IMG/VR virus record: IMGVR_UViG_3300010885_067605 | Direction: 5' to 3' (one strand) | DNA length: 64,000 nucleotides | DNA from: an uncultured virus (IMG/VR IMGVR_UViG_3300010885_067605) | Taxonomy: Duplodnaviria; Heunggongvirae; Uroviricota; Caudoviricetes | In this document: positions 1 through 64,000 of the stretch, in pieces | Layout: every line of letters starts with the position of its first letter | How positions within the stretch are numbered: the first letter of the stretch is position 1 | Notes under the pieces: generated by a model | Seen by the model: only the letters and a program-made list of their open reading frames with translations | Databases searched by the model: none | Told to the model about the DNA's origin: nothing | Program-made: the position numbers and the translations under genes

Positions 1-28
1 AAATAGTGGTTCTCGTGTCACATTTTTT

Positions 29-325
29 GTGAAGGAGAATTCTCCTTTAGCTTTAGACCATGATGGCCAACTCGGGATCCCATTCACTAATCTTATTGAA
101 AGAGCTGTTGGCTCCGTAGAATGGAGCAATGACGCATTATCGTTTAATCTGCCTCTAGTTAATGGAATGGTGCCATCAGGCGAAGACGACGCATTTCTTC
201 AGCTAGTGAGCCAAATCAAGGCAGGCAGACATGGAAGAGAGATGCAGTTAGCGTTGAATTCGTTAGAGAACCCGGGTAGTGTTGAAGGCCAACGACCTGG
301 TGATGATGAATACTGGCTATCATAA
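29..325 (+). CDS. hypothetical protein (may begin upstream of the window)
   Basis: 98 aa ORF, no recognisable motif. Confidence 0.5.
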   Translation: MKENSPLALDHDGQLGIPFTNLIERAVGSVEWSNDALSFNLPLVNGMVPSGEDDAFLQLVSQIKAGRHGREMQLALNSLENPGSVEGQRPGDDEYWLS

Positions 326-342
326 TCTTTAAAAGGATAGGA

Positions 343-573
343 ATGCCAGTAGATCCATACTACATTTCTGAGCTTATAACGGAAGATCCTAATATCCCAG
401 CGGACTTGTCTAGCCGTTCTACACCCACGGTTCAAATCAGGCATGTCTTGTATCGCTTAGAGGCACACCACGGATATCCAGCTCAATTCGTGAGGAACAT
501 GGGAGAGGGGATCTACCTCTATAGCCTGGGCGGCATATATTACAAGATTCGTGGCGATGGGACTATATTGTGA
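343..573 (+). CDS. hypothetical protein with LITE leader
   Basis: AGGA RBS, 76 aa, N-terminus MPVDPYYISELITEDP. Confidence 0.6.
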   Translation: MPVDPYYISELITEDPNIPADLSSRSTPTVQIRHVLYRLEAHHGYPAQFVRNMGEGIYLYSLGGIYYKIRGDGTIL

Positions 574-600
574 TATCGGTGGGAATAGAGCATAAAGTTA

Positions 601-1452
601 TTATTCGTCCATAGGTGTGACACTATATTTAGTGTCTAATTCATATAACTTTAGTTTGATCTTTGGTTTATATCCTTCTGGTAATCTATTCTCTACACCA
701 AGTAATTTGGTATTTTCATCTATAACAAAAATGAATTCGAGCTTAGTCAGATTGAGACATATTTGTGATGAAGTCCAGACTTTGTAATTGGTACGGTACG
801 GCTCTAAGTAACCAGGCAGATGGTGATGTTGACGCAAATGTACTAACAGATCTTCAGCATTACTAGATGACCGAGCTTCACGGTTGGCATAAAAAGCTCG
901 AGATATAGAGGATTCTCGGTCCTTACCACTCTGATATCCTTGGTCTGGATAATGAATACCATGATTAGTTCTAACCACCACGTCGCTTTTATCTAGATGT
1001 ACGATATTGGGTTTACCTAATCTGACTTTTTCGATACTAACGAATCCACCTTTATGAGCTACTATGGTATGACCACCCAATCCCCTTTTATATAGATCCA
1101 GTGATTCGATAATATCATCTAAATTCTTCATGCTCAAAGCATGTCTTATTTTATGCCCATCACCACTTAATTTTTTGTGTTTTCTGGTAAGCTTGATAGC
1201 TTTCTCATCTTCCTTACCCTGTAATGTGGTATTGACTATTCCAATACCGTGCTGATTCATTCCTTCCGAATAATCCGTATCAATGTCATACATGTATAAT
1301 ATTTCTGTTCCGTCTACTAGTTCTCTGACTATTTTTATCTGTGGATTATATGTTCTATCGCGATTCTTCGCGAGCAGGATATCTCCTTTGATCCGTATAC
1401 CAACAGCAGTGCATTCAGTTAGGACAGGTCGATTGATATCATTTATTCTCAT
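601..1452 (-). CDS. Ntn-hydrolase, peptidase C45/choloylglycine hydrolase-like
   Basis: CTAVG...LLAKNRDR, SEGMNQHGIGIVN, VRTNH motifs; Cys nucleophile at residue 14. Confidence 0.8.
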   Translation of the reverse strand: MRINDINRPVLTECTAVGIRIKGDILLAKNRDRTYNPQIKIVRELVDGTEILYMYDIDTDYSEGMNQHGIGIVNTTLQGKEDEKAIKLTRKHKKLSGDGHKIRHALSMKNLDDIIESLDLYKRGLGGHTIVAHKGGFVSIEKVRLGKPNIVHLDKSDVVVRTNHGIHYPDQGYQSGKDRESSISRAFYANREARSSSNAEDLLVHLRQHHHLPGYLEPYRTNYKVWTSSQICLNLTKLEFIFVIDENTKLLGVENRLPEGYKPKIKLKLYELDTKYSVTPMDE

Positions 1453-1497
1453 ATTCTTATTTTTACCTAAAAATCACCATAACTCAATGGTCAATAG

Positions 1498-1824
1498 ATG
1501 TATTTTAATCACATGCATCCAGTAATATACGATGAAATATTTAACATTGAACACAAAGTAAGTGAAGTAGCATTGGACTTCATACGAGATGAATTAGACA
1601 AATATCAAATAGATATAGCACATATCATAGACTATGATCACACTATAGTCATCAAATTCAGCAAAAACCTAGATGGGCTGCCGATCGTTTATGGTGAGAT
1701 CAGAATAGACCGCATTTATAAGTGTTTTACTATTACAGGTTATTGCCAAGGATTTTTATTACCAGCTATCGGTGATTGGAACGATATCGAGCAATACCTA
1801 TACCATTTGGTTAATCCGCAATGA
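1498..1824 (+). CDS. hypothetical protein
   Basis: 108 aa ORF filling the gap. Confidence 0.5.
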   Translation: MYFNHMHPVIYDEIFNIEHKVSEVALDFIRDELDKYQIDIAHIIDYDHTIVIKFSKNLDGLPIVYGEIRIDRIYKCFTITGYCQGFLLPAIGDWNDIEQYLYHLVNPQ

Positions 1825-1865
1825 ATATATTGATGTATACGGTTCGCTGATAGTAATTATAATAA

Positions 1866-2363
1866 ATGGAGGTTAATATGAGCGAACTAATTAAAATCGG
1901 TGATACATATGACGAGAAGCCATCCGTATTTGAACTGGAGATTTACAGTCATGTTCCTTTTGTGGATCCCGCCAAATACGGCCTTAACTCAGCTGAATTC
2001 ATACAGAGGCGCATCGACCCAGCTAAATATTTTGTAACAAGTGGTGATGCAGTAGAAAAGGCTAAGGTTCTAGAAAGGGACATGTGGAATCTGGCTGGTG
2101 ATTTAAGGAAATTATCATACCAGTTGCTAGAAAAAGAACACAACTGTAGCGCAGCTGAATCTCAGAATATGTTTAGAAATGGCACCAGACCTACTAAGCC
2201 CAAGCAGTTCAGTAATTACGAGATGGATATATGGAAGGCAGCGGGATCAACACGCAAATTATTAAATGCCCTAATAGCTGCTAGGGGTGAGGACTGTTTT
2301 TTAGAGACTGAGTGGGAGAACCATAGATTATTGTGCATACCCAAGAACCCAAGGAACAGATGA
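1866..2363 (+). CDS. hypothetical protein
   Basis: GGAGG before internal ATG 1878; stop overlaps tmk start (ATGA). Confidence 0.7.
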   Translation: MEVNMSELIKIGDTYDEKPSVFELEIYSHVPFVDPAKYGLNSAEFIQRRIDPAKYFVTSGDAVEKAKVLERDMWNLAGDLRKLSYQLLEKEHNCSAAESQNMFRNGTRPTKPKQFSNYEMDIWKAAGSTRKLLNALIAARGEDCFLETEWENHRLLCIPKNPRNR

Positions 2364-3040
2364 TGAACGGATTATACATAGTTTTTGAAGGTAATGAGGG
2401 CACTGGTAAGACATCGGCCATGCTAAAAGTAGCTGAGCATTTTAAGGTAGACTTAAATCCAATAGTTACACACCATCCTGGTAGCACTCCTCTTGGTGCA
2501 CATTTACGTCAATTAGTTAAATATCCTCATACTATTAACCCTGATATTGTAATTGATCCTTTCTCGAGACAATGCTTGTATATGGCAGATGCTATTAATT
2601 TCGTTGAGTCTATACTCAAACCTGCTCTGTCCCGTAATCAAACTGTATTTGCTGATAGAAGTACATTCATCAGTGGGATGATATATGGCACTGCTGATAA
2701 TGTCGACCCACAAGAAATATATAAGTTGTTACAGTTGATAGACCCACCACGAGCAGACAGATTGTATATCTTTCAGTGCCCGTGGGAAGTTTCTAGGCAG
2801 AGGATAGCAGCATCTAGAAAAGGAGATTCAGACCATTACGATAATCAATCAGAAAGCTTTTTCCAAAGGGTAGATGAAAAATATTCGAAATTGTTAACTG
2901 GATCTGCCGAACAGTTAATGATGGTTAGTCGAGTTGCATCGCTCGATAATGTTGTTTATATTGATGCATCTAGAACACAACAACAGGTAGTTGATCAGGT
3001 CATCAGTGACATAGACAAATATATTGACAGCATATCATGA
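2360..3040 (+). CDS. tmk: thymidylate kinase
   Basis: YIVFEGNEGTGKTS P-loop, VFADR motif, YIDAS C-terminal motif. Confidence 0.9.
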   Translation: MMNGLYIVFEGNEGTGKTSAMLKVAEHFKVDLNPIVTHHPGSTPLGAHLRQLVKYPHTINPDIVIDPFSRQCLYMADAINFVESILKPALSRNQTVFADRSTFISGMIYGTADNVDPQEIYKLLQLIDPPRADRLYIFQCPWEVSRQRIAASRKGDSDHYDNQSESFFQRVDEKYSKLLTGSAEQLMMVSRVASLDNVVYIDASRTQQQVVDQVISDIDKYIDSIS

Positions 3041-3334
3041 TTTGGTGATGAATCTGATGATTTGTTGTAACCAGCTAGACGTATTCAATCTAGCAACTGG
3101 CTGGTGCTGATGTAGCCTGCGTTTCATTGCCAGCATCCGCTTGTTAGCCAAGACTTGATCTAGCTGGATTTCGGTAGCTTCGATGACCTGTAATCCTTTT
3201 TGTCTCAGCATCAAAGATAGCTGGATAAAAGTGGGCGCTCGTGCCGTTCCACTTAATATCTGCAATCGAGAGTCGATCGCTCGGTATTCCCAATGTTTCA
3301 TAGGAGCATATAGTGTCTGATAAAGATCCCGCAT
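3035..3334 (-). CDS. hypothetical protein
   Basis: 99 aa ORF between tmk and dut. Confidence 0.45.
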   Translation of the reverse strand: MRDLYQTLYAPMKHWEYRAIDSRLQILSGTARAPTFIQLSLMLRQKGLQVIEATEIQLDQVLANKRMLAMKRRLHQHQPVARLNTSSWLQQIIRFITKS

Positions 3335-3927
3335 TATCTACTGGGTGCAAGGTGGAGACCACACTCCCGAATGTTTGCGAACCACCGGTAGCAGGACCGA
3401 TGGCGAGAAGATGGCTACATAGCTACGATATGCCGTGGTTGTGGCACGAGGGGGGATCCGGTGAATGGGGAACATGTGTCAGACTCGAAGTTCAACTGTT
3501 GGATAAAGACCCAGACACGGGGTTAACTCTATATCCTAAGTTGCCTTTTCGCAGTCGCGATACTGATGCTGGTTATGACCTATATGCAGCTGAGAATGCA
3601 TGCATCCAGCCGGGAAGATCTAAAATGATCAGGACCGGTATCATTATAGCAGCACCTCCCGGATTTTATTATACAATTGAAGGTAGATCAAGCCTGTGGA
3701 TGAAGGGAGTCCATCCCCACCGTGGTATTATAGATGCTACCTATTGTGGGCAGGTGGTCGTTTCCTTGGTTAATGTATCCGGAGAGGAATTCCACATACA
3801 ACGCCACGATCGCATAGCACAGATCGTCCTACATAAACAATATCATGCTCATTTTTTGTGCGTTGAAGAGTTTTCGCCACAATATAACCAACGTGGCACC
3901 AACGGCTTTGGTTCAACAGGGAAGTGA
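3313..3927 (+). CDS. dut: dUTPase (true start probably further downstream)
   Basis: AGYDL, GRSS, GIIDATYCG, RIAQ, RGTNGFGSTG motifs I-V. Confidence 0.95.
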   Translation: MSDKDPALSTGCKVETTLPNVCEPPVAGPMARRWLHSYDMPWLWHEGGSGEWGTCVRLEVQLLDKDPDTGLTLYPKLPFRSRDTDAGYDLYAAENACIQPGRSKMIRTGIIIAAPPGFYYTIEGRSSLWMKGVHPHRGIIDATYCGQVVVSLVNVSGEEFHIQRHDRIAQIVLHKQYHAHFLCVEEFSPQYNQRGTNGFGSTGK

Positions 3928-3946
3928 TGTCCATGAAAGGAACTTT

Positions 3947-4240
3947 ATGGAGACGTACGTTGTTGCTTACGCTAAGATTACGACCAGCAAGGATGGTATC
4001 AATTTACAGGGGGTCTACTTTGGTGGGTTAGGTGATTCAATAGAAGAAGCTAATCAGGTAGCCAGAGACTGCGTAAATAGGATCAAAGGCGGAACTATAC
4101 TATCAAAGGTTATAGCGGTAGACGGTAATAATAAACTATTAGATGTATTGATGGATGCTTCAGATAAGTTCGAAACTATAACCTTACAAATGCAAGAAGC
4201 TGAAGCCATTATTAATAGAACCCAACGCAAATTGGTATAA
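3947..4240 (+). CDS. hypothetical protein
   Basis: AAGGA RBS before ATG 3947. Confidence 0.65.
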   Translation: METYVVAYAKITTSKDGINLQGVYFGGLGDSIEEANQVARDCVNRIKGGTILSKVIAVDGNNKLLDVLMDASDKFETITLQMQEAEAIINRTQRKLV

Positions 4241-4260
4241 AAACCCTGAGAGAAATCGAT

Positions 4261-4719
4261 ATGTGTGGCCAAACCAGAGATACTAAGACCGATCCGAATC
4301 GAAAGGCTCCTGATCTAGGATATTTAAAGAATATAGCACGAAATACTCATGTGTATATAGCTTCTCCCTATACCAAAGGAGATACAGCTATCAATGTTAG
4401 ATTCCAGCTACGCATATGGGACGAACTATTTTCTTTAGGATTTACTCCAATCGCACCACTGTGGACTCATTTTCAACATCTATGCTATCCTCGTGCTTAT
4501 TCCGATTGGACATTATATGATAATGAGATAATTAAGCGGTGTGATGTGTGTCTTCGATTAGATGTCGAGGAATCACAGTACAAACAGAGTGAATCGAGTG
4601 GTGCTGATGCAGAAGTTGAACTATTTTTATCAATGGGGAAACCCGTGTTTACGTCGATAGGAGATCTAATAGATTGGTTGTGGTTGGCACAGTTTGGCGA
4701 AAACGAGGGCCTGAAGTAG
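4261..4719 (+). CDS. DUF1937/DUF4406 nucleoside 2-deoxyribosyltransferase-like protein
   Basis: VYIASPYT, IIKRCD, SSGADAEVE, GKPVF motifs. Confidence 0.75.
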   Translation: MCGQTRDTKTDPNRKAPDLGYLKNIARNTHVYIASPYTKGDTAINVRFQLRIWDELFSLGFTPIAPLWTHFQHLCYPRAYSDWTLYDNEIIKRCDVCLRLDVEESQYKQSESSGADAEVELFLSMGKPVFTSIGDLIDWLWLAQFGENEGLK

Positions 4720-4725
4720 ATTAAT

Positions 4726-5034
4726 ATGAAATGGTACCAAAAAGAATTACATATCAAGGATCATCCATCAGAGTGTATCTTGACACTAATGGGTGTATAT
4801 AACCACCCAGATAGTAATATACCCACTACTATCCAGATAATATTGAATATAAATAATATGACTACTGGTGATAATAAAAATATAGTATTATATAGTAAGA
4901 ATCCATCCGTGCTCATCGCACCGGATGATTTTGTAGATCCAGACATGATATTAGCTAAATATCATCGAAATATCCAAAAATGTATCACAAAAGTCGAGAA
5001 GCAAACTCTGAATGATATCTTGTCCTGGACATGA
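4726..5034 (+). CDS. hypothetical protein
   Basis: 102 aa ORF in operon. Confidence 0.55.
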   Translation: MKWYQKELHIKDHPSECILTLMGVYNHPDSNIPTTIQIILNINNMTTGDNKNIVLYSKNPSVLIAPDDFVDPDMILAKYHRNIQKCITKVEKQTLNDILSWT

Positions 5035-5082
5035 TCTAAGAGCTATTTCCTTTAACTTTCCTGGGCTTATAACGACCAGGTC

Positions 5083-5856
5083 TTATACATTGACCATATC
5101 TGTAGGTACGACTGCGGAGAGTTTAGCGGTGTGATTTTGCAAGTCAGTAGTTAGACGTTCCATTATAATCCCTAATATTTTATTGGTATTGATTTCGGAT
5201 TCACTCATACGGATGATCGACTGCTGCACAGGTGATTCTGGTCCGACAAAAGAGAATATATGTAGACTATATTTATCACCGTCTAACAGGCAAACATGGT
5301 ATAATGCAATATTAGGTATTTCTATTCTAATCGACTGCTTGTAAAAATTATTAAAACCACTATTATCCATATGTTCTGACCCAAATCTAATAGATATATT
5401 GGGAGTTACTGCAGCTATTAGAACTGGCAGTTGGTTAATTATGTTATTACGAATCTGTAGCAGTATGGTCTTACGTTGAGTGGCAATATCGATATTTTTC
5501 TTATACTTGATAGTACCTAACGATGCTGTATTGGCTTTGTATAACCTCAGTGTATATCGATCGGTCTGCCCATAATACAATGGTAATGGTATAGTAGTAT
5601 CACTAATATAGCCACGAGCTATTATAGCTTCTCGGTTGCTCAATTCCCACACCATATCGCATGATTCATTATGGCTAGTCACTATTAATTTAGTGGCTAA
5701 ACCACCGTTAGCCCCAACGGGCATTTTATAAGCAGACTGGGTATTACTGATGCAGTTGAGCTGCCTGAATATTTTTATATGTAAACCGTTCTTGGTCTGC
5801 TCAGTTATATCAAATTCGGCATTTAAGAAATCGAACTTAGCTACTAGTTTGGTCAT
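5083..5856 (-). CDS. hypothetical protein
   Basis: 257 aa; ATGA-coupled to the upstream 839 aa gene. Confidence 0.65.
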   Translation of the reverse strand: MTKLVAKFDFLNAEFDITEQTKNGLHIKIFRQLNCISNTQSAYKMPVGANGGLATKLIVTSHNESCDMVWELSNREAIIARGYISDTTIPLPLYYGQTDRYTLRLYKANTASLGTIKYKKNIDIATQRKTILLQIRNNIINQLPVLIAAVTPNISIRFGSEHMDNSGFNNFYKQSIRIEIPNIALYHVCLLDGDKYSLHIFSFVGPESPVQQSIIRMSESEINTNKILGIIMERLTTDLQNHTAKLSAVVPTDMVNV

Positions 5857-8372
5857 GAAATCTGTAATTGGCCATAAGTGAATTCACTAAATACTGTTAA
5901 TTGTGATCTGATATCTATCCTTCTGACTTTGGAGCCGGGCCACATCCTTAGACCGGTCTTTCCATATTGATTCTGTGGATCGACCATGATCGGATAATAA
6001 GGCGTGTTGACATTAACGGGAGTTGGTAGATTTGAGCTAAGGGCGGAGCTTGGCGGTATAAGCAATTGGTTCCACCATATCCATATTTGGTCATCTCTAA
6101 CCATGATTTCTAATCTGTTCCAATACTCACTTTGTAATCCACCTAATACAGCGCCACCATCATACACCACGAATCCATTGGGGGTGGCTGCAGGTTGTGC
6201 GCCAACGCCATTAAATGTAGATGCTTGGGAATATACTGCACTGACAGCATAACCAGGCTCTAAGCCTCTAACGTAATCATCCATATCGTCACTCGAGTCC
6301 TCTTCATAGGCTCGACTCATATCCAATTTACCTACTTTGAATTGTAATTGGACTAGATTGGTGCTTGGATTAGTAGACATCTCGATTCTAATGACTGGCG
6401 AATCATAATCTTGGTGTAACAATTCGACTATGTCGCCAGCCGCACCGGGAAATTCCGTATCTGAATCACCCGCCAACACAATGCTATCGCAATTGATCAT
6501 AGTATTGGTATCAGTTCCTGGTCCTGTCCCCGTCCCTGCTTCTGTACCTGACCCTGCCATTGTTTGATCTAATGAAGAAGGGAACATGAATTTTTTGGTA
6601 TAATTGAATATTAGGTTATTAGTAGCTCCTTGTGTACTACTATAATTTTCCGATATAACCCTGATCGCACCAGTAGGTGGCAGGTCATGGAAGTGAACCC
6701 CACATACTCGGACGAAGTTAATGCCGTTTATCGTTCCCGCTCCGATCACTCGCATATATTTTTCAGAGTGTTCATCTATCTTGGCACGTAAAACTACGTC
6801 AATCGGGATGAACTCATTCGTTGATGGTCTTCCTATGTCGACTCTAGTAATTGAATTACCAAAATTGCGTCTATTCCATAGCCACACTGGCCGCTCACTA
6901 AAATTATCTAATGTATTAGGTGAAGCTTCGACTATCAAGCCAGGCAAATCAGTATCTATTTTGGCACGGTGCTGTTTGTTCAGAGCTACCTCAGTACCTT
7001 GAGATACTATCAAATCATACCAGTATAGTGGGTCATCATATCCAGTTAGACCCCATATGTTCCTTTCAAAGTCACGTGCTGACGATACTGTTATAGAGGA
7101 CACTTTGTCTTCACTACCATCACTAGGGTTTATTTCTTCTCTAGCGTTAATGCTATCACCAAATTGCACATTGCCGGCCCATACCCACATATTGTTGGGA
7201 TTTAGTACAGGTTTAAGGCTGAAATACCTTCTATAGATAGGCTCGCCTGAGACCTCCCCTACTTTAAACTGCCACAAGTCGATTAATGTGCCTATTGGCA
7301 ATAAATCGATAGTGCTGTCTAAAGTTAGTTTTTGTGCATTATTACCAGAGACTGGGTTTTCTGGGTTGGTGTATTTCCACACATTGGTGGCTGAAAAACT
7401 GCTTCCTATGGCCTTACGCGTATCGACGTTCCACTCACGAACGATATATTGATTAGTGCTTAGTATAGTAGACGAATAATCTGTTATCACACCCATCTTC
7501 TTGGTTATCAAATGGCCCTTGTATAGGATAGAACCTAATAGACCTGGGTTGGACTCTGAATTAAGATCGAATCTGATCTGACCACCATCATTATCCTTGC
7601 CCATAAACCATACCATTTCGGGCACACCCATGGCACCCGGCGTCATAGCCCAGCCTACCTCAGTGACAGTTGAATTATTGCTGTCACGTTTGAGTATCAT
7701 TTCACTCTCGGCCGCTCCTGGGACGATAGTGTCATCATACCTTTTGAAGATAAACGAAGGGTATTGGTCTTTATTGTTGATCACCTGCGTTGGGTCATTA
7801 GGATCCACGATTGCCGATTCAGGGAACAGATATATCTTCATTTCACCGTAGACATTAGTACCTGGCAACCTACCTCCGCATACTGGCGGTCTTACTGCTA
7901 ATATATCAGTCTCATCTTGTACCCAATATATCTGAGCACATTCCTCACAAGCACAATTCAGGGGGATCGGGCTGTCTACTGTAAATCTAACTACGTTACC
8001 TATTCTCTCTATGCTTATGAATTCTGTACCCGCAGCAAGAATGATGTCTCCTTGCATCCAACCACCGTCATCCGGGAAGCCCGCTCCCTGAAAGCCCAAA
8101 ACGCCTACTCTCGTCTGTAATATAGCATCTAGTTTGCATTTATCATCTGGGTCCATTAGTCCAGGTGAATCACAAGTAGCAGATGGTATTTTATCTTCAG
8201 CTATGTGGCTCGGACCGTGGCGGCTTGGAAACAATACCTGTGATTCTTTGAAGTATAATGCCCTCTGTTGGGCGTCATATTGATAACCAGTGGTTATCCC
8301 GTTGGGGCCGCTGACTTGGATAAACTGCTCATCTGCCAAAGATGAGGAGAGTGGTATTTTGTTGATGGCCAT
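5853..8372 (-). CDS. large virion structural (tail/baseplate-type) protein
   Basis: 839 aa, AGGAG RBS, H-G-x-x-H..D-x-I-P-x-A-T..GLM..DK.KLD tail-fibre-type N-terminus, beta-rich and acidic. Confidence 0.6.
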   Translation of the reverse strand: MAINKIPLSSSLADEQFIQVSGPNGITTGYQYDAQQRALYFKESQVLFPSRHGPSHIAEDKIPSATCDSPGLMDPDDKCKLDAILQTRVGVLGFQGAGFPDDGGWMQGDIILAAGTEFISIERIGNVVRFTVDSPIPLNCACEECAQIYWVQDETDILAVRPPVCGGRLPGTNVYGEMKIYLFPESAIVDPNDPTQVINNKDQYPSFIFKRYDDTIVPGAAESEMILKRDSNNSTVTEVGWAMTPGAMGVPEMVWFMGKDNDGGQIRFDLNSESNPGLLGSILYKGHLITKKMGVITDYSSTILSTNQYIVREWNVDTRKAIGSSFSATNVWKYTNPENPVSGNNAQKLTLDSTIDLLPIGTLIDLWQFKVGEVSGEPIYRRYFSLKPVLNPNNMWVWAGNVQFGDSINAREEINPSDGSEDKVSSITVSSARDFERNIWGLTGYDDPLYWYDLIVSQGTEVALNKQHRAKIDTDLPGLIVEASPNTLDNFSERPVWLWNRRNFGNSITRVDIGRPSTNEFIPIDVVLRAKIDEHSEKYMRVIGAGTINGINFVRVCGVHFHDLPPTGAIRVISENYSSTQGATNNLIFNYTKKFMFPSSLDQTMAGSGTEAGTGTGPGTDTNTMINCDSIVLAGDSDTEFPGAAGDIVELLHQDYDSPVIRIEMSTNPSTNLVQLQFKVGKLDMSRAYEEDSSDDMDDYVRGLEPGYAVSAVYSQASTFNGVGAQPAATPNGFVVYDGGAVLGGLQSEYWNRLEIMVRDDQIWIWWNQLLIPPSSALSSNLPTPVNVNTPYYPIMVDPQNQYGKTGLRMWPGSKVRRIDIRSQLTVFSEFTYGQLQIS

Positions 8373-8480
8373 GCGATACTCCTGTTCAACACTATTTACA
8401 ATAAATCGAGTACCAATATAACAATCGGTCTCATCGTCTTGGCTAACGTAGTATCTTTTACAGAGAATCAGTATAAATCA

Positions 8481-10199
8481 TTACCATATAAACAAATAAT
8501 CAGGGTTTTTATACTTTCTAGTTTTTATTTTGATTACCGATTCAGGCTTATATATTGATTGGTATTGCGGTTTTAAGTAGTAAGGTACGAATACCATCAT
8601 TCTTTTAGTATATCGTGTGTGATCAGCGATAACAGACATGTCTGGAGCTTGGAAATTATTATCATATATTAATAGATCGACCATATCCTGATTCCATGGG
8701 AGATAATTTAATCCACAAAAATCAGCTAAACCATTATCAATCGCTTGATTGAACGAATCAGTAGGATTGGTATAATAAGCTAACCCATTTATAGCCGCTG
8801 CAATAGCTCGATTACCAAAACCTGGCGTAATGTCTAGAATGGACCCTTTAATGCCTAGTTTTTTAAATATGATACAATATACTGAAGGATCGTACAACTT
8901 GAATCTTTTATGGCCATACAGGCCAGCCATGCCGTTAGAGAACACTCTTAATAAATTATGTGTATTGAACTTTATCATCTTGAAAGTTATTAATTCATTT
9001 AGTAGTTTAACCACACACCGTGGGCTCCTAAATATGCGAGCATAATCACTCAAATCAAAGAAGTGCTCGAGAATTTTCCTACCAGGAGGAGGCAAACAAC
9101 CATTGTTGGCGAATACTGAATATGTGTCATTCTTGACATATTTTGATTCCTTGTAATCCCGTAATTTTTGCATGTCTGATTGCAACACGTGCATAGGGTG
9201 TTTGGGCCAGATCCACCCTCTACGTGTTATTTGTCTGCAAAATTCATGCAAGGCTAATCTTTGTTCGATAAAGCTGGCGTTGGACAATTGGTTTCGATTG
9301 ACGATAATATGTGGCTGCTGAATTAATCCCTCAGAATCATATATCGTATCAAAACTGTCACTCTCATACTCAGGCAAAACCTTTGGAACATTATTGATTA
9401 CAGCATCATCTCTATTGATATAATAGCTAAACGCTGGCCTCCATTTGTCGAATTTGGCACCGTCAAGATAATACGTTTCCCAAAAATAATTGGTAAATCT
9501 CACATGTACGTGATCAGATCTTAGGTAGACTCTTCTAACTATGGGTTGTTGCTCTAGCTGGCTGCACAATCTTCTTACCCATAATCTAACATTCCGATGT
9601 GACTTTAGAGTTTCTTTTGCTGTTCTGACTGGTATGTTGAAATGATTTAACCAACTTACAAAAGCTTGTTGGCAGATACCTGCTTTCTTAGCACATTTGG
9701 CTTGACTCCACCCCAACTTAGTATAATGAAGATCACACCAGTGCCAAGTGTGATTCTTATTTTTAGATGGATTTATGGCAGACCACACTAATGAATATCG
9801 CTTGATACGATTTTTTATTACGTTTCTTGACACATGACAAGCTTTAGCGATAGCATTGATGGAGTAAATGTTTATGACTCGAGACAACCATGCAGCATTA
9901 TCCCAATCAGCAGGCACATCGATGGTATTGGTAAGCCTTATTACTTTGCTAACTGGGAGGTTAGCCGGCATAGGGCTACGTATCCCTGCGATTTTCTTGA
10001 GCTTCCTAATATATTGGGTAGATTTTTGAGCTATCTGTGCATGATCATTGGTGCTTAAATAGTCGTACTTTGTGAACCATGACTTTAATATGAATGGATC
10101 GGTGGTGTCTAAAGATTTGAATTCAGTTCTTAATATGATAATATCTAGATCTGTATTACTCGTCCTGATCGTATTCTTCTTCGTCGTATTCTTCTTCAT
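8481..10199 (-). CDS. multi-HTH protein with C-terminal DNA methyltransferase-like domain (start uncertain)
   Basis: HTH-like SINAIAKACHVSRNVIKNRI and WSQAKCAKKAGICQQAF; SAM-motif-like ILDITPGFGNRAIAA. Confidence 0.55.
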   Translation of the reverse strand: MKKNTTKKNTIRTSNTDLDIIILRTEFKSLDTTDPFILKSWFTKYDYLSTNDHAQIAQKSTQYIRKLKKIAGIRSPMPANLPVSKVIRLTNTIDVPADWDNAAWLSRVINIYSINAIAKACHVSRNVIKNRIKRYSLVWSAINPSKNKNHTWHWCDLHYTKLGWSQAKCAKKAGICQQAFVSWLNHFNIPVRTAKETLKSHRNVRLWVRRLCSQLEQQPIVRRVYLRSDHVHVRFTNYFWETYYLDGAKFDKWRPAFSYYINRDDAVINNVPKVLPEYESDSFDTIYDSEGLIQQPHIIVNRNQLSNASFIEQRLALHEFCRQITRRGWIWPKHPMHVLQSDMQKLRDYKESKYVKNDTYSVFANNGCLPPPGRKILEHFFDLSDYARIFRSPRCVVKLLNELITFKMIKFNTHNLLRVFSNGMAGLYGHKRFKLYDPSVYCIIFKKLGIKGSILDITPGFGNRAIAAAINGLAYYTNPTDSFNQAIDNGLADFCGLNYLPWNQDMVDLLIYDNNFQAPDMSVIADHTRYTKRMMVFVPYYLKPQYQSIYKPESVIKIKTRKYKNPDYLFIW

Positions 10200-10545
10200 G
10201 GTCGAATGGATTATACTGGCCTTCATGGTCGCCGGTAATGCATAGCACGTCAGGGTGGCTTTCATGCCATTTATGCATTAATCTCTCACCTGCTATCGAC
10301 GTTGCTCCCCATGCAATATTATTTGCGGGATGACGTAGTTGCATCAAGTCGATTAACTCAGAACCGTGGTCTTTTTTGTGGCTTTCTACCCACCAAATTT
10401 CATTAGTGTCCTCGTCGTCATTATGCCGATAATCTATGTACCCATGTTGAGTCCTTATTACCCACCCATCACCCTGGCTACGCTTAATAGTGTAGTCTGA
10501 CGCACCTTCAGTCATAAATGCATATGCATAGGTATATCTCTTCAT
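10156..10545 (-). CDS. GNAT-like acetyltransferase
   Basis: GYIDY..NEIWWVESHKKDHGSELID (degenerate acetyl-CoA motif A), TSIAGERL, acidic tail. Confidence 0.55.
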   Translation of the reverse strand: MKRYTYAYAFMTEGASDYTIKRSQGDGWVIRTQHGYIDYRHNDDEDTNEIWWVESHKKDHGSELIDLMQLRHPANNIAWGATSIAGERLMHKWHESHPDVLCITGDHEGQYNPFDHEEEYDEEEYDQDE

Positions 10546-10562
10546 ATCTCACACATCTGTCC

Positions 10563-12494
10563 TTATATTAGATTTTGGTCGAAATCAACGTTATTTGATA
10601 TGTTGGCTCTAGCCCGGATTGGCACATGAATTGCACGTTGTATGTTGTTATATGATTCTATATCGTGGTTAACGAATTTAAGTGTGAATTTACGCCTGTT
10701 TCTTTCTATCCATTTGTCTGCATTGGCACCTGAACTCGAGTGAACATGATGGATGTATGCACATTTGGGTTCATATACAGTGGTTAATCCCATAATATGA
10801 CCACGGTATTGCCAATCAGAATCTTCGTAATACATCGGATAGTACATTTCGTCTAATAAACCTATAGATTGGATCGCATCACGACGCATATACATCATTG
10901 AACCAGATACGTATCCTACACTACACCTATTATTATATTCAGGAGCATTAGGATTATCACCATTTCCGATATTCCAGCCAGTACCATCATTGTATAAGCA
11001 ACTGCCTGCCTCCATCAATTCACCAGTGGGGTACAACGATTTTCCACCAGAGCAGCAGACATTACCAGCAGAATATGCAGCCTGGTTTAGATAATGTAAC
11101 CAGTTGGTAAACAATACCTCAACGTCATCATTTAACAAAACTATATCTGATGATGAATATTCAGTAAGTATACGGTTATTGGGTTTGATAAAATATTCAT
11201 TAGAAGTGGTAGCTATATATTCGGTACCTATATAACTATCGACTAATTTCTTGGTGGCTGCAGAGTCGGCATTATCTGTGACTAAAATAGTATAATTAGG
11301 ATAATTGGTATTTTTGATAGATTCGAGGCATCTGTGCAATCGATCATTATTATTGAATGTGATGATAGAAATCACAACGTGTGGTAAAGGTCTTAATATG
11401 CTACTTAAGACCGCTTTTGCATTTGATTCTGATGTAATATTATGCACTTTGTTGTATGCGTTATTGGTAAGATATTCGATCATTGTGTCAGAACATTCGT
11501 TGATCCACTTCAATGCAGACACAAACTCCATATCACTATTAGCTATCAGACAATCATGATAATTGACAAAATCGAACCCTTCTGCCCCTATTGTAGACGT
11601 GATAACTGGTATCTTATTCATTGTAGCTTCGCATATCTTTCCCTTTATACCTGCACCCCATGTTAACGGAGCCAGTAATACTCGCGCGTTTGCATAGTAT
11701 GATCTTAGATCCTGCTCATACCCAGTTACTACTACGTTCGCTCCGTTGTGTAACTTGGTGATATCCTTAGGAGGGTCTGACCCTATGATATATAAAGTGC
11801 TAGAAGAATCAGTGTCTAACACGAATTTATTAAAAATATTATAACACCTAATCGCAGCTTGTACGTTAGGAGTATGGCGGAAACCACCTACAAATATTAT
11901 GTCTTTACCTTTTTGATGTTCGGTAGCCTGTTGATGATGGATGTTTGACAGAATCCGCATGTCTTTCTTGCTAACATCACATGCTTGTTTAATATGATCT
12001 AGGTCATTATGAGTTACAGCCAAAAGCACATCGCATGATTCATAAACAGTTTTTTCTCTTGCCTTTTTATCATGGCTTCCTATGCCTCCACGTTCTTCTC
12101 TGACCCAGTGAACATCCACGGTGTCAACTATTATTTTAATTTCAGGATATAACTGTTTGATTAAAGGAATATATTTTTCTGCGGTATACCACCAGCATAA
12201 GACAGCATGCTTAAACTGGATACCAGATGATTGTAAATTAGATAATATAACGTCGTTGTTTTCACCATGATATGTTTTGACGCCTAAATTGTTCAATAAT
12301 CTCATATATTTATCGTCGACTCTGGCGTCTACAAAATAATATATATTATATCCCATCGCAGACAATATCTTGATTATCTCATATAATCTATTTCCGCCAG
12401 AATTCTGGTCATAAACGGGTGCTTCTGGTGAAAATAATAGCAGATTTTCCAAGTTGGAATCCGGTATTAGGTCGGTAGAGACGCTCATCGTCAT
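10563..12494 (-). CDS. bifunctional glycosyltransferase GT4 + GT2
   Basis: FVGGFRHTPN, GAGIKGKICEA, TSTIGAEG (GT4); LLNDD, GYVSGS, YYEDSDW (GT2). Confidence 0.9.
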   Translation of the reverse strand: MTMSVSTDLIPDSNLENLLLFSPEAPVYDQNSGGNRLYEIIKILSAMGYNIYYFVDARVDDKYMRLLNNLGVKTYHGENNDVILSNLQSSGIQFKHAVLCWWYTAEKYIPLIKQLYPEIKIIVDTVDVHWVREERGGIGSHDKKAREKTVYESCDVLLAVTHNDLDHIKQACDVSKKDMRILSNIHHQQATEHQKGKDIIFVGGFRHTPNVQAAIRCYNIFNKFVLDTDSSSTLYIIGSDPPKDITKLHNGANVVVTGYEQDLRSYYANARVLLAPLTWGAGIKGKICEATMNKIPVITSTIGAEGFDFVNYHDCLIANSDMEFVSALKWINECSDTMIEYLTNNAYNKVHNITSESNAKAVLSSILRPLPHVVISIITFNNNDRLHRCLESIKNTNYPNYTILVTDNADSAATKKLVDSYIGTEYIATTSNEYFIKPNNRILTEYSSSDIVLLNDDVEVLFTNWLHYLNQAAYSAGNVCCSGGKSLYPTGELMEAGSCLYNDGTGWNIGNGDNPNAPEYNNRCSVGYVSGSMMYMRRDAIQSIGLLDEMYYPMYYEDSDWQYRGHIMGLTTVYEPKCAYIHHVHSSSGANADKWIERNRRKFTLKFVNHDIESYNNIQRAIHVPIRARANISNNVDFDQNLI

Positions 12495-12532
12495 ATCTAC
12501 ATATGATCAAAGGTTAAAGATATATTGGTCTA

Positions 12533-13630
12533 TTAAAACAACTGTATGTGTTCTAAAACGTATCGCTTAGACTGTGGCGAATAATAATATATTGATTCAT
12601 CTATGTCCGGTTGTGTTGGTGGATCTAATTCATCTAGCCCAAGTGGATCAATGTCGGTATCATCTGCAGGTTCTTCTAGCTCATCTGCAGGTTCGGGATC
12701 AGGGCTTACTGGTATTTCTGATTGGTCATCGGTTGGTGGAGCTAAATCAGCGTTAGGGTCAGCACTTTTGAGTCGCGAATTTCGCTGTTGGTTGTTTTTA
12801 GTCAATGCGTCTAGCTGTCGTTTAGATGCTTGCCTTTGCATCTCTGTATTATCCGCACCTAAATTAGCGTCTAAAGGAGGTGTAGGGGGCTCTTGAACAG
12901 CGAACCGTTCTGCATTCTGCACACCAGGAGTCTGTATGGCCTGATCAAGCTCTTGTTGGGCTTGTTGCATAGGCTCATCTTCCTGCCGTTCTAATTGCCT
13001 CAACGTGCTTTGCCTTTTGAAATCCTGGAACGCTCTAGTAGCTGCTTGCATTTCAGGGGAATCTTCAGGCTGTTTGCTAGGATTTGCTACTAGATCGGAC
13101 ACTGCCTGGTCCAGCTTATCCTGCATAGAATCAAGATCATCAGGATATCGCGGTTGGGCGTCGATTTCTCTTTGTTTACGTGTCTTGAATATGGATGTGA
13201 GTTTCTTTTTAAGCCAGTTTTGTGCGGTCTTTACATAACCATATTTGGGGTACATGACGTCTTTGGTAACGCCTCTAATAAACCGCGAATTATAAGTACG
13301 ATAATAGTTAGTAAAAACATCTGGAACGAGTTGTCTACCTATCCAATATCGTCTTTTTAAATTATTGCTCTTCATAATAGTTGGCAGAGACCTGGCTAAT
13401 CTATCTCTCTGATCTTGGTTAATATAGTGTAAGTTGATTCCTCCTACTAAATTATTTCTAGTAGAAGGGTGCTTATAAGCACCCAATAATAGTATGTCTG
13501 GTTTAGGATCGTTATGCCAGTTATCGTAATTGAATTTCCAGCGCGGGCCCTCTCCATCTTCTAATATAGTGGTTTCGAATATATATCTAGCTTCTGATAC
13601 GTCTAATTCGCAAGCGTCAGATAACTTCAT
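12533..13630 (-). CDS. T4 gp2-like DNA end protector protein with acidic C-terminal extension
   Basis: D-P-K-P-D-ILLLG...GINLHYI...YRTY resembles the gp2 D..P.I...G.NLHY motif. Confidence 0.6.
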   Translation of the reverse strand: MKLSDACELDVSEARYIFETTILEDGEGPRWKFNYDNWHNDPKPDILLLGAYKHPSTRNNLVGGINLHYINQDQRDRLARSLPTIMKSNNLKRRYWIGRQLVPDVFTNYYRTYNSRFIRGVTKDVMYPKYGYVKTAQNWLKKKLTSIFKTRKQREIDAQPRYPDDLDSMQDKLDQAVSDLVANPSKQPEDSPEMQAATRAFQDFKRQSTLRQLERQEDEPMQQAQQELDQAIQTPGVQNAERFAVQEPPTPPLDANLGADNTEMQRQASKRQLDALTKNNQQRNSRLKSADPNADLAPPTDDQSEIPVSPDPEPADELEEPADDTDIDPLGLDELDPPTQPDIDESIYYYSPQSKRYVLEHIQLF

Positions 13631-13631
13631 A

Positions 13632-15680
13632 TCAATCTAAATGATCAAAAGGATCTACTGGTCTCATCTTAGAGATAACCGCATCGGCCATAACATGAAA
13701 ATCTATGATCGGTCTAGCCACATTTTGTCGTAACGCTTTATCGATCCTACCACATGCCCAATCACAGGCCTCGGCTATTAGCTCTCTATCTACTCGGTCA
13801 GCAGATTTTATGTCCTCGAGCAGTGGCCCAGACAACATGCTCTCTTGGATACCTAACAAGTCTCTTTCGATCTCGGCTAAGATCATCAACTTAATTTTAG
13901 CTGCGGTCAGAGCATTAGAAATAGCGTTTTTTGACACTACTTCCTCTTTACCTCCCGCCTTGGTCTTCATATTTCTAGCAGTCTGTATTCCTAACTTTTC
14001 GAATTCTAGTACCTCTCTGGTCATTTCTGCAGCTATTTCTGTGGAGCCTATCGAAGGGAGCCCTTTGCGTACCCATTCGCTTCGCCAAATAGCCCCATCT
14101 CGAGATGGTATTGGCTCAAGCTCAGGATCCTCTCCATACGAACACCAACCTCTAGCCTCACGCGGTATTTGGATGTTCTTTCTCACATTACCACGACCAG
14201 GGTAATTGCCGCCGGATTCACCCAGCGTTCTGATCGTGTATCTTAATTGAGTTACATTTAATGGGCCAGCGAATTTAACAGCACCTTTAGCTCCTAGCTC
14301 TTCTGCTTTTTTCTTCCATTTATCACCTAGAGTGCTGAAGTCAAATTGCATTGCTCGTTCTAGCATTAAACTGATTATTTCTGTATTTTCCTGCTTCTCG
14401 ATATCAGCAGCACCTTCGTCCTGTGACCCAGCTATATTGGAGGCCATACCGCTAGCATCATCACTACCAGCTGCAGGTGCGTCAAGACTCGATATGCTTA
14501 CGCTGGTTTGTCTATCAGGAGTGCTTATTGCCTGGCCAACACCGGTAGAGGCTCCTAATATCATCACATTCTCATCTTCGATCTCTTCGATCTTCTGGTT
14601 GATTTTATGGGTCACTGCATCTATTCGCTCATTATCTCCTGATTCTATCGCATCGGCGTACTCATTAGCCAGTTGGTAGAATGATGCAGAATACTTGCCT
14701 AAAGGATTGCCAGGATCTTTTTGGTGCCCAGATCTTTCTCTATACTCAGGACCAATCTGTTCAGCCGCTTGTCGAATTAGACTAGGGTCCTTGAGGGTTA
14801 GCAGACCCTTGAAGCCTACTATTCCATCTTCGCTCTTGATACCCAAAGCGGCTTGGCTTTGTTTAGTACCACCAGTGCCGTGGCCCATGCCGCTTTCGAT
14901 ATTTCTGATTGCGTAAGAGATGAACGGACTCCTACCCTCATCGAATCCTGGTTGCATCATTCTCAATAAAGGTATAAAACCGTTCTGGTACAGATCGGAT
15001 ATTAGGGTCCTGTCATTCGGGCGGCCATATTGTCTAGCTAATTGTCTGGCTTTTCTATATAGTGGGGCACCACCTTTATTGCCATACTGTGGGCTCAGTG
15101 GATGATTGTTTTGCCCTGTGAAGAGCATAGCAGGTTCACCAGCCATGGCGAATATGACTTCTTCTGGTGTCCATCTAGGTGCTTGTCCTCCTGGTTCGAA
15201 ACCAGGAGGAGGTGAACCTGGGCTTGACCATTCGGATGATACCCATCGTGGATTAGATGTTAGTGGCCCAATGGTATGATACAAAGCATCTTCTGCTTCT
15301 TGGCGGTCACCACTCCTAGGGTTTTTATAATCTTCATCTACATACCGTTGGACTATCTGCCTTTGTGGTTTTTGGGCGGGGGGTTCATCGGTTGTTGATG
15401 GTTCTTGTCTAGCGGTAGTGGCTATCGGTTGGGTAACAGCTATCGGTTGGGTAACAGCTACCGGTTGGGTATTAGAGGTTAATTGCCTGACCTTGATCTG
15501 GGCCTGCTTGAGAGCCTCTAGCTTGGCCCTGGATTGTGGGCTATCAGACCCGAACTCTCTATCTGCTTCTTTATATTCTTGATAGGCAGCATTAAATGCC
15601 CTCTTGGCTTCTGTCGCATCATCGCTTTCTAAAACAATATTATTCAAACGGCTATTGATTTTGTTTAATAATCTCGGCAT
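13632..15680 (-). CDS. highly divergent sigma70-family-like factor with large insertions
   Basis: region 2-like ARQLARQY..SDLYQNGFIPLL..FDEGRSPFISYAIRNI; region 3-like ISSLDAP; region 4-like STEIAAEM..VSKNAISNALTAAKIKL; AAGGAG RBS before ATG 15680. Confidence 0.6.
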   Translation of the reverse strand: MPRLLNKINSRLNNIVLESDDATEAKRAFNAAYQEYKEADREFGSDSPQSRAKLEALKQAQIKVRQLTSNTQPVAVTQPIAVTQPIATTARQEPSTTDEPPAQKPQRQIVQRYVDEDYKNPRSGDRQEAEDALYHTIGPLTSNPRWVSSEWSSPGSPPPGFEPGGQAPRWTPEEVIFAMAGEPAMLFTGQNNHPLSPQYGNKGGAPLYRKARQLARQYGRPNDRTLISDLYQNGFIPLLRMMQPGFDEGRSPFISYAIRNIESGMGHGTGGTKQSQAALGIKSEDGIVGFKGLLTLKDPSLIRQAAEQIGPEYRERSGHQKDPGNPLGKYSASFYQLANEYADAIESGDNERIDAVTHKINQKIEEIEDENVMILGASTGVGQAISTPDRQTSVSISSLDAPAAGSDDASGMASNIAGSQDEGAADIEKQENTEIISLMLERAMQFDFSTLGDKWKKKAEELGAKGAVKFAGPLNVTQLRYTIRTLGESGGNYPGRGNVRKNIQIPREARGWCSYGEDPELEPIPSRDGAIWRSEWVRKGLPSIGSTEIAAEMTREVLEFEKLGIQTARNMKTKAGGKEEVVSKNAISNALTAAKIKLMILAEIERDLLGIQESMLSGPLLEDIKSADRVDRELIAEACDWACGRIDKALRQNVARPIIDFHVMADAVISKMRPVDPFDHLD
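15421..15471. repeat. 18-bp tandem repeat (about 3 copies) encoding TQP(V/I)AV
   Basis: gctatcggttgggtaaca x2 plus gctaccggttgggta, in frame within the sigma-like CDS. Confidence 0.9.
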
Positions 15681-15738
15681 TGTTGTCTCCTTAATGATAC
15701 AATATTTTTGAAACACATTATATAGTAGCCAAAAATAC

Positions 15739-16407
15739 TTATTTTTTATATTTTTTTAAGATCTGCTTGATTATAGAAAGCTGGCTTTTAGACAGACCAT
15801 AATTGGTTGGTTTAAGCACCATCTTCTCGCATAAGAATAATTTACAACATAGTTCGGGGTTGGCTATGGTTATAGGAGAATAATTGTTGCGTATCATCTT
15901 CTCTAATATACCGAATTCCTCATTTTTATCAATGTCTGGATAATCAATGTCCTTGGGTCTAACGAATACCATAGTCGCTAATATCACATCTTTAAGATTT
16001 CGATTGATAGAGGTATTTCCTGAGATAAAGCTGTATTTAAGTGTGCTAGCTAGCATGCACACCTGTGATTGATTCTCCGCCATAGTTGCTATTTGGGTCT
16101 TAAGTCTTTCAGGGCTATGCCAATAATTGGCATCAAATTGAGCTAATATTTGACCATTCGCTGCCCTTATACCATAGTTTCTAGCCATACCAGCATGTAC
16201 TTGTGTGGGCGTATCTATGACGAATATATTATCAGAAGCGGTTATGTTAAGCTGAGCAGCTTTGTATTGGCTCTCAGCATTGTTAACTATGATCAATTCT
16301 TTATTGTCATAGGTCTGGGAATTGAAGCATTCGATAGTTCTTATGATGTCTGGTACTGGTGTTCTACCAGCGAGCATAATTGCCGATATCAATGGGAGTT
16401 GTGCCAT
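15739..16407 (-). CDS. GT2 glycosyltransferase (degenerate DXD)
   Basis: PLISAIM, SQTYDNKELIIVN, GMARNYG, AQFDAN, PERL. Confidence 0.8.
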   Translation of the reverse strand: MAQLPLISAIMLAGRTPVPDIIRTIECFNSQTYDNKELIIVNNAESQYKAAQLNITASDNIFVIDTPTQVHAGMARNYGIRAANGQILAQFDANYWHSPERLKTQIATMAENQSQVCMLASTLKYSFISGNTSINRNLKDVILATMVFVRPKDIDYPDIDKNEEFGILEKMIRNNYSPITIANPELCCKLFLCEKMVLKPTNYGLSKSQLSIIKQILKKYKK

Positions 16408-16522
16408 TTATTATCTCCTTAATACCAATATTAAGTACACCCAAGTTTGACATGTAGGCAAATCGTGTGAGGAACCTTCAATGCTATTGCATCAGGGTGA
16501 GATATCTCGTGGTACGAAATTT

Positions 16523-17335
16523 ATGTATTTGTACACTTTTGGTGGATTGAGTGATACGATTAGGCAGATAATGTGGGGATGCCAACTAAGTGCCCGATTC
16601 AAACGATGGTTAATTATCGATACGACACATTCGACTTTGCGTGTCGATATACAACAGTATTTCGATATAAACCAGTATAATATATACCGTGGTGATATGC
16701 GGCAATTCTATCAATACGCAAGCCCAGATAGAGTTATTCCTGATGGTGCGATCGAATATGTGATATCTAATGGGTGCCCTAAGACTAACATATTATGCCC
16801 AGAGCAAGATAGCGAGGCAGATATAATAGTATGTGGTAAAAGTGGTCTAGGTGGTACGGTTATTAACCAATTTATCAAGTTATTCCTGATGACAGATAAA
16901 ATATTGACAATACTCAGGCAGAGGTTCTACCAGTTGCCTGAAGATTATATTTCAGTGCATATCCGCAACACAGATTATCAATCGGATGTGGAATTGTTCA
17001 TAGAGCAAAATAGAGTCTTACTGACCGGTAAGAATATATTTTTAGCATCTGATAATACGGATAGTATTAATCTATTTAAAAACAAGGTTGATGCTATTAT
17101 ATATCAATTTGCTAACATACCTAATTACAACCATGACCCAAACTTGGGCATACATAAATACGTAGTTAATAACAAAAACGAATTGAACATAGATAGTATA
17201 GTTGATTTGGTGCTCCTATCTCTAGGTGAACGAGTGCTGTATTCTTGTAAAATGTCTAATTATTCTAAGAATGCCTTTGTTATGAATTCGGACGTCGAGT
17301 GTAGAGCCAAGATAATGTCCCAAATTAACGATTAG
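16523..17335 (+). CDS. NodZ/alpha-1,6-fucosyltransferase-like protein
   Basis: GGLSD, YISVHIRNTD, IFLASDN, SIVDLVLLS, SNYS motifs. Confidence 0.75.
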   Translation: MYLYTFGGLSDTIRQIMWGCQLSARFKRWLIIDTTHSTLRVDIQQYFDINQYNIYRGDMRQFYQYASPDRVIPDGAIEYVISNGCPKTNILCPEQDSEADIIVCGKSGLGGTVINQFIKLFLMTDKILTILRQRFYQLPEDYISVHIRNTDYQSDVELFIEQNRVLLTGKNIFLASDNTDSINLFKNKVDAIIYQFANIPNYNHDPNLGIHKYVVNNKNELNIDSIVDLVLLSLGERVLYSCKMSNYSKNAFVMNSDVECRAKIMSQIND

Positions 17336-17337
17336 CT

Positions 17338-17928
17338 ATGAATCCGTACGACGTAGTAAAACAATTCGAATCCAAGTTAGCCGATTTTGTAGGAAGCAAA
17401 TATGCGGTGGCTGTTGATAGCTGTACTAATGCATTGTTCTTATGCTGCTTATATTTAAAAGTGTGCGAGGTGATTATACCCAGTCGTACCTATGTGTCAG
17501 TACCAAGTAGTATCATCCACGCTGGTGGTAATGTCAGTTGGTCTGATAAACCATGGACAGGTCGATATCAACTAATGCCTTATCCTATATATGATTCGGC
17601 TTGTATGCTAGATAAGGGCATGTACATACCAGGCACTTTTCAATGCGTATCGTTTAGCGCTAATAAACCACTAAATATAGGCAAAGGAGGCATGATATTC
17701 ACCGATGATGATCAAGCCAATAAATGGTTTCGTTTGGCACGTTATGAGGGAAGAAATGAAGTGCCTATTATGGAAGACGAATTCACCATGTTAGGATGGA
17801 ATATGTATATGACACCAGAACAAGCCGCAAGGGGACTGGTATTGGCCACATATTTAAATAAGACCAACGCAGTGTGCCTAACGTATCCAGACCTTTCTCG
17901 ATTTTCAGTGTTTACACAAAGAGACTGA
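17338..17928 (+). CDS. DegT/DnrJ/EryC1/StrS sugar aminotransferase, compact form
   Basis: FESKLADFVG.KYAVAVDSCTNAL, YDSA, SFSANKPLNIGKGGM. Confidence 0.85.
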   Translation: MNPYDVVKQFESKLADFVGSKYAVAVDSCTNALFLCCLYLKVCEVIIPSRTYVSVPSSIIHAGGNVSWSDKPWTGRYQLMPYPIYDSACMLDKGMYIPGTFQCVSFSANKPLNIGKGGMIFTDDDQANKWFRLARYEGRNEVPIMEDEFTMLGWNMYMTPEQAARGLVLATYLNKTNAVCLTYPDLSRFSVFTQRD

Positions 17929-17930
17929 CC

Positions 17931-18725
17931 ATGGATTTACAATTACATCTAGAAGAACTAAATGTTAATGGTTTTACTATATTAGGCAAACTCCTAAGTG
18001 ATGAGCAAGTCATATTTTTTCGGGATAACTTAATCAAAATGAAACAGAAACATATCGATCTACATGGTGCCGATAAATTAAATAGATATGGTGAATTAGA
18101 GATGCTCAGAAATGTGGGCAGCTTCGATAATAGATACTTGGAATTAATAAGGTCTGATTGGTTGAGTGCTACTATAAATACTTTCCTTAATCAAAGAGCT
18201 ATATTGCATGGTTATCATGGTATATTGACCAATCAAGACAGTAATGGCGATAGGACATTGCCATTGAGATTTCATAGAGATGCTCCTTGGTTTAAGGACA
18301 TGCGTACCTGTATATTGGTGCTGATGCCATTAATAGACTTCACAGATGAAGTTGGACCTACAGAGGTGGTACCAGGTACTCATCTTTTCTCAAACATGCC
18401 AAGCCAAGAATATATGGAAAAGCACAAGCTCAAAATGAATATACCAGCCGGTACAGTGTTCATAATGGATGGTACATTGTGGCATAGAGCTGGACGCAAC
18501 ACATCGGGCGAAGTTCGTCCGTTATTGCAAATGAATATCACACTTGCGTTTATGAAACAGCAGATCGATGTTTGGTCATCCAGCATTTTTGACCATTGTG
18601 ACGATTTGGTTAAAGCTAGGCTCGGATATAATGTAAGAAATTATAAACATCCTGACGAGATGCTCACCGAAGATAGAAATTGGAAATCTGGTAACTATGA
18701 TATGTCCAATGCATTGATTAGATGA
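17931..18725 (+). CDS. phytanoyl-CoA dioxygenase (PhyH) family Fe/2OG enzyme
   Basis: FHRD, GPTEVVPGTH, PAGT..DGTLWHRAGRN..R. Confidence 0.9.
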   Translation: MDLQLHLEELNVNGFTILGKLLSDEQVIFFRDNLIKMKQKHIDLHGADKLNRYGELEMLRNVGSFDNRYLELIRSDWLSATINTFLNQRAILHGYHGILTNQDSNGDRTLPLRFHRDAPWFKDMRTCILVLMPLIDFTDEVGPTEVVPGTHLFSNMPSQEYMEKHKLKMNIPAGTVFIMDGTLWHRAGRNTSGEVRPLLQMNITLAFMKQQIDVWSSSIFDHCDDLVKARLGYNVRNYKHPDEMLTEDRNWKSGNYDMSNALIR

Positions 18726-19585
18726 CAGATACCGATATCATTAACCAACTGAGTGCCATATGTTCATTTACATATCAAATGAATGATGGTTGTTGTGTAT
18801 CTATATCATTCTATGATGAAGATGATCCTTTGGGAGGTACAGTTCGGAGGCATCCAGGCAAGAGAGATATCATTAAATTAGTCTCACAAATGCCTTGTTT
18901 AAAGAAGTTAAATATAAGAAAATGCAAAATTGGTACATTGCCTCAGTTTATTACTAAATCATTAGAATATGTCGATATTAGCAGTAATGATCTAACGGCA
19001 ATACCCGATTGGTTAGTCGATCAGAAAAACTTAATATTTCTAAATCTAGGAGCCAATAAGTTAACTACTATTCCTAATTTGGATAACCTACCGTTAGATA
19101 CTCTTAAGATACATAAAAACAATATTACGCGCATGCCAGTTTTACGGGACACCATTAAATCGCTGAATTTATTTTTAAACCCATTAAATTCATGGCCTGA
19201 GATAATGAAAGATTATCATCGGTTGGAGGTGTTGACTATTGGTGTGACTAAAATCGACAAGATAACATCACTATCTGCCTTTAAGCAGATGAAGTGGCTA
19301 ACACTAGTTATTAATAGCATAGACAATTTGCCAGATGATATATGTAAGCTGACTATGCTTGAGGGGCTACAATTAGCCAAAAATCGGCTATGTAGATTGC
19401 CAGAGGACATCGGCAGATTGATTAATTTACGAGCGCTGACTGTTTACGCAAATGATCTTGAATCTTTGCCTGAATCATTCTTTTGCTTAAATCTCCAAAA
19501 ATTAAACATCGCCAAAAATAGACTCGATTCTTTTCATGATAGAGTTGTAGCACGGTATGGTGGTATCGACTTGTTGAGGTTATGA
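18722..19585 (+). CDS. leucine-rich repeat protein
   Basis: about 9 LxxLxLxxNxLxxLP repeats. Confidence 0.9.
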   Translation: MTDTDIINQLSAICSFTYQMNDGCCVSISFYDEDDPLGGTVRRHPGKRDIIKLVSQMPCLKKLNIRKCKIGTLPQFITKSLEYVDISSNDLTAIPDWLVDQKNLIFLNLGANKLTTIPNLDNLPLDTLKIHKNNITRMPVLRDTIKSLNLFLNPLNSWPEIMKDYHRLEVLTIGVTKIDKITSLSAFKQMKWLTLVINSIDNLPDDICKLTMLEGLQLAKNRLCRLPEDIGRLINLRALTVYANDLESLPESFFCLNLQKLNIAKNRLDSFHDRVVARYGGIDLLRL

Positions 19586-20754
19586 TGAGCAAGATAGTGT
19601 GTGTTGCAGGTGGGTTATGGCAGAAGCCTTGGATCGAGTACTTGAAGTATAAAGGCAATTACGTAGCTGTGATAAATCCTGTAGAGACAGCAGCTACACA
19701 TCTGGCTGACTATCATATTAAGGCAGATGTCAATGACATTGACACAATAAACCAACATATTGATATAATAAAACCATCATTTATAACATCAGACCAGTCT
19801 GATGTTTCGACTATGATAGTAGCGGTATTGTCTAAAATATGGAATCTGCCAAGCAACCCAGTAGATTCAATAATGAAGCTAACTGATAAGATGCAGATGT
19901 ACGAGTTGAGCCAACAGTTGAATATACCAGCACCTTCATCTGCTGAAGTCAAGAATGTTGATGATATAATGCAGTTCGGGTCGGAACACGGTTACCCAAT
20001 TATCATAAAACCAGTAGACTCCACCATGAGCAGGGGTTTCAGAAAGATAGACACCCCAGAGTTGGTCAATGATGAGTTGTTTAATGCTACTAAACGTTTT
20101 TCTAAGTCAGGTAAGGTAATAGCTCAAGTATTTGTGCATGGTGATATGGTCACACTGGAGGGAGTGTGCTCCGGAGGTAAACACCGCACTATAGCTGTTT
20201 CCAAAAAAGATGGGTTCTTTTGTCCTGGGATTAATAGAGGGGTAAGATATCCATATGATACTCCATTGGTGAAGCAGATTATAGAAGCTAATGACTTGTA
20301 TATCCACAGCTCTGGCATGATTTTTGGTTTGACTCATAGTGAGTATGTTTATAATCATGATGGGTACCATTTAATAGAGATAGGCGGGCGTGGTGGTGGT
20401 GCTGGGATAACGAATAAGATAGTGCCTTGGGTATCTGGAGTGGATGTTTATGATGTGTTGTATCGTTCTTTAATGGGAGAACAAGTGGATGTGTACGAGC
20501 TTAATGTGATGAAAAGACCAGCCTTATTGAGATATTATACTGCTGATCAAGTCTACCATTGTACTGAAGCCATAGCTGATATGATAAGAAGAATACCAGG
20601 TGTTGCGGATTTCAATTATAATTTCGCGGGTAAACAGTACGTTTATGATCAACAAGATGTTCGCCATAGTATGGCTATCTTGTTGAGTAATACTCAACAG
20701 CAGTTAGAAATGTTGGAAAGTCAGATTCACCATCTGGTTAATCCCAATGATTGA
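19582..20754 (+). CDS. ATP-grasp ligase
   Basis: TDKMQM, YPIIIKPVDSTMSRG, THSEY, LIEIGGRGGG. Confidence 0.9.
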   Translation: MMSKIVCVAGGLWQKPWIEYLKYKGNYVAVINPVETAATHLADYHIKADVNDIDTINQHIDIIKPSFITSDQSDVSTMIVAVLSKIWNLPSNPVDSIMKLTDKMQMYELSQQLNIPAPSSAEVKNVDDIMQFGSEHGYPIIIKPVDSTMSRGFRKIDTPELVNDELFNATKRFSKSGKVIAQVFVHGDMVTLEGVCSGGKHRTIAVSKKDGFFCPGINRGVRYPYDTPLVKQIIEANDLYIHSSGMIFGLTHSEYVYNHDGYHLIEIGGRGGGAGITNKIVPWVSGVDVYDVLYRSLMGEQVDVYELNVMKRPALLRYYTADQVYHCTEAIADMIRRIPGVADFNYNFAGKQYVYDQQDVRHSMAILLSNTQQQLEMLESQIHHLVNPND

Positions 20755-21328
20755 TGATTATGCCCGCATTTGTGATAGATCGCACTAATTGATCATGTGA
20801 TGCATCACTTATATTCATGTGTTTAGTGTGGAATTCTACATATAATTTGTTGATGAGGGAGATGGTACCATCATTAATTAGCTTGTAGAGAACAGCGTAT
20901 TCTGAGCCTTCAATATCCAGTTTGACGGTCAAGTGGTGCACAGCAGGGTCGATATTTGCCCGTAACCACCTACTGAAATCGATACAATTTATGTCCAGCG
21001 GTTTTAAATGAAAATCGTTGCCCATATATTCTTGGCCTGTATCTGTTGCAGACACTGCGTGTCCATCCTTTGTTCGGCATAACTTATGTCTAAATAGTGA
21101 ACTCCCAACTTGATTGGTATCCTTGCTGATATAGAATGGTAATATACAATCTTCCGTCCAGATAGCTTGTGGCATTAACACATATTGAGAGCCGTGGTAA
21201 CTATCGTGGAACAAAGGATTAGGTTCAAAAACATATATCAGATCAAATGGCGTTCCAAATAGATGGATATATCTATCGACGCTGTTCTTTGAGTTGGCTC
21301 CACCGTCTACTAACACTTGTATTGTCAT
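20738..21328 (-). CDS. FkbM family methyltransferase
   Basis: VDGGAN, FEPNP, VKLDIEGSEY, VEFH. Confidence 0.9.
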   Translation of the reverse strand: MTIQVLVDGGANSKNSVDRYIHLFGTPFDLIYVFEPNPLFHDSYHGSQYVLMPQAIWTEDCILPFYISKDTNQVGSSLFRHKLCRTKDGHAVSATDTGQEYMGNDFHLKPLDINCIDFSRWLRANIDPAVHHLTVKLDIEGSEYAVLYKLINDGTISLINKLYVEFHTKHMNISDASHDQLVRSITNAGIIINHWD

Positions 21329-21734
21329 GATAGTGCTACACCATAGTCGGAAAGGATGTAATCACATAGTGGCCAGCATGATAGCCGAACGTTTAGGATG
21401 CAATACTTACGCACTAGAGGATGGCAACATTGATTTGGGAAAGCAAGAACTGATAATGTTTGTCGTGTCTAATGTAGGTGATGAAGAATTACCGCAACAG
21501 ACAGAAAATTTTTTGTGTAATTTAGGTTTACGTAACAAGGAATATATGGTGTGTGAACTTGGTAATTATTTAGGTCTAGAAAACTACTGCGGTTGTAAAC
21601 AAGTATTAATCAAATTACTAAATAAATTGGGGTGGCATAAGGTAGCTGATACATCTATAGATTCAATGCCATCGCTCGATTTGATAGCACTCAATACGTG
21701 GATTGAATCATGCATACATTATATCGCTAGGTAA
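21327..21734 (+). CDS. flavodoxin-like protein
   Basis: HHSRKGCNHIVASMIA, SNVGDEELP, ELGNY. Confidence 0.7.
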   Translation: MIVLHHSRKGCNHIVASMIAERLGCNTYALEDGNIDLGKQELIMFVVSNVGDEELPQQTENFLCNLGLRNKEYMVCELGNYLGLENYCGCKQVLIKLLNKLGWHKVADTSIDSMPSLDLIALNTWIESCIHYIAR

Positions 21735-22559
21735 GTTCGCGGTGACTCGCTTTATTAAATCACAATATTCATTATTAGTACAATTAATTGCCCAATTAGT
21801 TATATGTTTTCTATTAGAAAAATAATGCAAAAATATGATTTTGTCTAGACCTATAGGATCTAGGATATCATACCAATTGAATATGTTAGGTAATTGGTTG
21901 GTAGGGATTTGTAAATCATACAATGCCTTAGCGACTGCTATCTGCCCAGCAAAATAATACAGCTCGGGGTATTTGTTAATAATGTGGCTAGTGATAACTA
22001 ACATTCTCTCACCTATAGCTCTGAGATATCTACTTGGCACAACGAGCATGCCCATGTTAAAGTAACTTAATGGCATTCCATCCTCATATCTATTTTCATA
22101 ATGAACCATGCCATTCCGTTTTTTATATTGGTTCACGCTATATAAACCATCGATACCTAGGCTGCCCCAATCAGAGGCTGATAGAGGGTTAGTATATGCG
22201 AGCACACCGTGAAATATACTAAGATCTATTTGGTAGATGGGTGATATATCACGACACGCTATTATATCAGCATCGATTAGTACACAGGTTTCACTCTTGG
22301 GTTCTATGTACCACCTATGCGGTATTGGTATAGACCAATAATATGGGCTATACCATATATCCGCGTTTCTGTTAATGTATTCATTATTAACATGACCAGG
22401 CGACAAGTTAGGTGCCACTATCGGCGACTGCATTGAGCCATTTACAACGACTGAAAAAAAGGAGTGTCGATGTGAAGAATATTTTTTAACACTTCTGATT
22501 AACAACTCTGTTTGGAATAACATATCTGGAGAATCACTTATTAGCAATATGTAATGCAT
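21708..22559 (-). CDS. GT-A fold (GT8-like) glycosyltransferase
   Basis: LIDADII, YFNMG, AGQIA, FLHY. Confidence 0.7.
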   Translation of the reverse strand: MHYILLISDSPDMLFQTELLIRSVKKYSSHRHSFFSVVVNGSMQSPIVAPNLSPGHVNNEYINRNADIWYSPYYWSIPIPHRWYIEPKSETCVLIDADIIACRDISPIYQIDLSIFHGVLAYTNPLSASDWGSLGIDGLYSVNQYKKRNGMVHYENRYEDGMPLSYFNMGMLVVPSRYLRAIGERMLVITSHIINKYPELYYFAGQIAVAKALYDLQIPTNQLPNIFNWYDILDPIGLDKIIFLHYFSNRKHITNWAINCTNNEYCDLIKRVTANLPSDIMYA

Positions 22560-22580
22560 GGCAGTAGCAAAGTTATCGTT

Positions 22581-23147
22581 ATGAAGTTGAGTTTAATTAC
22601 TGAACTGAAAGTCCGGAAGGCATTTTCTGCTATGGGGCCTCTGTTGAGTGTGATGCCTAAGTCTAAACGAAAGCATTCACGACGGGTCGCTAAATCATTG
22701 AAGAAAGCTGGTGCGGGACAAATAGGGGTATATGCTGGGCTTTTACATGACTATATAGAAAATGGAGGAGACATCCTGTCTCTATCACTACATATCGAAG
22801 ACTTAGGGTTGCCAGATCGTGTAGTAGATGTAGTACATGCACTGAGCAATGACGAAAAAGATGCTGAGTTACATCCTAATCAACCGCTTGCCCATTTACG
22901 ATTAATACTAAGCAATGTAGATGATGAACAGCTCAAGAATATTATAATATTAGCTAAATTATCAGATCGATTAGATAACCTAACCAAGAGAGCTAATAGG
23001 GGTAAGATAGGTAGGAAGTATCGTCTTAAGAGCTTTGAATTAATAGAATGGCTTAGAAGCAACTATACTGGTAAAAATAAACCTTTCAATAGATTGATAA
23101 AAGCCATCCGACAGATTATGCCAAGAGCTGTATTTGAGCCATTATAA
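22581..23147 (+). CDS. HD-domain RelA/SpoT hydrolase-like (Mesh1-like) protein
   Basis: HSRRVA, AGLLHDYIE, VHALS, KLSDRLDNL. Confidence 0.8.
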   Translation: MKLSLITELKVRKAFSAMGPLLSVMPKSKRKHSRRVAKSLKKAGAGQIGVYAGLLHDYIENGGDILSLSLHIEDLGLPDRVVDVVHALSNDEKDAELHPNQPLAHLRLILSNVDDEQLKNIIILAKLSDRLDNLTKRANRGKIGRKYRLKSFELIEWLRSNYTGKNKPFNRLIKAIRQIMPRAVFEPL

Positions 23148-23223
23148 TAATTATAATTATATTATTCGACGTCAAATTTAATTGTAGATAATTTTGTAAC
23201 TACTAGAAATACTGTAGAGGATT

Positions 23224-23544
23224 GTGATGAGATCTGACATAGACCATATAATTAATATTATGGAGATGATGGACCCTACTCAATCAGTAGGTATGGGAGA
23301 TGAACAAACACAGGTTTCTCAAATCCAACAGATGGATGTCATACCTAATCAGCGACAATATGGGGATTCGAAAGATGGCGGGTTTCATGCCAATGATTAC
23401 ATATTAGCTAAGCAATTATTAGCGCAAGTCGGTAGTGCAGATCGAGCAAGGGAGTTATTGTCAAACTTAGAAGAAGTGATGGACACATTGGACATCAAGG
23501 ATGATTATGTAGACCATATAGCCCAATGCTGTGATGAGATCTGA
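23224..23544 (+). CDS. hypothetical protein, possibly internal head protein
   Basis: GAGG RBS, acidic 106 aa. Confidence 0.65.
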   Translation: MMRSDIDHIINIMEMMDPTQSVGMGDEQTQVSQIQQMDVIPNQRQYGDSKDGGFHANDYILAKQLLAQVGSADRARELLSNLEEVMDTLDIKDDYVDHIAQCCDEI

Positions 23545-23556
23545 CGATGAGTAACA

Positions 23557-24090
23557 ATGATGAGCTTCACTGATCAACTGTCATTTATACTCGAAGACAA
23601 CGCTTCAAGGTGTAACCAGAACTTAGATGATGCGTATGAAATATTGAGGCAGATAGATCAAGCTAGTCAACATATAATTATATTACAAAATCAATTAAGA
23701 ATATTAAAACGCAAAATCAATAGTGAGTTGGCTATAAATATTCGAAAAAAGCATCCTGGCTTAAATGTGGCCGTAAATCCTAAACAGTGCAAAATAGGAT
23801 ACAAGACTAAACATCTATCATTTTATCCAGATATAGAAAAAGGTCTGTGGTCGATATCTAGTGATGACAGCCAGTTCATGAACAGATTTAAGAAGCAATA
23901 TAGAAGAAACATAGTGATCAGTCCAGAAATAGATGATTTGGTATCCTCTATCATAACATTCTTCATAGGCCATTATAAGTCACTGGGGGAGGATATCATA
24001 GGTCAAGGGAAAATTATAATAGAAGATAAGATGGCTAACCTGTCCGATCTCGTATCATACAATTCTACAACGGATAGTGCAATCGTATGA
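23557..24090 (+). CDS. hypothetical protein
   Basis: 177 aa, SFILE leader, coupled to next gene. Confidence 0.7.
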   Translation: MMSFTDQLSFILEDNASRCNQNLDDAYEILRQIDQASQHIIILQNQLRILKRKINSELAINIRKKHPGLNVAVNPKQCKIGYKTKHLSFYPDIEKGLWSISSDDSQFMNRFKKQYRRNIVISPEIDDLVSSIITFFIGHYKSLGEDIIGQGKIIIEDKMANLSDLVSYNSTTDSAIV

Positions 24091-25379
24091 TCGATCCTAA
24101 ATTAAACCAAATATGTAAGTTGGTAGATGCATGGTGCAATGATCACCATGTGCAATATGACATCGTATGCGACGAGAATGATATACAAGGGATTATGTTA
24201 TTTAAGCGAAATCACGAAATGTTGGAGAATTTGGTACGCGCGATATACCCTTCGATACTTGAAGGAAATATATTTGTACAAGCCAAACCAGTCAGAGGCG
24301 GTGTAGTTATGGCCTTTTCTCTGAATGCTTTGACTGAGAACAGATTAACGACTATGATAGAAGACGCTGGTCAATCGGAGGATACGATGACATTCAGAGA
24401 TAAAATAAATTCGGCTTTTGACTTGATTCAAATAGAACATAAAGTAGTTGCTGATAACAAAACTGCTAAAGATATTGACTTTACGACTACGGCTAAAGGA
24501 ATAGTCAGAGAAGCCCAACGGAAGACACCTACATCATCGCGGCGTCGCGGGTCATTGAATAGAAGCTCTATCAATGATATAAGAGGTACCGTAAAACAAA
24601 GCAGTAATAGCACATCTCGTGGGGCTAGAAAAGGTGCTGCTAAAGGTTCAGCGACGGTAAGTGATGATAAGCAACAGTTTCAAGCATCATTAAAAGAAGC
24701 GTTGGATGGCTTGGCCACTTCTGATGGTAAACAGCCTGGCGAACTATTCAAGGTATTTGCTAGAGCACTCAGAGTATTAGGCAATAAATTGGGAATAGGT
24801 CCTCTGCAAGACAGACTCACCCGACAGGGTATATCTTGGAAACAATCCGATGACGGGCAATCGATAGTCTTAACAGTTAAGAACGCGGATACTAATGCAG
24901 AGCAACCAATAGCATCTATCAATTACGAGACATTACAGATGCCATCTGATTTCGAAGAACAGCTGAAGAATATGCTGGATTTGGCAACAGGTCAGGCACC
25001 AGGATCGTTTGTCTCTCAGGAAAAGGAAATACAAGCTCATAAAAAGACTATAGGTGATATAGCACGAGCTATAAAACCACAAGACGAGCAAGGGGAGGTG
25101 ACTCAGTTAATGAATGCAGATATGAACACAGGTCAAAATGCAGGCGCAGGTCAGGCAGCATTAACGGCAGCTATGCCAAAGGAGTCATTGGAGCGTAGGT
25201 TGGATGAAGCGTTAACGCCCGAATTGGATAAATTACGTGCTTATGAACAGCAATTATTAAAAACTATAAAATTGTTGCAAGCACCAGACGGTTCTATAGT
25301 AGCCATCAATATGGCTGCTTATAGGCAATTAGCTGCTAAATTAAAGGAAGTTAAGGCCAAGATACACTATTATCAGTGA
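24087..25379 (+). CDS. hypothetical protein, possibly internal head protein
   Basis: 430 aa, several L-x-E sites, basic low-complexity core. Confidence 0.7.
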   Translation: MIDPKLNQICKLVDAWCNDHHVQYDIVCDENDIQGIMLFKRNHEMLENLVRAIYPSILEGNIFVQAKPVRGGVVMAFSLNALTENRLTTMIEDAGQSEDTMTFRDKINSAFDLIQIEHKVVADNKTAKDIDFTTTAKGIVREAQRKTPTSSRRRGSLNRSSINDIRGTVKQSSNSTSRGARKGAAKGSATVSDDKQQFQASLKEALDGLATSDGKQPGELFKVFARALRVLGNKLGIGPLQDRLTRQGISWKQSDDGQSIVLTVKNADTNAEQPIASINYETLQMPSDFEEQLKNMLDLATGQAPGSFVSQEKEIQAHKKTIGDIARAIKPQDEQGEVTQLMNADMNTGQNAGAGQAALTAAMPKESLERRLDEALTPELDKLRAYEQQLLKTIKLLQAPDGSIVAINMAAYRQLAAKLKEVKAKIHYYQ

Positions 25380-25488
25380 GCAACAACATCCTCTTGGAGG
25401 ATAGCCTGCTACTGATCGCGGTGGTGTAAGAGCCACAATACCACCATGATAACCGATGTTAAATGTATATAGACAGTAGGAGGATATT

Positions 25489-26115
25489 ATGCCAATACCT
25501 GACAATAGACTTAGGTTTTCATCTACCAAGATAGACTTTGCTAATAACGTAGGCATTGCTAGTCAAGATCATGATAACTATCCACCACCGCAAGGCCAGG
25601 CACGCTTTGACCATATGAGAATGGTAGTAATAGCATTACTATCACAACAGTCATCATACCAAGCACCGACGGAATATCGTGACGGCACCCCTTGGTTCGA
25701 TTTGAATTCATTAACATTAAAGGTGCGCAAGGGCACCGAATGGGTAAGCTATTCGGAAATCATAGGGCTAGGTCTACCGGATATAGATAACAATTATAAG
25801 ACATTGTCAGTATGGTATGATGAGGTACAATCAGCATTGTCTGCGGTAGCACAAGAAATCACATATAGCGGAGTGTGTTCCGCTAATGGGATAAACGTGA
25901 TCGGTATCCCGCAGTCTTTAATACCTTTCATATATCCAGATTCAAGAGCATTTGTGTATGTAAATGGACTAATGTTAGATCCGCGTAGTTGCACGTTGTC
26001 TAATAATAATATTAACTTAGCTGGTGTCTTAATAGATAAGGGGGATGAATTTACAGTTATCATACGTCGAATACCTTCATCTACTTACTACACTCCTTCG
26101 ATCACCATCCCGTAA
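25489..26115 (+). CDS. virion structural protein
   Basis: AGGAGG RBS; G.PWFD...LK.R.G.EW and VYVNGL...GD tail-associated motifs. Confidence 0.6.
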   Translation: MPIPDNRLRFSSTKIDFANNVGIASQDHDNYPPPQGQARFDHMRMVVIALLSQQSSYQAPTEYRDGTPWFDLNSLTLKVRKGTEWVSYSEIIGLGLPDIDNNYKTLSVWYDEVQSALSAVAQEITYSGVCSANGINVIGIPQSLIPFIYPDSRAFVYVNGLMLDPRSCTLSNNNINLAGVLIDKGDEFTVIIRRIPSSTYYTPSITIP

Positions 26116-26165
26116 ATGTTGAACAGAATAGATCAAAGATAAGGTCAAACCTAGAGGACTGTGCT

Positions 26166-27224
26166 ATGGCTACCGTCGATTTAAGAGACCAATATGGATT
26201 AGGCCGCAAGGACAATGTATACAAAGGTGAATTAGAATTCATAATCAAGGACAGGCATGGCAGAGTAATTAATAATATACGCCAGCCCAATATAATTAAG
26301 ATTTTTGCTAAGGAGATGTTAGCTCATAGATTGCCATATTCTAAAATATGGGATAGGAATGCAAACGGCGGGGTAGGGGCGTGGGTTACTCACAATATTA
26401 ATTTAGATGAATTCGCTGCCAAGTACATCTGTTTTGGTGCATCTTTTGATGATAATGGTGTGCCTTTGGATGCGGAAGACGAAAGGTATTACGTTAAGGA
26501 TTCGGTGACTAATGGTTATATCCCAATAACGCTTGGTGTTGGTGCTGAATATGATGGAGATCTAATAAATCCCATAACTTTAGCGGAACCTGCTCGCCCA
26601 TTAAAAAGAATAGAACGCATATATTATGAAAGTAGCTACCAACCAGCCGGTACGCCATTGTTGCAAGACGACGTGAGGGCTATCAACAACATAGTGGTCC
26701 TAGAAACCACATTATTGACCGATGAATATAACGGCTTTGGTTTAACCACCAATGATTATTTTACTATAACAGAAGTAGCGTTGGTAGGTGCGGAGGAGAT
26801 TACAACAATAGGATCTTGTAATTGTTCTCCACGTAGTGTATTTCTAACTGGTGATTATAATGGTGCCGGATTTAGATCAATAGCATCAGGTACATCAACA
26901 GTATCTTTAGATCCATCGGCTGTGAATATTGACGACATTCAAGAAGGTGATCAGATCAAGATTACTGAGATAGATACAACTGCCGCACAAGATTCTACTT
27001 TAGGTCAGATTAATCCATACTATTTGGTAATACACAAGTCGGTGGGCGGTCGGGATATGGTCCTAGATCGAGTGCCAGTAGATGACAACAATACGCCCAT
27101 AACAGGTGTGGTTGGAGTATACAGGGATGGCTTCAGGATATTCTCACATAGGATATTAAAATCTCCCATTAAGAAATCTAGTGATTTTGAAATAGTTGTA
27201 AGATGGCGTATCATATTGAACTAG
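26166..27224 (+). CDS. tail-collar/baseplate fibre-attachment-type protein
   Basis: NII...., EYNG...ITEVALV, FSHR....IKKS.DFEI.VRW.I pattern. Confidence 0.6.
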   Translation: MATVDLRDQYGLGRKDNVYKGELEFIIKDRHGRVINNIRQPNIIKIFAKEMLAHRLPYSKIWDRNANGGVGAWVTHNINLDEFAAKYICFGASFDDNGVPLDAEDERYYVKDSVTNGYIPITLGVGAEYDGDLINPITLAEPARPLKRIERIYYESSYQPAGTPLLQDDVRAINNIVVLETTLLTDEYNGFGLTTNDYFTITEVALVGAEEITTIGSCNCSPRSVFLTGDYNGAGFRSIASGTSTVSLDPSAVNIDDIQEGDQIKITEIDTTAAQDSTLGQINPYYLVIHKSVGGRDMVLDRVPVDDNNTPITGVVGVYRDGFRIFSHRILKSPIKKSSDFEIVVRWRIILN

Positions 27225-27227
27225 TAC

Positions 27228-28031
27228 ATGATGTATTGGTTCACATGCGTAGATGATTCAGACCAGTTTTTTGACCTATTAAAGGTAGCTATATATTCTG
27301 TTAAGAAAAATACAGATTTAATACCAATAGTGTTGTGTGCTGGTACTAGCGTTAGCAAGAGATCAATATTAAATAGTTTGGGTATTAAATATGTGAGTGT
27401 GGAAGTAGATGAAGACATATATTTTGCTAAACATTTCCCTGGTGCTATATGTAGATTGTATATCCCAAATGTAGCACATGATCTAGGCATTTACGAAACC
27501 ATACTGTACACTGATGTAGATGTGCTTTTTATATCTAACCCTCCACGAATAAAAACACCGGAGGTAACGGCATCGAGTTATTATCCAAATGTGCGACCAC
27601 ATAATACAGTACCAATTAGCGAATGTGGGCATTGGTTAGAGATGTTTGGTGGAGGTGGTGCTTGTTTGAACTCTGGCGTGATGTACTTGAACCCCATCAA
27701 ATTAATGGAAACTAAAGCTGAATTCTTAAACATATGTAATCGACCAACAATGAATAATTCTCCAGCTGAATCTGTATATCATTATTATAACATAAATGCA
27801 ATGAGTTATACACTTAACTATTTTGCATATTGGAATAATATATGGGCGGGTTGTGATGTACGATCTCTAGTAAAGCCCATAATAATTCATTATCATGCTT
27901 TGAAACCAAACGTCACGACACACCCTGTAGAAGTTATGCAATATTATACGGATGAATATGAATCCAATAGAAGGATATGGCTACAGTATCGAGAGAAATC
28001 TTTGCGTCACTGTATGGAATGGTATAATTAG
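27228..28031 (+). CDS. GT8-like glycosyltransferase
   Basis: RLYIP, ILYTDVDVLF, LNSGVM, IIHYHALKP. Confidence 0.85.
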   Translation: MMYWFTCVDDSDQFFDLLKVAIYSVKKNTDLIPIVLCAGTSVSKRSILNSLGIKYVSVEVDEDIYFAKHFPGAICRLYIPNVAHDLGIYETILYTDVDVLFISNPPRIKTPEVTASSYYPNVRPHNTVPISECGHWLEMFGGGGACLNSGVMYLNPIKLMETKAEFLNICNRPTMNNSPAESVYHYYNINAMSYTLNYFAYWNNIWAGCDVRSLVKPIIIHYHALKPNVTTHPVEVMQYYTDEYESNRRIWLQYREKSLRHCMEWYN

Positions 28032-28032
28032 A

Positions 28033-28701
28033 TCATAATGAGGGTCGTGCACGTAATTGATCGTATAATTGGAGTAGTAGGTTGCTCTGCTCTTGAGCTA
28101 AATCTCTGTCGTAGCCGCACGAGTGGTCGAGTTGATCTGTCTCATGTGAATAATCTCTTAAAACTAGCATCTCTCTAGTTAACGCTTCTCGAATAGTTAT
28201 AATGTCAATTGCCCATCCATATTTGGAAATAGTATAATCTATGTGTTTTAAATTATCGACAAGCTGAGGGTGAATAAACCAGAAACCACAATCTGTATTG
28301 TCTACATTATAAATATTATCTCTGAAATAATCTCTTTTACTTTGGTAATGGCTTCTTTTATCATATGGTGCATAAACACCCACATTCGAAGTGTTGAAAG
28401 TATGTATAGCACTCATAAATAAATGATAGTAATTAATATTAGGAATATTATCACCGACTATTATGCACATTATCTGCCCGGTCCTAATATTATTGATGGC
28501 TTGATTATATTGTGAACCGTAATAATGAGCATTATCTAATTGAATGTGCTTGATGCCCGAGGCAGGCTGCCATTTCTCATCACAATTAATGATAGTAGTG
28601 TCTCGAATGATGGGTGATATTCTATCATATAAAATCATACTGTTAATAGATACTTTGGCCCAGTTGAATATATAGACACTTATACTGTCAAAAGTATACA
28701 T
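28033..28701 (-). CDS. putative GT-A glycosyltransferase
   Basis: IIVGD, GVYAP, YGWAID motifs. Confidence 0.55.
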   Translation of the reverse strand: MYTFDSISVYIFNWAKVSINSMILYDRISPIIRDTTIINCDEKWQPASGIKHIQLDNAHYYGSQYNQAINNIRTGQIMCIIVGDNIPNINYYHLFMSAIHTFNTSNVGVYAPYDKRSHYQSKRDYFRDNIYNVDNTDCGFWFIHPQLVDNLKHIDYTISKYGWAIDIITIREALTREMLVLRDYSHETDQLDHSCGYDRDLAQEQSNLLLQLYDQLRARPSL

Positions 28702-28736
28702 AAAAGAACTTAACTGTTCGAACCTTGGTTGAAACC

Positions 28737-29369
28737 ATGAACAATATCCAAAAAAATATAGAAGACATGATTGGAGAGTTTGGTAGCCATCAGCGATGGG
28801 TAGATGAATTCGAATATGGTTACAAATGGGCTCCCGAAGAAAGCATATCGCTAATCATCGCTTTAATAGAAAAATATAAACCACTACCAGTAGACAACAT
28901 TCTAGAAATAGCTATTGGATACGGTAGAGTATCTAAATTATTATATAAAAAATGCATTAATTTATATGGCATAGATATAAACCAATGTTGTGTTGACTAT
29001 TGTTCATCTATAATGCCAAATGCCAAATTCACGACTACAGATGGTATAACTCTTCCACGATATTTAGGTCTAGATTTAGCATATATACAATTCGACCTGA
29101 TAATTAGCTATGATAGCATGGTCCATATCGACAAAGAAATTATAAAAATATACTTAAACCAGATTAAAACATCGCTCAAACCATTTGGAGTTTGTGTAAT
29201 ACATCATTCCGCAAATGGTATTAATGAAATAGGGAATCGTAGCAATATGAATGCTAAATATATGGAAGAATGGTGTAAAGATATGGATCTTAAATTAGTG
29301 GACCAGATATTATCATATCCTATAGCAGGAGTTTATAATGATTGCTTGAGCATCATATCTAACGGCTAA
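28737..29369 (+). CDS. class I SAM-dependent methyltransferase
   Basis: ILEIAIGYGR, GIDIN, FDLIISYDSMVH, LKPFG. Confidence 0.9.
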   Translation: MNNIQKNIEDMIGEFGSHQRWVDEFEYGYKWAPEESISLIIALIEKYKPLPVDNILEIAIGYGRVSKLLYKKCINLYGIDINQCCVDYCSSIMPNAKFTTTDGITLPRYLGLDLAYIQFDLIISYDSMVHIDKEIIKIYLNQIKTSLKPFGVCVIHHSANGINEIGNRSNMNAKYMEEWCKDMDLKLVDQILSYPIAGVYNDCLSIISNG

Positions 29370-29482
29370 AGCTTGTTACGATAACATATCGATGGGTACA
29401 TATAGTAGATTAGCTGATGACTCCTATGGTGAGTATGTAAGCAAAATTAAACTAACGTTTTCTGTCTAATATCGAATCACAG

Positions 29483-31234
29483 TTGGAGGATCTAATCATT
29501 CCTACTATCACACCATCCAAAGTACCCAGCAAAGCACCAGGCACCTTATTCAGCAGCTTTGTGGGTGGCGATCCATCTCTAAATATTAGATGGTTGACAG
29601 CAGCCGACCCAGCATTCTACGAAGCACTCAATCGCCCCATAGCTGATATCGCCGTAAGGCAGCTGGTTATAGCCAAAGCGGTAGACAGGTTACAACTGTC
29701 ATTAGGCAAGGATAACCTTTTCCCATTTTTGGTAGAACCCATTGTCGTGTCAGGCACACAAGAAGACAATCTACCAGTTAAATGGATATGGGATTTGCAT
29801 GCGTCGCTACCTAAGAAATGGAATAATCTAAGATTAACCAAGATCAAACGAATGTCTGGAGCTAATAGTACGACATCTGGGTTCGCTGGTATATTAAGAT
29901 TGATATTTGCAGCCAGTGCTCAAGACTCGACAGTCGAAGTATCGATATTCTCTGCTGATTATCGAATAGATAGTGACTTGACATACCAGACACAGAGACT
30001 AACCATAGTAGACAATATTGAAGAGTCAAACAGCATTAACCCAGGCGAATCAGAAACGGTTTCTGGGTTTATCACATTCAGGACACTGGATATAAATGAC
30101 CAAGACGTGGCAGACTTCATAGACATGCTTGCGCCACCGGCAAGCACATCTGACACCAATGGCGATGGTTTGTTCGACCAGCCGTCAGTATATGAGGTAG
30201 CTGACAGTGTCGCTGGCGGAATAGCTGTGACTGAGGATTATAATGTCACATCTATTAACCACGGAACAGGCATGCTGTTGGATAGTGCATGGAATGCCAT
30301 TCCATCTCTTGATAGTGATACACAAGCATGGGTTTTAGCATTTAATTACCCATTCGACAGCGATTCTAATCTTCTATCAGTCGACAATATCAGAATTCCG
30401 CAAGGATTGTTCAGAGAATTCAATATAACAGCACCGGCTGGCGATAATCCAACCGGCGACGGCTCCGGTCTTAATTTTCCTGTATGGGTAAGCAGAATAG
30501 AAAGGATCGGGTCTGGCACCAATACTTTGCGATTCTATTTCAGCACCTATAACGTTACTGATACAAATCCTAATACCACACCAATCGAATTTGCTACGAT
30601 GGATTTATTGAGGAGTTATGGCTCTGGACAGATAGTCCAAATCTTGCCGAATAAAAACTTGAAGCTAATCAATGATGATCTTTTCGATCAACATTTTGGT
30701 AGAGGCCATGCTGTTTTGTCGTCCATTTGGGATGGTTCATCGACTATCGTGGATGACTTTTTTAATTATTTTGCTGCCATCACTATATCTCCGGCAGATA
30801 CTGAATTCACCAGATCATCTACAAGAATATCTTCTTTCGGTGCAAGCCGAATACCTAAATATGTGCCCACCAAGGGGCAATCACAGGCCATGCTTGGTAG
30901 TGCAGCCAGATTAGCAGTTCCCAGATATCCTAGCGTTGATAACCGATATGTTACTGAAGAAGATCAAGGCCTAGGAAATCAAATAGATCTCGAGGCTATA
31001 GAAGGGATAACGCCCAACACAGCCATCGATAGATTCGGGTTTACTGGCTCATTGACCCACAAGATATGCAAGCTCAATGTATCTGCCGACAATTTGGGTG
31101 ATAACCCAGCCACTTATGAGCAAGATATCCTGCCTAGGTTAAGGATATTATTAGGTAGGGACCCTAAATTTGGAGACTTCTGGTATAATGGTACTCGTTT
31201 AATGTTTAATAACGGTGATAGCTGGCAAGGCTAG
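29483..31234 (+). CDS. virion structural protein (tail/baseplate)
   Basis: 583 aa acidic, beta-rich; WL..AD....LNRP..D N-terminal motif. Confidence 0.6.
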   Translation: MEDLIIPTITPSKVPSKAPGTLFSSFVGGDPSLNIRWLTAADPAFYEALNRPIADIAVRQLVIAKAVDRLQLSLGKDNLFPFLVEPIVVSGTQEDNLPVKWIWDLHASLPKKWNNLRLTKIKRMSGANSTTSGFAGILRLIFAASAQDSTVEVSIFSADYRIDSDLTYQTQRLTIVDNIEESNSINPGESETVSGFITFRTLDINDQDVADFIDMLAPPASTSDTNGDGLFDQPSVYEVADSVAGGIAVTEDYNVTSINHGTGMLLDSAWNAIPSLDSDTQAWVLAFNYPFDSDSNLLSVDNIRIPQGLFREFNITAPAGDNPTGDGSGLNFPVWVSRIERIGSGTNTLRFYFSTYNVTDTNPNTTPIEFATMDLLRSYGSGQIVQILPNKNLKLINDDLFDQHFGRGHAVLSSIWDGSSTIVDDFFNYFAAITISPADTEFTRSSTRISSFGASRIPKYVPTKGQSQAMLGSAARLAVPRYPSVDNRYVTEEDQGLGNQIDLEAIEGITPNTAIDRFGFTGSLTHKICKLNVSADNLGDNPATYEQDILPRLRILLGRDPKFGDFWYNGTRLMFNNGDSWQG

Positions 31235-31295
31235 TTTAATGCCATTATACCAGCATTCTCTAAATGCTGGCTAGTATATAATGTAGGCAAATAAT

Positions 31296-32863
31296 ATGTC
31301 ATTGTCTAAGTCAATCAAGGACGAAATATATCGATTGTATACGGCTGGTATGTCTATTATAGCTATAAGCGACTTGGTCAAGATAAGTCAACCTACAATA
31401 TCCAAAATACTAAAATCACGCGGTGTAGTAATTAGAAAATGTAATTATCAGGCTAAACTATTAGATACGATAGAGATAAATAAGCTTTATGATGAGGGGT
31501 TGTCCACTTATAGTCTTGCTAAGATGTTTAACGTTAGTAGCGAGACTATAAGAAAGTATATCACTAGGGTCAGGCCACCGTCTTCCGGCCACAATAGTGA
31601 TACTAAGCAGAAGATATCTATAACATCTTTAGCCAATTGGCGACAGGCTGAATATCGCACCAAAGTGGCCGACGGTAAAACAGCAGAATGTCGTCAGAGT
31701 CTTTCAACTTCTGCTAGGAAAAATTACCAGAAGTCACTTGGAGAGTGGATATCTAATCATGATAATCGAAGGGTGATAGCAGAGGCCACCAAAGAACTGT
31801 GGGTTGATCCTGAGTATAGGCGTAAGCAGGAGGTATACTTTCAGGAAAGAGGTGCTAGGCTTACTGCTGCATCGAATATAGCTTTAACCGACCCCGAAAA
31901 AAGGGCTACGTGGATAGAAAAGATAAAACGCAATAACGCGGATAGACTTAATGGTGGTTGGGTTAGCACGACACAGAAGCAATTCTATTACTTGATGGAT
32001 GAGGCTGATATAGTATACTACCCTGAGGGCGATTTAACCAGGATATCTCCTTTTTATGTAGTCGACTGTATCATACCTGTTCAGCAGAATATGAGTAAGC
32101 CATTAATAGTAGAAATAAATGGCGAATATTGGCATTCCTTATCCCATGTTAAGCTAAAAGATAGGCAAAAGGCGACATATATAGAGAACAATACTGAATA
32201 CGATCTCGTAATAATTGAAGAATTAGAAATGCATAATTTTCCAATGGTACAAGGCAAACTCGTCGAATATGGACTAACTCTGAGCGATATCGAGTGCAGT
32301 GTTTCAGATATGATCATCGAGCAGATAACAGAAGAACAAGCCAAGGAATTTTATAGTATATTTCATTATTCTGCTACTGTTAGGAAGGGTGCTATTACTT
32401 ACGGTGCCTTTTATAACCAGAGATTGGTAGGTGTGATCAGCTATACGTTCCCACTACGTAGAACAACTGCCACTAGACTTGGCTACCAATTAAAGGAGGT
32501 GATGGAAATATCTCGTATGGCACGCAGGACTAACTTAACATGTAAAAACTTCTTAAGTTGGTTTATATCCAAGACAATGAAAAAACTACCTACATCGATA
32601 AAATGTATAGTTAGTTTTAGTGACAGCACATATGGTCATACTGGCGGAGTATATAAGGCGGCCAATTTCAAGAACGATGGCGAGATATCTCCAGATTACA
32701 CTTATCTATCGACTACCGGGCAATACCACAAAAAACCATATGGGACAGGGCCAAAAGAATGAAAATGACGGAAAATGACTATGTGGCTAAGCATGGCCTA
32801 ATCAAGACATATGGTGGTCCAAAGACTAGATGGATTTTTCAAGGTAAGGTTAGCAACACATAG
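31296..32863 (+). pseudogene. HTH + DUF559/Vsr-like endonuclease + Mom-like DNA acetyltransferase fusion, frameshifted near the C-terminus
   Basis: YVVDC..LIVEINGEYWH..DRQK nuclease; FHY, EISRM, SWFISK, VSFSD.TYGHTGGVYKAANF Mom motifs; -1 frame after the A6 run at 32730-32735 continues to TAG 32863. Confidence 0.75.
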
Positions 32864-32873
32864 TATTAGCGAG

Positions 32874-33950
32874 ATGGTTTTGCGAACAGTGGTAAGCCCA
32901 GTCGACGGAATCCACTACGCCATACAGGACCACGGCAAAGGAACTAACTTGCCGCACCTTGTCCGCTTACTGGATGGGCCTGGTGTCTCTATCGACATCT
33001 CCCTCGATGGGTCCCAGGAGGATTTGGAGGCGGTTCAGAGTAAATTGGACCAACAGGGGACATACTATAATATAAGTGGTTCGTCCTCTATCTCCTGGGG
33101 AGGTGAAGGAATCCACAAGGGAGTCATAGCAGCAATGGAAAGGGCCATTGATTTACCTAACTGGAAATATTTCATCAATTGCTCGGGCAGTTGCCTTCCC
33201 CTAGGTAACGCAGCCTGGATTCGACATTTACTCGAGGAGCATAATGCACAGGGCAGGTTGGGCTTTTGTAATTCCACTCTGCTCAATGAGCCTATATTGT
33301 GGATCTCACGTCAGATAGAGCCAGAGGTTTTACAGAACTGTTACGAGCTGATTGTCTATGACAGGGTTAACTGGCTTGTGGACCCATATCTAAAAGTAAT
33401 GATAGAGGAGAATAGAATAGATCCGGCCCGCAAGATAGAAATGAGGGCAGCTCTAATGTACGACGAAATAAAAAAGAATATCTTTTGGGTTCGCCCACTA
33501 ACCCTTGAAGAGCTTCGGGAGCGGGCAGTTTTTCTTACCGAGGTGCCTCTTCGTTATGGACGCAACGGGGTAGTACTGCACCGCTCGATAGTTGAATGGC
33601 TACTCGGTTCTAACATTCTCAAAAGAGTGTCACAGTTCGTGAAGGGTTGCTTTTGTGGTGATGAGTTGATTTTTGCGATGGCCTTGTTCAGCGCTGAAAA
33701 TCCTTACCTTAAGTCGATGCATCCGGATAATCTACGCCACTTACAGGGCGGACCACAGTATGTCACCTTGGAGGAGATCCACACTCTACTTAACAATGGC
33801 AATTGTATAATGGCCCGCAAGATAACCTGTGAAGATTACGAAGCAGCAGCTGAACTGGTTCGTGGCTTCTACGGGCACTGGGTGACTGACCATCGCCGTG
33901 GTGGTTACGGCCTGCGACCTGAGGAGCGGATCAACGACTTACTTCTATAG
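32874..33950 (+). CDS. GT14 (core-2/I-branching) beta-1,6-GlcNAc transferase-like protein
   Basis: YAIQDH, ISWGG, WKYFINCSGSCLPL, GDELIF, MARK. Confidence 0.8.
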   Translation: MVLRTVVSPVDGIHYAIQDHGKGTNLPHLVRLLDGPGVSIDISLDGSQEDLEAVQSKLDQQGTYYNISGSSSISWGGEGIHKGVIAAMERAIDLPNWKYFINCSGSCLPLGNAAWIRHLLEEHNAQGRLGFCNSTLLNEPILWISRQIEPEVLQNCYELIVYDRVNWLVDPYLKVMIEENRIDPARKIEMRAALMYDEIKKNIFWVRPLTLEELRERAVFLTEVPLRYGRNGVVLHRSIVEWLLGSNILKRVSQFVKGCFCGDELIFAMALFSAENPYLKSMHPDNLRHLQGGPQYVTLEEIHTLLNNGNCIMARKITCEDYEAAAELVRGFYGHWVTDHRRGGYGLRPEERINDLLL

Positions 33951-34976
33951 GCCAGCTGATATTTTATCTAACATAGTTTGAATATCACTCACTTGATCCT
34001 GCATATCGGTTAATCCTTCTGTACTAGATACTGATCTTACTTGTCCTCGCTCGAGACTGTCTGATAGCTTGTCTAGGTCAGTTTCTACACTATCTATTTG
34101 AGGAGCTAATTTATTCCGCGGATCTTCTTGCTTTTTATTTAGCTGTTGAACATTAGACTTAGTCGTTGGTACGTCAGTCATAGGTTTATTCAATGTGCTA
34201 TCCAGTTCAGCGATAATATTGTTGGCGACCATCGCTGACTCAACTGGAGAAGATGACTTGTTGCCTTGGGTCCATTTTTTGCTAGCTTTACCCTTCTTGC
34301 GAGAGCCAGCGGCGGTACCCCCCATGCCACTACCACTATTGGCTTCGACTTTTTTAGGTTTCGCACTTTTGCCTCTAGTGTCGAATATGTCAGGGAATAG
34401 GGCTGTAGGATCACTACTTAAAGCCGCACATAATCTGGCTGCTAATGCAAGGCTGGGATTCCTATCACCTGATAAGACCCTAGATATCATTGGTGTATCC
34501 ACACCGACTTCCTGTGCTAAGGCACCGAAGTCTTCACCGTAACCGTGATTTTGCATGGCTCGAAACATCGCTTGTCGTTCGTAATTAGTATCTGCTTTGA
34601 ATTTGAATTCTTCAGGCGGTTCGTTATTATCTTCGGCCAACGTCATGCCTATTTGGTTCCAATTACGTAATAATTTAGGTGTTTCTACTTCGTATTGATC
34701 TTCTTTGTTCTCGAAGACTTCCGTGTCTCTACGAGAACTTCCTACAGGGATTAACATGGTATGACCTACATCTGTAACCCAGACCATGTATTCACCGCAC
34801 GGTATAGACAACGCATTCGAAGCTATTTTGGAGATGTTGAGTAGTGCACCTTCTGCTATATAATTCCTAAATTGATTCAATGTGGAAAATTTATTAGTAG
34901 TAACGGTACCTTCGAATAAGCCTGGCTTGATGGCACGATTTAGCTTAGCTCGGATGGACAAAGATTTTTTGCTCAT
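33945..34976 (-). CDS. XRE HTH-containing protein with coiled-coil tail
   Basis: ALAQEVGVDTPMISRVLSGDRNPSLALAARLCAAL. Confidence 0.8.
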   Translation of the reverse strand: MSKKSLSIRAKLNRAIKPGLFEGTVTTNKFSTLNQFRNYIAEGALLNISKIASNALSIPCGEYMVWVTDVGHTMLIPVGSSRRDTEVFENKEDQYEVETPKLLRNWNQIGMTLAEDNNEPPEEFKFKADTNYERQAMFRAMQNHGYGEDFGALAQEVGVDTPMISRVLSGDRNPSLALAARLCAALSSDPTALFPDIFDTRGKSAKPKKVEANSGSGMGGTAAGSRKKGKASKKWTQGNKSSSPVESAMVANNIIAELDSTLNKPMTDVPTTKSNVQQLNKKQEDPRNKLAPQIDSVETDLDKLSDSLERGQVRSVSSTEGLTDMQDQVSDIQTMLDKISAGL

Positions 34977-35061
34977 TGAATAATCCGGGTAAGTTAGGGC
35001 AGTATAATGGTAAATATGGGTATAACATCATACCCATGCGATTTGTTTTATTTTTGCCCGC

Positions 35062-35069
35062 CAAATATA
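35062..35069 (+). promoter_or_regulatory. putative phage late promoter CAAATATA
   Basis: recurs shortly upstream of starts; resembles T4 TATAAATA. Confidence 0.5.
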
Positions 35070-35093
35070 GATTAGAAATGGAGAAATTCTATT

Positions 35094-35546
35094 ATGGCAT
35101 TGAAGCTAAGTGATATTTATTTGCGAGCCGGTAATGTATTATCCGAGGCATCAGAGCCGGATTTTACATCGGCTGTCGCTATAGTTAGACATAATGATAG
35201 GTGGCTATTGGGGTTGGCGAGGAATAGCGGGGATCGGAATGGTAAGTGGTGCCATCCTGGAGGCGGTATGAAGAGCGGTGAAAAACCAGAGAAGGCTGCC
35301 GAAAGAGAATGCTATGAGGAGATGGGTATCAGATGTAAGGCTGATGGTAAGCCTTTTAGAATGAAAGATCATAAAACGGTAGCATTTGTACCATGTAAAT
35401 TATCCAATACTAACTATAAGATAGATATAAACAACGAAAAAGAATTTTCAGGTGCTGGATTCTTCACAATGGCAGAGATCAGGAGTCTAAAACCATTGTA
35501 TAAGAATGTAATCGATTTGATAGACAAGGCTAAGAGAGCAAAATAG
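35094..35546 (+). CDS. NUDIX hydrolase
   Basis: WCHPGGGMKSGEKPEKAAERECYEEMG Nudix box. Confidence 0.95.
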   Translation: MALKLSDIYLRAGNVLSEASEPDFTSAVAIVRHNDRWLLGLARNSGDRNGKWCHPGGGMKSGEKPEKAAERECYEEMGIRCKADGKPFRMKDHKTVAFVPCKLSNTNYKIDINNEKEFSGAGFFTMAEIRSLKPLYKNVIDLIDKAKRAK

Positions 35547-35563
35547 GCGAACAGGAGTATCGT

Positions 35564-35932
35564 ATGATTAAAGAATTAAAAGGGACTGAGTATGCCCTGG
35601 AAATACTTAGGGCATTTAGTGACAACCCAGGAGAGCACGACGCGAAATACGTCGCAGAGTTAGTACAGCGTGGTGGGCGTGTAGACAGCTCTCCGAGCTA
35701 TATAGCTAAAATTTTGCCCAGAATGAGAAAAATCGGACTATTAATATCATCTGATAGGGGCTACCAATTGGCAAAGCCTATAGATGAGATTACAGTAGAA
35801 AACGTATTAGACCTTTGTCCGATGCCAGATAAAGGTAGCCCTTTATATAAGTTATGTGACGAGATTAAAAAGGCAGTATCGCTAACACCAATCGAGGAGT
35901 TCTATGAGTTTGGTAACACCAGCGGTGGGTGA
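35564..35932 (+). CDS. Rrf2 family winged-helix transcription regulator
   Basis: TEYALEIL, SPSYIAKIL, GYQLAKPIDEITV. Confidence 0.85.
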   Translation: MIKELKGTEYALEILRAFSDNPGEHDAKYVAELVQRGGRVDSSPSYIAKILPRMRKIGLLISSDRGYQLAKPIDEITVENVLDLCPMPDKGSPLYKLCDEIKKAVSLTPIEEFYEFGNTSGG

Positions 35933-36224
35933 TAGTTTTTATATTCCATTTTGGGTTTTGCTTGAATATTTGGACACTACTCCTAGCGATCCGTTCATTT
36001 CAGCTAAAATACTAAATATTAAGACGTTAAACGCTACTACTTCTGATGGTCATAAATTAGTGCAATGCTGTGATATAGAATGTTTATCGCATCAAGGACA
36101 AAAAATGAGCTTCACAGTTTGTAATGTTCCAGTCGAATATTTAATACGACCTGATTCGCTAAGAGACTGGGCTGATAAGATATCGAAATGGTTCATTGGT
36201 TACGTCGATAATATTCAATCATGA
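35904..36224 (+). CDS. hypothetical protein
   Basis: 106 aa, overlaps the Rrf2 gene end. Confidence 0.6.
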   Translation: MSLVTPAVGDSFYIPFWVLLEYLDTTPSDPFISAKILNIKTLNATTSDGHKLVQCCDIECLSHQGQKMSFTVCNVPVEYLIRPDSLRDWADKISKWFIGYVDNIQS

Positions 36225-36236
36225 GGTTAGATAATA

Positions 36237-37223
36237 ATGCTACAATCTGGTTTATTACATATAGATACACATAGGCATTTGGGTGGATGTATCCCTCCTT
36301 GGTGGGTTTGGCAAACAATATCTAACAATGGATGGACATACTTAGGTGAATCAGCAGAAGAAATTAGATCTTCTATGACATTCTCCGATAATGAGAATTA
36401 CGATTTTCATAGGTTTTTAGATAAGTTCAAGATATTAGATCAGATAATATGGAACGAAGAATTAATAGATAGTTCTATTGCAGCTATATGCCGTGATATT
36501 AGCGATGAGGGTATAGATTTCTGTTGGTTAGATTTTTCAATAAACAAATATATGCAATCTATGAATTGGCACAAGAAACAGGCTATCCAGTTCATACATG
36601 AAAGATTTAATTCATACTTGCCCGGCAAAATAGGTTTAATATTATCACTTAAATATGAGAGTACACATGCTAGCCAACGGCAATATGCTAAGTTAATAGA
36701 CGACCCAGATGTGGTAGAACTGTTGTTCGGCATAGATTTAGTTGGTGATGAATCTTATTATAATTATCAATTCTATGGACCAATATTTAATGAGTGGAAT
36801 CAAGCGGGTAAGATGACAAGGACTCATGCATCTGAATCTACAGGGTTTTTTAATTGCTATTCTTCTATTCGTGATTTAAAAGTGAAGAATATAGCTCACG
36901 GGATTAATATACACACCAACTATGAGATCATGTCATATGCCAGAGATATGGATGTTACATTCGATTTAGGTGTCACTAGCAATTACCTTACCGGTGTATG
37001 GAATAATAAAATCAATCATCCCATCACAGACATGTTAGGGTTCGGGCTAAAGGTGACAATTGGAACTGATGATCCAGTTCAATGTAGCACTAATTTGCGG
37101 CAAGAATACGATTTGGTAGCCAAATTAGGCGTTACAAATGATCAAGCTATATATATGAAAGGCATAGCAGAGATGAACACTAAAATATATTACCCTGCTT
37201 ATGCCGAAAGCTGGCGTAGGTGA
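36237..37223 (+). CDS. add: adenosine/adenine deaminase
   Basis: DTHRHLGG, GIDLVGDE, THASE, IAHG, TSN, TDDP. Confidence 0.9.
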   Translation: MLQSGLLHIDTHRHLGGCIPPWWVWQTISNNGWTYLGESAEEIRSSMTFSDNENYDFHRFLDKFKILDQIIWNEELIDSSIAAICRDISDEGIDFCWLDFSINKYMQSMNWHKKQAIQFIHERFNSYLPGKIGLILSLKYESTHASQRQYAKLIDDPDVVELLFGIDLVGDESYYNYQFYGPIFNEWNQAGKMTRTHASESTGFFNCYSSIRDLKVKNIAHGINIHTNYEIMSYARDMDVTFDLGVTSNYLTGVWNNKINHPITDMLGFGLKVTIGTDDPVQCSTNLRQEYDLVAKLGVTNDQAIYMKGIAEMNTKIYYPAYAESWRR

Positions 37224-37238
37224 GCAGGTCGTTTAATA

Positions 37239-37445
37239 TCAAGCCTGGGTGTCGGTGTCTCTTCTCAGCGATTTCTCGCCGTGAATCGTGACGAACCAGT
37301 TGTTAACCATCGCCAAGGCTCTCATACCAAAAACGAACCACAATATCCACGGCAGCGCACAGTAGGCAAGCCACGCCGCGACAACCAAGCCGCTGCCCTT
37401 GAACTGTCCACAATCGTAGAGTATTCTCTGCAGCCCATCATTCAT
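37239..37445 (-). CDS. small membrane protein in a GC-rich patch
   Basis: AGGAG RBS, hydrophobic segment, ATGA coupling. Confidence 0.5.
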   Translation of the reverse strand: MNDGLQRILYDCGQFKGSGLVVAAWLAYCALPWILWFVFGMRALAMVNNWFVTIHGEKSLRRDTDTQA

Positions 37446-37737
37446 GGTCTCTCTCCTGCTGTTGGGGCGTGGGACCAACGCCAGATGCGATCTCGATATT
37501 TCTTAACTGAAGTAATAGTGGCATAGACCGATCAGTGTATAGTTTCCCCCAAGTGTTGGTTATATGCTGTATTCTTTCTTCATGTGGCATACTATCTATA
37601 GCTCGACAAGCTACAATGATCTGATCTGTAGTGAGTATATTTGTAGATCGCAAAAGTGTGTCTAGTTTATTACGTATAATAGACCATTCAGGCGTGGTTA
37701 CACACTCTAACTTAGATTTACTAGATTTAGCCATCAT
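37438..37737 (-). CDS. hypothetical protein
   Basis: 99 aa, coupled to upstream gene. Confidence 0.55.
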   Translation of the reverse strand: MMAKSSKSKLECVTTPEWSIIRNKLDTLLRSTNILTTDQIIVACRAIDSMPHEERIQHITNTWGKLYTDRSMPLLLQLRNIEIASGVGPTPQQQERDHE

Positions 37738-38111
37738 ACTACCTGCCTGATAACTGTGACTTGTTTTGCTCCACCAGTAAGTACGATTTGTCCATCTTGT
37801 ATTTCACATGTCTTACGCACTACATCCAGCCATTCTTGTTCAAATAAAATATCAGTGCCTATCTTTCCATCACGGATCGGTATAACATAATGTATACCAC
37901 CTTTGGCCGTGTCGTGTGTCTTATTTAGTTGGTCGAGTAATATCATAACTTGCTGTCTGCTCATTCCTCCCACTTCTACGAAATTAACTGTTCTAATCGG
38001 TGCATTGGCGATCTCTGGGTTAAGATGTTCGATAGGGATCTCTTTTTGTCTCTGGTCTATTACTTGGACTTTGGTGACAGGTTTGTTTTTAGTGATACGT
38101 TGTTGTCTCAT
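37734..38111 (-). CDS. hypothetical protein
   Basis: 125 aa ORF. Confidence 0.7.
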   Translation of the reverse strand: MRQQRITKNKPVTKVQVIDQRQKEIPIEHLNPEIANAPIRTVNFVEVGGMSRQQVMILLDQLNKTHDTAKGGIHYVIPIRDGKIGTDILFEQEWLDVVRKTCEIQDGQIVLTGGAKQVTVIRQVV

Positions 38112-38154
38112 AATCGTTCCGCGTAAATAATACTAGCCAAAGAAGGAGGATTAT

Positions 38155-38508
38155 ATGAAATCATTGTTATTTACTTTTGCAAATTCAGAATCCCGTGCCA
38201 GATTCGTAAAAATCATTAGTGGTCGATTTGGGGGGATCACTGATGATACTCCTATGTTAAACGATCTTCTAGAAGATGATAAATTCATCCAAGAATCCAT
38301 ATCAACTGCTCAAGAAGACCCATGTGTAGTTAGCTCCGAGCATAGGCACTGTAGCGTTTGGGTATCAGGCAAGAATATATCAGAAGGTGATTTCAAGAAG
38401 ATGAATGAACGATTTATGCAAGAGTGTAGTGTCCATTCTGCTTCGGTCGTGTTGAAGGAGTTAAAGTCTAATCAATGGTGCGATATAAGGGCCAGGCGAG
38501 TTCAGTGA
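38155..38508 (+). CDS. hypothetical protein
   Basis: AGGAGG RBS, TAAATA upstream. Confidence 0.7.
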   Translation: MKSLLFTFANSESRARFVKIISGRFGGITDDTPMLNDLLEDDKFIQESISTAQEDPCVVSSEHRHCSVWVSGKNISEGDFKKMNERFMQECSVHSASVVLKELKSNQWCDIRARRVQ

Positions 38509-39278
38509 TGTCAGGCCCAATTCGCTTATCAGATATCATCATTGATAATAATGAGAAGCGGCCGTTAGGAGGGCTAAATCCATACAACCCACACTATGAT
38601 CGCATAGGGCAGCATTTTTGTGACCTGTTAATCGAACATGCTGGATTAAAAAGGGATTCTCGGATATTAGATATAGGTTGTGGTACTGGCAGGCTAGCCA
38701 AACCAATAAGTCAACTGTTGGACACGGGCTCATATGAAGGAATCGACGTCAGTCGGCAATATATAGAGTATTGCCAAGCTCATTTGGCCAAACCTAATAT
38801 CAGATTTAATCATGTAAACATCAAACACGAAGAATATAATCCAACTGGTGTTATAAGTCCAATGGACTTTAAATTACATCATAACGACAATAGTTTTGAT
38901 ATAGTAACTGCTATAGCAGTGTTTAATCATTTTGAAACCAAGTGGGTTTACAAGTATATAACTGAGATGGCCAGGGTGCTTAGGCCAAAAGGCATATTAT
39001 TTGCTACTTACTTGATATTAAATCCGAATTATTTGCATTCATTAGCTAACAATGATGATCAGTCAATGATTTTTGAGTACCGTACACTTGATTCATGGCA
39101 TAAATTCCAAGACAGACCTTTAATCAATGTCGCTATACCAGAATCTGGGCTTAGACAACAATATGTCAAATGCGGGTTGATGATAAAAGAGCCCATTAGA
39201 TACGGAGAATGGTGTGGCTCCCCTGTAGCGTTAACTGGTCATGATGTAGTGATAGCTATCAAAGGACAATGGAGATAA
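38508..39278 (+). CDS. class I SAM-dependent methyltransferase
   Basis: ILDIGCGTGR, YEGID, FDIV..VFNH, RVLRPKG, HDVV. Confidence 0.9.
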   Translation: MSGPIRLSDIIIDNNEKRPLGGLNPYNPHYDRIGQHFCDLLIEHAGLKRDSRILDIGCGTGRLAKPISQLLDTGSYEGIDVSRQYIEYCQAHLAKPNIRFNHVNIKHEEYNPTGVISPMDFKLHHNDNSFDIVTAIAVFNHFETKWVYKYITEMARVLRPKGILFATYLILNPNYLHSLANNDDQSMIFEYRTLDSWHKFQDRPLINVAIPESGLRQQYVKCGLMIKEPIRYGEWCGSPVALTGHDVVIAIKGQWR

Positions 39279-40132
39279 TGATGTTTAAGACTAATTCGAT
39301 AGATTCAGCAAGAAAGTTATTCGATTGTATAGAGAACCCTACGATTGAAATAAGCGGAAAAATAAAGGAAATTCGCCCACTACTAGATACTGAATTTTGG
39401 CCAGATGCTGTGCCGGATGGGCTAATCGTTAAGACCGAGGAACAGGCCAAGTTGAGAGCTAGATCTATCCTGTATGCCTATAATATGGTTGGCATACCCA
39501 ACACGAGTGAATCGATAAGTGATCAGATGTTAGATTATGGATGTGGTGATGGTAATACAGTATTATGTGCTAAAGAAATGGGCATCGATGCATATGGATA
39601 TGATATTAAACCACATTCTAATTGGGGCACAGATAATAACGCATTTACCACCGATTTAGCGAATATAAGAGGTCGTATTTTTAAACACATTTTAATATAT
39701 GACGTATTGGACCACGTGACTAAAGAACAAGCTATCGACATATTAACGAATGTAAAAAAGTCGTGTGATAGTAATACAACTATTTCGCTTAGAGTTCATC
39801 CCTGGTTGTCTAGGCATGGTGCTCATACATATTACAAAATCAATAAGGCATATGCTCATTTATTCTTAAACGAAGAGGAATTAGCAGTAGCGACTAACGA
39901 AAATGTTACTAAGATATACAGGCCAATGCGATATTATGAGGAACTAATAAACACATCAGGCCTGAAGGTAGTTAAATTAGACATTATTAGAAGGCCTATC
40001 GAACCATTTTTTAAGAATGCCATGATATTAGAGAAGATTAAAGAGATCACTGGGTCTACTGGGTCTAGCTCAGACGAGTGGATAGACACAGTATTGTCAA
40101 TGGAGTTTATAGACTATAAATTATCTATATAA
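39269..40132 (+). CDS. class I SAM-dependent methyltransferase (paralog of 57087..58103)
   Basis: LDYGCGDG, YDVLDHV, HPWLSRHGAH. Confidence 0.9.
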   Translation: MEIMMFKTNSIDSARKLFDCIENPTIEISGKIKEIRPLLDTEFWPDAVPDGLIVKTEEQAKLRARSILYAYNMVGIPNTSESISDQMLDYGCGDGNTVLCAKEMGIDAYGYDIKPHSNWGTDNNAFTTDLANIRGRIFKHILIYDVLDHVTKEQAIDILTNVKKSCDSNTTISLRVHPWLSRHGAHTYYKINKAYAHLFLNEEELAVATNENVTKIYRPMRYYEELINTSGLKVVKLDIIRRPIEPFFKNAMILEKIKEITGSTGSSSDEWIDTVLSMEFIDYKLSI

Positions 40133-41837
40133 ATACCTTACTACCATAATTTATATTGTGTTTAGATATAATAGAATCGAACTGTGATAGAATAGAAGCA
40201 TGATTCTGATTTACATAATCGTTAATCCAATTATAAACACCTTTGGATAAACGTTTGCTAGCCCCGTATTTATGTTTAGATAACATATGCATATTATCAT
40301 GTCTCACATATCGATCATCGATTAGATTTTTAATCTTATGAATTTCTGATGGTAAATCATCAATCCACAGGATTTGATAATCATTAGATGATAGTTTAGA
40401 CATTTGAGACATAATTGTGTCGATTGTATTGACTATCTCCCAGATATGCATTTGTATTACGTCAGCATCCCAAGATTCGATTGCATCTAACTGGTTAGGA
40501 TATATCCGATTCAGGTTTTGTCCATAGGACCCAACAGTATGGTAAAAATGTGTATGAATCTTATACAGCTCTAATTGGTAATCAATAGGAAACCTTTCAA
40601 TTAATGCAGGCCATAAACAAAAATTAGCTATTCGTGACTTAATTAATTCAAGCGGAGACCTTAATAGTAGAACGAACTTGGCCTGCTCAAAGCTAGCCTT
40701 CAGCTCGTCTATAAAGAATCCAAGTCGGTGGTTACAATCACACACGATATTTACATCTTTTCTATCATAAAATTGTATTCGCTTTTGAATATAACCAATA
40801 TAATCGGATTCCTTGCCACGATACTTAGCTAGTGCTGCAGCAGATAATCCCATGTTTAAATAATCAAAAGTGGTACTAGCTTCATGCCTGACCCAACTAC
40901 TATGTTTTACAGATTTGCGGATCAATTCAGCCAACGTATGTGTGCCTGCTCTCTCTAATCCTACTACAAATAGCTTCTTTTTAGTGAGATGGCTGCTAGA
41001 ATGATTATTGTAATTAACCGATCGGGCATGGTTGTGAATCAATAAATCAGTTATTTTAGGGTAACCAGCAAAATGGGCAATAATTGCATTAGGATTGTCA
41101 TATCTAATCTCTGCAAACAGATCTCCTCCCATCGTTTTATGGCCAAATGGCCATGAAGGGTTCGGTAATGCTTCATAAGCATGACGTTTAGGGGCATGAT
41201 TCCATTCTGGCCGATTAATGATAGAACTTTGAATATTCAGCTCTTTCATTGTCCAGATTAATGCGCCTTGGTCATAGAGACTAATTAATGGCTTAATTCG
41301 TTCATCGGTGACAGCTATCTTGCTCCGACGAATCCACTCATCTAAGATATGTAGATCACGAGGCAAAGCCAACCCTACAACGCCCGAATTAAGACATAGC
41401 TCATGGTTCTGATTATCAGAGGGGTAAATCTGATATAATTCGGGATTGTTAAGCGTAGTGCTCGGGGCAAAATAATCTTTAATAACAGTGAAAGATGTAA
41501 TAATATTATTAATAATTGGCGATATATCTTCTAAAACGATTATGTCCGCATCTAACCATAGAATTATATCCAATCGGTATTTTTCGGCTACCTTTTTGAT
41601 AATGTCTGGTTTATACCATTGTACCCATCTGTCACCAGCTAACTTGTATTCCTGTATTATATCTGGGCTTAGCCGTTCTTCGATACATTCATACTTTTGT
41701 GAAATAGATATTCTTTTATCATCTTCAAATATCACTGATATGACTGGTATTTTGCTGACTTGTCTTAAGGAGCTAATAAATAGTTTGAATTGGTCTAGAA
41801 ATTGTGGGGTGAAGGCCGTGAGTACCGCTATTTTCAT
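40125..41837 (-). CDS. glycosyltransferase + sulfotransferase-like fusion
   Basis: WLDADI, LNSGVV, YDQGAL, HFAGYPK; then FVVGLERAGTHTL (PAPS loop), HE, LLLRSP...S. Confidence 0.8.
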   Translation of the reverse strand: MKIAVLTAFTPQFLDQFKLFISSLRQVSKIPVISVIFEDDKRISISQKYECIEERLSPDIIQEYKLAGDRWVQWYKPDIIKKVAEKYRLDIILWLDADIIVLEDISPIINNIITSFTVIKDYFAPSTTLNNPELYQIYPSDNQNHELCLNSGVVGLALPRDLHILDEWIRRSKIAVTDERIKPLISLYDQGALIWTMKELNIQSSIINRPEWNHAPKRHAYEALPNPSWPFGHKTMGGDLFAEIRYDNPNAIIAHFAGYPKITDLLIHNHARSVNYNNHSSSHLTKKKLFVVGLERAGTHTLAELIRKSVKHSSWVRHEASTTFDYLNMGLSAAALAKYRGKESDYIGYIQKRIQFYDRKDVNIVCDCNHRLGFFIDELKASFEQAKFVLLLRSPLELIKSRIANFCLWPALIERFPIDYQLELYKIHTHFYHTVGSYGQNLNRIYPNQLDAIESWDADVIQMHIWEIVNTIDTIMSQMSKLSSNDYQILWIDDLPSEIHKIKNLIDDRYVRHDNMHMLSKHKYGASKRLSKGVYNWINDYVNQNHASILSQFDSIISKHNINYGSKVFI

Positions 41838-41847
41838 ATCTTATATA

Positions 41848-44800
41848 CTAGATTACCTCTAATAATGATTGAATAGTGCCATCTAACTGTATTGAAGATG
41901 CCCCCTGCCGTTCTACTATGGACATGGTAGGATAAATCGAAAAATGGTCAGCATCCCAATCGTAGTTGCCCAACCTGTCTAAGAATGTGCTAGCTGCACA
42001 AATAGCGTTGCTGTCTTCATATCCACCTGTCGGGCTACTGCAATCCACTAGTAAGCATCCACCATCTAATCTCATACCCTCTTCTGCAATAATGCCTGAG
42101 CCAAGATATATTAACATCTCAGATGGAGAGCTAGTCGCATCGCCTGTGTCTAATCCTAAGCCGGCCAACACATCATCGTATATTCCGTTACGAGTCAGAT
42201 CTTCGCCTTGGTAGGACATAAAACCTGCGACACACGGATATCCATCAGCGAAGTCTATTAAAGAATCTCCACAATCGGAATAGCTACTGAATATCGGCTT
42301 AGCTATGTTAGTGACACCATTGATTATTCCCTCAGATATTACATTAGTGTCATAATCGCACACAGCATCCAGTTGCAAACATTCATTACCCTTGTCTGCG
42401 TTCCTCATGTAGACCTTGTGTATAACATCACCTTCCTCAAACAGTGATTCTATAGTTAATGCATGATCGCCCAACGAGCTTATGTCAGGTACCATGCCAT
42501 TACCTAGAGCTTGGAATGGTCGACTGTCATATACGAGGTATTCGCTGTCATCCTCTGCTTGCATCATTGTGCTATTAAGGAAGTCAGGATCCTGGTCACC
42601 ACAAACGTTTGATGGACCACAAAACGTACTGAAGTCGTCATCCCATGGCCGAGCGTCCCACACAGGATGATAAAAATCTTGTGTTAACGCGTGCAAAACA
42701 GGAAATCTACAACCTGGTAAATGAAGCGTAGCTTTTTGGATGTTTAACTGTGGTCTGATTAACGCTAGGTTATATCGTTGATCAGTATTTCCTGTTAATC
42801 TATCAGAGTAATGCAGCGTATAATCTTGCGGATTATCGTAATCACGGTATAGCCTAGATAACATAGAGTCATGTTCTAAAGGGCGATCATATGGTGCCTT
42901 TAGATATGATTTCTGTGTAGTAGACATATGCAGTTGCTGTCCGCTAGCAGCTGCACCTCCGGAATATACTATTCTTGGTGATCTGCTATTTTTAGCAGGT
43001 TTATGCACGCCTTTGATCACGGCTTGGCTATAGCTCGGAAATGTATAGTAAACGCCTATACCTAAGTCTATGCTACAAGGTTTAAACACCAATAGTTCGT
43101 CATGTCGCAGAGTAGGCCTGTACATAATCTCATCATCTACTCTACCCTTATAACAGTAATCTGTCGAACCGTCTAGGTCACACCATGGCGATCTGGTTTG
43201 AGTATATTCTCGAGTTATAGAACCATAAATAGAGCTATCACTGTTAGAGCTGGATGTCGGACTAGTTGTGTTAAATAGTCCATTATCGACTATGTCAACA
43301 GGCGACTCCTGTGAGTTGGGGCTATATCCTGATTGGATGCTATTACTATTGGGTGAAGGACCTACTTCATGTGTTCTTAAGTCGACTCTATCACCTATTA
43401 TTCTGTCTTGGCCTACGTAATTGTACCGGCATGTATCCCGGCCACCTGCTGATGGTGTTATGGGTAAGCGAGAGGCTATTGGCTGGTCAGACCTAGCGTC
43501 AAGGGCATACCAGGCAGCGTATTCATCGGGTAAGTTAGATAATAATCGCAGCCTCAGCAAAATATCTGATTCTTTGTACTCCAAAGACTTAGGATCTAGT
43601 TGTGAGCAGTCAGTTATATCGTCCGGAACGTTGGGGATGATAGCGGGAGGCACTTGCTGCCTACCAGCGTCTATATCCCACCTCTGAGAATAATCACCGC
43701 CCACACACCAATCGGTCACTGCATATGTCTCATTTAATTCTGCAGAGAATATTACCTTATTTAATAAAGAATGGAATGCTTTGACTTTGTCTAGAAACTC
43801 TAGGGCGAAATCTAATATCGTTGGATCAGCAAACTCGGTTAGCTGTTGGGTCACTATTTGGACATCAAATCGGTTACTCTGCAGATCTTTAATGGCACTT
43901 GGTACTGAGTACTCAAATCTTTTGTAATAAGCAAAGCAAAATACACTCTGATTTTGTAAATTCAAATCACCGTTTAGTGTAAGACCCAACTTATTCAAAT
44001 TACGATTTAATAAGAGTCCTTTGGACGTAACTGGTGAGACGCCATGGCTAATTTCTGAGATCACATTGCCGAGTTTACCTGTTATTAGACATTGGCTATA
44101 GCCAGCGATATTAAGACCAGTTAACTTCTGTCGAATTATGTTAGATGTGAATGATCCGTTTTGATTGGTGGATAACCCACCATTGTCCCTTCCGTAATAA
44201 GCTGGATTAAGTTTAATCTGATTAGCTATAGACACCAACTGTGCATAAGCTGGACTGTCGATATCGACTATGTAGGATTCTATGGTAATATCACCACCAT
44301 CCAACAAAGCTGAATATTGGCTAACTGCCGGTTGCGTTTGTGGACGATAGAGTAGTGGTGCTGTAAATTCCCCAAATCCCTGTTCCGACCAATCAACTAG
44401 TATCGATTCTATTTGATCTATTTGATTGGTCTTGATTTGCTCGTCTTCATAACCGAAGACAGCCTTTTCGTCTGGCCTGATCAATCTTTTGCCATCCGAT
44501 GACCACCATAGATTGGTAATAAGAATTTCGAACCCGAATAGTCTAAATAGCTCTATAATAGCTCTTTTAGACCCGGCAAGATTCTGAAATTCTACAGTGC
44601 GTCGAAGTACAGCTTTTCTTAATCCATCTAGAGACTTGGGAAAATATGGGATGTCCCATCCTAGAAGTTGAGATAGATATGGTATAGCTTCAGGAGGTGC
44701 ATCATATACCCAGTTGATCGATTCTAATAAATCTTGCTCATCGTAGATGTTCTCGAGTGAGTCTGTAAACGGGCGATATAAAGCTAAAGTCGTATCTTTG

Positions 44801-45468
44801 TATCTTTCAGCATTGGTTAAATAAGGGGCGGGTGTATGTCTTTCGAACTCTTCTATTACCAACCCTGGATGTTTTACTTTGAATTTCAATAAAGCCAAAG
44901 ATGTGGATTTGGTATTAAGACATAAAAACTCTTGTCTTTGGTCATCAGATATGATCCTGGTGAAATATTCGGCCTGGTATACTAGATTATAGACGTCAGA
45001 TGGTAGTTGATCAAAATCGATCAGAACGTCGGACAAGTCGTAGTAGTTAGCTCCTGTAATGTAAGTTAGCTGATCAGTAACTCCTGTCGTAGTAGTGTAA
45101 TTAAAATAATCACCAGTTACAGCATTACTGTGTTCTATCGTTGCACCTGCTCGATTTAATTCATAGTCATCGACCCTGATTAGCCTCTCCGACAGACCTA
45201 TAGAATCTATATTCACCGCGTATAATTCACGATCTGGTGATATAAGACCTATGTGATCATGCCCGGCGACCTTCGCAGTTTTGGGAACATTTTCGATATA
45301 GACTTTAATGTTGAAGACTTGGCTGTTACTTAATGGTACACCCGCCACAGATCGTCTGTGAGGAACCACAAGAATAACCGGTAAGCCGAATGGCCTCCAT
45401 CCTGTCCGATTGTTATTAATAGGAAATTGGTGAAACCACGGATTATGTAAGCTGGAATTTTTTATCAT
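41848..45468 (-). CDS. baseplate/tail protein with P2 gpI-like domain
   Basis: APPEAIPYLSQLLGWD..LRKAV..GSKRAI..FG; KAFHS; 1206 aa. Confidence 0.75.
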   Translation of the reverse strand: MIKNSSLHNPWFHQFPINNNRTGWRPFGLPVILVVPHRRSVAGVPLSNSQVFNIKVYIENVPKTAKVAGHDHIGLISPDRELYAVNIDSIGLSERLIRVDDYELNRAGATIEHSNAVTGDYFNYTTTTGVTDQLTYITGANYYDLSDVLIDFDQLPSDVYNLVYQAEYFTRIISDDQRQEFLCLNTKSTSLALLKFKVKHPGLVIEEFERHTPAPYLTNAERYKDTTLALYRPFTDSLENIYDEQDLLESINWVYDAPPEAIPYLSQLLGWDIPYFPKSLDGLRKAVLRRTVEFQNLAGSKRAIIELFRLFGFEILITNLWWSSDGKRLIRPDEKAVFGYEDEQIKTNQIDQIESILVDWSEQGFGEFTAPLLYRPQTQPAVSQYSALLDGGDITIESYIVDIDSPAYAQLVSIANQIKLNPAYYGRDNGGLSTNQNGSFTSNIIRQKLTGLNIAGYSQCLITGKLGNVISEISHGVSPVTSKGLLLNRNLNKLGLTLNGDLNLQNQSVFCFAYYKRFEYSVPSAIKDLQSNRFDVQIVTQQLTEFADPTILDFALEFLDKVKAFHSLLNKVIFSAELNETYAVTDWCVGGDYSQRWDIDAGRQQVPPAIIPNVPDDITDCSQLDPKSLEYKESDILLRLRLLSNLPDEYAAWYALDARSDQPIASRLPITPSAGGRDTCRYNYVGQDRIIGDRVDLRTHEVGPSPNSNSIQSGYSPNSQESPVDIVDNGLFNTTSPTSSSNSDSSIYGSITREYTQTRSPWCDLDGSTDYCYKGRVDDEIMYRPTLRHDELLVFKPCSIDLGIGVYYTFPSYSQAVIKGVHKPAKNSRSPRIVYSGGAAASGQQLHMSTTQKSYLKAPYDRPLEHDSMLSRLYRDYDNPQDYTLHYSDRLTGNTDQRYNLALIRPQLNIQKATLHLPGCRFPVLHALTQDFYHPVWDARPWDDDFSTFCGPSNVCGDQDPDFLNSTMMQAEDDSEYLVYDSRPFQALGNGMVPDISSLGDHALTIESLFEEGDVIHKVYMRNADKGNECLQLDAVCDYDTNVISEGIINGVTNIAKPIFSSYSDCGDSLIDFADGYPCVAGFMSYQGEDLTRNGIYDDVLAGLGLDTGDATSSPSEMLIYLGSGIIAEEGMRLDGGCLLVDCSSPTGGYEDSNAICAASTFLDRLGNYDWDADHFSIYPTMSIVERQGASSIQLDGTIQSLLEVI

Positions 45469-45521
45469 AGAGATTCTCCTACAGTATTTTTATTTACTAT
45501 GATATATAGGTCAATCTATCG

Positions 45522-45529
45522 CAAATATA
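45522..45529 (+). promoter_or_regulatory. putative late promoter CAAATATA
   Basis: recurring motif upstream of 45574. Confidence 0.5.
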
Positions 45530-45573
45530 TCAGTAAATAATAGTGTACTTACTGATTCAGATCGAGAAGCATT

Positions 45574-46065
45574 ATGACAATAGCTGCCAATGGCCACGTG
45601 TTTTATCAAGATGAATACTCTCAAAAATATGAAGTAGAATGGGCTACAGTTAACGGCGTAATAGATATAACTACTACCATACAGCAGCCATATGTGTGGG
45701 GGCAACCCGAAGAAGTTAGAATAGAAAATGGTATATTATATAAAATGGGTATCATTACTATACATAGACAAGCCATAGAAATTTTAAATGATGGTTATGT
45801 TATCATAGCGGAAGGTTCATCTCAATATGATGACTTTATCCAGATGAATTATAACTGTGAAAAAGGTCCGGCAGACAACTTCAAATATCACCTCAATAAT
45901 AACTTGATCGATGATATCTCTGCACAGGTAATAAATGGCCCACATTGGGCAGACCCAAATGAAGAATTAAACGTATCAATATGGTGTGACTTGAATGCGG
46001 ATGGGTCTCCGATTATTAGTGGCAATATCAACTATTTAGAGTGGACTGATATCTGGGTCGGTTAA
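45574..46065 (+). CDS. hypothetical protein, probably structural
   Basis: 163 aa acidic ORF. Confidence 0.65.
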   Translation: MTIAANGHVFYQDEYSQKYEVEWATVNGVIDITTTIQQPYVWGQPEEVRIENGILYKMGIITIHRQAIEILNDGYVIIAEGSSQYDDFIQMNYNCEKGPADNFKYHLNNNLIDDISAQVINGPHWADPNEELNVSIWCDLNADGSPIISGNINYLEWTDIWVG

Positions 46066-46110
46066 CTCTTGCCTATCTAATGATCCATAAGAATAATTAT
46101 TATTTGCCTT

Positions 46111-46118
46111 CAAATATA
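46111..46118 (+). promoter_or_regulatory. putative late promoter CAAATATA
   Basis: recurring motif upstream of the protease cassette. Confidence 0.5.
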
Positions 46119-46195
46119 TGCTAACACATATATATTAGTTAAGCAAAAATACATTGACAATAAAACCTCAATGTACAGTGATAAAGGAGATAAAA

Positions 46196-46534
46196 ATGGA
46201 TCAAAAGGTCCTAATAGTCGCTGCGATTATCTTGGCACTCCTGCCACAAATATTAGAGCTATTGAAGGCAGCAAAAAACTGGTCATATACGTTTATTTCG
46301 AAAATAGGTCAAGGCATAACAAGCAATATGCCTATATCTCATGATACCCTGCCTACTACCGACGATAAACAAGACGATATTGTAGATCCAGCAGTATGGG
46401 TCAATGATTTATTCGCACTACAGCAGACTTTGCTTGCTAACGACCGCAAAGAGGCGGCTGGTCTAGTCGGTGAAGCCATTGTAGAGCTAGTTAATACTAC
46501 TACAACTACCAAGAGTGGGGGCAGTCGAAAATGA
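46196..46534 (+). CDS. N-terminally membrane-anchored protein
   Basis: AAGGAG RBS, VLIVAAIILALLP hydrophobic segment. Confidence 0.7.
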   Translation: MDQKVLIVAAIILALLPQILELLKAAKNWSYTFISKIGQGITSNMPISHDTLPTTDDKQDDIVDPAVWVNDLFALQQTLLANDRKEAAGLVGEAIVELVNTTTTTKSGGSRK

Positions 46535-46965
46535 AAACGATCGACATCTGTAGATTATGCATCGCTGGTCTGCTTTTATATTTTGCATTGAATGGCAAGC
46601 CAGAAGGTATCAAACTCCCGCTGCAGCAACCTTATACAGGTAGCTTGACAAAGTTGCATCAGGAAGCCGCCAAGATGGAGGCTATAGACAGGCAAGGGCT
46701 GTCAGAAGCTCTGTCTGAAGCTAGCAAGATGTTAGCGAGCGATCAATTGGGTCTAGTAAAGAAAACAGATGAGCTACAAAGTTTCTGCTTAGGTGCGATA
46801 TCGTACGGCTATACCACATTCGCAGTGAAGAAGTATCCTGATGTCGCAGCCTTGATTAAGGCTGAGATAATCAAGACAGTAGGGACAAAATCCCAAACGG
46901 TTACTGATGATCTACGGGACAAGACTGTTGAATTACTTGCTGAATTTAGCAGGGCAATCAAATGA
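46531..46965 (+). CDS. membrane-anchored helical protein
   Basis: LCIAGLLLYFAL; ATGA coupling on both sides. Confidence 0.7.
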   Translation: MKTIDICRLCIAGLLLYFALNGKPEGIKLPLQQPYTGSLTKLHQEAAKMEAIDRQGLSEALSEASKMLASDQLGLVKKTDELQSFCLGAISYGYTTFAVKKYPDVAALIKAEIIKTVGTKSQTVTDDLRDKTVELLAEFSRAIK

Positions 46966-48002
46966 GAAGAAATACACCTATATCTCTGCCTGATTATCGA
47001 GATGTCGAATTCTCTGTGATGCCGGCCAATATAGATGCCTATACTGCTTATTCGACCGGTTTTATTGGTTGTGCATATAATGCTGAGGAAAACGAAAAAT
47101 TACAAGCTTTGGTGCGGGCTGAAGGACAGCCATGGCTAATGCGTGATATTGCCCATTTTTCTGGCTTTGCTGGGCAGGGGTCCGGTAAGGTCGTATTGTT
47201 ATTCAAAGAATTAGAGAAAATAGGGTGGCTAGATAAGGTAGGCTTCCCTAATCAGGCAGTTGGTGATTGCGTTAGCCATGGTACCGCTAAGGCCATGGGA
47301 TATACATTATGCTGCTCTATCAATTATGGAGTAGGTTCGATACCAGATACTAACGGTATAGAGAAGACACTCTGGCCTATAGCATCAGAACCGCACTATT
47401 GGTATAGAGGAAAGTCATCAGACGGATGGTATGCTTCTGCCTCGTTGCGGGTGGTTAAGGAAAAAACTGGTATAGTTATTCGTAAGAATATCCCAGGTGC
47501 TATCGACTTATCTACATATTCTAGGCAAACAGCCCATAGATTTGGCTCGTCACCCCCACCAGATACTATTAAAGATTTATTAGATGATAATCCTGTTTTA
47601 ACTTTTGCCGAGTGTGAGACTTATGAAGAGATAATCGATGCATTGTCATCTGGTTATGGTATCCAAACAGACGGTGGCGAAGGGTTTGCACGAACAGTGG
47701 ATGAAAACGGTGTGGCTCAGCGAAGTGGTAGCTGGGCACATAGTATGTCGGTCTCGGGTTTCATAGATACTGAGGAATTCAAAAAGAGATATGGTTGTGG
47801 TGGTCTGGTCATCCAGAATAGCTGGGGTTCTTGGAATGACAATCAGAACGCTACAATAATGGGCACTTCAGCAAAGTTGCCCAAAGGTGCTTTCATCGCA
47901 TTATGGAAAGACATATCAAAGCGTTCTTACTTTGCGATATCTGATGTTAAGGGTTGGCCTAACCGAGAGTTACCAGAGTGGAATTTAGAGGCACTTATAT
48001 GA
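46962..48002 (+). CDS. papain-like (C1 family) cysteine peptidase
   Basis: QAVGDCVSHG, WAHSM, IQNSWG catalytic triad motifs. Confidence 0.85.
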   Translation: MRRNTPISLPDYRDVEFSVMPANIDAYTAYSTGFIGCAYNAEENEKLQALVRAEGQPWLMRDIAHFSGFAGQGSGKVVLLFKELEKIGWLDKVGFPNQAVGDCVSHGTAKAMGYTLCCSINYGVGSIPDTNGIEKTLWPIASEPHYWYRGKSSDGWYASASLRVVKEKTGIVIRKNIPGAIDLSTYSRQTAHRFGSSPPPDTIKDLLDDNPVLTFAECETYEEIIDALSSGYGIQTDGGEGFARTVDENGVAQRSGSWAHSMSVSGFIDTEEFKKRYGCGGLVIQNSWGSWNDNQNATIMGTSAKLPKGAFIALWKDISKRSYFAISDVKGWPNRELPEWNLEALI

Positions 48003-48601
48003 GACTAATCGGAGTATTACTGATAATAAGTCTTTGTGGTTGCACTAGACCACCTGTATTGACTGTAAAAGATAGAACTGGTTTAGCAGTCTATCTTGCA
48101 TTCAACGTTGTAACTACCATAAGTAATATACCTGATAATAAGCCCGACCTTAAACCAGGTGATCCCTGCCCAGAATGCGGAGGACGTGGTAAGAAAGGTG
48201 ACGGTACTAACGAATATACATGTGATGACTGCAAGGGCACCGGTAAGGTATTGCCCAAGGCATCCAAAGTCTCGTATAATGACTCGATTCATATGGTGCC
48301 AGAGATAGGCATAGAAGCCGTACAAAAAACGTGGCCGCCACGTACGTTACCAGATTCTAATATAACTCCTACCAGCAAAACCATATCAAGCACACATGTA
48401 GTAATACACACTAAAAAGCCAGTAATTAGACGATCCAATGATAAATGGTCAGTAGGTGGCAAGAAAACGTATACGGCAGGTGACCTGCTAGAGCATCTTA
48501 GAACTGAGCATCATTTTGATGCATCAGGTTATGATTTGCAAGAAATGGAGACGATCCATGATAACTTGCATAATGGTTATACTGCTCATGGCGATATGTG
48601 A
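47999..48601 (+). CDS. putative lipoprotein with CxxCxGxG zinc-finger pair
   Basis: MRLIGVLLIISLCGC lipobox; CPECGGRG..CDDCKGTG; HLRTEH..HDNLHNG. Confidence 0.7.
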   Translation: MRLIGVLLIISLCGCTRPPVLTVKDRTGLAVYLAFNVVTTISNIPDNKPDLKPGDPCPECGGRGKKGDGTNEYTCDDCKGTGKVLPKASKVSYNDSIHMVPEIGIEAVQKTWPPRTLPDSNITPTSKTISSTHVVIHTKKPVIRRSNDKWSVGGKKTYTAGDLLEHLRTEHHFDASGYDLQEMETIHDNLHNGYTAHGDM

Positions 48602-48630
48602 TTAGATAATAATTATCTGCTTGTCAGTAA

Positions 48631-48879
48631 TTATCTCTCACTGATTTCACTGTGCTGCGCCATAGGTAGCACACGATGCGGCCCCGGACTGTCCGGCCGC
48701 ACGTCGATGACGGTAACGTCCTTCTGCACGCTGTCGCGAATGATGTATAGATCACAGCGGATCGACCAGAGCAACAGCGGGCATGCGATGGCCGACGCCG
48801 TCAGGAGTACGATGAGAAAGATGTGAGCAGCGAAGAGGCCGGTGTCGATGACCTCCCAGAGCCAATCGGTCCAGGTCAT
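48631..48879 (-). CDS. small membrane protein in a GC-rich patch
   Basis: GGAGG RBS; MTWTDWLWEVID followed by a hydrophobic helix. Confidence 0.6.
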   Translation of the reverse strand: MTWTDWLWEVIDTGLFAAHIFLIVLLTASAIACPLLLWSIRCDLYIIRDSVQKDVTVIDVRPDSPGPHRVLPMAQHSEISER

Positions 48880-48962
48880 CTCATTACCTCCAGCAAGGCT
48901 GCCAGGTGCAGCAGATAGAGTACGTCGTCGATCGCTTCCCACACGTAAACAAGCCATGTCAT
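48876..48962 (-). CDS. 28-aa peptide MTWLVYVWEAIDDVLYLLHLAALLEVMR (not in ORF track)
   Basis: GGGAGG RBS, ATGA coupling to the next gene, similar to that gene's N-terminus. Confidence 0.55.
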   Translation of the reverse strand: MTWLVYVWEAIDDVLYLLHLAALLEVMR

Positions 48963-49094
48963 CGTGTGGCCTCCCACTCACCGGACGATTGGGTGCTCTC
49001 CATCTATCTTTGATGTCGTATCTTTGTAATACAGACAAATCTTGTTCAAAAGATAAATATGAGGTAAATATAGTTAACAAGAAAGTAGGCATTC

Positions 49095-49511
49095 ATGGCT
49101 GTCAAATTGTCAACGCAAGCACGAAATGCAGCTAATGATGCTGTGGTAGACCTGATTGATCTAGGTTCAGCAGTATCTAAAGGATATATAGAGATAAGAG
49201 ATGGTTTGATACCCACTAGCCCACTATCTGAGGCCACAGGTAAGTTATTGGCTAAGTTAGAATTGAGCCGGCCAGCATTTAAAAATAGTGCTGACGGTAA
49301 AGCATTAGCAAACGTAATCAATAACGATATCCAAATAGATAATACCGGTGTCGCATCATGGTTTAGGATTTACAATCGAGATAATATTCCAGTAATCGAT
49401 GGTACGGTTTCAGTAATAGGAGGTGATGGAGACATACAGTTTGACAAAGTAGATTTCTTTGCTGGTGGTGTAGTAGCTATCATGTCTTTATCTGTAGCAA
49501 TGCCAGTGTAG
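49095..49511 (+). CDS. phage tail-associated structural protein
   Basis: LST.ARNA..DA, GYIEI.DG..P, TG.ASWFRI, IDGTV family pattern. Confidence 0.75.
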   Translation: MAVKLSTQARNAANDAVVDLIDLGSAVSKGYIEIRDGLIPTSPLSEATGKLLAKLELSRPAFKNSADGKALANVINNDIQIDNTGVASWFRIYNRDNIPVIDGTVSVIGGDGDIQFDKVDFFAGGVVAIMSLSVAMPV

Positions 49512-49522
49512 TGGCAGATGGC

Positions 49523-51940
49523 CTATTGGCTGACTTTTTGCCAGTATGCTACTACTACGCCAGGTTGTTTGTGGGATATAACTTTACAATATAAAATATT
49601 AGTATTAGCATTGTAATAATACTTACCTCGGTAAGTCGCAGCGTCTGGTTCAAAAGCTGTTGGCTCTATTATCTGTGCTCCCGATAATTCTAACATTCTT
49701 GCCGAAGCATGTCCTGTATTGAATTTACCACGTCTGCGGTTGAGCATTACCATGAACATAGCTTCATCAGATAATTTACGGGCCTCTGCAAGACTAGATC
49801 CCGATGATATGCCGATAGCATTTATCCCTCGAGATCCGTGAATATCGACTATAGTATATGAATCACTATTTCCTACAGATTTAGCTATAGCTTTTGAGAT
49901 CGCTACGACATAACTGTAACCCTGAATATTACCATTGGCGAGGTTTAAACTTTTCCCGTCAGCAATGATGCTACTAGAACCATTTGACGAGCCAGCGGCT
50001 CTTTTTCCTATCGAACCAAGACTATCAGCCTGGCTCTCAGCTGATACATAGCCTGATGCACTAAATAAGCTTCTTCCTTCTCCAATGACGGTACTACTAT
50101 TATCTATATTGGCTTCTACTTTATTGGTCGACTTGCTATCTGCAGTGGATAAGCTGGCTGATATGGCCGTACCAGTACTCTTGATAGTAGGGGCACTGAC
50201 ACCAACTATATCGCTGGTGGCAGAACTTATTGCTACTGCCTGGTATAAAGCTATCAGATCAGCGGTAACTGTGCTTGTGGCTATTGCGGAAGCGATAGCG
50301 ACATATCCACTTTGTAGAACAGCTAAACCAGAACTGTAACCTTCGGATAACCCCACTGAAAATATAGCAGATAGGCCTATAGCCATCACCGTACTAGTGC
50401 TGTCAGCCTGACCGTTACTGGCAGCGTAAGATGTGCCAACGGCCGAAGATAAACCTGTACCTGTAGACACTCCGAATGCGTACTGGTTATAACGAATAAC
50501 ACCGGTAGACGTACTGACCCCTGCAGAAGACCCTACTGCCTTAAAAAGGCACCTCGACATCGAATATACGTCACTAGTACCGTCTGATACGCCTATCGCT
50601 GAAATCGCTCTTTTGAAGGCAGAGGCAGCGGTAGTAGTGGATCTACTAACTGTCCAACCTATCGCAGACCTTGTAGGCATCTGGGGTGTTAACCCAGTAT
50701 CGACAAAGTATATCTTAGCACTTCCGCTATCTTGCCCCGCGGTGTCTACTCCGGGTGTTCCTACTGCTACCCGGTCACCGAACATATTAATACTAACCCA
50801 GTATTGGTCCTTAGACCCGGCTGCTGCATAGTCGTTAGGATTGGCTCCTATTATATCAGACCCCAATTGCTCCCATGTGATCCCCAGACCAAGTGGTCCA
50901 CCCGTACCAACTGCCTTATAAATTCTCATACCGCCGTTGCCGCTAGCTCCTTGGCGGTATGTAAAAGCTAACCTATCACCGTTACTATTAAGGCTCGCAC
51001 TTGTTACTGATTCTAGCACATTTTTACTAAGCACAGCAGCATCTCTGTCCTGCTTGCTATTAGTCCAAAAGACTGGACGAAAAAGATCGGTTGGTGAACC
51101 AGGTGCAGGAAGATATACAGCATCATAAATTTGGATCAATGGCTTATTAGTGCCGGTGTCTTCCGCTTTATATGACATCCCAATCGCTATGCGATTACCT
51201 TTACTGTTTAAGCTAATACTAGTAATCCCTAACAGATATGGTTCGAAAGTTGAAGCGTAATCAGATATTATGCTTGTGTAACCATATGATTCATCGTATT
51301 CATTACTATCAATACTACGATAAACTAAATTTACAATATTACCGCCAAATGATGTGGCTACCATGTTGCCAGCGTGATTAGTACTGATAAGTGTCGTGTA
51401 TATATTCAATGCACTAGCAACGAACTCATACCAATCACCTATAGCTGGACTATATTTAAATGTTCTTAAAGTATTATTAAAGTTGACTATTACTATATCG
51501 CCCACTCCGTTTAAATCAAAAGCAAGTGAATAGTTGACATGACTGCCATTAAGATTTTGATATGATAGTCGATAAAATGGTTGACCTAATACGTTCCAAG
51601 ATGTACCATCATAAGCATAAATAATAATATTATCATTGCTTGGATCATTATTATAAAATCCATTTTGTCCTTGATTAGCATCATAACTGGCTACTGCTAA
51701 TGTATCACCAGATTTGTTTAAACGTACAATTATGGCTAAATTATTCAGGGAACTAACAGTTATATCCTGACCGATTTTTACCCAGTTATTGCCGGTGTAC
51801 TTGTATACCCTAACTAATCTCGATCCGGGCATGGCTACAGCTACGATATCACCAGCCCCGTTAATGCTTACACTGTCGCCTGCCTTATCTGCAGCTAAGC
51901 CACCGTTTATATTCTGGCCTATTTGGGTAATATTAGCCAC
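49523..51940 (-). CDS. tail fibre/adhesin: N-terminal beta-propeller repeats plus S/A/G-rich stalk
   Basis: repeated S-(L/I)-N-x-x-G-D-x-x-A blades, WxQ(L/I)GxDI; ~20-aa Ser/Ala/Gly repeats. Confidence 0.75.
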   Translation of the reverse strand: MANITQIGQNINGGLAADKAGDSVSINGAGDIVAVAMPGSRLVRVYKYTGNNWVKIGQDITVSSLNNLAIIVRLNKSGDTLAVASYDANQGQNGFYNNDPSNDNIIIYAYDGTSWNVLGQPFYRLSYQNLNGSHVNYSLAFDLNGVGDIVIVNFNNTLRTFKYSPAIGDWYEFVASALNIYTTLISTNHAGNMVATSFGGNIVNLVYRSIDSNEYDESYGYTSIISDYASTFEPYLLGITSISLNSKGNRIAIGMSYKAEDTGTNKPLIQIYDAVYLPAPGSPTDLFRPVFWTNSKQDRDAAVLSKNVLESVTSASLNSNGDRLAFTYRQGASGNGGMRIYKAVGTGGPLGLGITWEQLGSDIIGANPNDYAAAGSKDQYWVSINMFGDRVAVGTPGVDTAGQDSGSAKIYFVDTGLTPQMPTRSAIGWTVSRSTTTAASAFKRAISAIGVSDGTSDVYSMSRCLFKAVGSSAGVSTSTGVIRYNQYAFGVSTGTGLSSAVGTSYAASNGQADSTSTVMAIGLSAIFSVGLSEGYSSGLAVLQSGYVAIASAIATSTVTADLIALYQAVAISSATSDIVGVSAPTIKSTGTAISASLSTADSKSTNKVEANIDNSSTVIGEGRSLFSASGYVSAESQADSLGSIGKRAAGSSNGSSSIIADGKSLNLANGNIQGYSYVVAISKAIAKSVGNSDSYTIVDIHGSRGINAIGISSGSSLAEARKLSDEAMFMVMLNRRRGKFNTGHASARMLELSGAQIIEPTAFEPDAATYRGKYYYNANTNILYCKVISHKQPGVVVAYWQKVSQ

Positions 51941-52011
51941 GACGCATCCTTTGGTTGATGAAATTAACGTTATTATATATTCGTTTTAGATCTATACCGT
52001 TATTAACTAAC

Positions 52012-52221
52012 TTATTTTGACCTTATCCTGGTCTTGCCTATCTTTAATTTAGATGATAATATATATACCAAGTGGCCATACATATTTTTATCACGTTCAT
52101 ATATAAATATTTCATTGCCTAATCTATATGTGACACATTCCCCCTTATTTATAGACATAGAGCCATCGAGTGGACCGCCTATGGTTTCAATCGTCCTCTG
52201 AGGTTTTTTCCGTCTTTTCAT
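52012..52221 (-). CDS. small GGPxDG-motif protein
   Basis: IETIGGPLDG; similar to 55562..55792. Confidence 0.6.
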   Translation of the reverse strand: MKRRKKPQRTIETIGGPLDGSMSINKGECVTYRLGNEIFIYERDKNMYGHLVYILSSKLKIGKTRIRSK

Positions 52222-52653
52222 TTAGTCTTCAGTGACTGCTGACGAAGTGGTCAATATCGGCGTTACACCACTAACAACAGCGATATTAGGGGTGACGGTA
52301 CCAGCATATAGTAGGTATCCGCTACCTGAACTGCTTAACCCAATAGCCCAATGTGTAACGGTGTTGGTGCCTCCAGTGCATTCTGGGAACACTATATTAG
52401 CTGCTGGCGACACTGAACTACCAGTTACAGTCCAACCACTAGCACTTCTGACCACTGCTACACGTGCATAACCGGTATAATTACACTCACTTGTAGATTG
52501 GACGCCAGTCTCACCAGGGTCTGCTGTGTGTAAGCTGACATACAGATTAGTAGCGGGGCTAGCTGAGGCATTGTTTGCCACATTAGCGATAGTAGTTGCG
52601 TTGAATATTAACTTCAATATGTCATTCTCGAAAGTATTGCTTTTACCTGGCAT
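52222..52653 (-). CDS. phage tail-associated structural protein
   Basis: KSNTFENDILKLIFN, LYVSLHTADPGE, YTGYARVAV, IVFP, VTHWAI; GAGG RBS. Confidence 0.8.
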   Translation of the reverse strand: MPGKSNTFENDILKLIFNATTIANVANNASASPATNLYVSLHTADPGETGVQSTSECNYTGYARVAVVRSASGWTVTGSSVSPAANIVFPECTGGTNTVTHWAIGLSSSGSGYLLYAGTVTPNIAVVSGVTPILTTSSAVTED

Positions 52654-52779
52654 CGAAAGATCCTCTGATTGGGGTGGTTTGTCTGCTTTAAGTTTGACCA
52701 GCGGCAATATCTACTCATTAGCCAGTCAATGATGTACGTATTTGAAATACGGATTTGCATGTAGGCGAAAATAAATACC

Positions 52780-52971
52780 ATGACCCCTAAGATGGAATCT
52801 TATAGTAAGGAAAAATATCGCGATGTTCTTTTGTCATTCGTTTAGTAGATATGCTGATTTAAGTGACGAGGTCAAAATAGTAGTATCATTAATGGTAATG
52901 ATGCTGACCAAGATGAGATAGAAGCTGCTCTCATCACGTTAACAGAAGCACTGTATCCATATAAGAATTAA
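52780..52971 (+). pseudogene. possible frameshifted small gene
   Basis: ATG..TTC GTT TAG, then protein-like reading continues in other frames to TAA 52971. Confidence 0.3.
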
Positions 52972-53145
52972 CTGGTATTGCTGGTATTGTAACAGATAGA
53001 TAACGCATCATAATCGATACTAATGGGATATCCCCTCGATCTAAAATCTATTTGGTATGTCCATATAGGATATATTACACATAGATATTTTCCGTATCCA
53101 CGTGTTGTGGTTGTTGGTGGTCTTTTTTTACTATAGGGAGAAGCG

Positions 53146-53475
53146 ATGCAGCGTCCTACGTTTAACGTGACTGAATTCCAGGATGTGGTCAATGTCCAGA
53201 TGAATGATGCTATGCGTCACATGTTGATCGAGTTCATTAGCGAGGTAGAGCCTAATGAATTAGAGGCAGAGTTGCGGGCCTTCCGTAACGCCCTGCGTGA
53301 CCCTGAAGGGGCACTCGAGCGTAAGTTGAAGTCTACTAGTACGTCACGACGTCGCAGTGGTGGGTACCGAGAAGATTACGTGACTCGGCCCCCGGCACCG
53401 GGGCTCACCCACCGAAATTACCGCGACCAGCCTCAGGCCGATTACCGTGATCAGCCTGAACACAATGATGAGTAA
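53146..53475 (+). CDS. hypothetical protein
   Basis: GGGAG RBS; C-terminal YRDQP duplicated. Confidence 0.75.
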   Translation: MQRPTFNVTEFQDVVNVQMNDAMRHMLIEFISEVEPNELEAELRAFRNALRDPEGALERKLKSTSTSRRRSGGYREDYVTRPPAPGLTHRNYRDQPQADYRDQPEHNDE

Positions 53476-53556
53476 ACTACTGTATAGATAGTCAGAGACG
53501 ACATATAGTTGCCATGGATGGCATGGGGTATATCAAATATATAATCAGGAGAGATT

Positions 53557-54117
53557 ATGTACTTGATAACAGAAAGACCATGGACTACTATCCAGGTAGC
53601 CTTTTTAGCCCGCCTAAAAGGCGAATATACAAGGCCTATCATCGGTTCGATGGTAGATTTCCGTATAGAGGATATAATACCCAAGTCACAGGGTGATCTA
53701 AGGTCCGCTAATCTGATAGGGAGGTTACCAGATATCCATTCTGCCGGGCAGTTGGGTATGTATTTCTCGTCGATTTATAATGATGTCGAGATAGTCGATA
53801 GTAGCACAGCTAATAAATATATCCGATCAGGTGACTTCATTATACTACCAGATAGTCCATCTTCGAGTTATTGGAGGTATACCAAAGCTCCATGGTGGGA
53901 GTTCGTAGTAGTATTGGATGAATATCAAGGCTACATCAAGGCACCAAGAAAAGGAAAGGTACGTGACGGAGAGCCTACTCCAGAACTAGCCGACGAGATG
54001 ATAGATGTATATCCCGCAAACCGGGATAAGCTTAAAGTCTTGGCTCCCTCGACTATCGATAAGATGAATAACGGTAACATGAGGGAATCATATATCAGGA
54101 TCTTGAATAGGATCTAA
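53557..54117 (+). CDS. hypothetical protein
   Basis: AGGAG RBS, 186 aa. Confidence 0.7.
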   Translation: MYLITERPWTTIQVAFLARLKGEYTRPIIGSMVDFRIEDIIPKSQGDLRSANLIGRLPDIHSAGQLGMYFSSIYNDVEIVDSSTANKYIRSGDFIILPDSPSSSYWRYTKAPWWEFVVVLDEYQGYIKAPRKGKVRDGEPTPELADEMIDVYPANRDKLKVLAPSTIDKMNNGNMRESYIRILNRI

Positions 54118-54315
54118 TTTTTCACGATCAATATCGATGAATATATTTTTGGCTGTTCTAACTATCAAAGCGGCATCATACCATGTCAAGTTCAATTTAG
54201 GATCAGCTGCCTGCTTGCACAATAGCTGAGTTAAAGATGCTCTTGATTGGTAATCAAAACAATAAACGTATCTGTCTGGGCCTTTACAGTAAACGATGTA
54301 ACGGCGGTTGCACAT
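54088..54315 (-). CDS. small protein resembling a Planctomycetota conserved hypothetical family
   Basis: KG.DRYVY.FD..SR...Q....AADP.LNLTWYDAA; GGAG RBS before ATG 54315. Confidence 0.65.
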   Translation of the reverse strand: MCNRRYIVYCKGPDRYVYCFDYQSRASLTQLLCKQAADPKLNLTWYDAALIVRTAKNIFIDIDREKLDPIQDPDI

Positions 54316-54334
54316 GTCGATCTCCGATAAGTCG

Positions 54335-54561
54335 AAGGGCACAACAGGTGTTGTGCCCTTGGGAAGCTATTGCTTAAATTGCGGCTGGGTTACCAGCATC
54401 TCTTCTTAACCAAGAATCTTTAGTTAGACCACGCAATTCCACCCTCAGTGAGGGTTAGGTTTGGTGAAACACCAGCAATTCAGCAACACTACCGTACTGT
54501 CTAGATACCGTTGGGATCGATTGATTGATCCGAAGTACAGTCAGTGATGCCTCAAGCCTCC
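54335..54561 (-). ncRNA. putative ~200-nt structured RNA plus 3' 11-bp hairpin
   Basis: 5'/3' closing stem, at least 8 nested helices, G-U pairs favour the minus strand, TAAATATA immediately upstream, no ORF. Confidence 0.7.
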
Positions 54562-54625
54562 ATCTTATATTTATGTCGAAGATTTTAAAATTTTAAGACT
54601 ACTCATGATTAGATTCACATTATGG

Positions 54626-54633
54626 CAAATATA
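54626..54633 (+). promoter_or_regulatory. putative late promoter CAAATATA
   Basis: recurring motif upstream of 54668. Confidence 0.5.
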
Positions 54634-54667
54634 ATTTAACAAGATAGATTTTTTAAAAGGTAATACT

Positions 54668-55510
54668 ATGGATACCCAATCTAGAGATCCATTTAAGGCT
54701 CAGATGGACAAGGATCTTAGGAATGTACCATTCGGCACATATCCAGAAGAACATGTAATTGAGCAACTAACACAAACAGCTATCGCTGCATCGATAGATA
54801 GTAATTCCTCTTATGCAGTGGCATCAGTATTGGATGTACATTATAAACCATTTAAACAGTACGCCGCCTATATAAGAGGTAATAATCTTTACTTAGTTAT
54901 ACCGTCGACACTAGTAAGACAGGTACGTAGCACGAGTGGCATAGTCTACTCCATCACCAACGAGAAAGGCGTAGTGACCTATCGTCGTGGTGCGTCTACT
55001 AAAACAGGTGGAGCTATGAACAAAGTAGCTGAGGATATTGGAATAATAGCAAATATAATCACTGAAGACATAAAAGATAGAAATGGTATATGTGATCCTA
55101 ATGATACTATTTCAGAGGTCTTGCGGAGACGCCCCAGATCTAATAGTGGCTTAGATGGTTATGACGGTCGTTACGAAAACGCTCCGGAAGATGAATCGGA
55201 CACATCCTACATATCATTTACCACAGTTTTGGGCGAGGATCCTAAAGATGGTGAGCCCTTTTGCATAGAGGTAGATTACAGATTTGGTGAATGGCAGCCA
55301 CACGAGGGAACACGTGGTCATAAGGCCACTTTGTGGGTCTTAAGGAATGGGCAGATCGTAGATGAATATAAGGATCCAGGTAAAGACTTGGTCAACGTAC
55401 CTGAGCCAATCCGGGGCCAGGCCTTGGCGTGGATAGAAAACCAATTAGAGGACAAGGTGCATAGATATCAGCTTGAAGATCCGAGAGATAATTACGGCGA
55501 AGACTACTGA
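54668..55510 (+). CDS. hypothetical protein
   Basis: 280 aa, internal IANIITED motif. Confidence 0.7.
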   Translation: MDTQSRDPFKAQMDKDLRNVPFGTYPEEHVIEQLTQTAIAASIDSNSSYAVASVLDVHYKPFKQYAAYIRGNNLYLVIPSTLVRQVRSTSGIVYSITNEKGVVTYRRGASTKTGGAMNKVAEDIGIIANIITEDIKDRNGICDPNDTISEVLRRRPRSNSGLDGYDGRYENAPEDESDTSYISFTTVLGEDPKDGEPFCIEVDYRFGEWQPHEGTRGHKATLWVLRNGQIVDEYKDPGKDLVNVPEPIRGQALAWIENQLEDKVHRYQLEDPRDNYGEDY

Positions 55511-55561
55511 CCAGTGGGACATTGGATATAAGTCCCGTCTATGTGGGGCTGCGTCAGTCGG

Positions 55562-55792
55562 TTATGACGATTCGTCGGCCGAGTCTGGCATGGTGGCAGT
55601 GTTCGTGTATCGGAATACTTGTTCTAGCCCATCGAAATCTACCGCGTAGACGTGAAAATGGTTGCCGACTTTGTGGACAAACTGTTCACTAGTGTTGTAC
55701 GCTAACTTTCCGTTGAGAGGGCCGCCAATACACCGCCAATGTGGCGGAGATTTTTCCGATAACATGTGGAGACGGTTTACTGGTTCGACCAT
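55562..55792 (-). CDS. small GGPxNG-motif protein
   Basis: GAGG RBS, CIGGPLNG. Confidence 0.65.
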   Translation of the reverse strand: MVEPVNRLHMLSEKSPPHWRCIGGPLNGKLAYNTSEQFVHKVGNHFHVYAVDFDGLEQVFRYTNTATMPDSADESS

Positions 55793-55911
55793 AGTGTATG
55801 TCCTCGAGGGCTAATGTAATCCACAGATCGACCTATTACTTACGTATCTGGTTATCGATTCATCAAAGTATACTATCAGTGTATTTAATATATAACTAAC
55901 AAACTAATCAT

Positions 55912-56169
55912 ATGACCAGCTTCAATCTAGAAATGCTTAAGGAATAAAATATTTTACCAAAGTTCATCCCATATTGTGTTCATGAAGAACAAGATGACAC
56001 CTTGACAGGATATTTAATGGATGTCGCTTATCATTCCCAGAGGTTATCTGACCGCCTAACTATTTTTATAGCAGAGGAATCAGATACGATTGTCGGGTTC
56101 CGAGTGAAGCAGTTCTCAGAAATCATTTCGCAGATTCCTCAAGATCTAGACTTTAGAACGGGCTATTGA
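55912..56169 (+). pseudogene. DUF2283-like gene interrupted by an in-frame TAA
   Basis: TAA at 55945-55947 (codon 12); frame continues FIPY..DDTLTGY..RLSDRLTIF..IVGFRVK to TGA 56169. Confidence 0.55.
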
Positions 56170-56216
56170 CATTATATTAGAAACCGAGTCCAGACGAGAC
56201 GAAAGTTAATTAAGGA

Positions 56217-56768
56217 GTGACTATGTCTAAACCTAAGCCAGTTAATTGGGAACTGATTAAAGTTAATCGTGACAGCCCCCATGAATGCTTGTACGAATTC
56301 GTGGTTCAGATAATAAATCAGTATCATGATAGGTTAAATAATCTGATAGTGGTGTTGATGTGGAGGTATAATGTAAGGCCAGACCCAGATGGATATATGT
56401 TACTCGCTGATATAACCAAATCATCGGACAAGATGCGAGAGTTATTTGAGCACGATGTAGTAATTGGCATCAATAAGCAAGCGTGGCAGTTACTGTCTGA
56501 TAAGCAGAAAAGATTATTAATAGACACGCAACTCGAACGGGTTGTAGTATGTTTAGATAAAGATGGTAAGCCCAAAGAAGACGATCGTTCTCGTCTGATA
56601 TACAGACTAAAGAGAATGGAAGTCATAGATGAAAGGATAATGTTAGATAGACATAATACCACTATGGACAAAGTTCATGAGTATGTATATAATAAGATGA
56701 ATGGTCAATTTGAAACAGGTAGTTATGCTGATAAGATATTTGGGGGAGAAGGTACTCCACCGTCTTAA
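56217..56768 (+). CDS. phage metallopeptidase-like protein with degenerate active site
   Basis: DVVIGIN..WQLLSDKQKRLLIDTQLER at the position of the usual DHELxH. Confidence 0.6.
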   Translation: MTMSKPKPVNWELIKVNRDSPHECLYEFVVQIINQYHDRLNNLIVVLMWRYNVRPDPDGYMLLADITKSSDKMRELFEHDVVIGINKQAWQLLSDKQKRLLIDTQLERVVVCLDKDGKPKEDDRSRLIYRLKRMEVIDERIMLDRHNTTMDKVHEYVYNKMNGQFETGSYADKIFGGEGTPPS

Positions 56769-56808
56769 TAGCATAAAGAGACACTTCAACAATTGGAGTC
56801 GAAACGCG

Positions 56809-57069
56809 ATGAGTAATAATGAGAAGATATTGGTGGAGCAAGAAACGGCAGCTGGAGATGGATACGCTAGTATGTTTGCCCAAGCTACAGCTGAAAAGTT
56901 TAAGGCATTAGCTAGTTTAAGATTGCTAATGCAACATCCAGCTGGTATAGGTGACCACTCTACAGCTGATTATCACAGAAATTTGGACGAGGCTTTGGTT
57001 CAGCTGGTTGATGCGGACGACAAATTAGCGACTTTAGAAAAATACTTCAGAGTCATAACCTCGACTTGA
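56809..57069 (+). CDS. conserved small phage protein
   Basis: HPAGIGDH..LDEAL..DDKL..LEKYF motif; GGAG RBS. Confidence 0.7.
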   Translation: MSNNEKILVEQETAAGDGYASMFAQATAEKFKALASLRLLMQHPAGIGDHSTADYHRNLDEALVQLVDADDKLATLEKYFRVITST

Positions 57070-57086
57070 ATAAACCTGGAGGTTAG

Positions 57087-58103
57087 ATGTTAGACCCAGC
57101 ATGCGAAGGGCCATTGGTAGACACAGAGAGACTCAAGTCTATAATTGGCCGTCTTGAACATACATTAGCTGAATTGAAGGATTTAGCTAATCTTTCTGCT
57201 GTAGTGAAGCCTAACCAGTCGAAGTCTACCAACGCCAAATTACCCAATTTATCAGCCTTTAGTGTGTCCTCTGCACAGCTAGGTCCTATACCTGATTATA
57301 CATCCGCAGAATGGCCAGAAGCTATAGATGAGGCCATGATTATCGACAAGAATAGTAAAGCAGAACAAAAATATAGAGCTTTGCAAATAATTAATCATAT
57401 TAAAGAAACAGTAAGAAATAAGAAGATATTGGATTTTGGGTGTGGTAATGGATATGTAGCAGCTGAAGCTGCATTTACAGCTAGATTAGTAGTTGGTTAT
57501 GACGTCCGAAAAGATCCTATGTGGGACAATCATGGGTATTTGCCCGATATTGCGAGTAGTGGAAGGTTAACTAACCAACCATATACACTTGATTTAACTA
57601 CAGACATAAATAAGCTAAAAGAACATGCCCCATTCGACCTTATCATATTATATGATGTATTGGATCATGTAGTAGCGTCTACACCTCTAGAGGTGATCAA
57701 GACGGTAAGGAGTCTATTAGCTGATGATGGATGTATATTTATCCGGACTCATCCATGGACTAGTAGAACCGGTGGCCACATTTACGAGCAGTATAATAAA
57801 GCATATTTGCATTTGGCTTTAACACCAGATGAGATGGTTAAAGTAGGCATAGATGTTGATGCTAATAGTAAGATCGTCAGACCTATAGCAGCGTATGAAC
57901 TATGGTTTAAAGAGGCCGGTTTGACAGTGACCGATAGAAAAGCTAAGACAAATATGGTCGAACCATTCTTTGATGGCTCATTATTAGATAGAATCATTAA
58001 AATAAATTGGGGTAATAAAATAGATCGTGACACAGCACGAAAAATCATGAGTAATCATTTAATAGATTATAAGCTCAAGATCGGCCCGAATCAAATCGGG
58101 TGA
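57087..58103 (+). CDS. class I SAM-dependent methyltransferase (paralog of 39269..40132)
   Basis: ILDFGCGNG, YDVLDHV, HPWTSRTGGH. Confidence 0.9.
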   Translation: MLDPACEGPLVDTERLKSIIGRLEHTLAELKDLANLSAVVKPNQSKSTNAKLPNLSAFSVSSAQLGPIPDYTSAEWPEAIDEAMIIDKNSKAEQKYRALQIINHIKETVRNKKILDFGCGNGYVAAEAAFTARLVVGYDVRKDPMWDNHGYLPDIASSGRLTNQPYTLDLTTDINKLKEHAPFDLIILYDVLDHVVASTPLEVIKTVRSLLADDGCIFIRTHPWTSRTGGHIYEQYNKAYLHLALTPDEMVKVGIDVDANSKIVRPIAAYELWFKEAGLTVTDRKAKTNMVEPFFDGSLLDRIIKINWGNKIDRDTARKIMSNHLIDYKLKIGPNQIG

Positions 58104-58167
58104 TATAATATTGATCTGGATTTAATGTCGATCGTTAGGGCCTCCCTTTCACTGAGGAGAATGTACG

Positions 58168-58383
58168 ATGGATACACGAGACGGAAGTATCCGGCCTCTG
58201 CGAGCAATCGAAGAGGCTGATGAGATAGACAGGCCATATATGCGAGAGATGGCTCACGCCCCAACGCCTTTACAGCGCGAAAGCGGGCGAGTTAAAAGAA
58301 ATGACTCATGCCCTTGCGGCTCACGAAAGAAGTTTAAACGATGCTGCTTGTTTACGAAAAACCAGCAGGCTTCGTTTAAGTAA
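58168..58383 (+). CDS. SEC-C motif protein
   Basis: VKRNDSCPCGSRKKFKRCC. Confidence 0.85.
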   Translation: MDTRDGSIRPLRAIEEADEIDRPYMREMAHAPTPLQRESGRVKRNDSCPCGSRKKFKRCCLFTKNQQASFK

Positions 58384-58420
58384 ATCGTGATTCAGTTGGG
58401 TACAAGATTTACTTATTGAG

Positions 58421-58648
58421 GTGTCTATGTCGAATCAGTTTTTAATATGTTCATTCGTTACTGGCTTAGCTTGTGTCTTCAGTAGTGCCATCTTGTGCTA
58501 CAACAATCGATCAGATTGGTATTGGTTTTTATTGGCGGGCGTGATGATCCATTTTAGTACAATGAGTTTGCATATATCCAGTGAATTAATCCCACTCTTA
58601 CAACCGTTCGTGAATCATAAGATGCAGGCAGAAGTAGAAGTGAAATAG
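58421..58648 (+). CDS. small two-TM membrane protein
   Basis: GAGGTG RBS, two hydrophobic segments. Confidence 0.6.
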   Translation: MSMSNQFLICSFVTGLACVFSSAILCYNNRSDWYWFLLAGVMIHFSTMSLHISSELIPLLQPFVNHKMQAEVEVK

Positions 58649-58703
58649 CTGGTGGAATTCACCATAAATAGAGTACTGCAACAGGATAATATTCTGTAGT
58701 CCC

Positions 58704-58955
58704 ATGGCTAAGAAAAGAAGCAAAAAGGTCGTACGTCATACGTCGCCTAAGAAATGTAAACAATGTGGTGTGAATCCATGTGCGGAATTGTGGGCTATAT
58801 GTGATTCATGTGCTAAGAAAAATATCGAGTATGAAAAGCAGATAGACAAAAATAGGTGTTCTTCTATGACCCGATGGCCAGAGATCAATATCTTGAGCGG
58901 CCTTCCTTTGAGGCGACCGCGTGGCAAGAATAGAAACGGAGAGACCGCTGGATGA
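58704..58955 (+). CDS. small basic Cys-rich (zinc-finger-like) protein
   Basis: CxxC...CxxC; coupled to the next gene. Confidence 0.6.
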   Translation: MAKKRSKKVVRHTSPKKCKQCGVNPCAELWAICDSCAKKNIEYEKQIDKNRCSSMTRWPEINILSGLPLRRPRGKNRNGETAG

Positions 58956-59287
58956 ATACTATTATTCCATATTGGGATAATGATAGTGGTACCTGGGTAT
59001 TCGATGAACCTAACGTAGGACTGATCAAGGAACCATTCGTATTGGGCATACCGGAGATGATCGAGGAATTAGTTAAGGACATACCTGATGCGAAAGATGG
59101 GTTTAAGCTAAGCTTTTCTTCTAGTTCTATATCTGACCGGGACTACGTGCTTTCTAAGCTCCAAGCTGATATGGGTGGTTGGTGGTATCAAGATAAGGCT
59201 GGTCGTAAAGGTTGGTTGTGCCCAGCGATGTTTCTATTCTTTACTGAAGCACCAGAACTCATACATGTCAAGGTAGACACACTATGA
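58952..59287 (+). CDS. DUF6717-like protein
   Basis: IIPY..TWVFD...GL.KEPFV.G..GWLCPA. Confidence 0.75.
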   Translation: MNTIIPYWDNDSGTWVFDEPNVGLIKEPFVLGIPEMIEELVKDIPDAKDGFKLSFSSSSISDRDYVLSKLQADMGGWWYQDKAGRKGWLCPAMFLFFTEAPELIHVKVDTL

Positions 59288-60342
59288 AATTCAATGAATA
59301 TCATGATATCTGGTCGATATCTAAAAGATCAGGCATGACTAAAGCCAATAATTTCACTGACAGAGAGCAATTATATTCTTTTCTATCTAGAAATATGACT
59401 GACCAGTTAAGTAGACGTCATCTATATTTCGATCAATGGTGGCACCGTTTGCAATGCCCATATTACGATATATACCCTAGTATCATTCCAATGCTTGTAA
59501 AAATCAATTTGGATATTTCTGGCGAGCACATTATCGACACATATATCCAAAATCGTGAAGAAGCTGACAGTGTAATGTCTAAAGTAAATCATGATCTTAG
59601 ACATCTAAAAGGGTTAGCAGATTGGCTAAATATAGATAGACAGATTAATCAATATTTTTGTAGTAGCACATTTTTGCCTCACTTATTAATCAGATTGCCT
59701 GAATGTGACCATCAGTTATGCTTTACTGATCCAGCATATGGCAAAGTCCATGTCAAAACGATATTCATGTCTTTTCAGCCAGTCAATATGAAATGTGTGC
59801 CTAATCATGGTGACCAGCTAATATATGGAGTGACTATAGGTATTGACATAGGGGAGAAAATAGGGATGGGACTCTCCACTACTGGCGTGCCTACTTACTT
59901 AATGAACTGTATCCCACTCAGAGATCAATCGCTGATTAATGCGATAGATCTTTTACCAGAGCATGATTCAGCACAGGAGGGTGTACACATACCTAAACAT
60001 ACTATAACAGACTGTGTTAAATTATGCATGACAGTCAGGTTAATCAAGGATGACCATGATTTAATTCAGCCAGATGTCATCTCTGCAGATCGCTCAAGAT
60101 ACGAAACAGCGGGCGCCATGCTAAAATCATTGCTGGTAAATAAAGCCATTAGGCGTGGCAAGAATGGATATAGGATAGGACATCTATTAGATAACAGTAA
60201 TATGTCTCCTCATCTACGTAGACCACACCCTGCTCTGGTATGGACGGGGGAAGGTCGTAGAATACCACGGATCATCACTAGGAAAGGATCAGTGGTGCAT
60301 AAAGATAAAATCAACCAGATACCTACAGGTTATATGGGGTGA
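59284..60342 (+). CDS. hypothetical phage protein
   Basis: 352 aa; C-terminal SPHLRRPH..W.G.GR motif. Confidence 0.75.
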   Translation: MKFNEYHDIWSISKRSGMTKANNFTDREQLYSFLSRNMTDQLSRRHLYFDQWWHRLQCPYYDIYPSIIPMLVKINLDISGEHIIDTYIQNREEADSVMSKVNHDLRHLKGLADWLNIDRQINQYFCSSTFLPHLLIRLPECDHQLCFTDPAYGKVHVKTIFMSFQPVNMKCVPNHGDQLIYGVTIGIDIGEKIGMGLSTTGVPTYLMNCIPLRDQSLINAIDLLPEHDSAQEGVHIPKHTITDCVKLCMTVRLIKDDHDLIQPDVISADRSRYETAGAMLKSLLVNKAIRRGKNGYRIGHLLDNSNMSPHLRRPHPALVWTGEGRRIPRIITRKGSVVHKDKINQIPTGYMG

Positions 60343-60365
60343 AATCGATATCAGATAGTTCTGGG

Positions 60366-60450
60366 GGACAGGTGGCAGAGTGGTTGAATGCACCGGTCTT
60401 GAAAACCGGCGAGCCTCACGGCTCCGGGGGTTCGAATCCCTCCCTGTCCG
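60366..60450 (+). tRNA. tRNA-Ser(UGA), no encoded CCA
   Basis: GGACAGG/CCTGTCC acceptor stem, CCGGT-CTTGAAA-ACCGG anticodon arm, long variable arm, GGTTCGAATCC. Confidence 0.97.
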
Positions 60451-60544
60451 TTTTACCATGCCTGCGACTAGTTCGTTGAGCTGGTCTTATGTGTATTTAA
60501 AATGTGTTTGGTTGGTTAAGGATTCTTTCACAAAGGGAGTAGTT

Positions 60545-61045
60545 ATGAAGTTCGTAGTCGCAGCAGCGGTAGCTTTGTCATTGGTAGGAATCACACGTGC
60601 CGATGAATTAAGCATTCCTGATAATACCAAGAGCGTCCTTGTTTCACAGGTCGTAAATGTGCAGCCAACCGCTTTGCCGGTTAGCTCGACTACATTGGCT
60701 ACACCAAGAGTGATTACGGTGGCTCAGCCGATTATGCCCACTTATGGCAGTGCCAGTAGTGTGACATATAAGAACCGTAAGCGTATCGCTCCCGGAGCGG
60801 CACTGTCTGCAGCCGGTGTCAACTTGACCAGGACAGAATTAGATGCTTGCTGCCAGAAAGTTACTAACGCATCGACTGCTTATGTAGCTATTTGTGCTCC
60901 TGCTTGCCCGACTAAGCAAGATGTCAGGACCACTCGTAATGGTGGGCGAGTAGTGTATGATTACGGTCGGTATGAGGCGGTGGTTACTGATAAGAAGGAT
61001 GGCAATGTTGAAGTGAAATATCGTAAGCGGCTTCTTGACCGCTGA
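60545..61045 (+). CDS. secreted protein, planctomycete-like
   Basis: GGGAG RBS; signal peptide MKFVVAAAVALSLVGITRA; ICAPAC..YDYGRYE..VEVKY. Confidence 0.75.
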   Translation: MKFVVAAAVALSLVGITRADELSIPDNTKSVLVSQVVNVQPTALPVSSTTLATPRVITVAQPIMPTYGSASSVTYKNRKRIAPGAALSAAGVNLTRTELDACCQKVTNASTAYVAICAPACPTKQDVRTTRNGGRVVYDYGRYEAVVTDKKDGNVEVKYRKRLLDR

Positions 61046-61062
61046 ATGCTGAATAATATGAC

Positions 61063-61106
61063 TCATCTGCCCCTCCATAGTATTTATTCTATGGAGGGGC
61101 AGATGA
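61063..61106 (+). promoter_or_regulatory. perfect 18-bp inverted repeat covering the RBS and ATG of the next gene
   Basis: TCATCTGCCCCTCCATAG-TATTTATT-CTATGGAGGGGCAGATGA. Confidence 0.85.
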
Positions 61107-61354
61107 CAAAGGGTGAAGTTATCATGAAGAAAATAGCTGCAAAACGACTGCCATGGGTGTCGATCACCGACCGCAAGCCTGATCGGCTCTCCTCCGTCCT
61201 CGTCTGGACGCGGCGCAAGACTTGGTACAAGGCAACATTTGAGGACGGTAAATTTTGGTTGTGCTTTGGGCGCGGTGTAATCGACGATATCACCCACTGG
61301 TGCTATGTTACTGATCCTGTAGATCAGCATATTAAAGAGTCTGCCGCAAGTTAG
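61103..61354 (+). CDS. DUF551-like protein
   Basis: WVSITDRKP..VLVW..ITHW. Confidence 0.7.
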   Translation: MTKGEVIMKKIAAKRLPWVSITDRKPDRLSSVLVWTRRKTWYKATFEDGKFWLCFGRGVIDDITHWCYVTDPVDQHIKESAAS

Positions 61355-61367
61355 ACACAAAATATAC

Positions 61368-62066
61368 TTACAGATCTGACAGTGGGTCAGGCAGATCTGC
61401 CCACAGATCTGCCCATGGATCTGGAAGATTATCCATAGAATATTGTTTTTCTATTTTAACTGGATCTATATCTTTTGCCGCCCAAAAATCATGGCCGATC
61501 TTTGCAAAATTCCAACCGGCTGGCAAATACTTTTTTAATAATGTCTTATATAATCTAATCCTGCTATCCTCGAGTGCTGTTAGATTAAAGGCGATTGGGT
61601 TCATAGCATTAGCCCACTGCTTAATAGCATGTAGCACGGTAGCAAAGACAGTATTGGCATTGCCAGTACCTGTGATCTGATATGTAGCCCATTCGACTTC
61701 TTCGTAGGTTAAGTAGAAAGAAATCTCCCACACTGGGCTTTCTGAATCTACCCTCATTATATCTATATCGTATACATAGCTTTGATTTTTAGTCGGATCA
61801 TCAATGTAGAATCTTCCTTTCCAGAAATCTTCTGTGGAGGTAATCCACTTTATATCGACTGGTTTTTCTAATGCCTCCTGAATATTCTTAACAGCAGACT
61901 CTATATCATCACCCCATGTGTGCATATCATCATATGTTTTTTTATCAATAGTGCTATTACGCTTAGAGCGAGATATACCCTTTCGTTTACGGCGATTGAT
62001 ATTTTTAAAGAGCCCATCTGCCTCCAATATAGACAGGTCGATATCCAATAATCGTTCAAATTTCAT
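61368..62066 (-). CDS. hypothetical phage protein with SILE leader
   Basis: ITGTGNA..VFATV..I..SR.RLY motif; AGGA RBS. Confidence 0.7.
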   Translation of the reverse strand: MKFERLLDIDLSILEADGLFKNINRRKRKGISRSKRNSTIDKKTYDDMHTWGDDIESAVKNIQEALEKPVDIKWITSTEDFWKGRFYIDDPTKNQSYVYDIDIMRVDSESPVWEISFYLTYEEVEWATYQITGTGNANTVFATVLHAIKQWANAMNPIAFNLTALEDSRIRLYKTLLKKYLPAGWNFAKIGHDFWAAKDIDPVKIEKQYSMDNLPDPWADLWADLPDPLSDL

Positions 62067-62079
62067 GACGATTCCTCTA

Positions 62080-62433
62080 TCACTCTGGAAATATATCTTC
62101 TAATATGGCATCCAGAGCCCTGTTAAAGGATTCACAGTCCCATCGATTAAGTGATTTGCATATGGCTTTATCCGGATCTTTTCTACAATCTATGTTATGC
62201 ATTCTTTTCTGCCCGCCCATTCTGCTGCAGAAAGATTTACGACGTTTTGCTGACTTGGGAGATTTTGATGCTTGTTTTTTAGAAACTGGCTTTTTCAGTT
62301 TATGGCCTTTGCTGTTGTAGTGGGCACGACCACGGTCATTTAGCCCCCCAGCTTTACTCTGATACTTTTTAGCGACCCCTTCTTGGGTAAGATAGGGCGT
62401 AACACATTGCTGCTCGTCTTCAGGCCTTAACAT
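62080..62433 (-). CDS. DUF6321-like basic phage protein
   Basis: GGLN..GR..Y..LK.PV..RRKSFC.RM.G..L.RW.C. Confidence 0.75.
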   Translation of the reverse strand: MLRPEDEQQCVTPYLTQEGVAKKYQSKAGGLNDRGRAHYNSKGHKLKKPVSKKQASKSPKSAKRRKSFCSRMGGQKRMHNIDCRKDPDKAICKSLNRWDCESFNRALDAILEDIFPE

Positions 62434-62456
62434 ATACTAGTACTCCGTGGTTAAAG

Positions 62457-62464
62457 TATATTTG
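62457..62464 (-). promoter_or_regulatory. putative late promoter CAAATATA
   Basis: recurring motif upstream of 62433. Confidence 0.5.
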
Positions 62465-62540
62465 ATACCAATATCGTCTATGGGGTGTGAGCAAGTCGGT
62501 TATCTTCATCGTTCAAATATTATAATAGGAGTCATTAGAG

Positions 62541-63311
62541 ATGATTAAGAGACTGATATCCGGTTGTATGATGCTGCTGGTATCTGCTAGCTTATATGCT
62601 GGGACTATAGATCCTAATACTCCAGATGTCAAATATGTAGAATATGGGGCTGAGTTTAAACACGTAGTCCAAATAGTCGGTATAAAAGATGATGGTTCCG
62701 CATATTCTGGATCAGCGGTAGCATATAAGAGAAATATAATTATTACTGCTGCACATTTATTCACGAATCACCAGTCGGCCGCTGTCGTATTCGATCAGAA
62801 AACGCTGATCATAACAAAAGTAATAAAATATAAATATTTTGACCCTAAGCAAAAAGGTAAACATGACATAGCAATGTGCTTGGTACAAGGTGACTTCGGG
62901 TTAAGCTGGTATCCTACCATTTATACAGGTCAACGAGAAAGTGGTTCGATATGTTCCTTAGCAGGATATGGCTGTACTGGGACATTTAACACTGGCGTGA
63001 TCGAAGAATTAGGATGTTCTAAAAGAGCCGGGTCTAACACTATAGATTATGTTAGTGATCGTATAATTTATTGTTCTCCTTCGATTCATATTAAACGCAC
63101 AGAACTAGAATTCATGACAGCTATAGGTGATAGTGGAGGTGGATTATTCATAGGTAATGAATTAGCTGGTATCCACTCTGGAATACAGGATAACGGTAAA
63201 CCAGGTAAATCGAGGTATGGATCGGTTAGTATGCATACCAGAGTGAGTGCTTATCAAGATTGGATTAATGCTACTACTATACGATTAATCCAAGAAGAGT
63301 GGGACGAGTAG
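62541..63311 (+). CDS. trypsin-like (S1) serine protease with signal peptide
   Basis: TAAH, HDIA, GDSGGG. Confidence 0.92.
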   Translation: MIKRLISGCMMLLVSASLYAGTIDPNTPDVKYVEYGAEFKHVVQIVGIKDDGSAYSGSAVAYKRNIIITAAHLFTNHQSAAVVFDQKTLIITKVIKYKYFDPKQKGKHDIAMCLVQGDFGLSWYPTIYTGQRESGSICSLAGYGCTGTFNTGVIEELGCSKRAGSNTIDYVSDRIIYCSPSIHIKRTELEFMTAIGDSGGGLFIGNELAGIHSGIQDNGKPGKSRYGSVSMHTRVSAYQDWINATTIRLIQEEWDE

Positions 63312-63344
63312 ATATGTTTATTTTGCCATCAAAAAGGGAGAAAC

Positions 63345-63533
63345 ATGGCCAGATTGGATTATGTTAACTTGCCTGAGAACATAAAGGATAGTTACAAGAG
63401 CAAGGAAATATATAAGATTACCAAACAATCAGCTACCATAATATCAGTATACCTAACTAATCACCAAAAGAAAAATTGGCGTAAAAGGGGTCAGAATTGG
63501 GAACCGCTCAACAGCGATGCTGAGAATGAATAA
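63345..63533 (+). CDS. hypothetical protein
   Basis: GGGAG RBS, 62 aa. Confidence 0.5.
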   Translation: MARLDYVNLPENIKDSYKSKEIYKITKQSATIISVYLTNHQKKNWRKRGQNWEPLNSDAENE

Positions 63534-63560
63534 TATCAGGTCGTCCGCCTTGATCATATC

Positions 63561-64000
63561 TTGAGATTATACACTTGTTATTCCGATTCTCATAAAATAC
63601 TATTCGATAAATATTTTTACCCATCATTGCCAGATGGGGTAAGTCTAGACGTTACCCATATTGACCAAAAAGGCAGCGGGTCATATAAAGACATAGGATG
63701 GCGGGCATGTATGATGGAAAAGATAAAAATCATACGTAGGGCACTAGAAGAAACTGACTGTTTCATTTGGTCAGATTGTGATGTGTTGTTTTTTGGGCCT
63801 ATGACCAAACATCTCCTATTAGAACTCGGTGACTACGACATAGCTTGCCAATATGACAGCAGGGGCATGTATTGTGCTGGTTTCTTCATATGCAGATCTT
63901 CTAATAGTACGAAGAATTTATTTAGAGACATCTATGAGATAATGGAGAAGGACCATGACACACATGATGATGACCAAGATATTCTGAATAAACTGATAGC
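63561..64000 (+). CDS. nucleotide-diphospho-sugar transferase (GT77-like), runs off the window; not in ORF track
   Basis: manual translation from TTG: LYTCYSDSH..K..FIWSDCDV.F..CAGFF..DDQ..LN. Confidence 0.8.
   Translation, partial: MRLYTCYSDSHKILFDKYFYPSLPDGVSLDVTHIDQKGSGSYKDIGWRACMMEKIKIIRRALEETDCFIWSDCDVLFFGPMTKHLLLELGDYDIACQYDSRGMYCAGFFICRSSNSTKNLFRDIYEIMEKDHDTHDDDQDILNKLI

Follow-up and report, generated by a model that had tools for sequence, protein, structure and literature searches.

The 64-kb window, which is the whole stretch of DNA analysed here, carries on its minus strand a gene for a sigma-like protein of 682 aa (P0001), followed directly by a gene for a protein resembling the DNA end protector gp2 of phage T4 (Table 1). 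The sigma-like gene starts with ATG at 15680 and ends with a stop at 13634-13632, exactly where the first-pass annotation had placed it. A GTG at 15716 is an unlikely alternative start because the AAGGAG sequence sits 6 nt before the ATG. The TGA stop is separated by one base from the ATG (13630) of ORF 12533..13630, as had been noted earlier. On the other side, a family 2 glycosyltransferase gene is the upstream neighbour of the sigma-like gene in loci L001-L004 and L006.

Table 1. Features of the sigma-like gene, its product and its immediate surroundings (window coordinates; residue numbers refer to P0001).
Feature	Coordinates	Strand	Basis
Gene for the gp2-like DNA end protector (P0002; 365 aa)	12533..13630	-	phrog_429; hhalign against T4 gp2
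Sigma-like factor gene P0001	13632..15680	-	ORF; 120 homologues; one copy per record in 5/5 related phage records
C-terminal tail, residues 624-682, acidic helix	13635..13811	-	D628, D631 conserved
[I/L]-x-E sites LGIQES (609-614) and PLLED (619-623), C-terminal to region 4	13812..13856	-	Conserved
Split region 4.2 helix-turn-helix, residues 546-598	13887..14045	-	Alignment A3; blastp; hhalign
Insert peculiar to the family (residues 492-545), separating 4.1 from 4.2	14046..14207	-	Invariant columns
Region 4.1-like helix LNVTQLRYTIRTLG, residues 474-487	14220..14261	-	R480, R484 invariant; second hhalign alignment
Region 3.2-like linker motif SISSLDAPAAGSDD, residues 395-408	14457..14498	-	Conserved S-x-D-A-P column block
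Sigma region 2-like domain (2.1-2.3), residues 205-271	14868..15068	-	Pfam Sigma70_r2 E 0.051; hhalign; blastp to P0187
Pro/Trp/Gly-rich block (residues 117-204), N-terminal to region 2	15069..15332	-	Invariant and near-invariant alignment columns
Variable Ala/Gln/Thr/Glu/Pro-rich arm, residues 19-118, short VTQPIA repeat	15327..15626	-	Composition; alignment A1
N-terminal leader, residues 1-18, helix-like, V-L-E at end	15627..15680	-	Motif in 114/121 homologues
Shine-Dalgarno AAGGAG	15687..15692	-	6 nt 5' of the sigma-like gene ATG
GGCTACTATATAATG, candidate promoter -10 element	15716..15730	-	36 nt 5' of the sigma-like ATG
Family 2 glycosyltransferase, first gene of conserved block	15739..16407	-	Pfam PF00535, E 8.2e-15

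All sigma-like motifs quoted in the first-pass annotation are found in P0001, in the order given there. VLE (residues 16-18) closes the leader, the region 2-like domain, SISSLDAPAAGSDD and LNVTQLRYTIRTLG follow at the positions listed in Table 1, and the C-terminal part contains STEIAAEM (546-553), VSKNAISNALTAAKIKL (582-598), IQE (611-613) and LLE (620-622). The arm behind the leader exists as described, but it is enriched in Ala, Gln, Thr, Glu and Pro rather than in Pro/Gln; in alignment A1, it is an insertion confined to the closest relatives, and most of the family lacks it. By eye only, the Pro/Trp/Gly-rich block looks like sigma region 1.2, and hhalign gives no confident alignment of this block with sigma factors. 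SISSLDAPAAGSDD is likewise called 3.2-like from its resemblance by eye to the sigma linker, without a scored match, and the placement of LNVTQLRYTIRTLG on sigma region 4.1 comes from a second hhalign alignment that is not significant (E 0.14). The most conserved part of P0001 is the insert between regions 4.1 and 4.2, with invariant residues Y493, G495, R500, R507, W512, D518, E520, W532, S534, and W536. Region 4.2 itself is split by a second insert of 28 residues (554-581), which separates STEIAAEM from the recognition-helix-like VSKNAISNALTAAKIKL. Farther downstream, E622 of PLLED is near-invariant in alignments A1 and A3.

The 120 homologues of P0001 come from metagenomes only, and family members are 560-870 aa long. 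Searching 1.84 billion proteins with the family profile A1 retrieved only 97. Among 50,697 phage records, tblastn found no cultured relative of P0001, and no match to the L006 homologue, P0176, P0168, the gp2-like protein or an 839-aa neighbour. P0001 falls in no PHROGs family, and PDB searches with the single sequence and with the profile returned no relevant match. The context of the distant relatives is represented by one metagenome locus, with none recovered in IMG/VR. None of the five related huge-phage records gave a match to the families of the RNA polymerase subunits beta and beta', whereas all 14 control genomes did. The sigma-like gene occurs once per genome and belongs to the core gene set of uncultivated huge phages of the T4 type that have no detectable RNA polymerase. 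Published passages on the Moraphage lineage do not establish that it is identical with this one.

Relationship to sigma70 factors

Taken alone, P0001 scores 13.8 bits against Pfam Sigma70_r2 (PF04542; E 0.051), below the 24-bit cut-off, and has no match at E <= 0.1 among NCBIfam models including TIGR02937. Weak Sigma70_r2 matches recur in 11 of the 63 family members. When profiles are compared, A1 aligns with sigma region 2 at an hhalign E value of 6.9e-4, and the superfamily alignment A3 aligns with eight sigma factors over regions 2.2-2.3 (probability 85.6, E 5.6e-6). In the controls, the reversed alignment gave E 0.43, and none of 20 column shuffles scored above 16, compared with 53.3 for the real alignment. 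The sigma-like motifs seen in the first pass therefore stand above chance, and a profile comparison with sigma factors, of the kind that had been proposed along with them, does align region 2.

Twenty-four distant relatives were scanned with curated models. P0176, which matches the A1 profile at E 3.3e-21, passes Sigma70_r2 (32.8 versus 24 bits), while P0187 and P0200 pass Sigma70_r4 (PF04545; 24.2 and 28.3 versus 24.1 bits). TIGR02937, with a cut-off of 42.9 bits, is passed by P0200 with 48.9 bits across both domains; P0187 reaches 39.0 and P0176 30.8 bits. Failure against this model concerns P0001 itself, not the superfamily. P0001 and P0187 are connected directly by blastp (E 2e-9), and the matching part of P0187 contains its Sigma70_r2 match.

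Region 4 is more indirect. The Pfam models PF04545 and PF08281 have no match at E <= 0.1 on P0001 or the 63 family members. A corresponding comparison with Sigma70_r4, also proposed earlier, holds for P0187 and P0200, but P0001 itself aligns with sigma region 4 only weakly, although in the right place (hhalign E 0.007-0.017, with E 0.007 for region 4.2). Residues 525-565 match residues 465-512 of P0187 (blastp E 0.006), and in A3 the split region 4.2 aligns with the Pfam-verified Sigma70_r4 domains of P0187 and P0200. Regions 2.2-2.3, 4.1, and 4.2 keep their order across the whole superfamily, which suggests selection for full sigma function.

These comparisons make it very probable that P0001 is a sigma-family homologue. 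Judged from its sequence, it is homologous to sigma region 2 and, through its distant relatives, to region 4, and it is a very divergent member of the sigma70 family, oversized about three times. The sigma70-type reading of the first-pass annotation is in line with this, with regions 2, 3.2-like, 4.1, and 4.2 in order in what appears to be a sigma70-family derivative. In the hhalign alignment, the Trp pair that E. coli RpoS has next to the conserved aromatic of region 2.3 is missing from the corresponding column, and promoter melting may therefore differ.

The closest known architecture is that of the two-domain and ECF-like group 3-4 sigma70 factors, among them the sigma factors of RNA-polymerase-less group 2 jumbo phages, with which the P0001 family aligns at regions 2.2-2.3, followed in order by 4.1 and 4.2, and whose models TIGR02937, Sigma70_r2, and Sigma70_r4 are passed by distant relatives of P0001. 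In contrast to those factors, which measure ~200-340 aa, the sigma-like family adds a conserved leader and the Pro/Trp-rich block before region 2, places ~200 residues between regions 2 and 4, and has two inserts, a highly conserved one separating 4.1 from 4.2 and another within the 4.2 helix-turn-helix; P0001 itself falls under every curated cut-off.

Coupling to the gp2-like gene and conserved terminal motifs

The identification of the downstream gene as gp2-like is upheld. Its family alignment A6 matches T4 gp2 with an hhalign probability of 76.6 and E 2.1e-5 over 57 columns, a moderate match that covers the core motif only, and phrog_429 matches five of seven gp2-like members in the same place (E 0.0035-0.014). 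The proposed coupling of the two genes is conserved as well, with the gp2-like gene adjacent to or overlapping the sigma-like gene in six of seven family loci. It lies one gene away in a ~23%-identical relative and ~9.6 kb away, on the other strand, in the complete relative G004. In the T4 record, the gene 2 product is annotated as protecting injected DNA ends, and gene 4, upstream of gene 2, overlaps the gene 2 start. The sigma-like gene takes the position of gene 4 and is translationally coupled to the gp2-like gene, whereas T4 gp4 itself is annotated as a head closure protein of only 150 aa.

Both ends of the sigma-like protein carry conserved motifs of the head-protease type, in agreement with the cleavable-looking termini noted in the first pass. 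A leader motif [LIVMF]-x-E, with the Glu at residues 14-24, is present in 114 of 121 homologues, compared with 18% of random windows, and its P3 position is Ile or Leu in 105 of these 114; the motif also occurs in 13 of 14 distant relatives. Toward the C-terminus, an [I/L]-x-E pattern is found in 104 of 121 homologues, a count from a regular expression that also matches a later IAEACD motif. A gp21-type (Peptidase_S77) prohead protease is encoded in all five related records, four of them above the cut-off, and none lies within the 64-kb window. A gp23-type capsid protein is likewise present in all five, and the capsid protein and protease of the relatives bear [I/L]-x-E sites in their N-terminal parts.

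In T4, gp21 is reported to cleave behind L/I-X-E, proteins are directed into the head by leaders, and Alt undergoes trimming at its two termini (PMC9026906). The sigma-like protein resembles T4 head cargo, namely Alt and the internal proteins IPI-III, which carry a capsid targeting sequence, in its short leader ending in I/L-x-E, in the second such site near its C-terminus, and in belonging to a lineage with gp21-type protease and gp23-type capsid genes. Its presumed target, host RNA polymerase, would also be shared with Alt (PMC9026906). On the other hand, the sigma-like protein has no sequence similarity to IPI-III or Alt, and its leader is not common to other proteins of the same genome. 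When 5718 candidate starts of the complete relative G001 were searched with a leader HMM, the sigma-like gene alone was found (E 0.018; next matches E 0.4-9). Weak matches in the G001 head module were not significant, and a regular expression for the leader motif core showed no clear enrichment in this genome. Both this uniqueness and the shortness of a motif so common in random windows weigh against the packaging reading. Because of the head-protease-type cut sites, the sigma-like factor may nevertheless be delivered with the DNA, and that it is packaged and processed is a possibility we regard as uncertain.

The remark in the first-pass annotation that no described packaged sigma factor was known to it calls for a qualification. 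Among the virion proteins reported for Salmonella phage Arash is its sigma factor Gp10, found together with the RNA polymerase subunits beta and beta' that the phage itself encodes (PMC10585845), with 24 unique peptides and 467 spectra in purified virions (PMC10585845, Table 2), and its authors allow that Gp10 may be carry-over (PMC10585845). Gp10 and P0001 are alike in being phage sigma factors, P0001 by sequence. Gp10, however, is a small canonical sigma of 234 aa that would serve the co-packaged phage polymerase, and an Arash-type polymerase was found neither in the window nor in the relatives of the sigma-like gene. Because a sigma factor in virions has already been published for Arash, the claim to novelty narrows to what would be a packaged sigma in a phage without its own RNA polymerase.

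Possible roles in host transcription takeover

Huge phages without an RNA polymerase must capture the host enzyme, and the sigma-like factor probably acts on host RNA polymerase. The best explanation, which we favor tentatively, is a divergent sigma factor that is loaded into the head, trimmed, and injected with the DNA to start phage transcription. According to this model, the leader would load the factor into the prohead, the gp21-type protease would trim both ends as in T4 Alt, and the factor would enter the cell with the DNA, bind host core RNA polymerase via region 2, and direct the first phage transcription. Host core polymerase would then be turned to phage promoters at the onset of infection, before any phage gene expression. 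The strongest form of this model, a first sigma factor encapsidated by an RNA-polymerase-less phage, matured at both ends by the prohead protease and co-injected with the end protector, is somewhat doubtful. Virion delivery would open a new route to host transcription takeover, by swapping the promoter-recognition subunit, in parallel to the injected RNA polymerases of N4 and phiKZ and to T4 Alt.

Alternatively, P0001 could be an ordinary intracellular phage sigma factor, synthesized in the infected cell and never packaged, that guides the host polymerase to a single temporal class of phage promoters. Its leader, its inserts, and its acidic helix near the C-terminus would then serve to contact regulators or co-activators. 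The sigma homology fits this equally well, as does the uniqueness of the leader in G001. Jumbo phages without an RNA polymerase are described as commonly encoding sigma factors (PMC7824862, PMC13282480), and group 2 jumbo phages lack an RNA polymerase of their own, as does the lineage of the sigma-like gene (PMC7824862). In three of five related records, there is no other Sigma70_r2 match at E <= 1, and a P0001-type protein could therefore be the main sigma. A single-sequence search of the relatives with T4 gp55 gave no match, which says nothing either way. Yet G001 and G002 have further sigma genes of the canonical type, and a purely intracellular role explains neither why [I/L]-x-E sites are nearly universal at the two ends nor why the coupling to the gp2-like gene is conserved, given that T4 gp2 is annotated as protecting injected DNA ends. 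We consider this alternative somewhat doubtful.

That P0001 derives from a sigma factor but has lost transcription initiation is unlikely. Such a protein could act as a decoy on the sigma site of host RNA polymerase, shutting off host genes, or as a partner of the gp2-like protein at the DNA end or portal, using the sigma fold to hold DNA. The splitting of the 4.2 helix-turn-helix, the deviation of regions 2.3-2.4 from the consensus of sigma factors beyond the conserved aromatic, the tight coupling to the gp2-like gene, and the fact that conservation peaks in a family-specific insert and not in a sigma region all argue in its favor, but distant relatives have an intact, Pfam-passing region 4.2, and the order of regions 2.2-2.3, 4.1, and 4.2 is kept over the superfamily. 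Least of all do we expect P0001 to be a helical virion or ejection protein with a chance resemblance to sigma factors: it has no curated sigma match and no PDB sequence match, and its Atlas model is nearest to tape-measure-like models (TM 0.18-0.26), but those matches were rejected because they rest on a poor model (pTM 0.25) and fall under the Atlas's own bar, and both the transitive chain to proteins passing Sigma70_r2, Sigma70_r4, and TIGR02937 and the reversed and shuffled profile controls argue against chance.

A conserved, single-copy sigma relative of three times the usual size that is tied to an end protector represents a new branch of the sigma70 family. P0001 is left without annotation by curated models, and its conserved inserts would illustrate the degree of elaboration that the sigma scaffold allows.

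The regions upstream of the sigma-like homologues share no conserved promoter motif, and the T4 late promoter word TATAAATA is not enriched (8 counted versus 10.6 expected). The candidate -10 element GGCTACTATATAATG is not conserved in relatives. It occurs in two copies in all, the second of which precedes a Mom-like gene (31269-31283, plus strand) and is near-identical, differing by one base at a degenerate position.

Sigma homology of the 682-residue protein

Searched directly, P0001, the 682-residue sigma-like protein, matches Sigma70_r2 weakly (residues 208-261, E 0.051) and has no NCBIfam match or PDB sequence match. A word-indexed search identified 120 homologues at 35-76% identity (E down to 0). 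They are exclusively metagenomic, either unnamed or annotated as "hypothetical protein", and the contigs that carry them reach 438 kb; none was found among 50,697 deposited phage records. The query and 62 of these homologues were aligned (A1), which delineates a conserved core (residues 117-650) and an insertion present only in the closest relatives (residues 19-118). The variable N-terminal arm also contains a tandem peptide repeat.

Sigma70_r2 is matched by 11 of the 63 family members (best E 5.8e-4). In hhalign comparisons with eight sigma factors (A2: E. coli RpoS, RpoD, RpoH, FliA, and RpoE, and three canonical sigmas of related phages), residues 208-273 of A1 fall on RpoS residues 98-161 (E 6.9e-4), and A3, a superfamily alignment of 20 sequences, matches A2 with a probability of 85.6 and E 5.6e-6. 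The reversed sigma alignment yielded E 0.43, and none of 20 column-shuffled controls scored above 16, versus 53.3 for the real comparison. Profile comparison, proposed with the initial sigma reading, is positive for region 2 with both A1 and A3.

An HMMER profile of A1 retrieved only 97 proteins from 1.84 billion representatives, which indicates that ordinary sigma factors lie beyond its direct reach. The matches include proteins of about 450-700 residues (E 1e-36 to 2e-4), 24 of which were scanned for domains. P0176 passes Sigma70_r2 (32.8 versus 24 bits), with weak matches in five further relatives; P0187 and P0200 pass the Sigma70_r4 cut-off, and P0168 matches r4_2 weakly. TIGR02937, with both domains covered, scores 48.9 bits in P0200, above the 42.9 cut-off, and 39.0 in P0187. 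P0001 in turn aligns with P0187 (E 2e-9 on the region 2 part and 0.006 on the region 4.2 part) and with P0168 (E 2e-22). We consider this chain of relatives decisive for the sigma relationship.

The C-terminal part aligns at the region 4.2 helix-turn-helix, more weakly than region 2 (hhalign, E 0.007-0.017); a second hhalign alignment placed LNVTQLRYTIRTLG on region 4.1 at a nonsignificant E of 0.14. In A3, STEIAAEM and VSKNAISNALTAAKIKL of P0001 align to the helix-turn-helix that Pfam verifies in P0187 and P0200, with a 28-residue insert between the two segments splitting the motif in P0001. The sigma-like motif map of the first-pass annotation was thus right, region 2 by hhalign with controls and region 4, less strongly, through P0187 and P0200. 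As judged from its sequence, P0001 is a sigma70-family derivative. By eye only, SISSLDAP resembles the linker in region 3.2 and the stretch 129-181 resembles region 1.2.

Gene context and the gp2-like neighbor

The window is phage DNA. Glycosyl- and methyltransferase genes are numerous in it, alongside genes for nucleotide metabolism, one Mom-like gene, and a few for virion proteins. As first described, a single base separates the sigma-like TGA from the ATG of the downstream gene. Plus-strand ORFs within the sigma-like gene were rejected as shadows. The near-identical GGCTA pair may represent a common promoter -10 element; as a degenerate pattern it shows no excess over chance and is not kept in relatives.

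Features of the window and of one related locus
Feature	Position	Strand	Description
Sigma-like ORF	ATG at 15680, stop at 13634-13632	-	682 aa
AAGGAG	6 nt 5' of sigma-like ATG		Shine-Dalgarno position
gp2-like gene	12533..13630	-	365 aa
GGCTA[C/G]TATATAATG	15716-15730	-	before sigma-like gene
GGCTA[C/G]TATATAATG	31269-31283	+	before Mom-like gene
Tandem repeat	15410-15470	-	residues about 70-90 of P0001; VTQPIA x2, then TQPIA
Sugar/modification block	10563-22559		dense, around sigma-like locus; fused GT1+GT2 glycosyltransferase (643 aa), GT2, GT8, DegT-type aminotransferase, PhyH dioxygenase, ATP-grasp, FkbM methyltransferase, leucine-rich-repeat protein
Mom-like gene	31296-32762	+	488 aa; several N-terminal helix-turn-helix motifs, fused to Mom-family DNA-modification domain (PF25680, E 1e-23)
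839-aa protein	5853-8372	-	in shared gene order
ORF in L027 (distant high-GC relative)	6847-7488	+	213 aa, between sigma-like and gp2-like genes; no PHROG match at E <= 0.1

The neighboring product matches phrog_429, the DNA end protector family, weakly, and 5 of 7 family members do so at the same place. The gp2-like family alignment (A6) matches T4 gp2 over 57 columns (probability 76.6, E 2.1e-5); together, these matches uphold the gp2-like assignment. The gene adjoins or overlaps the sigma-like gene in the window and in the related loci L001-L004 and L006. The related record G004 has it on the opposite strand, about 9.6 kb from the sigma-like gene. One metagenome contig encodes a sigma-like protein that shares about 23% identity with P0001; one gene downstream is a gp2-like ORF 48% identical to that of the window (P0002). 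From these positions, the linkage is old but not obligatory.

Five of the six IMG/VR loci examined (contigs of 146-408 kb) share the order glycosyltransferase, sigma-like, gp2-like, 594-aa protein, 839-aa protein; compared with its relatives, the window has two additional genes (the fused GT1+GT2 and a 129-aa ORF) between the gp2-like and 594-aa genes. The 839-aa protein shows 64-67% identity to its counterparts in three relatives and 50% to that of L006, and is better conserved than the sigma-like protein; no match to it was found in Pfam, PHROG, PDB, or the phage records, and Atlas gives only weak leads (0.84-0.86) to tail-fibre-like families.

Polymerase use, termini, and packaging

All five related huge-phage records encode a gp23-type capsid protein (259-267 bits), a gp21-type prohead protease (four exceed the cut-off), and exactly one copy of the sigma-like gene. 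RNA polymerase beta or beta' domains were found in none of the five and in all 14 control genomes; an Arash-type polymerase was looked for and not found. Canonical sigma genes occur elsewhere in two of the records (64.6, 55.4, and 31.6 bits), with none at E <= 1 in the other three. P0001 would most likely act as a sigma-like specificity subunit for the host core RNA polymerase.

In nearly every homologue, the N-terminus is a peptide of some 17 residues of the type M..I..R[IL]..[RK][LF]..[IL]xE. The motif [LIVMF]-x-E, with Glu falling within residues 14-24, is present in 114 of 121 homologues, 105 of which have Ile or Leu at P3, and in 13 of 14 distant relatives; in random windows drawn from the homologues, its frequency is 18%. 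The seven homologues lacking the motif are mostly truncated or mis-started. Two more conserved sites, L-G-x-x-E-S and P-L-L-E, lie beyond region 4, and E622 is near-invariant superfamily-wide. A leader HMM, run on every one of the 5718 candidate starts in the complete relative G001, picked out the sigma-like gene alone (E 0.018); matches in the head module of G001 were weak (E 0.9-4) and, like a regex count, not significant. The leader is not common to other proteins of that genome.

In T4, as described in passages of PMC9026906, gp21 cleaves after the Glu of L/I-X-E, N-terminal propeptides of 7-65 residues are removed from virion proteins, the propeptides of internal proteins are capsid targeting sequences, and both ends of Alt are trimmed. 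The sigma-like family resembles gp21 substrates in carrying [I/L]-x-E after the N-terminal leader and after region 4, a likeness read from sequences, and [I/L]-x-E sites occur in the N-terminal parts of the relatives' capsid protein and protease. Given these sites and the specificity of gp21, processing and packaging of the sigma-like protein would be plausible. The case for packaging is circumstantial and has four parts: termini that resemble cut sites, the lineage's protease, the coupling to a gene whose counterpart in T4 is annotated in the T4 record as protecting the ends of injected DNA, and the additional canonical sigmas of some relatives, which leave room for a specialized early function.

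The first-pass annotation knew of no described packaged sigma. The Arash sigma Gp10 is listed in purified particles alongside the phage's beta and beta' subunits in Table 2 of PMC10585845, where a cautionary passage by the authors allows for carry-over; another phage sigma detected by mass spectrometry was judged co-isolated (PMC5618024). For phages dependent on the host polymerase, literature searches found no packaged sigma. One rival reading is an intracellular sigma of the ordinary kind; another is a decoy derived from a sigma factor, or a protein that partners the gp2-like product at DNA ends, and a non-sigma protein finds little support.

In the head modules of several relatives (L017-L026), the capsid protein and prohead protease share an MLP[TS]R start. 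The protease domain of G001 lies inside a 640-aa ORF, versus about 240-255 aa.
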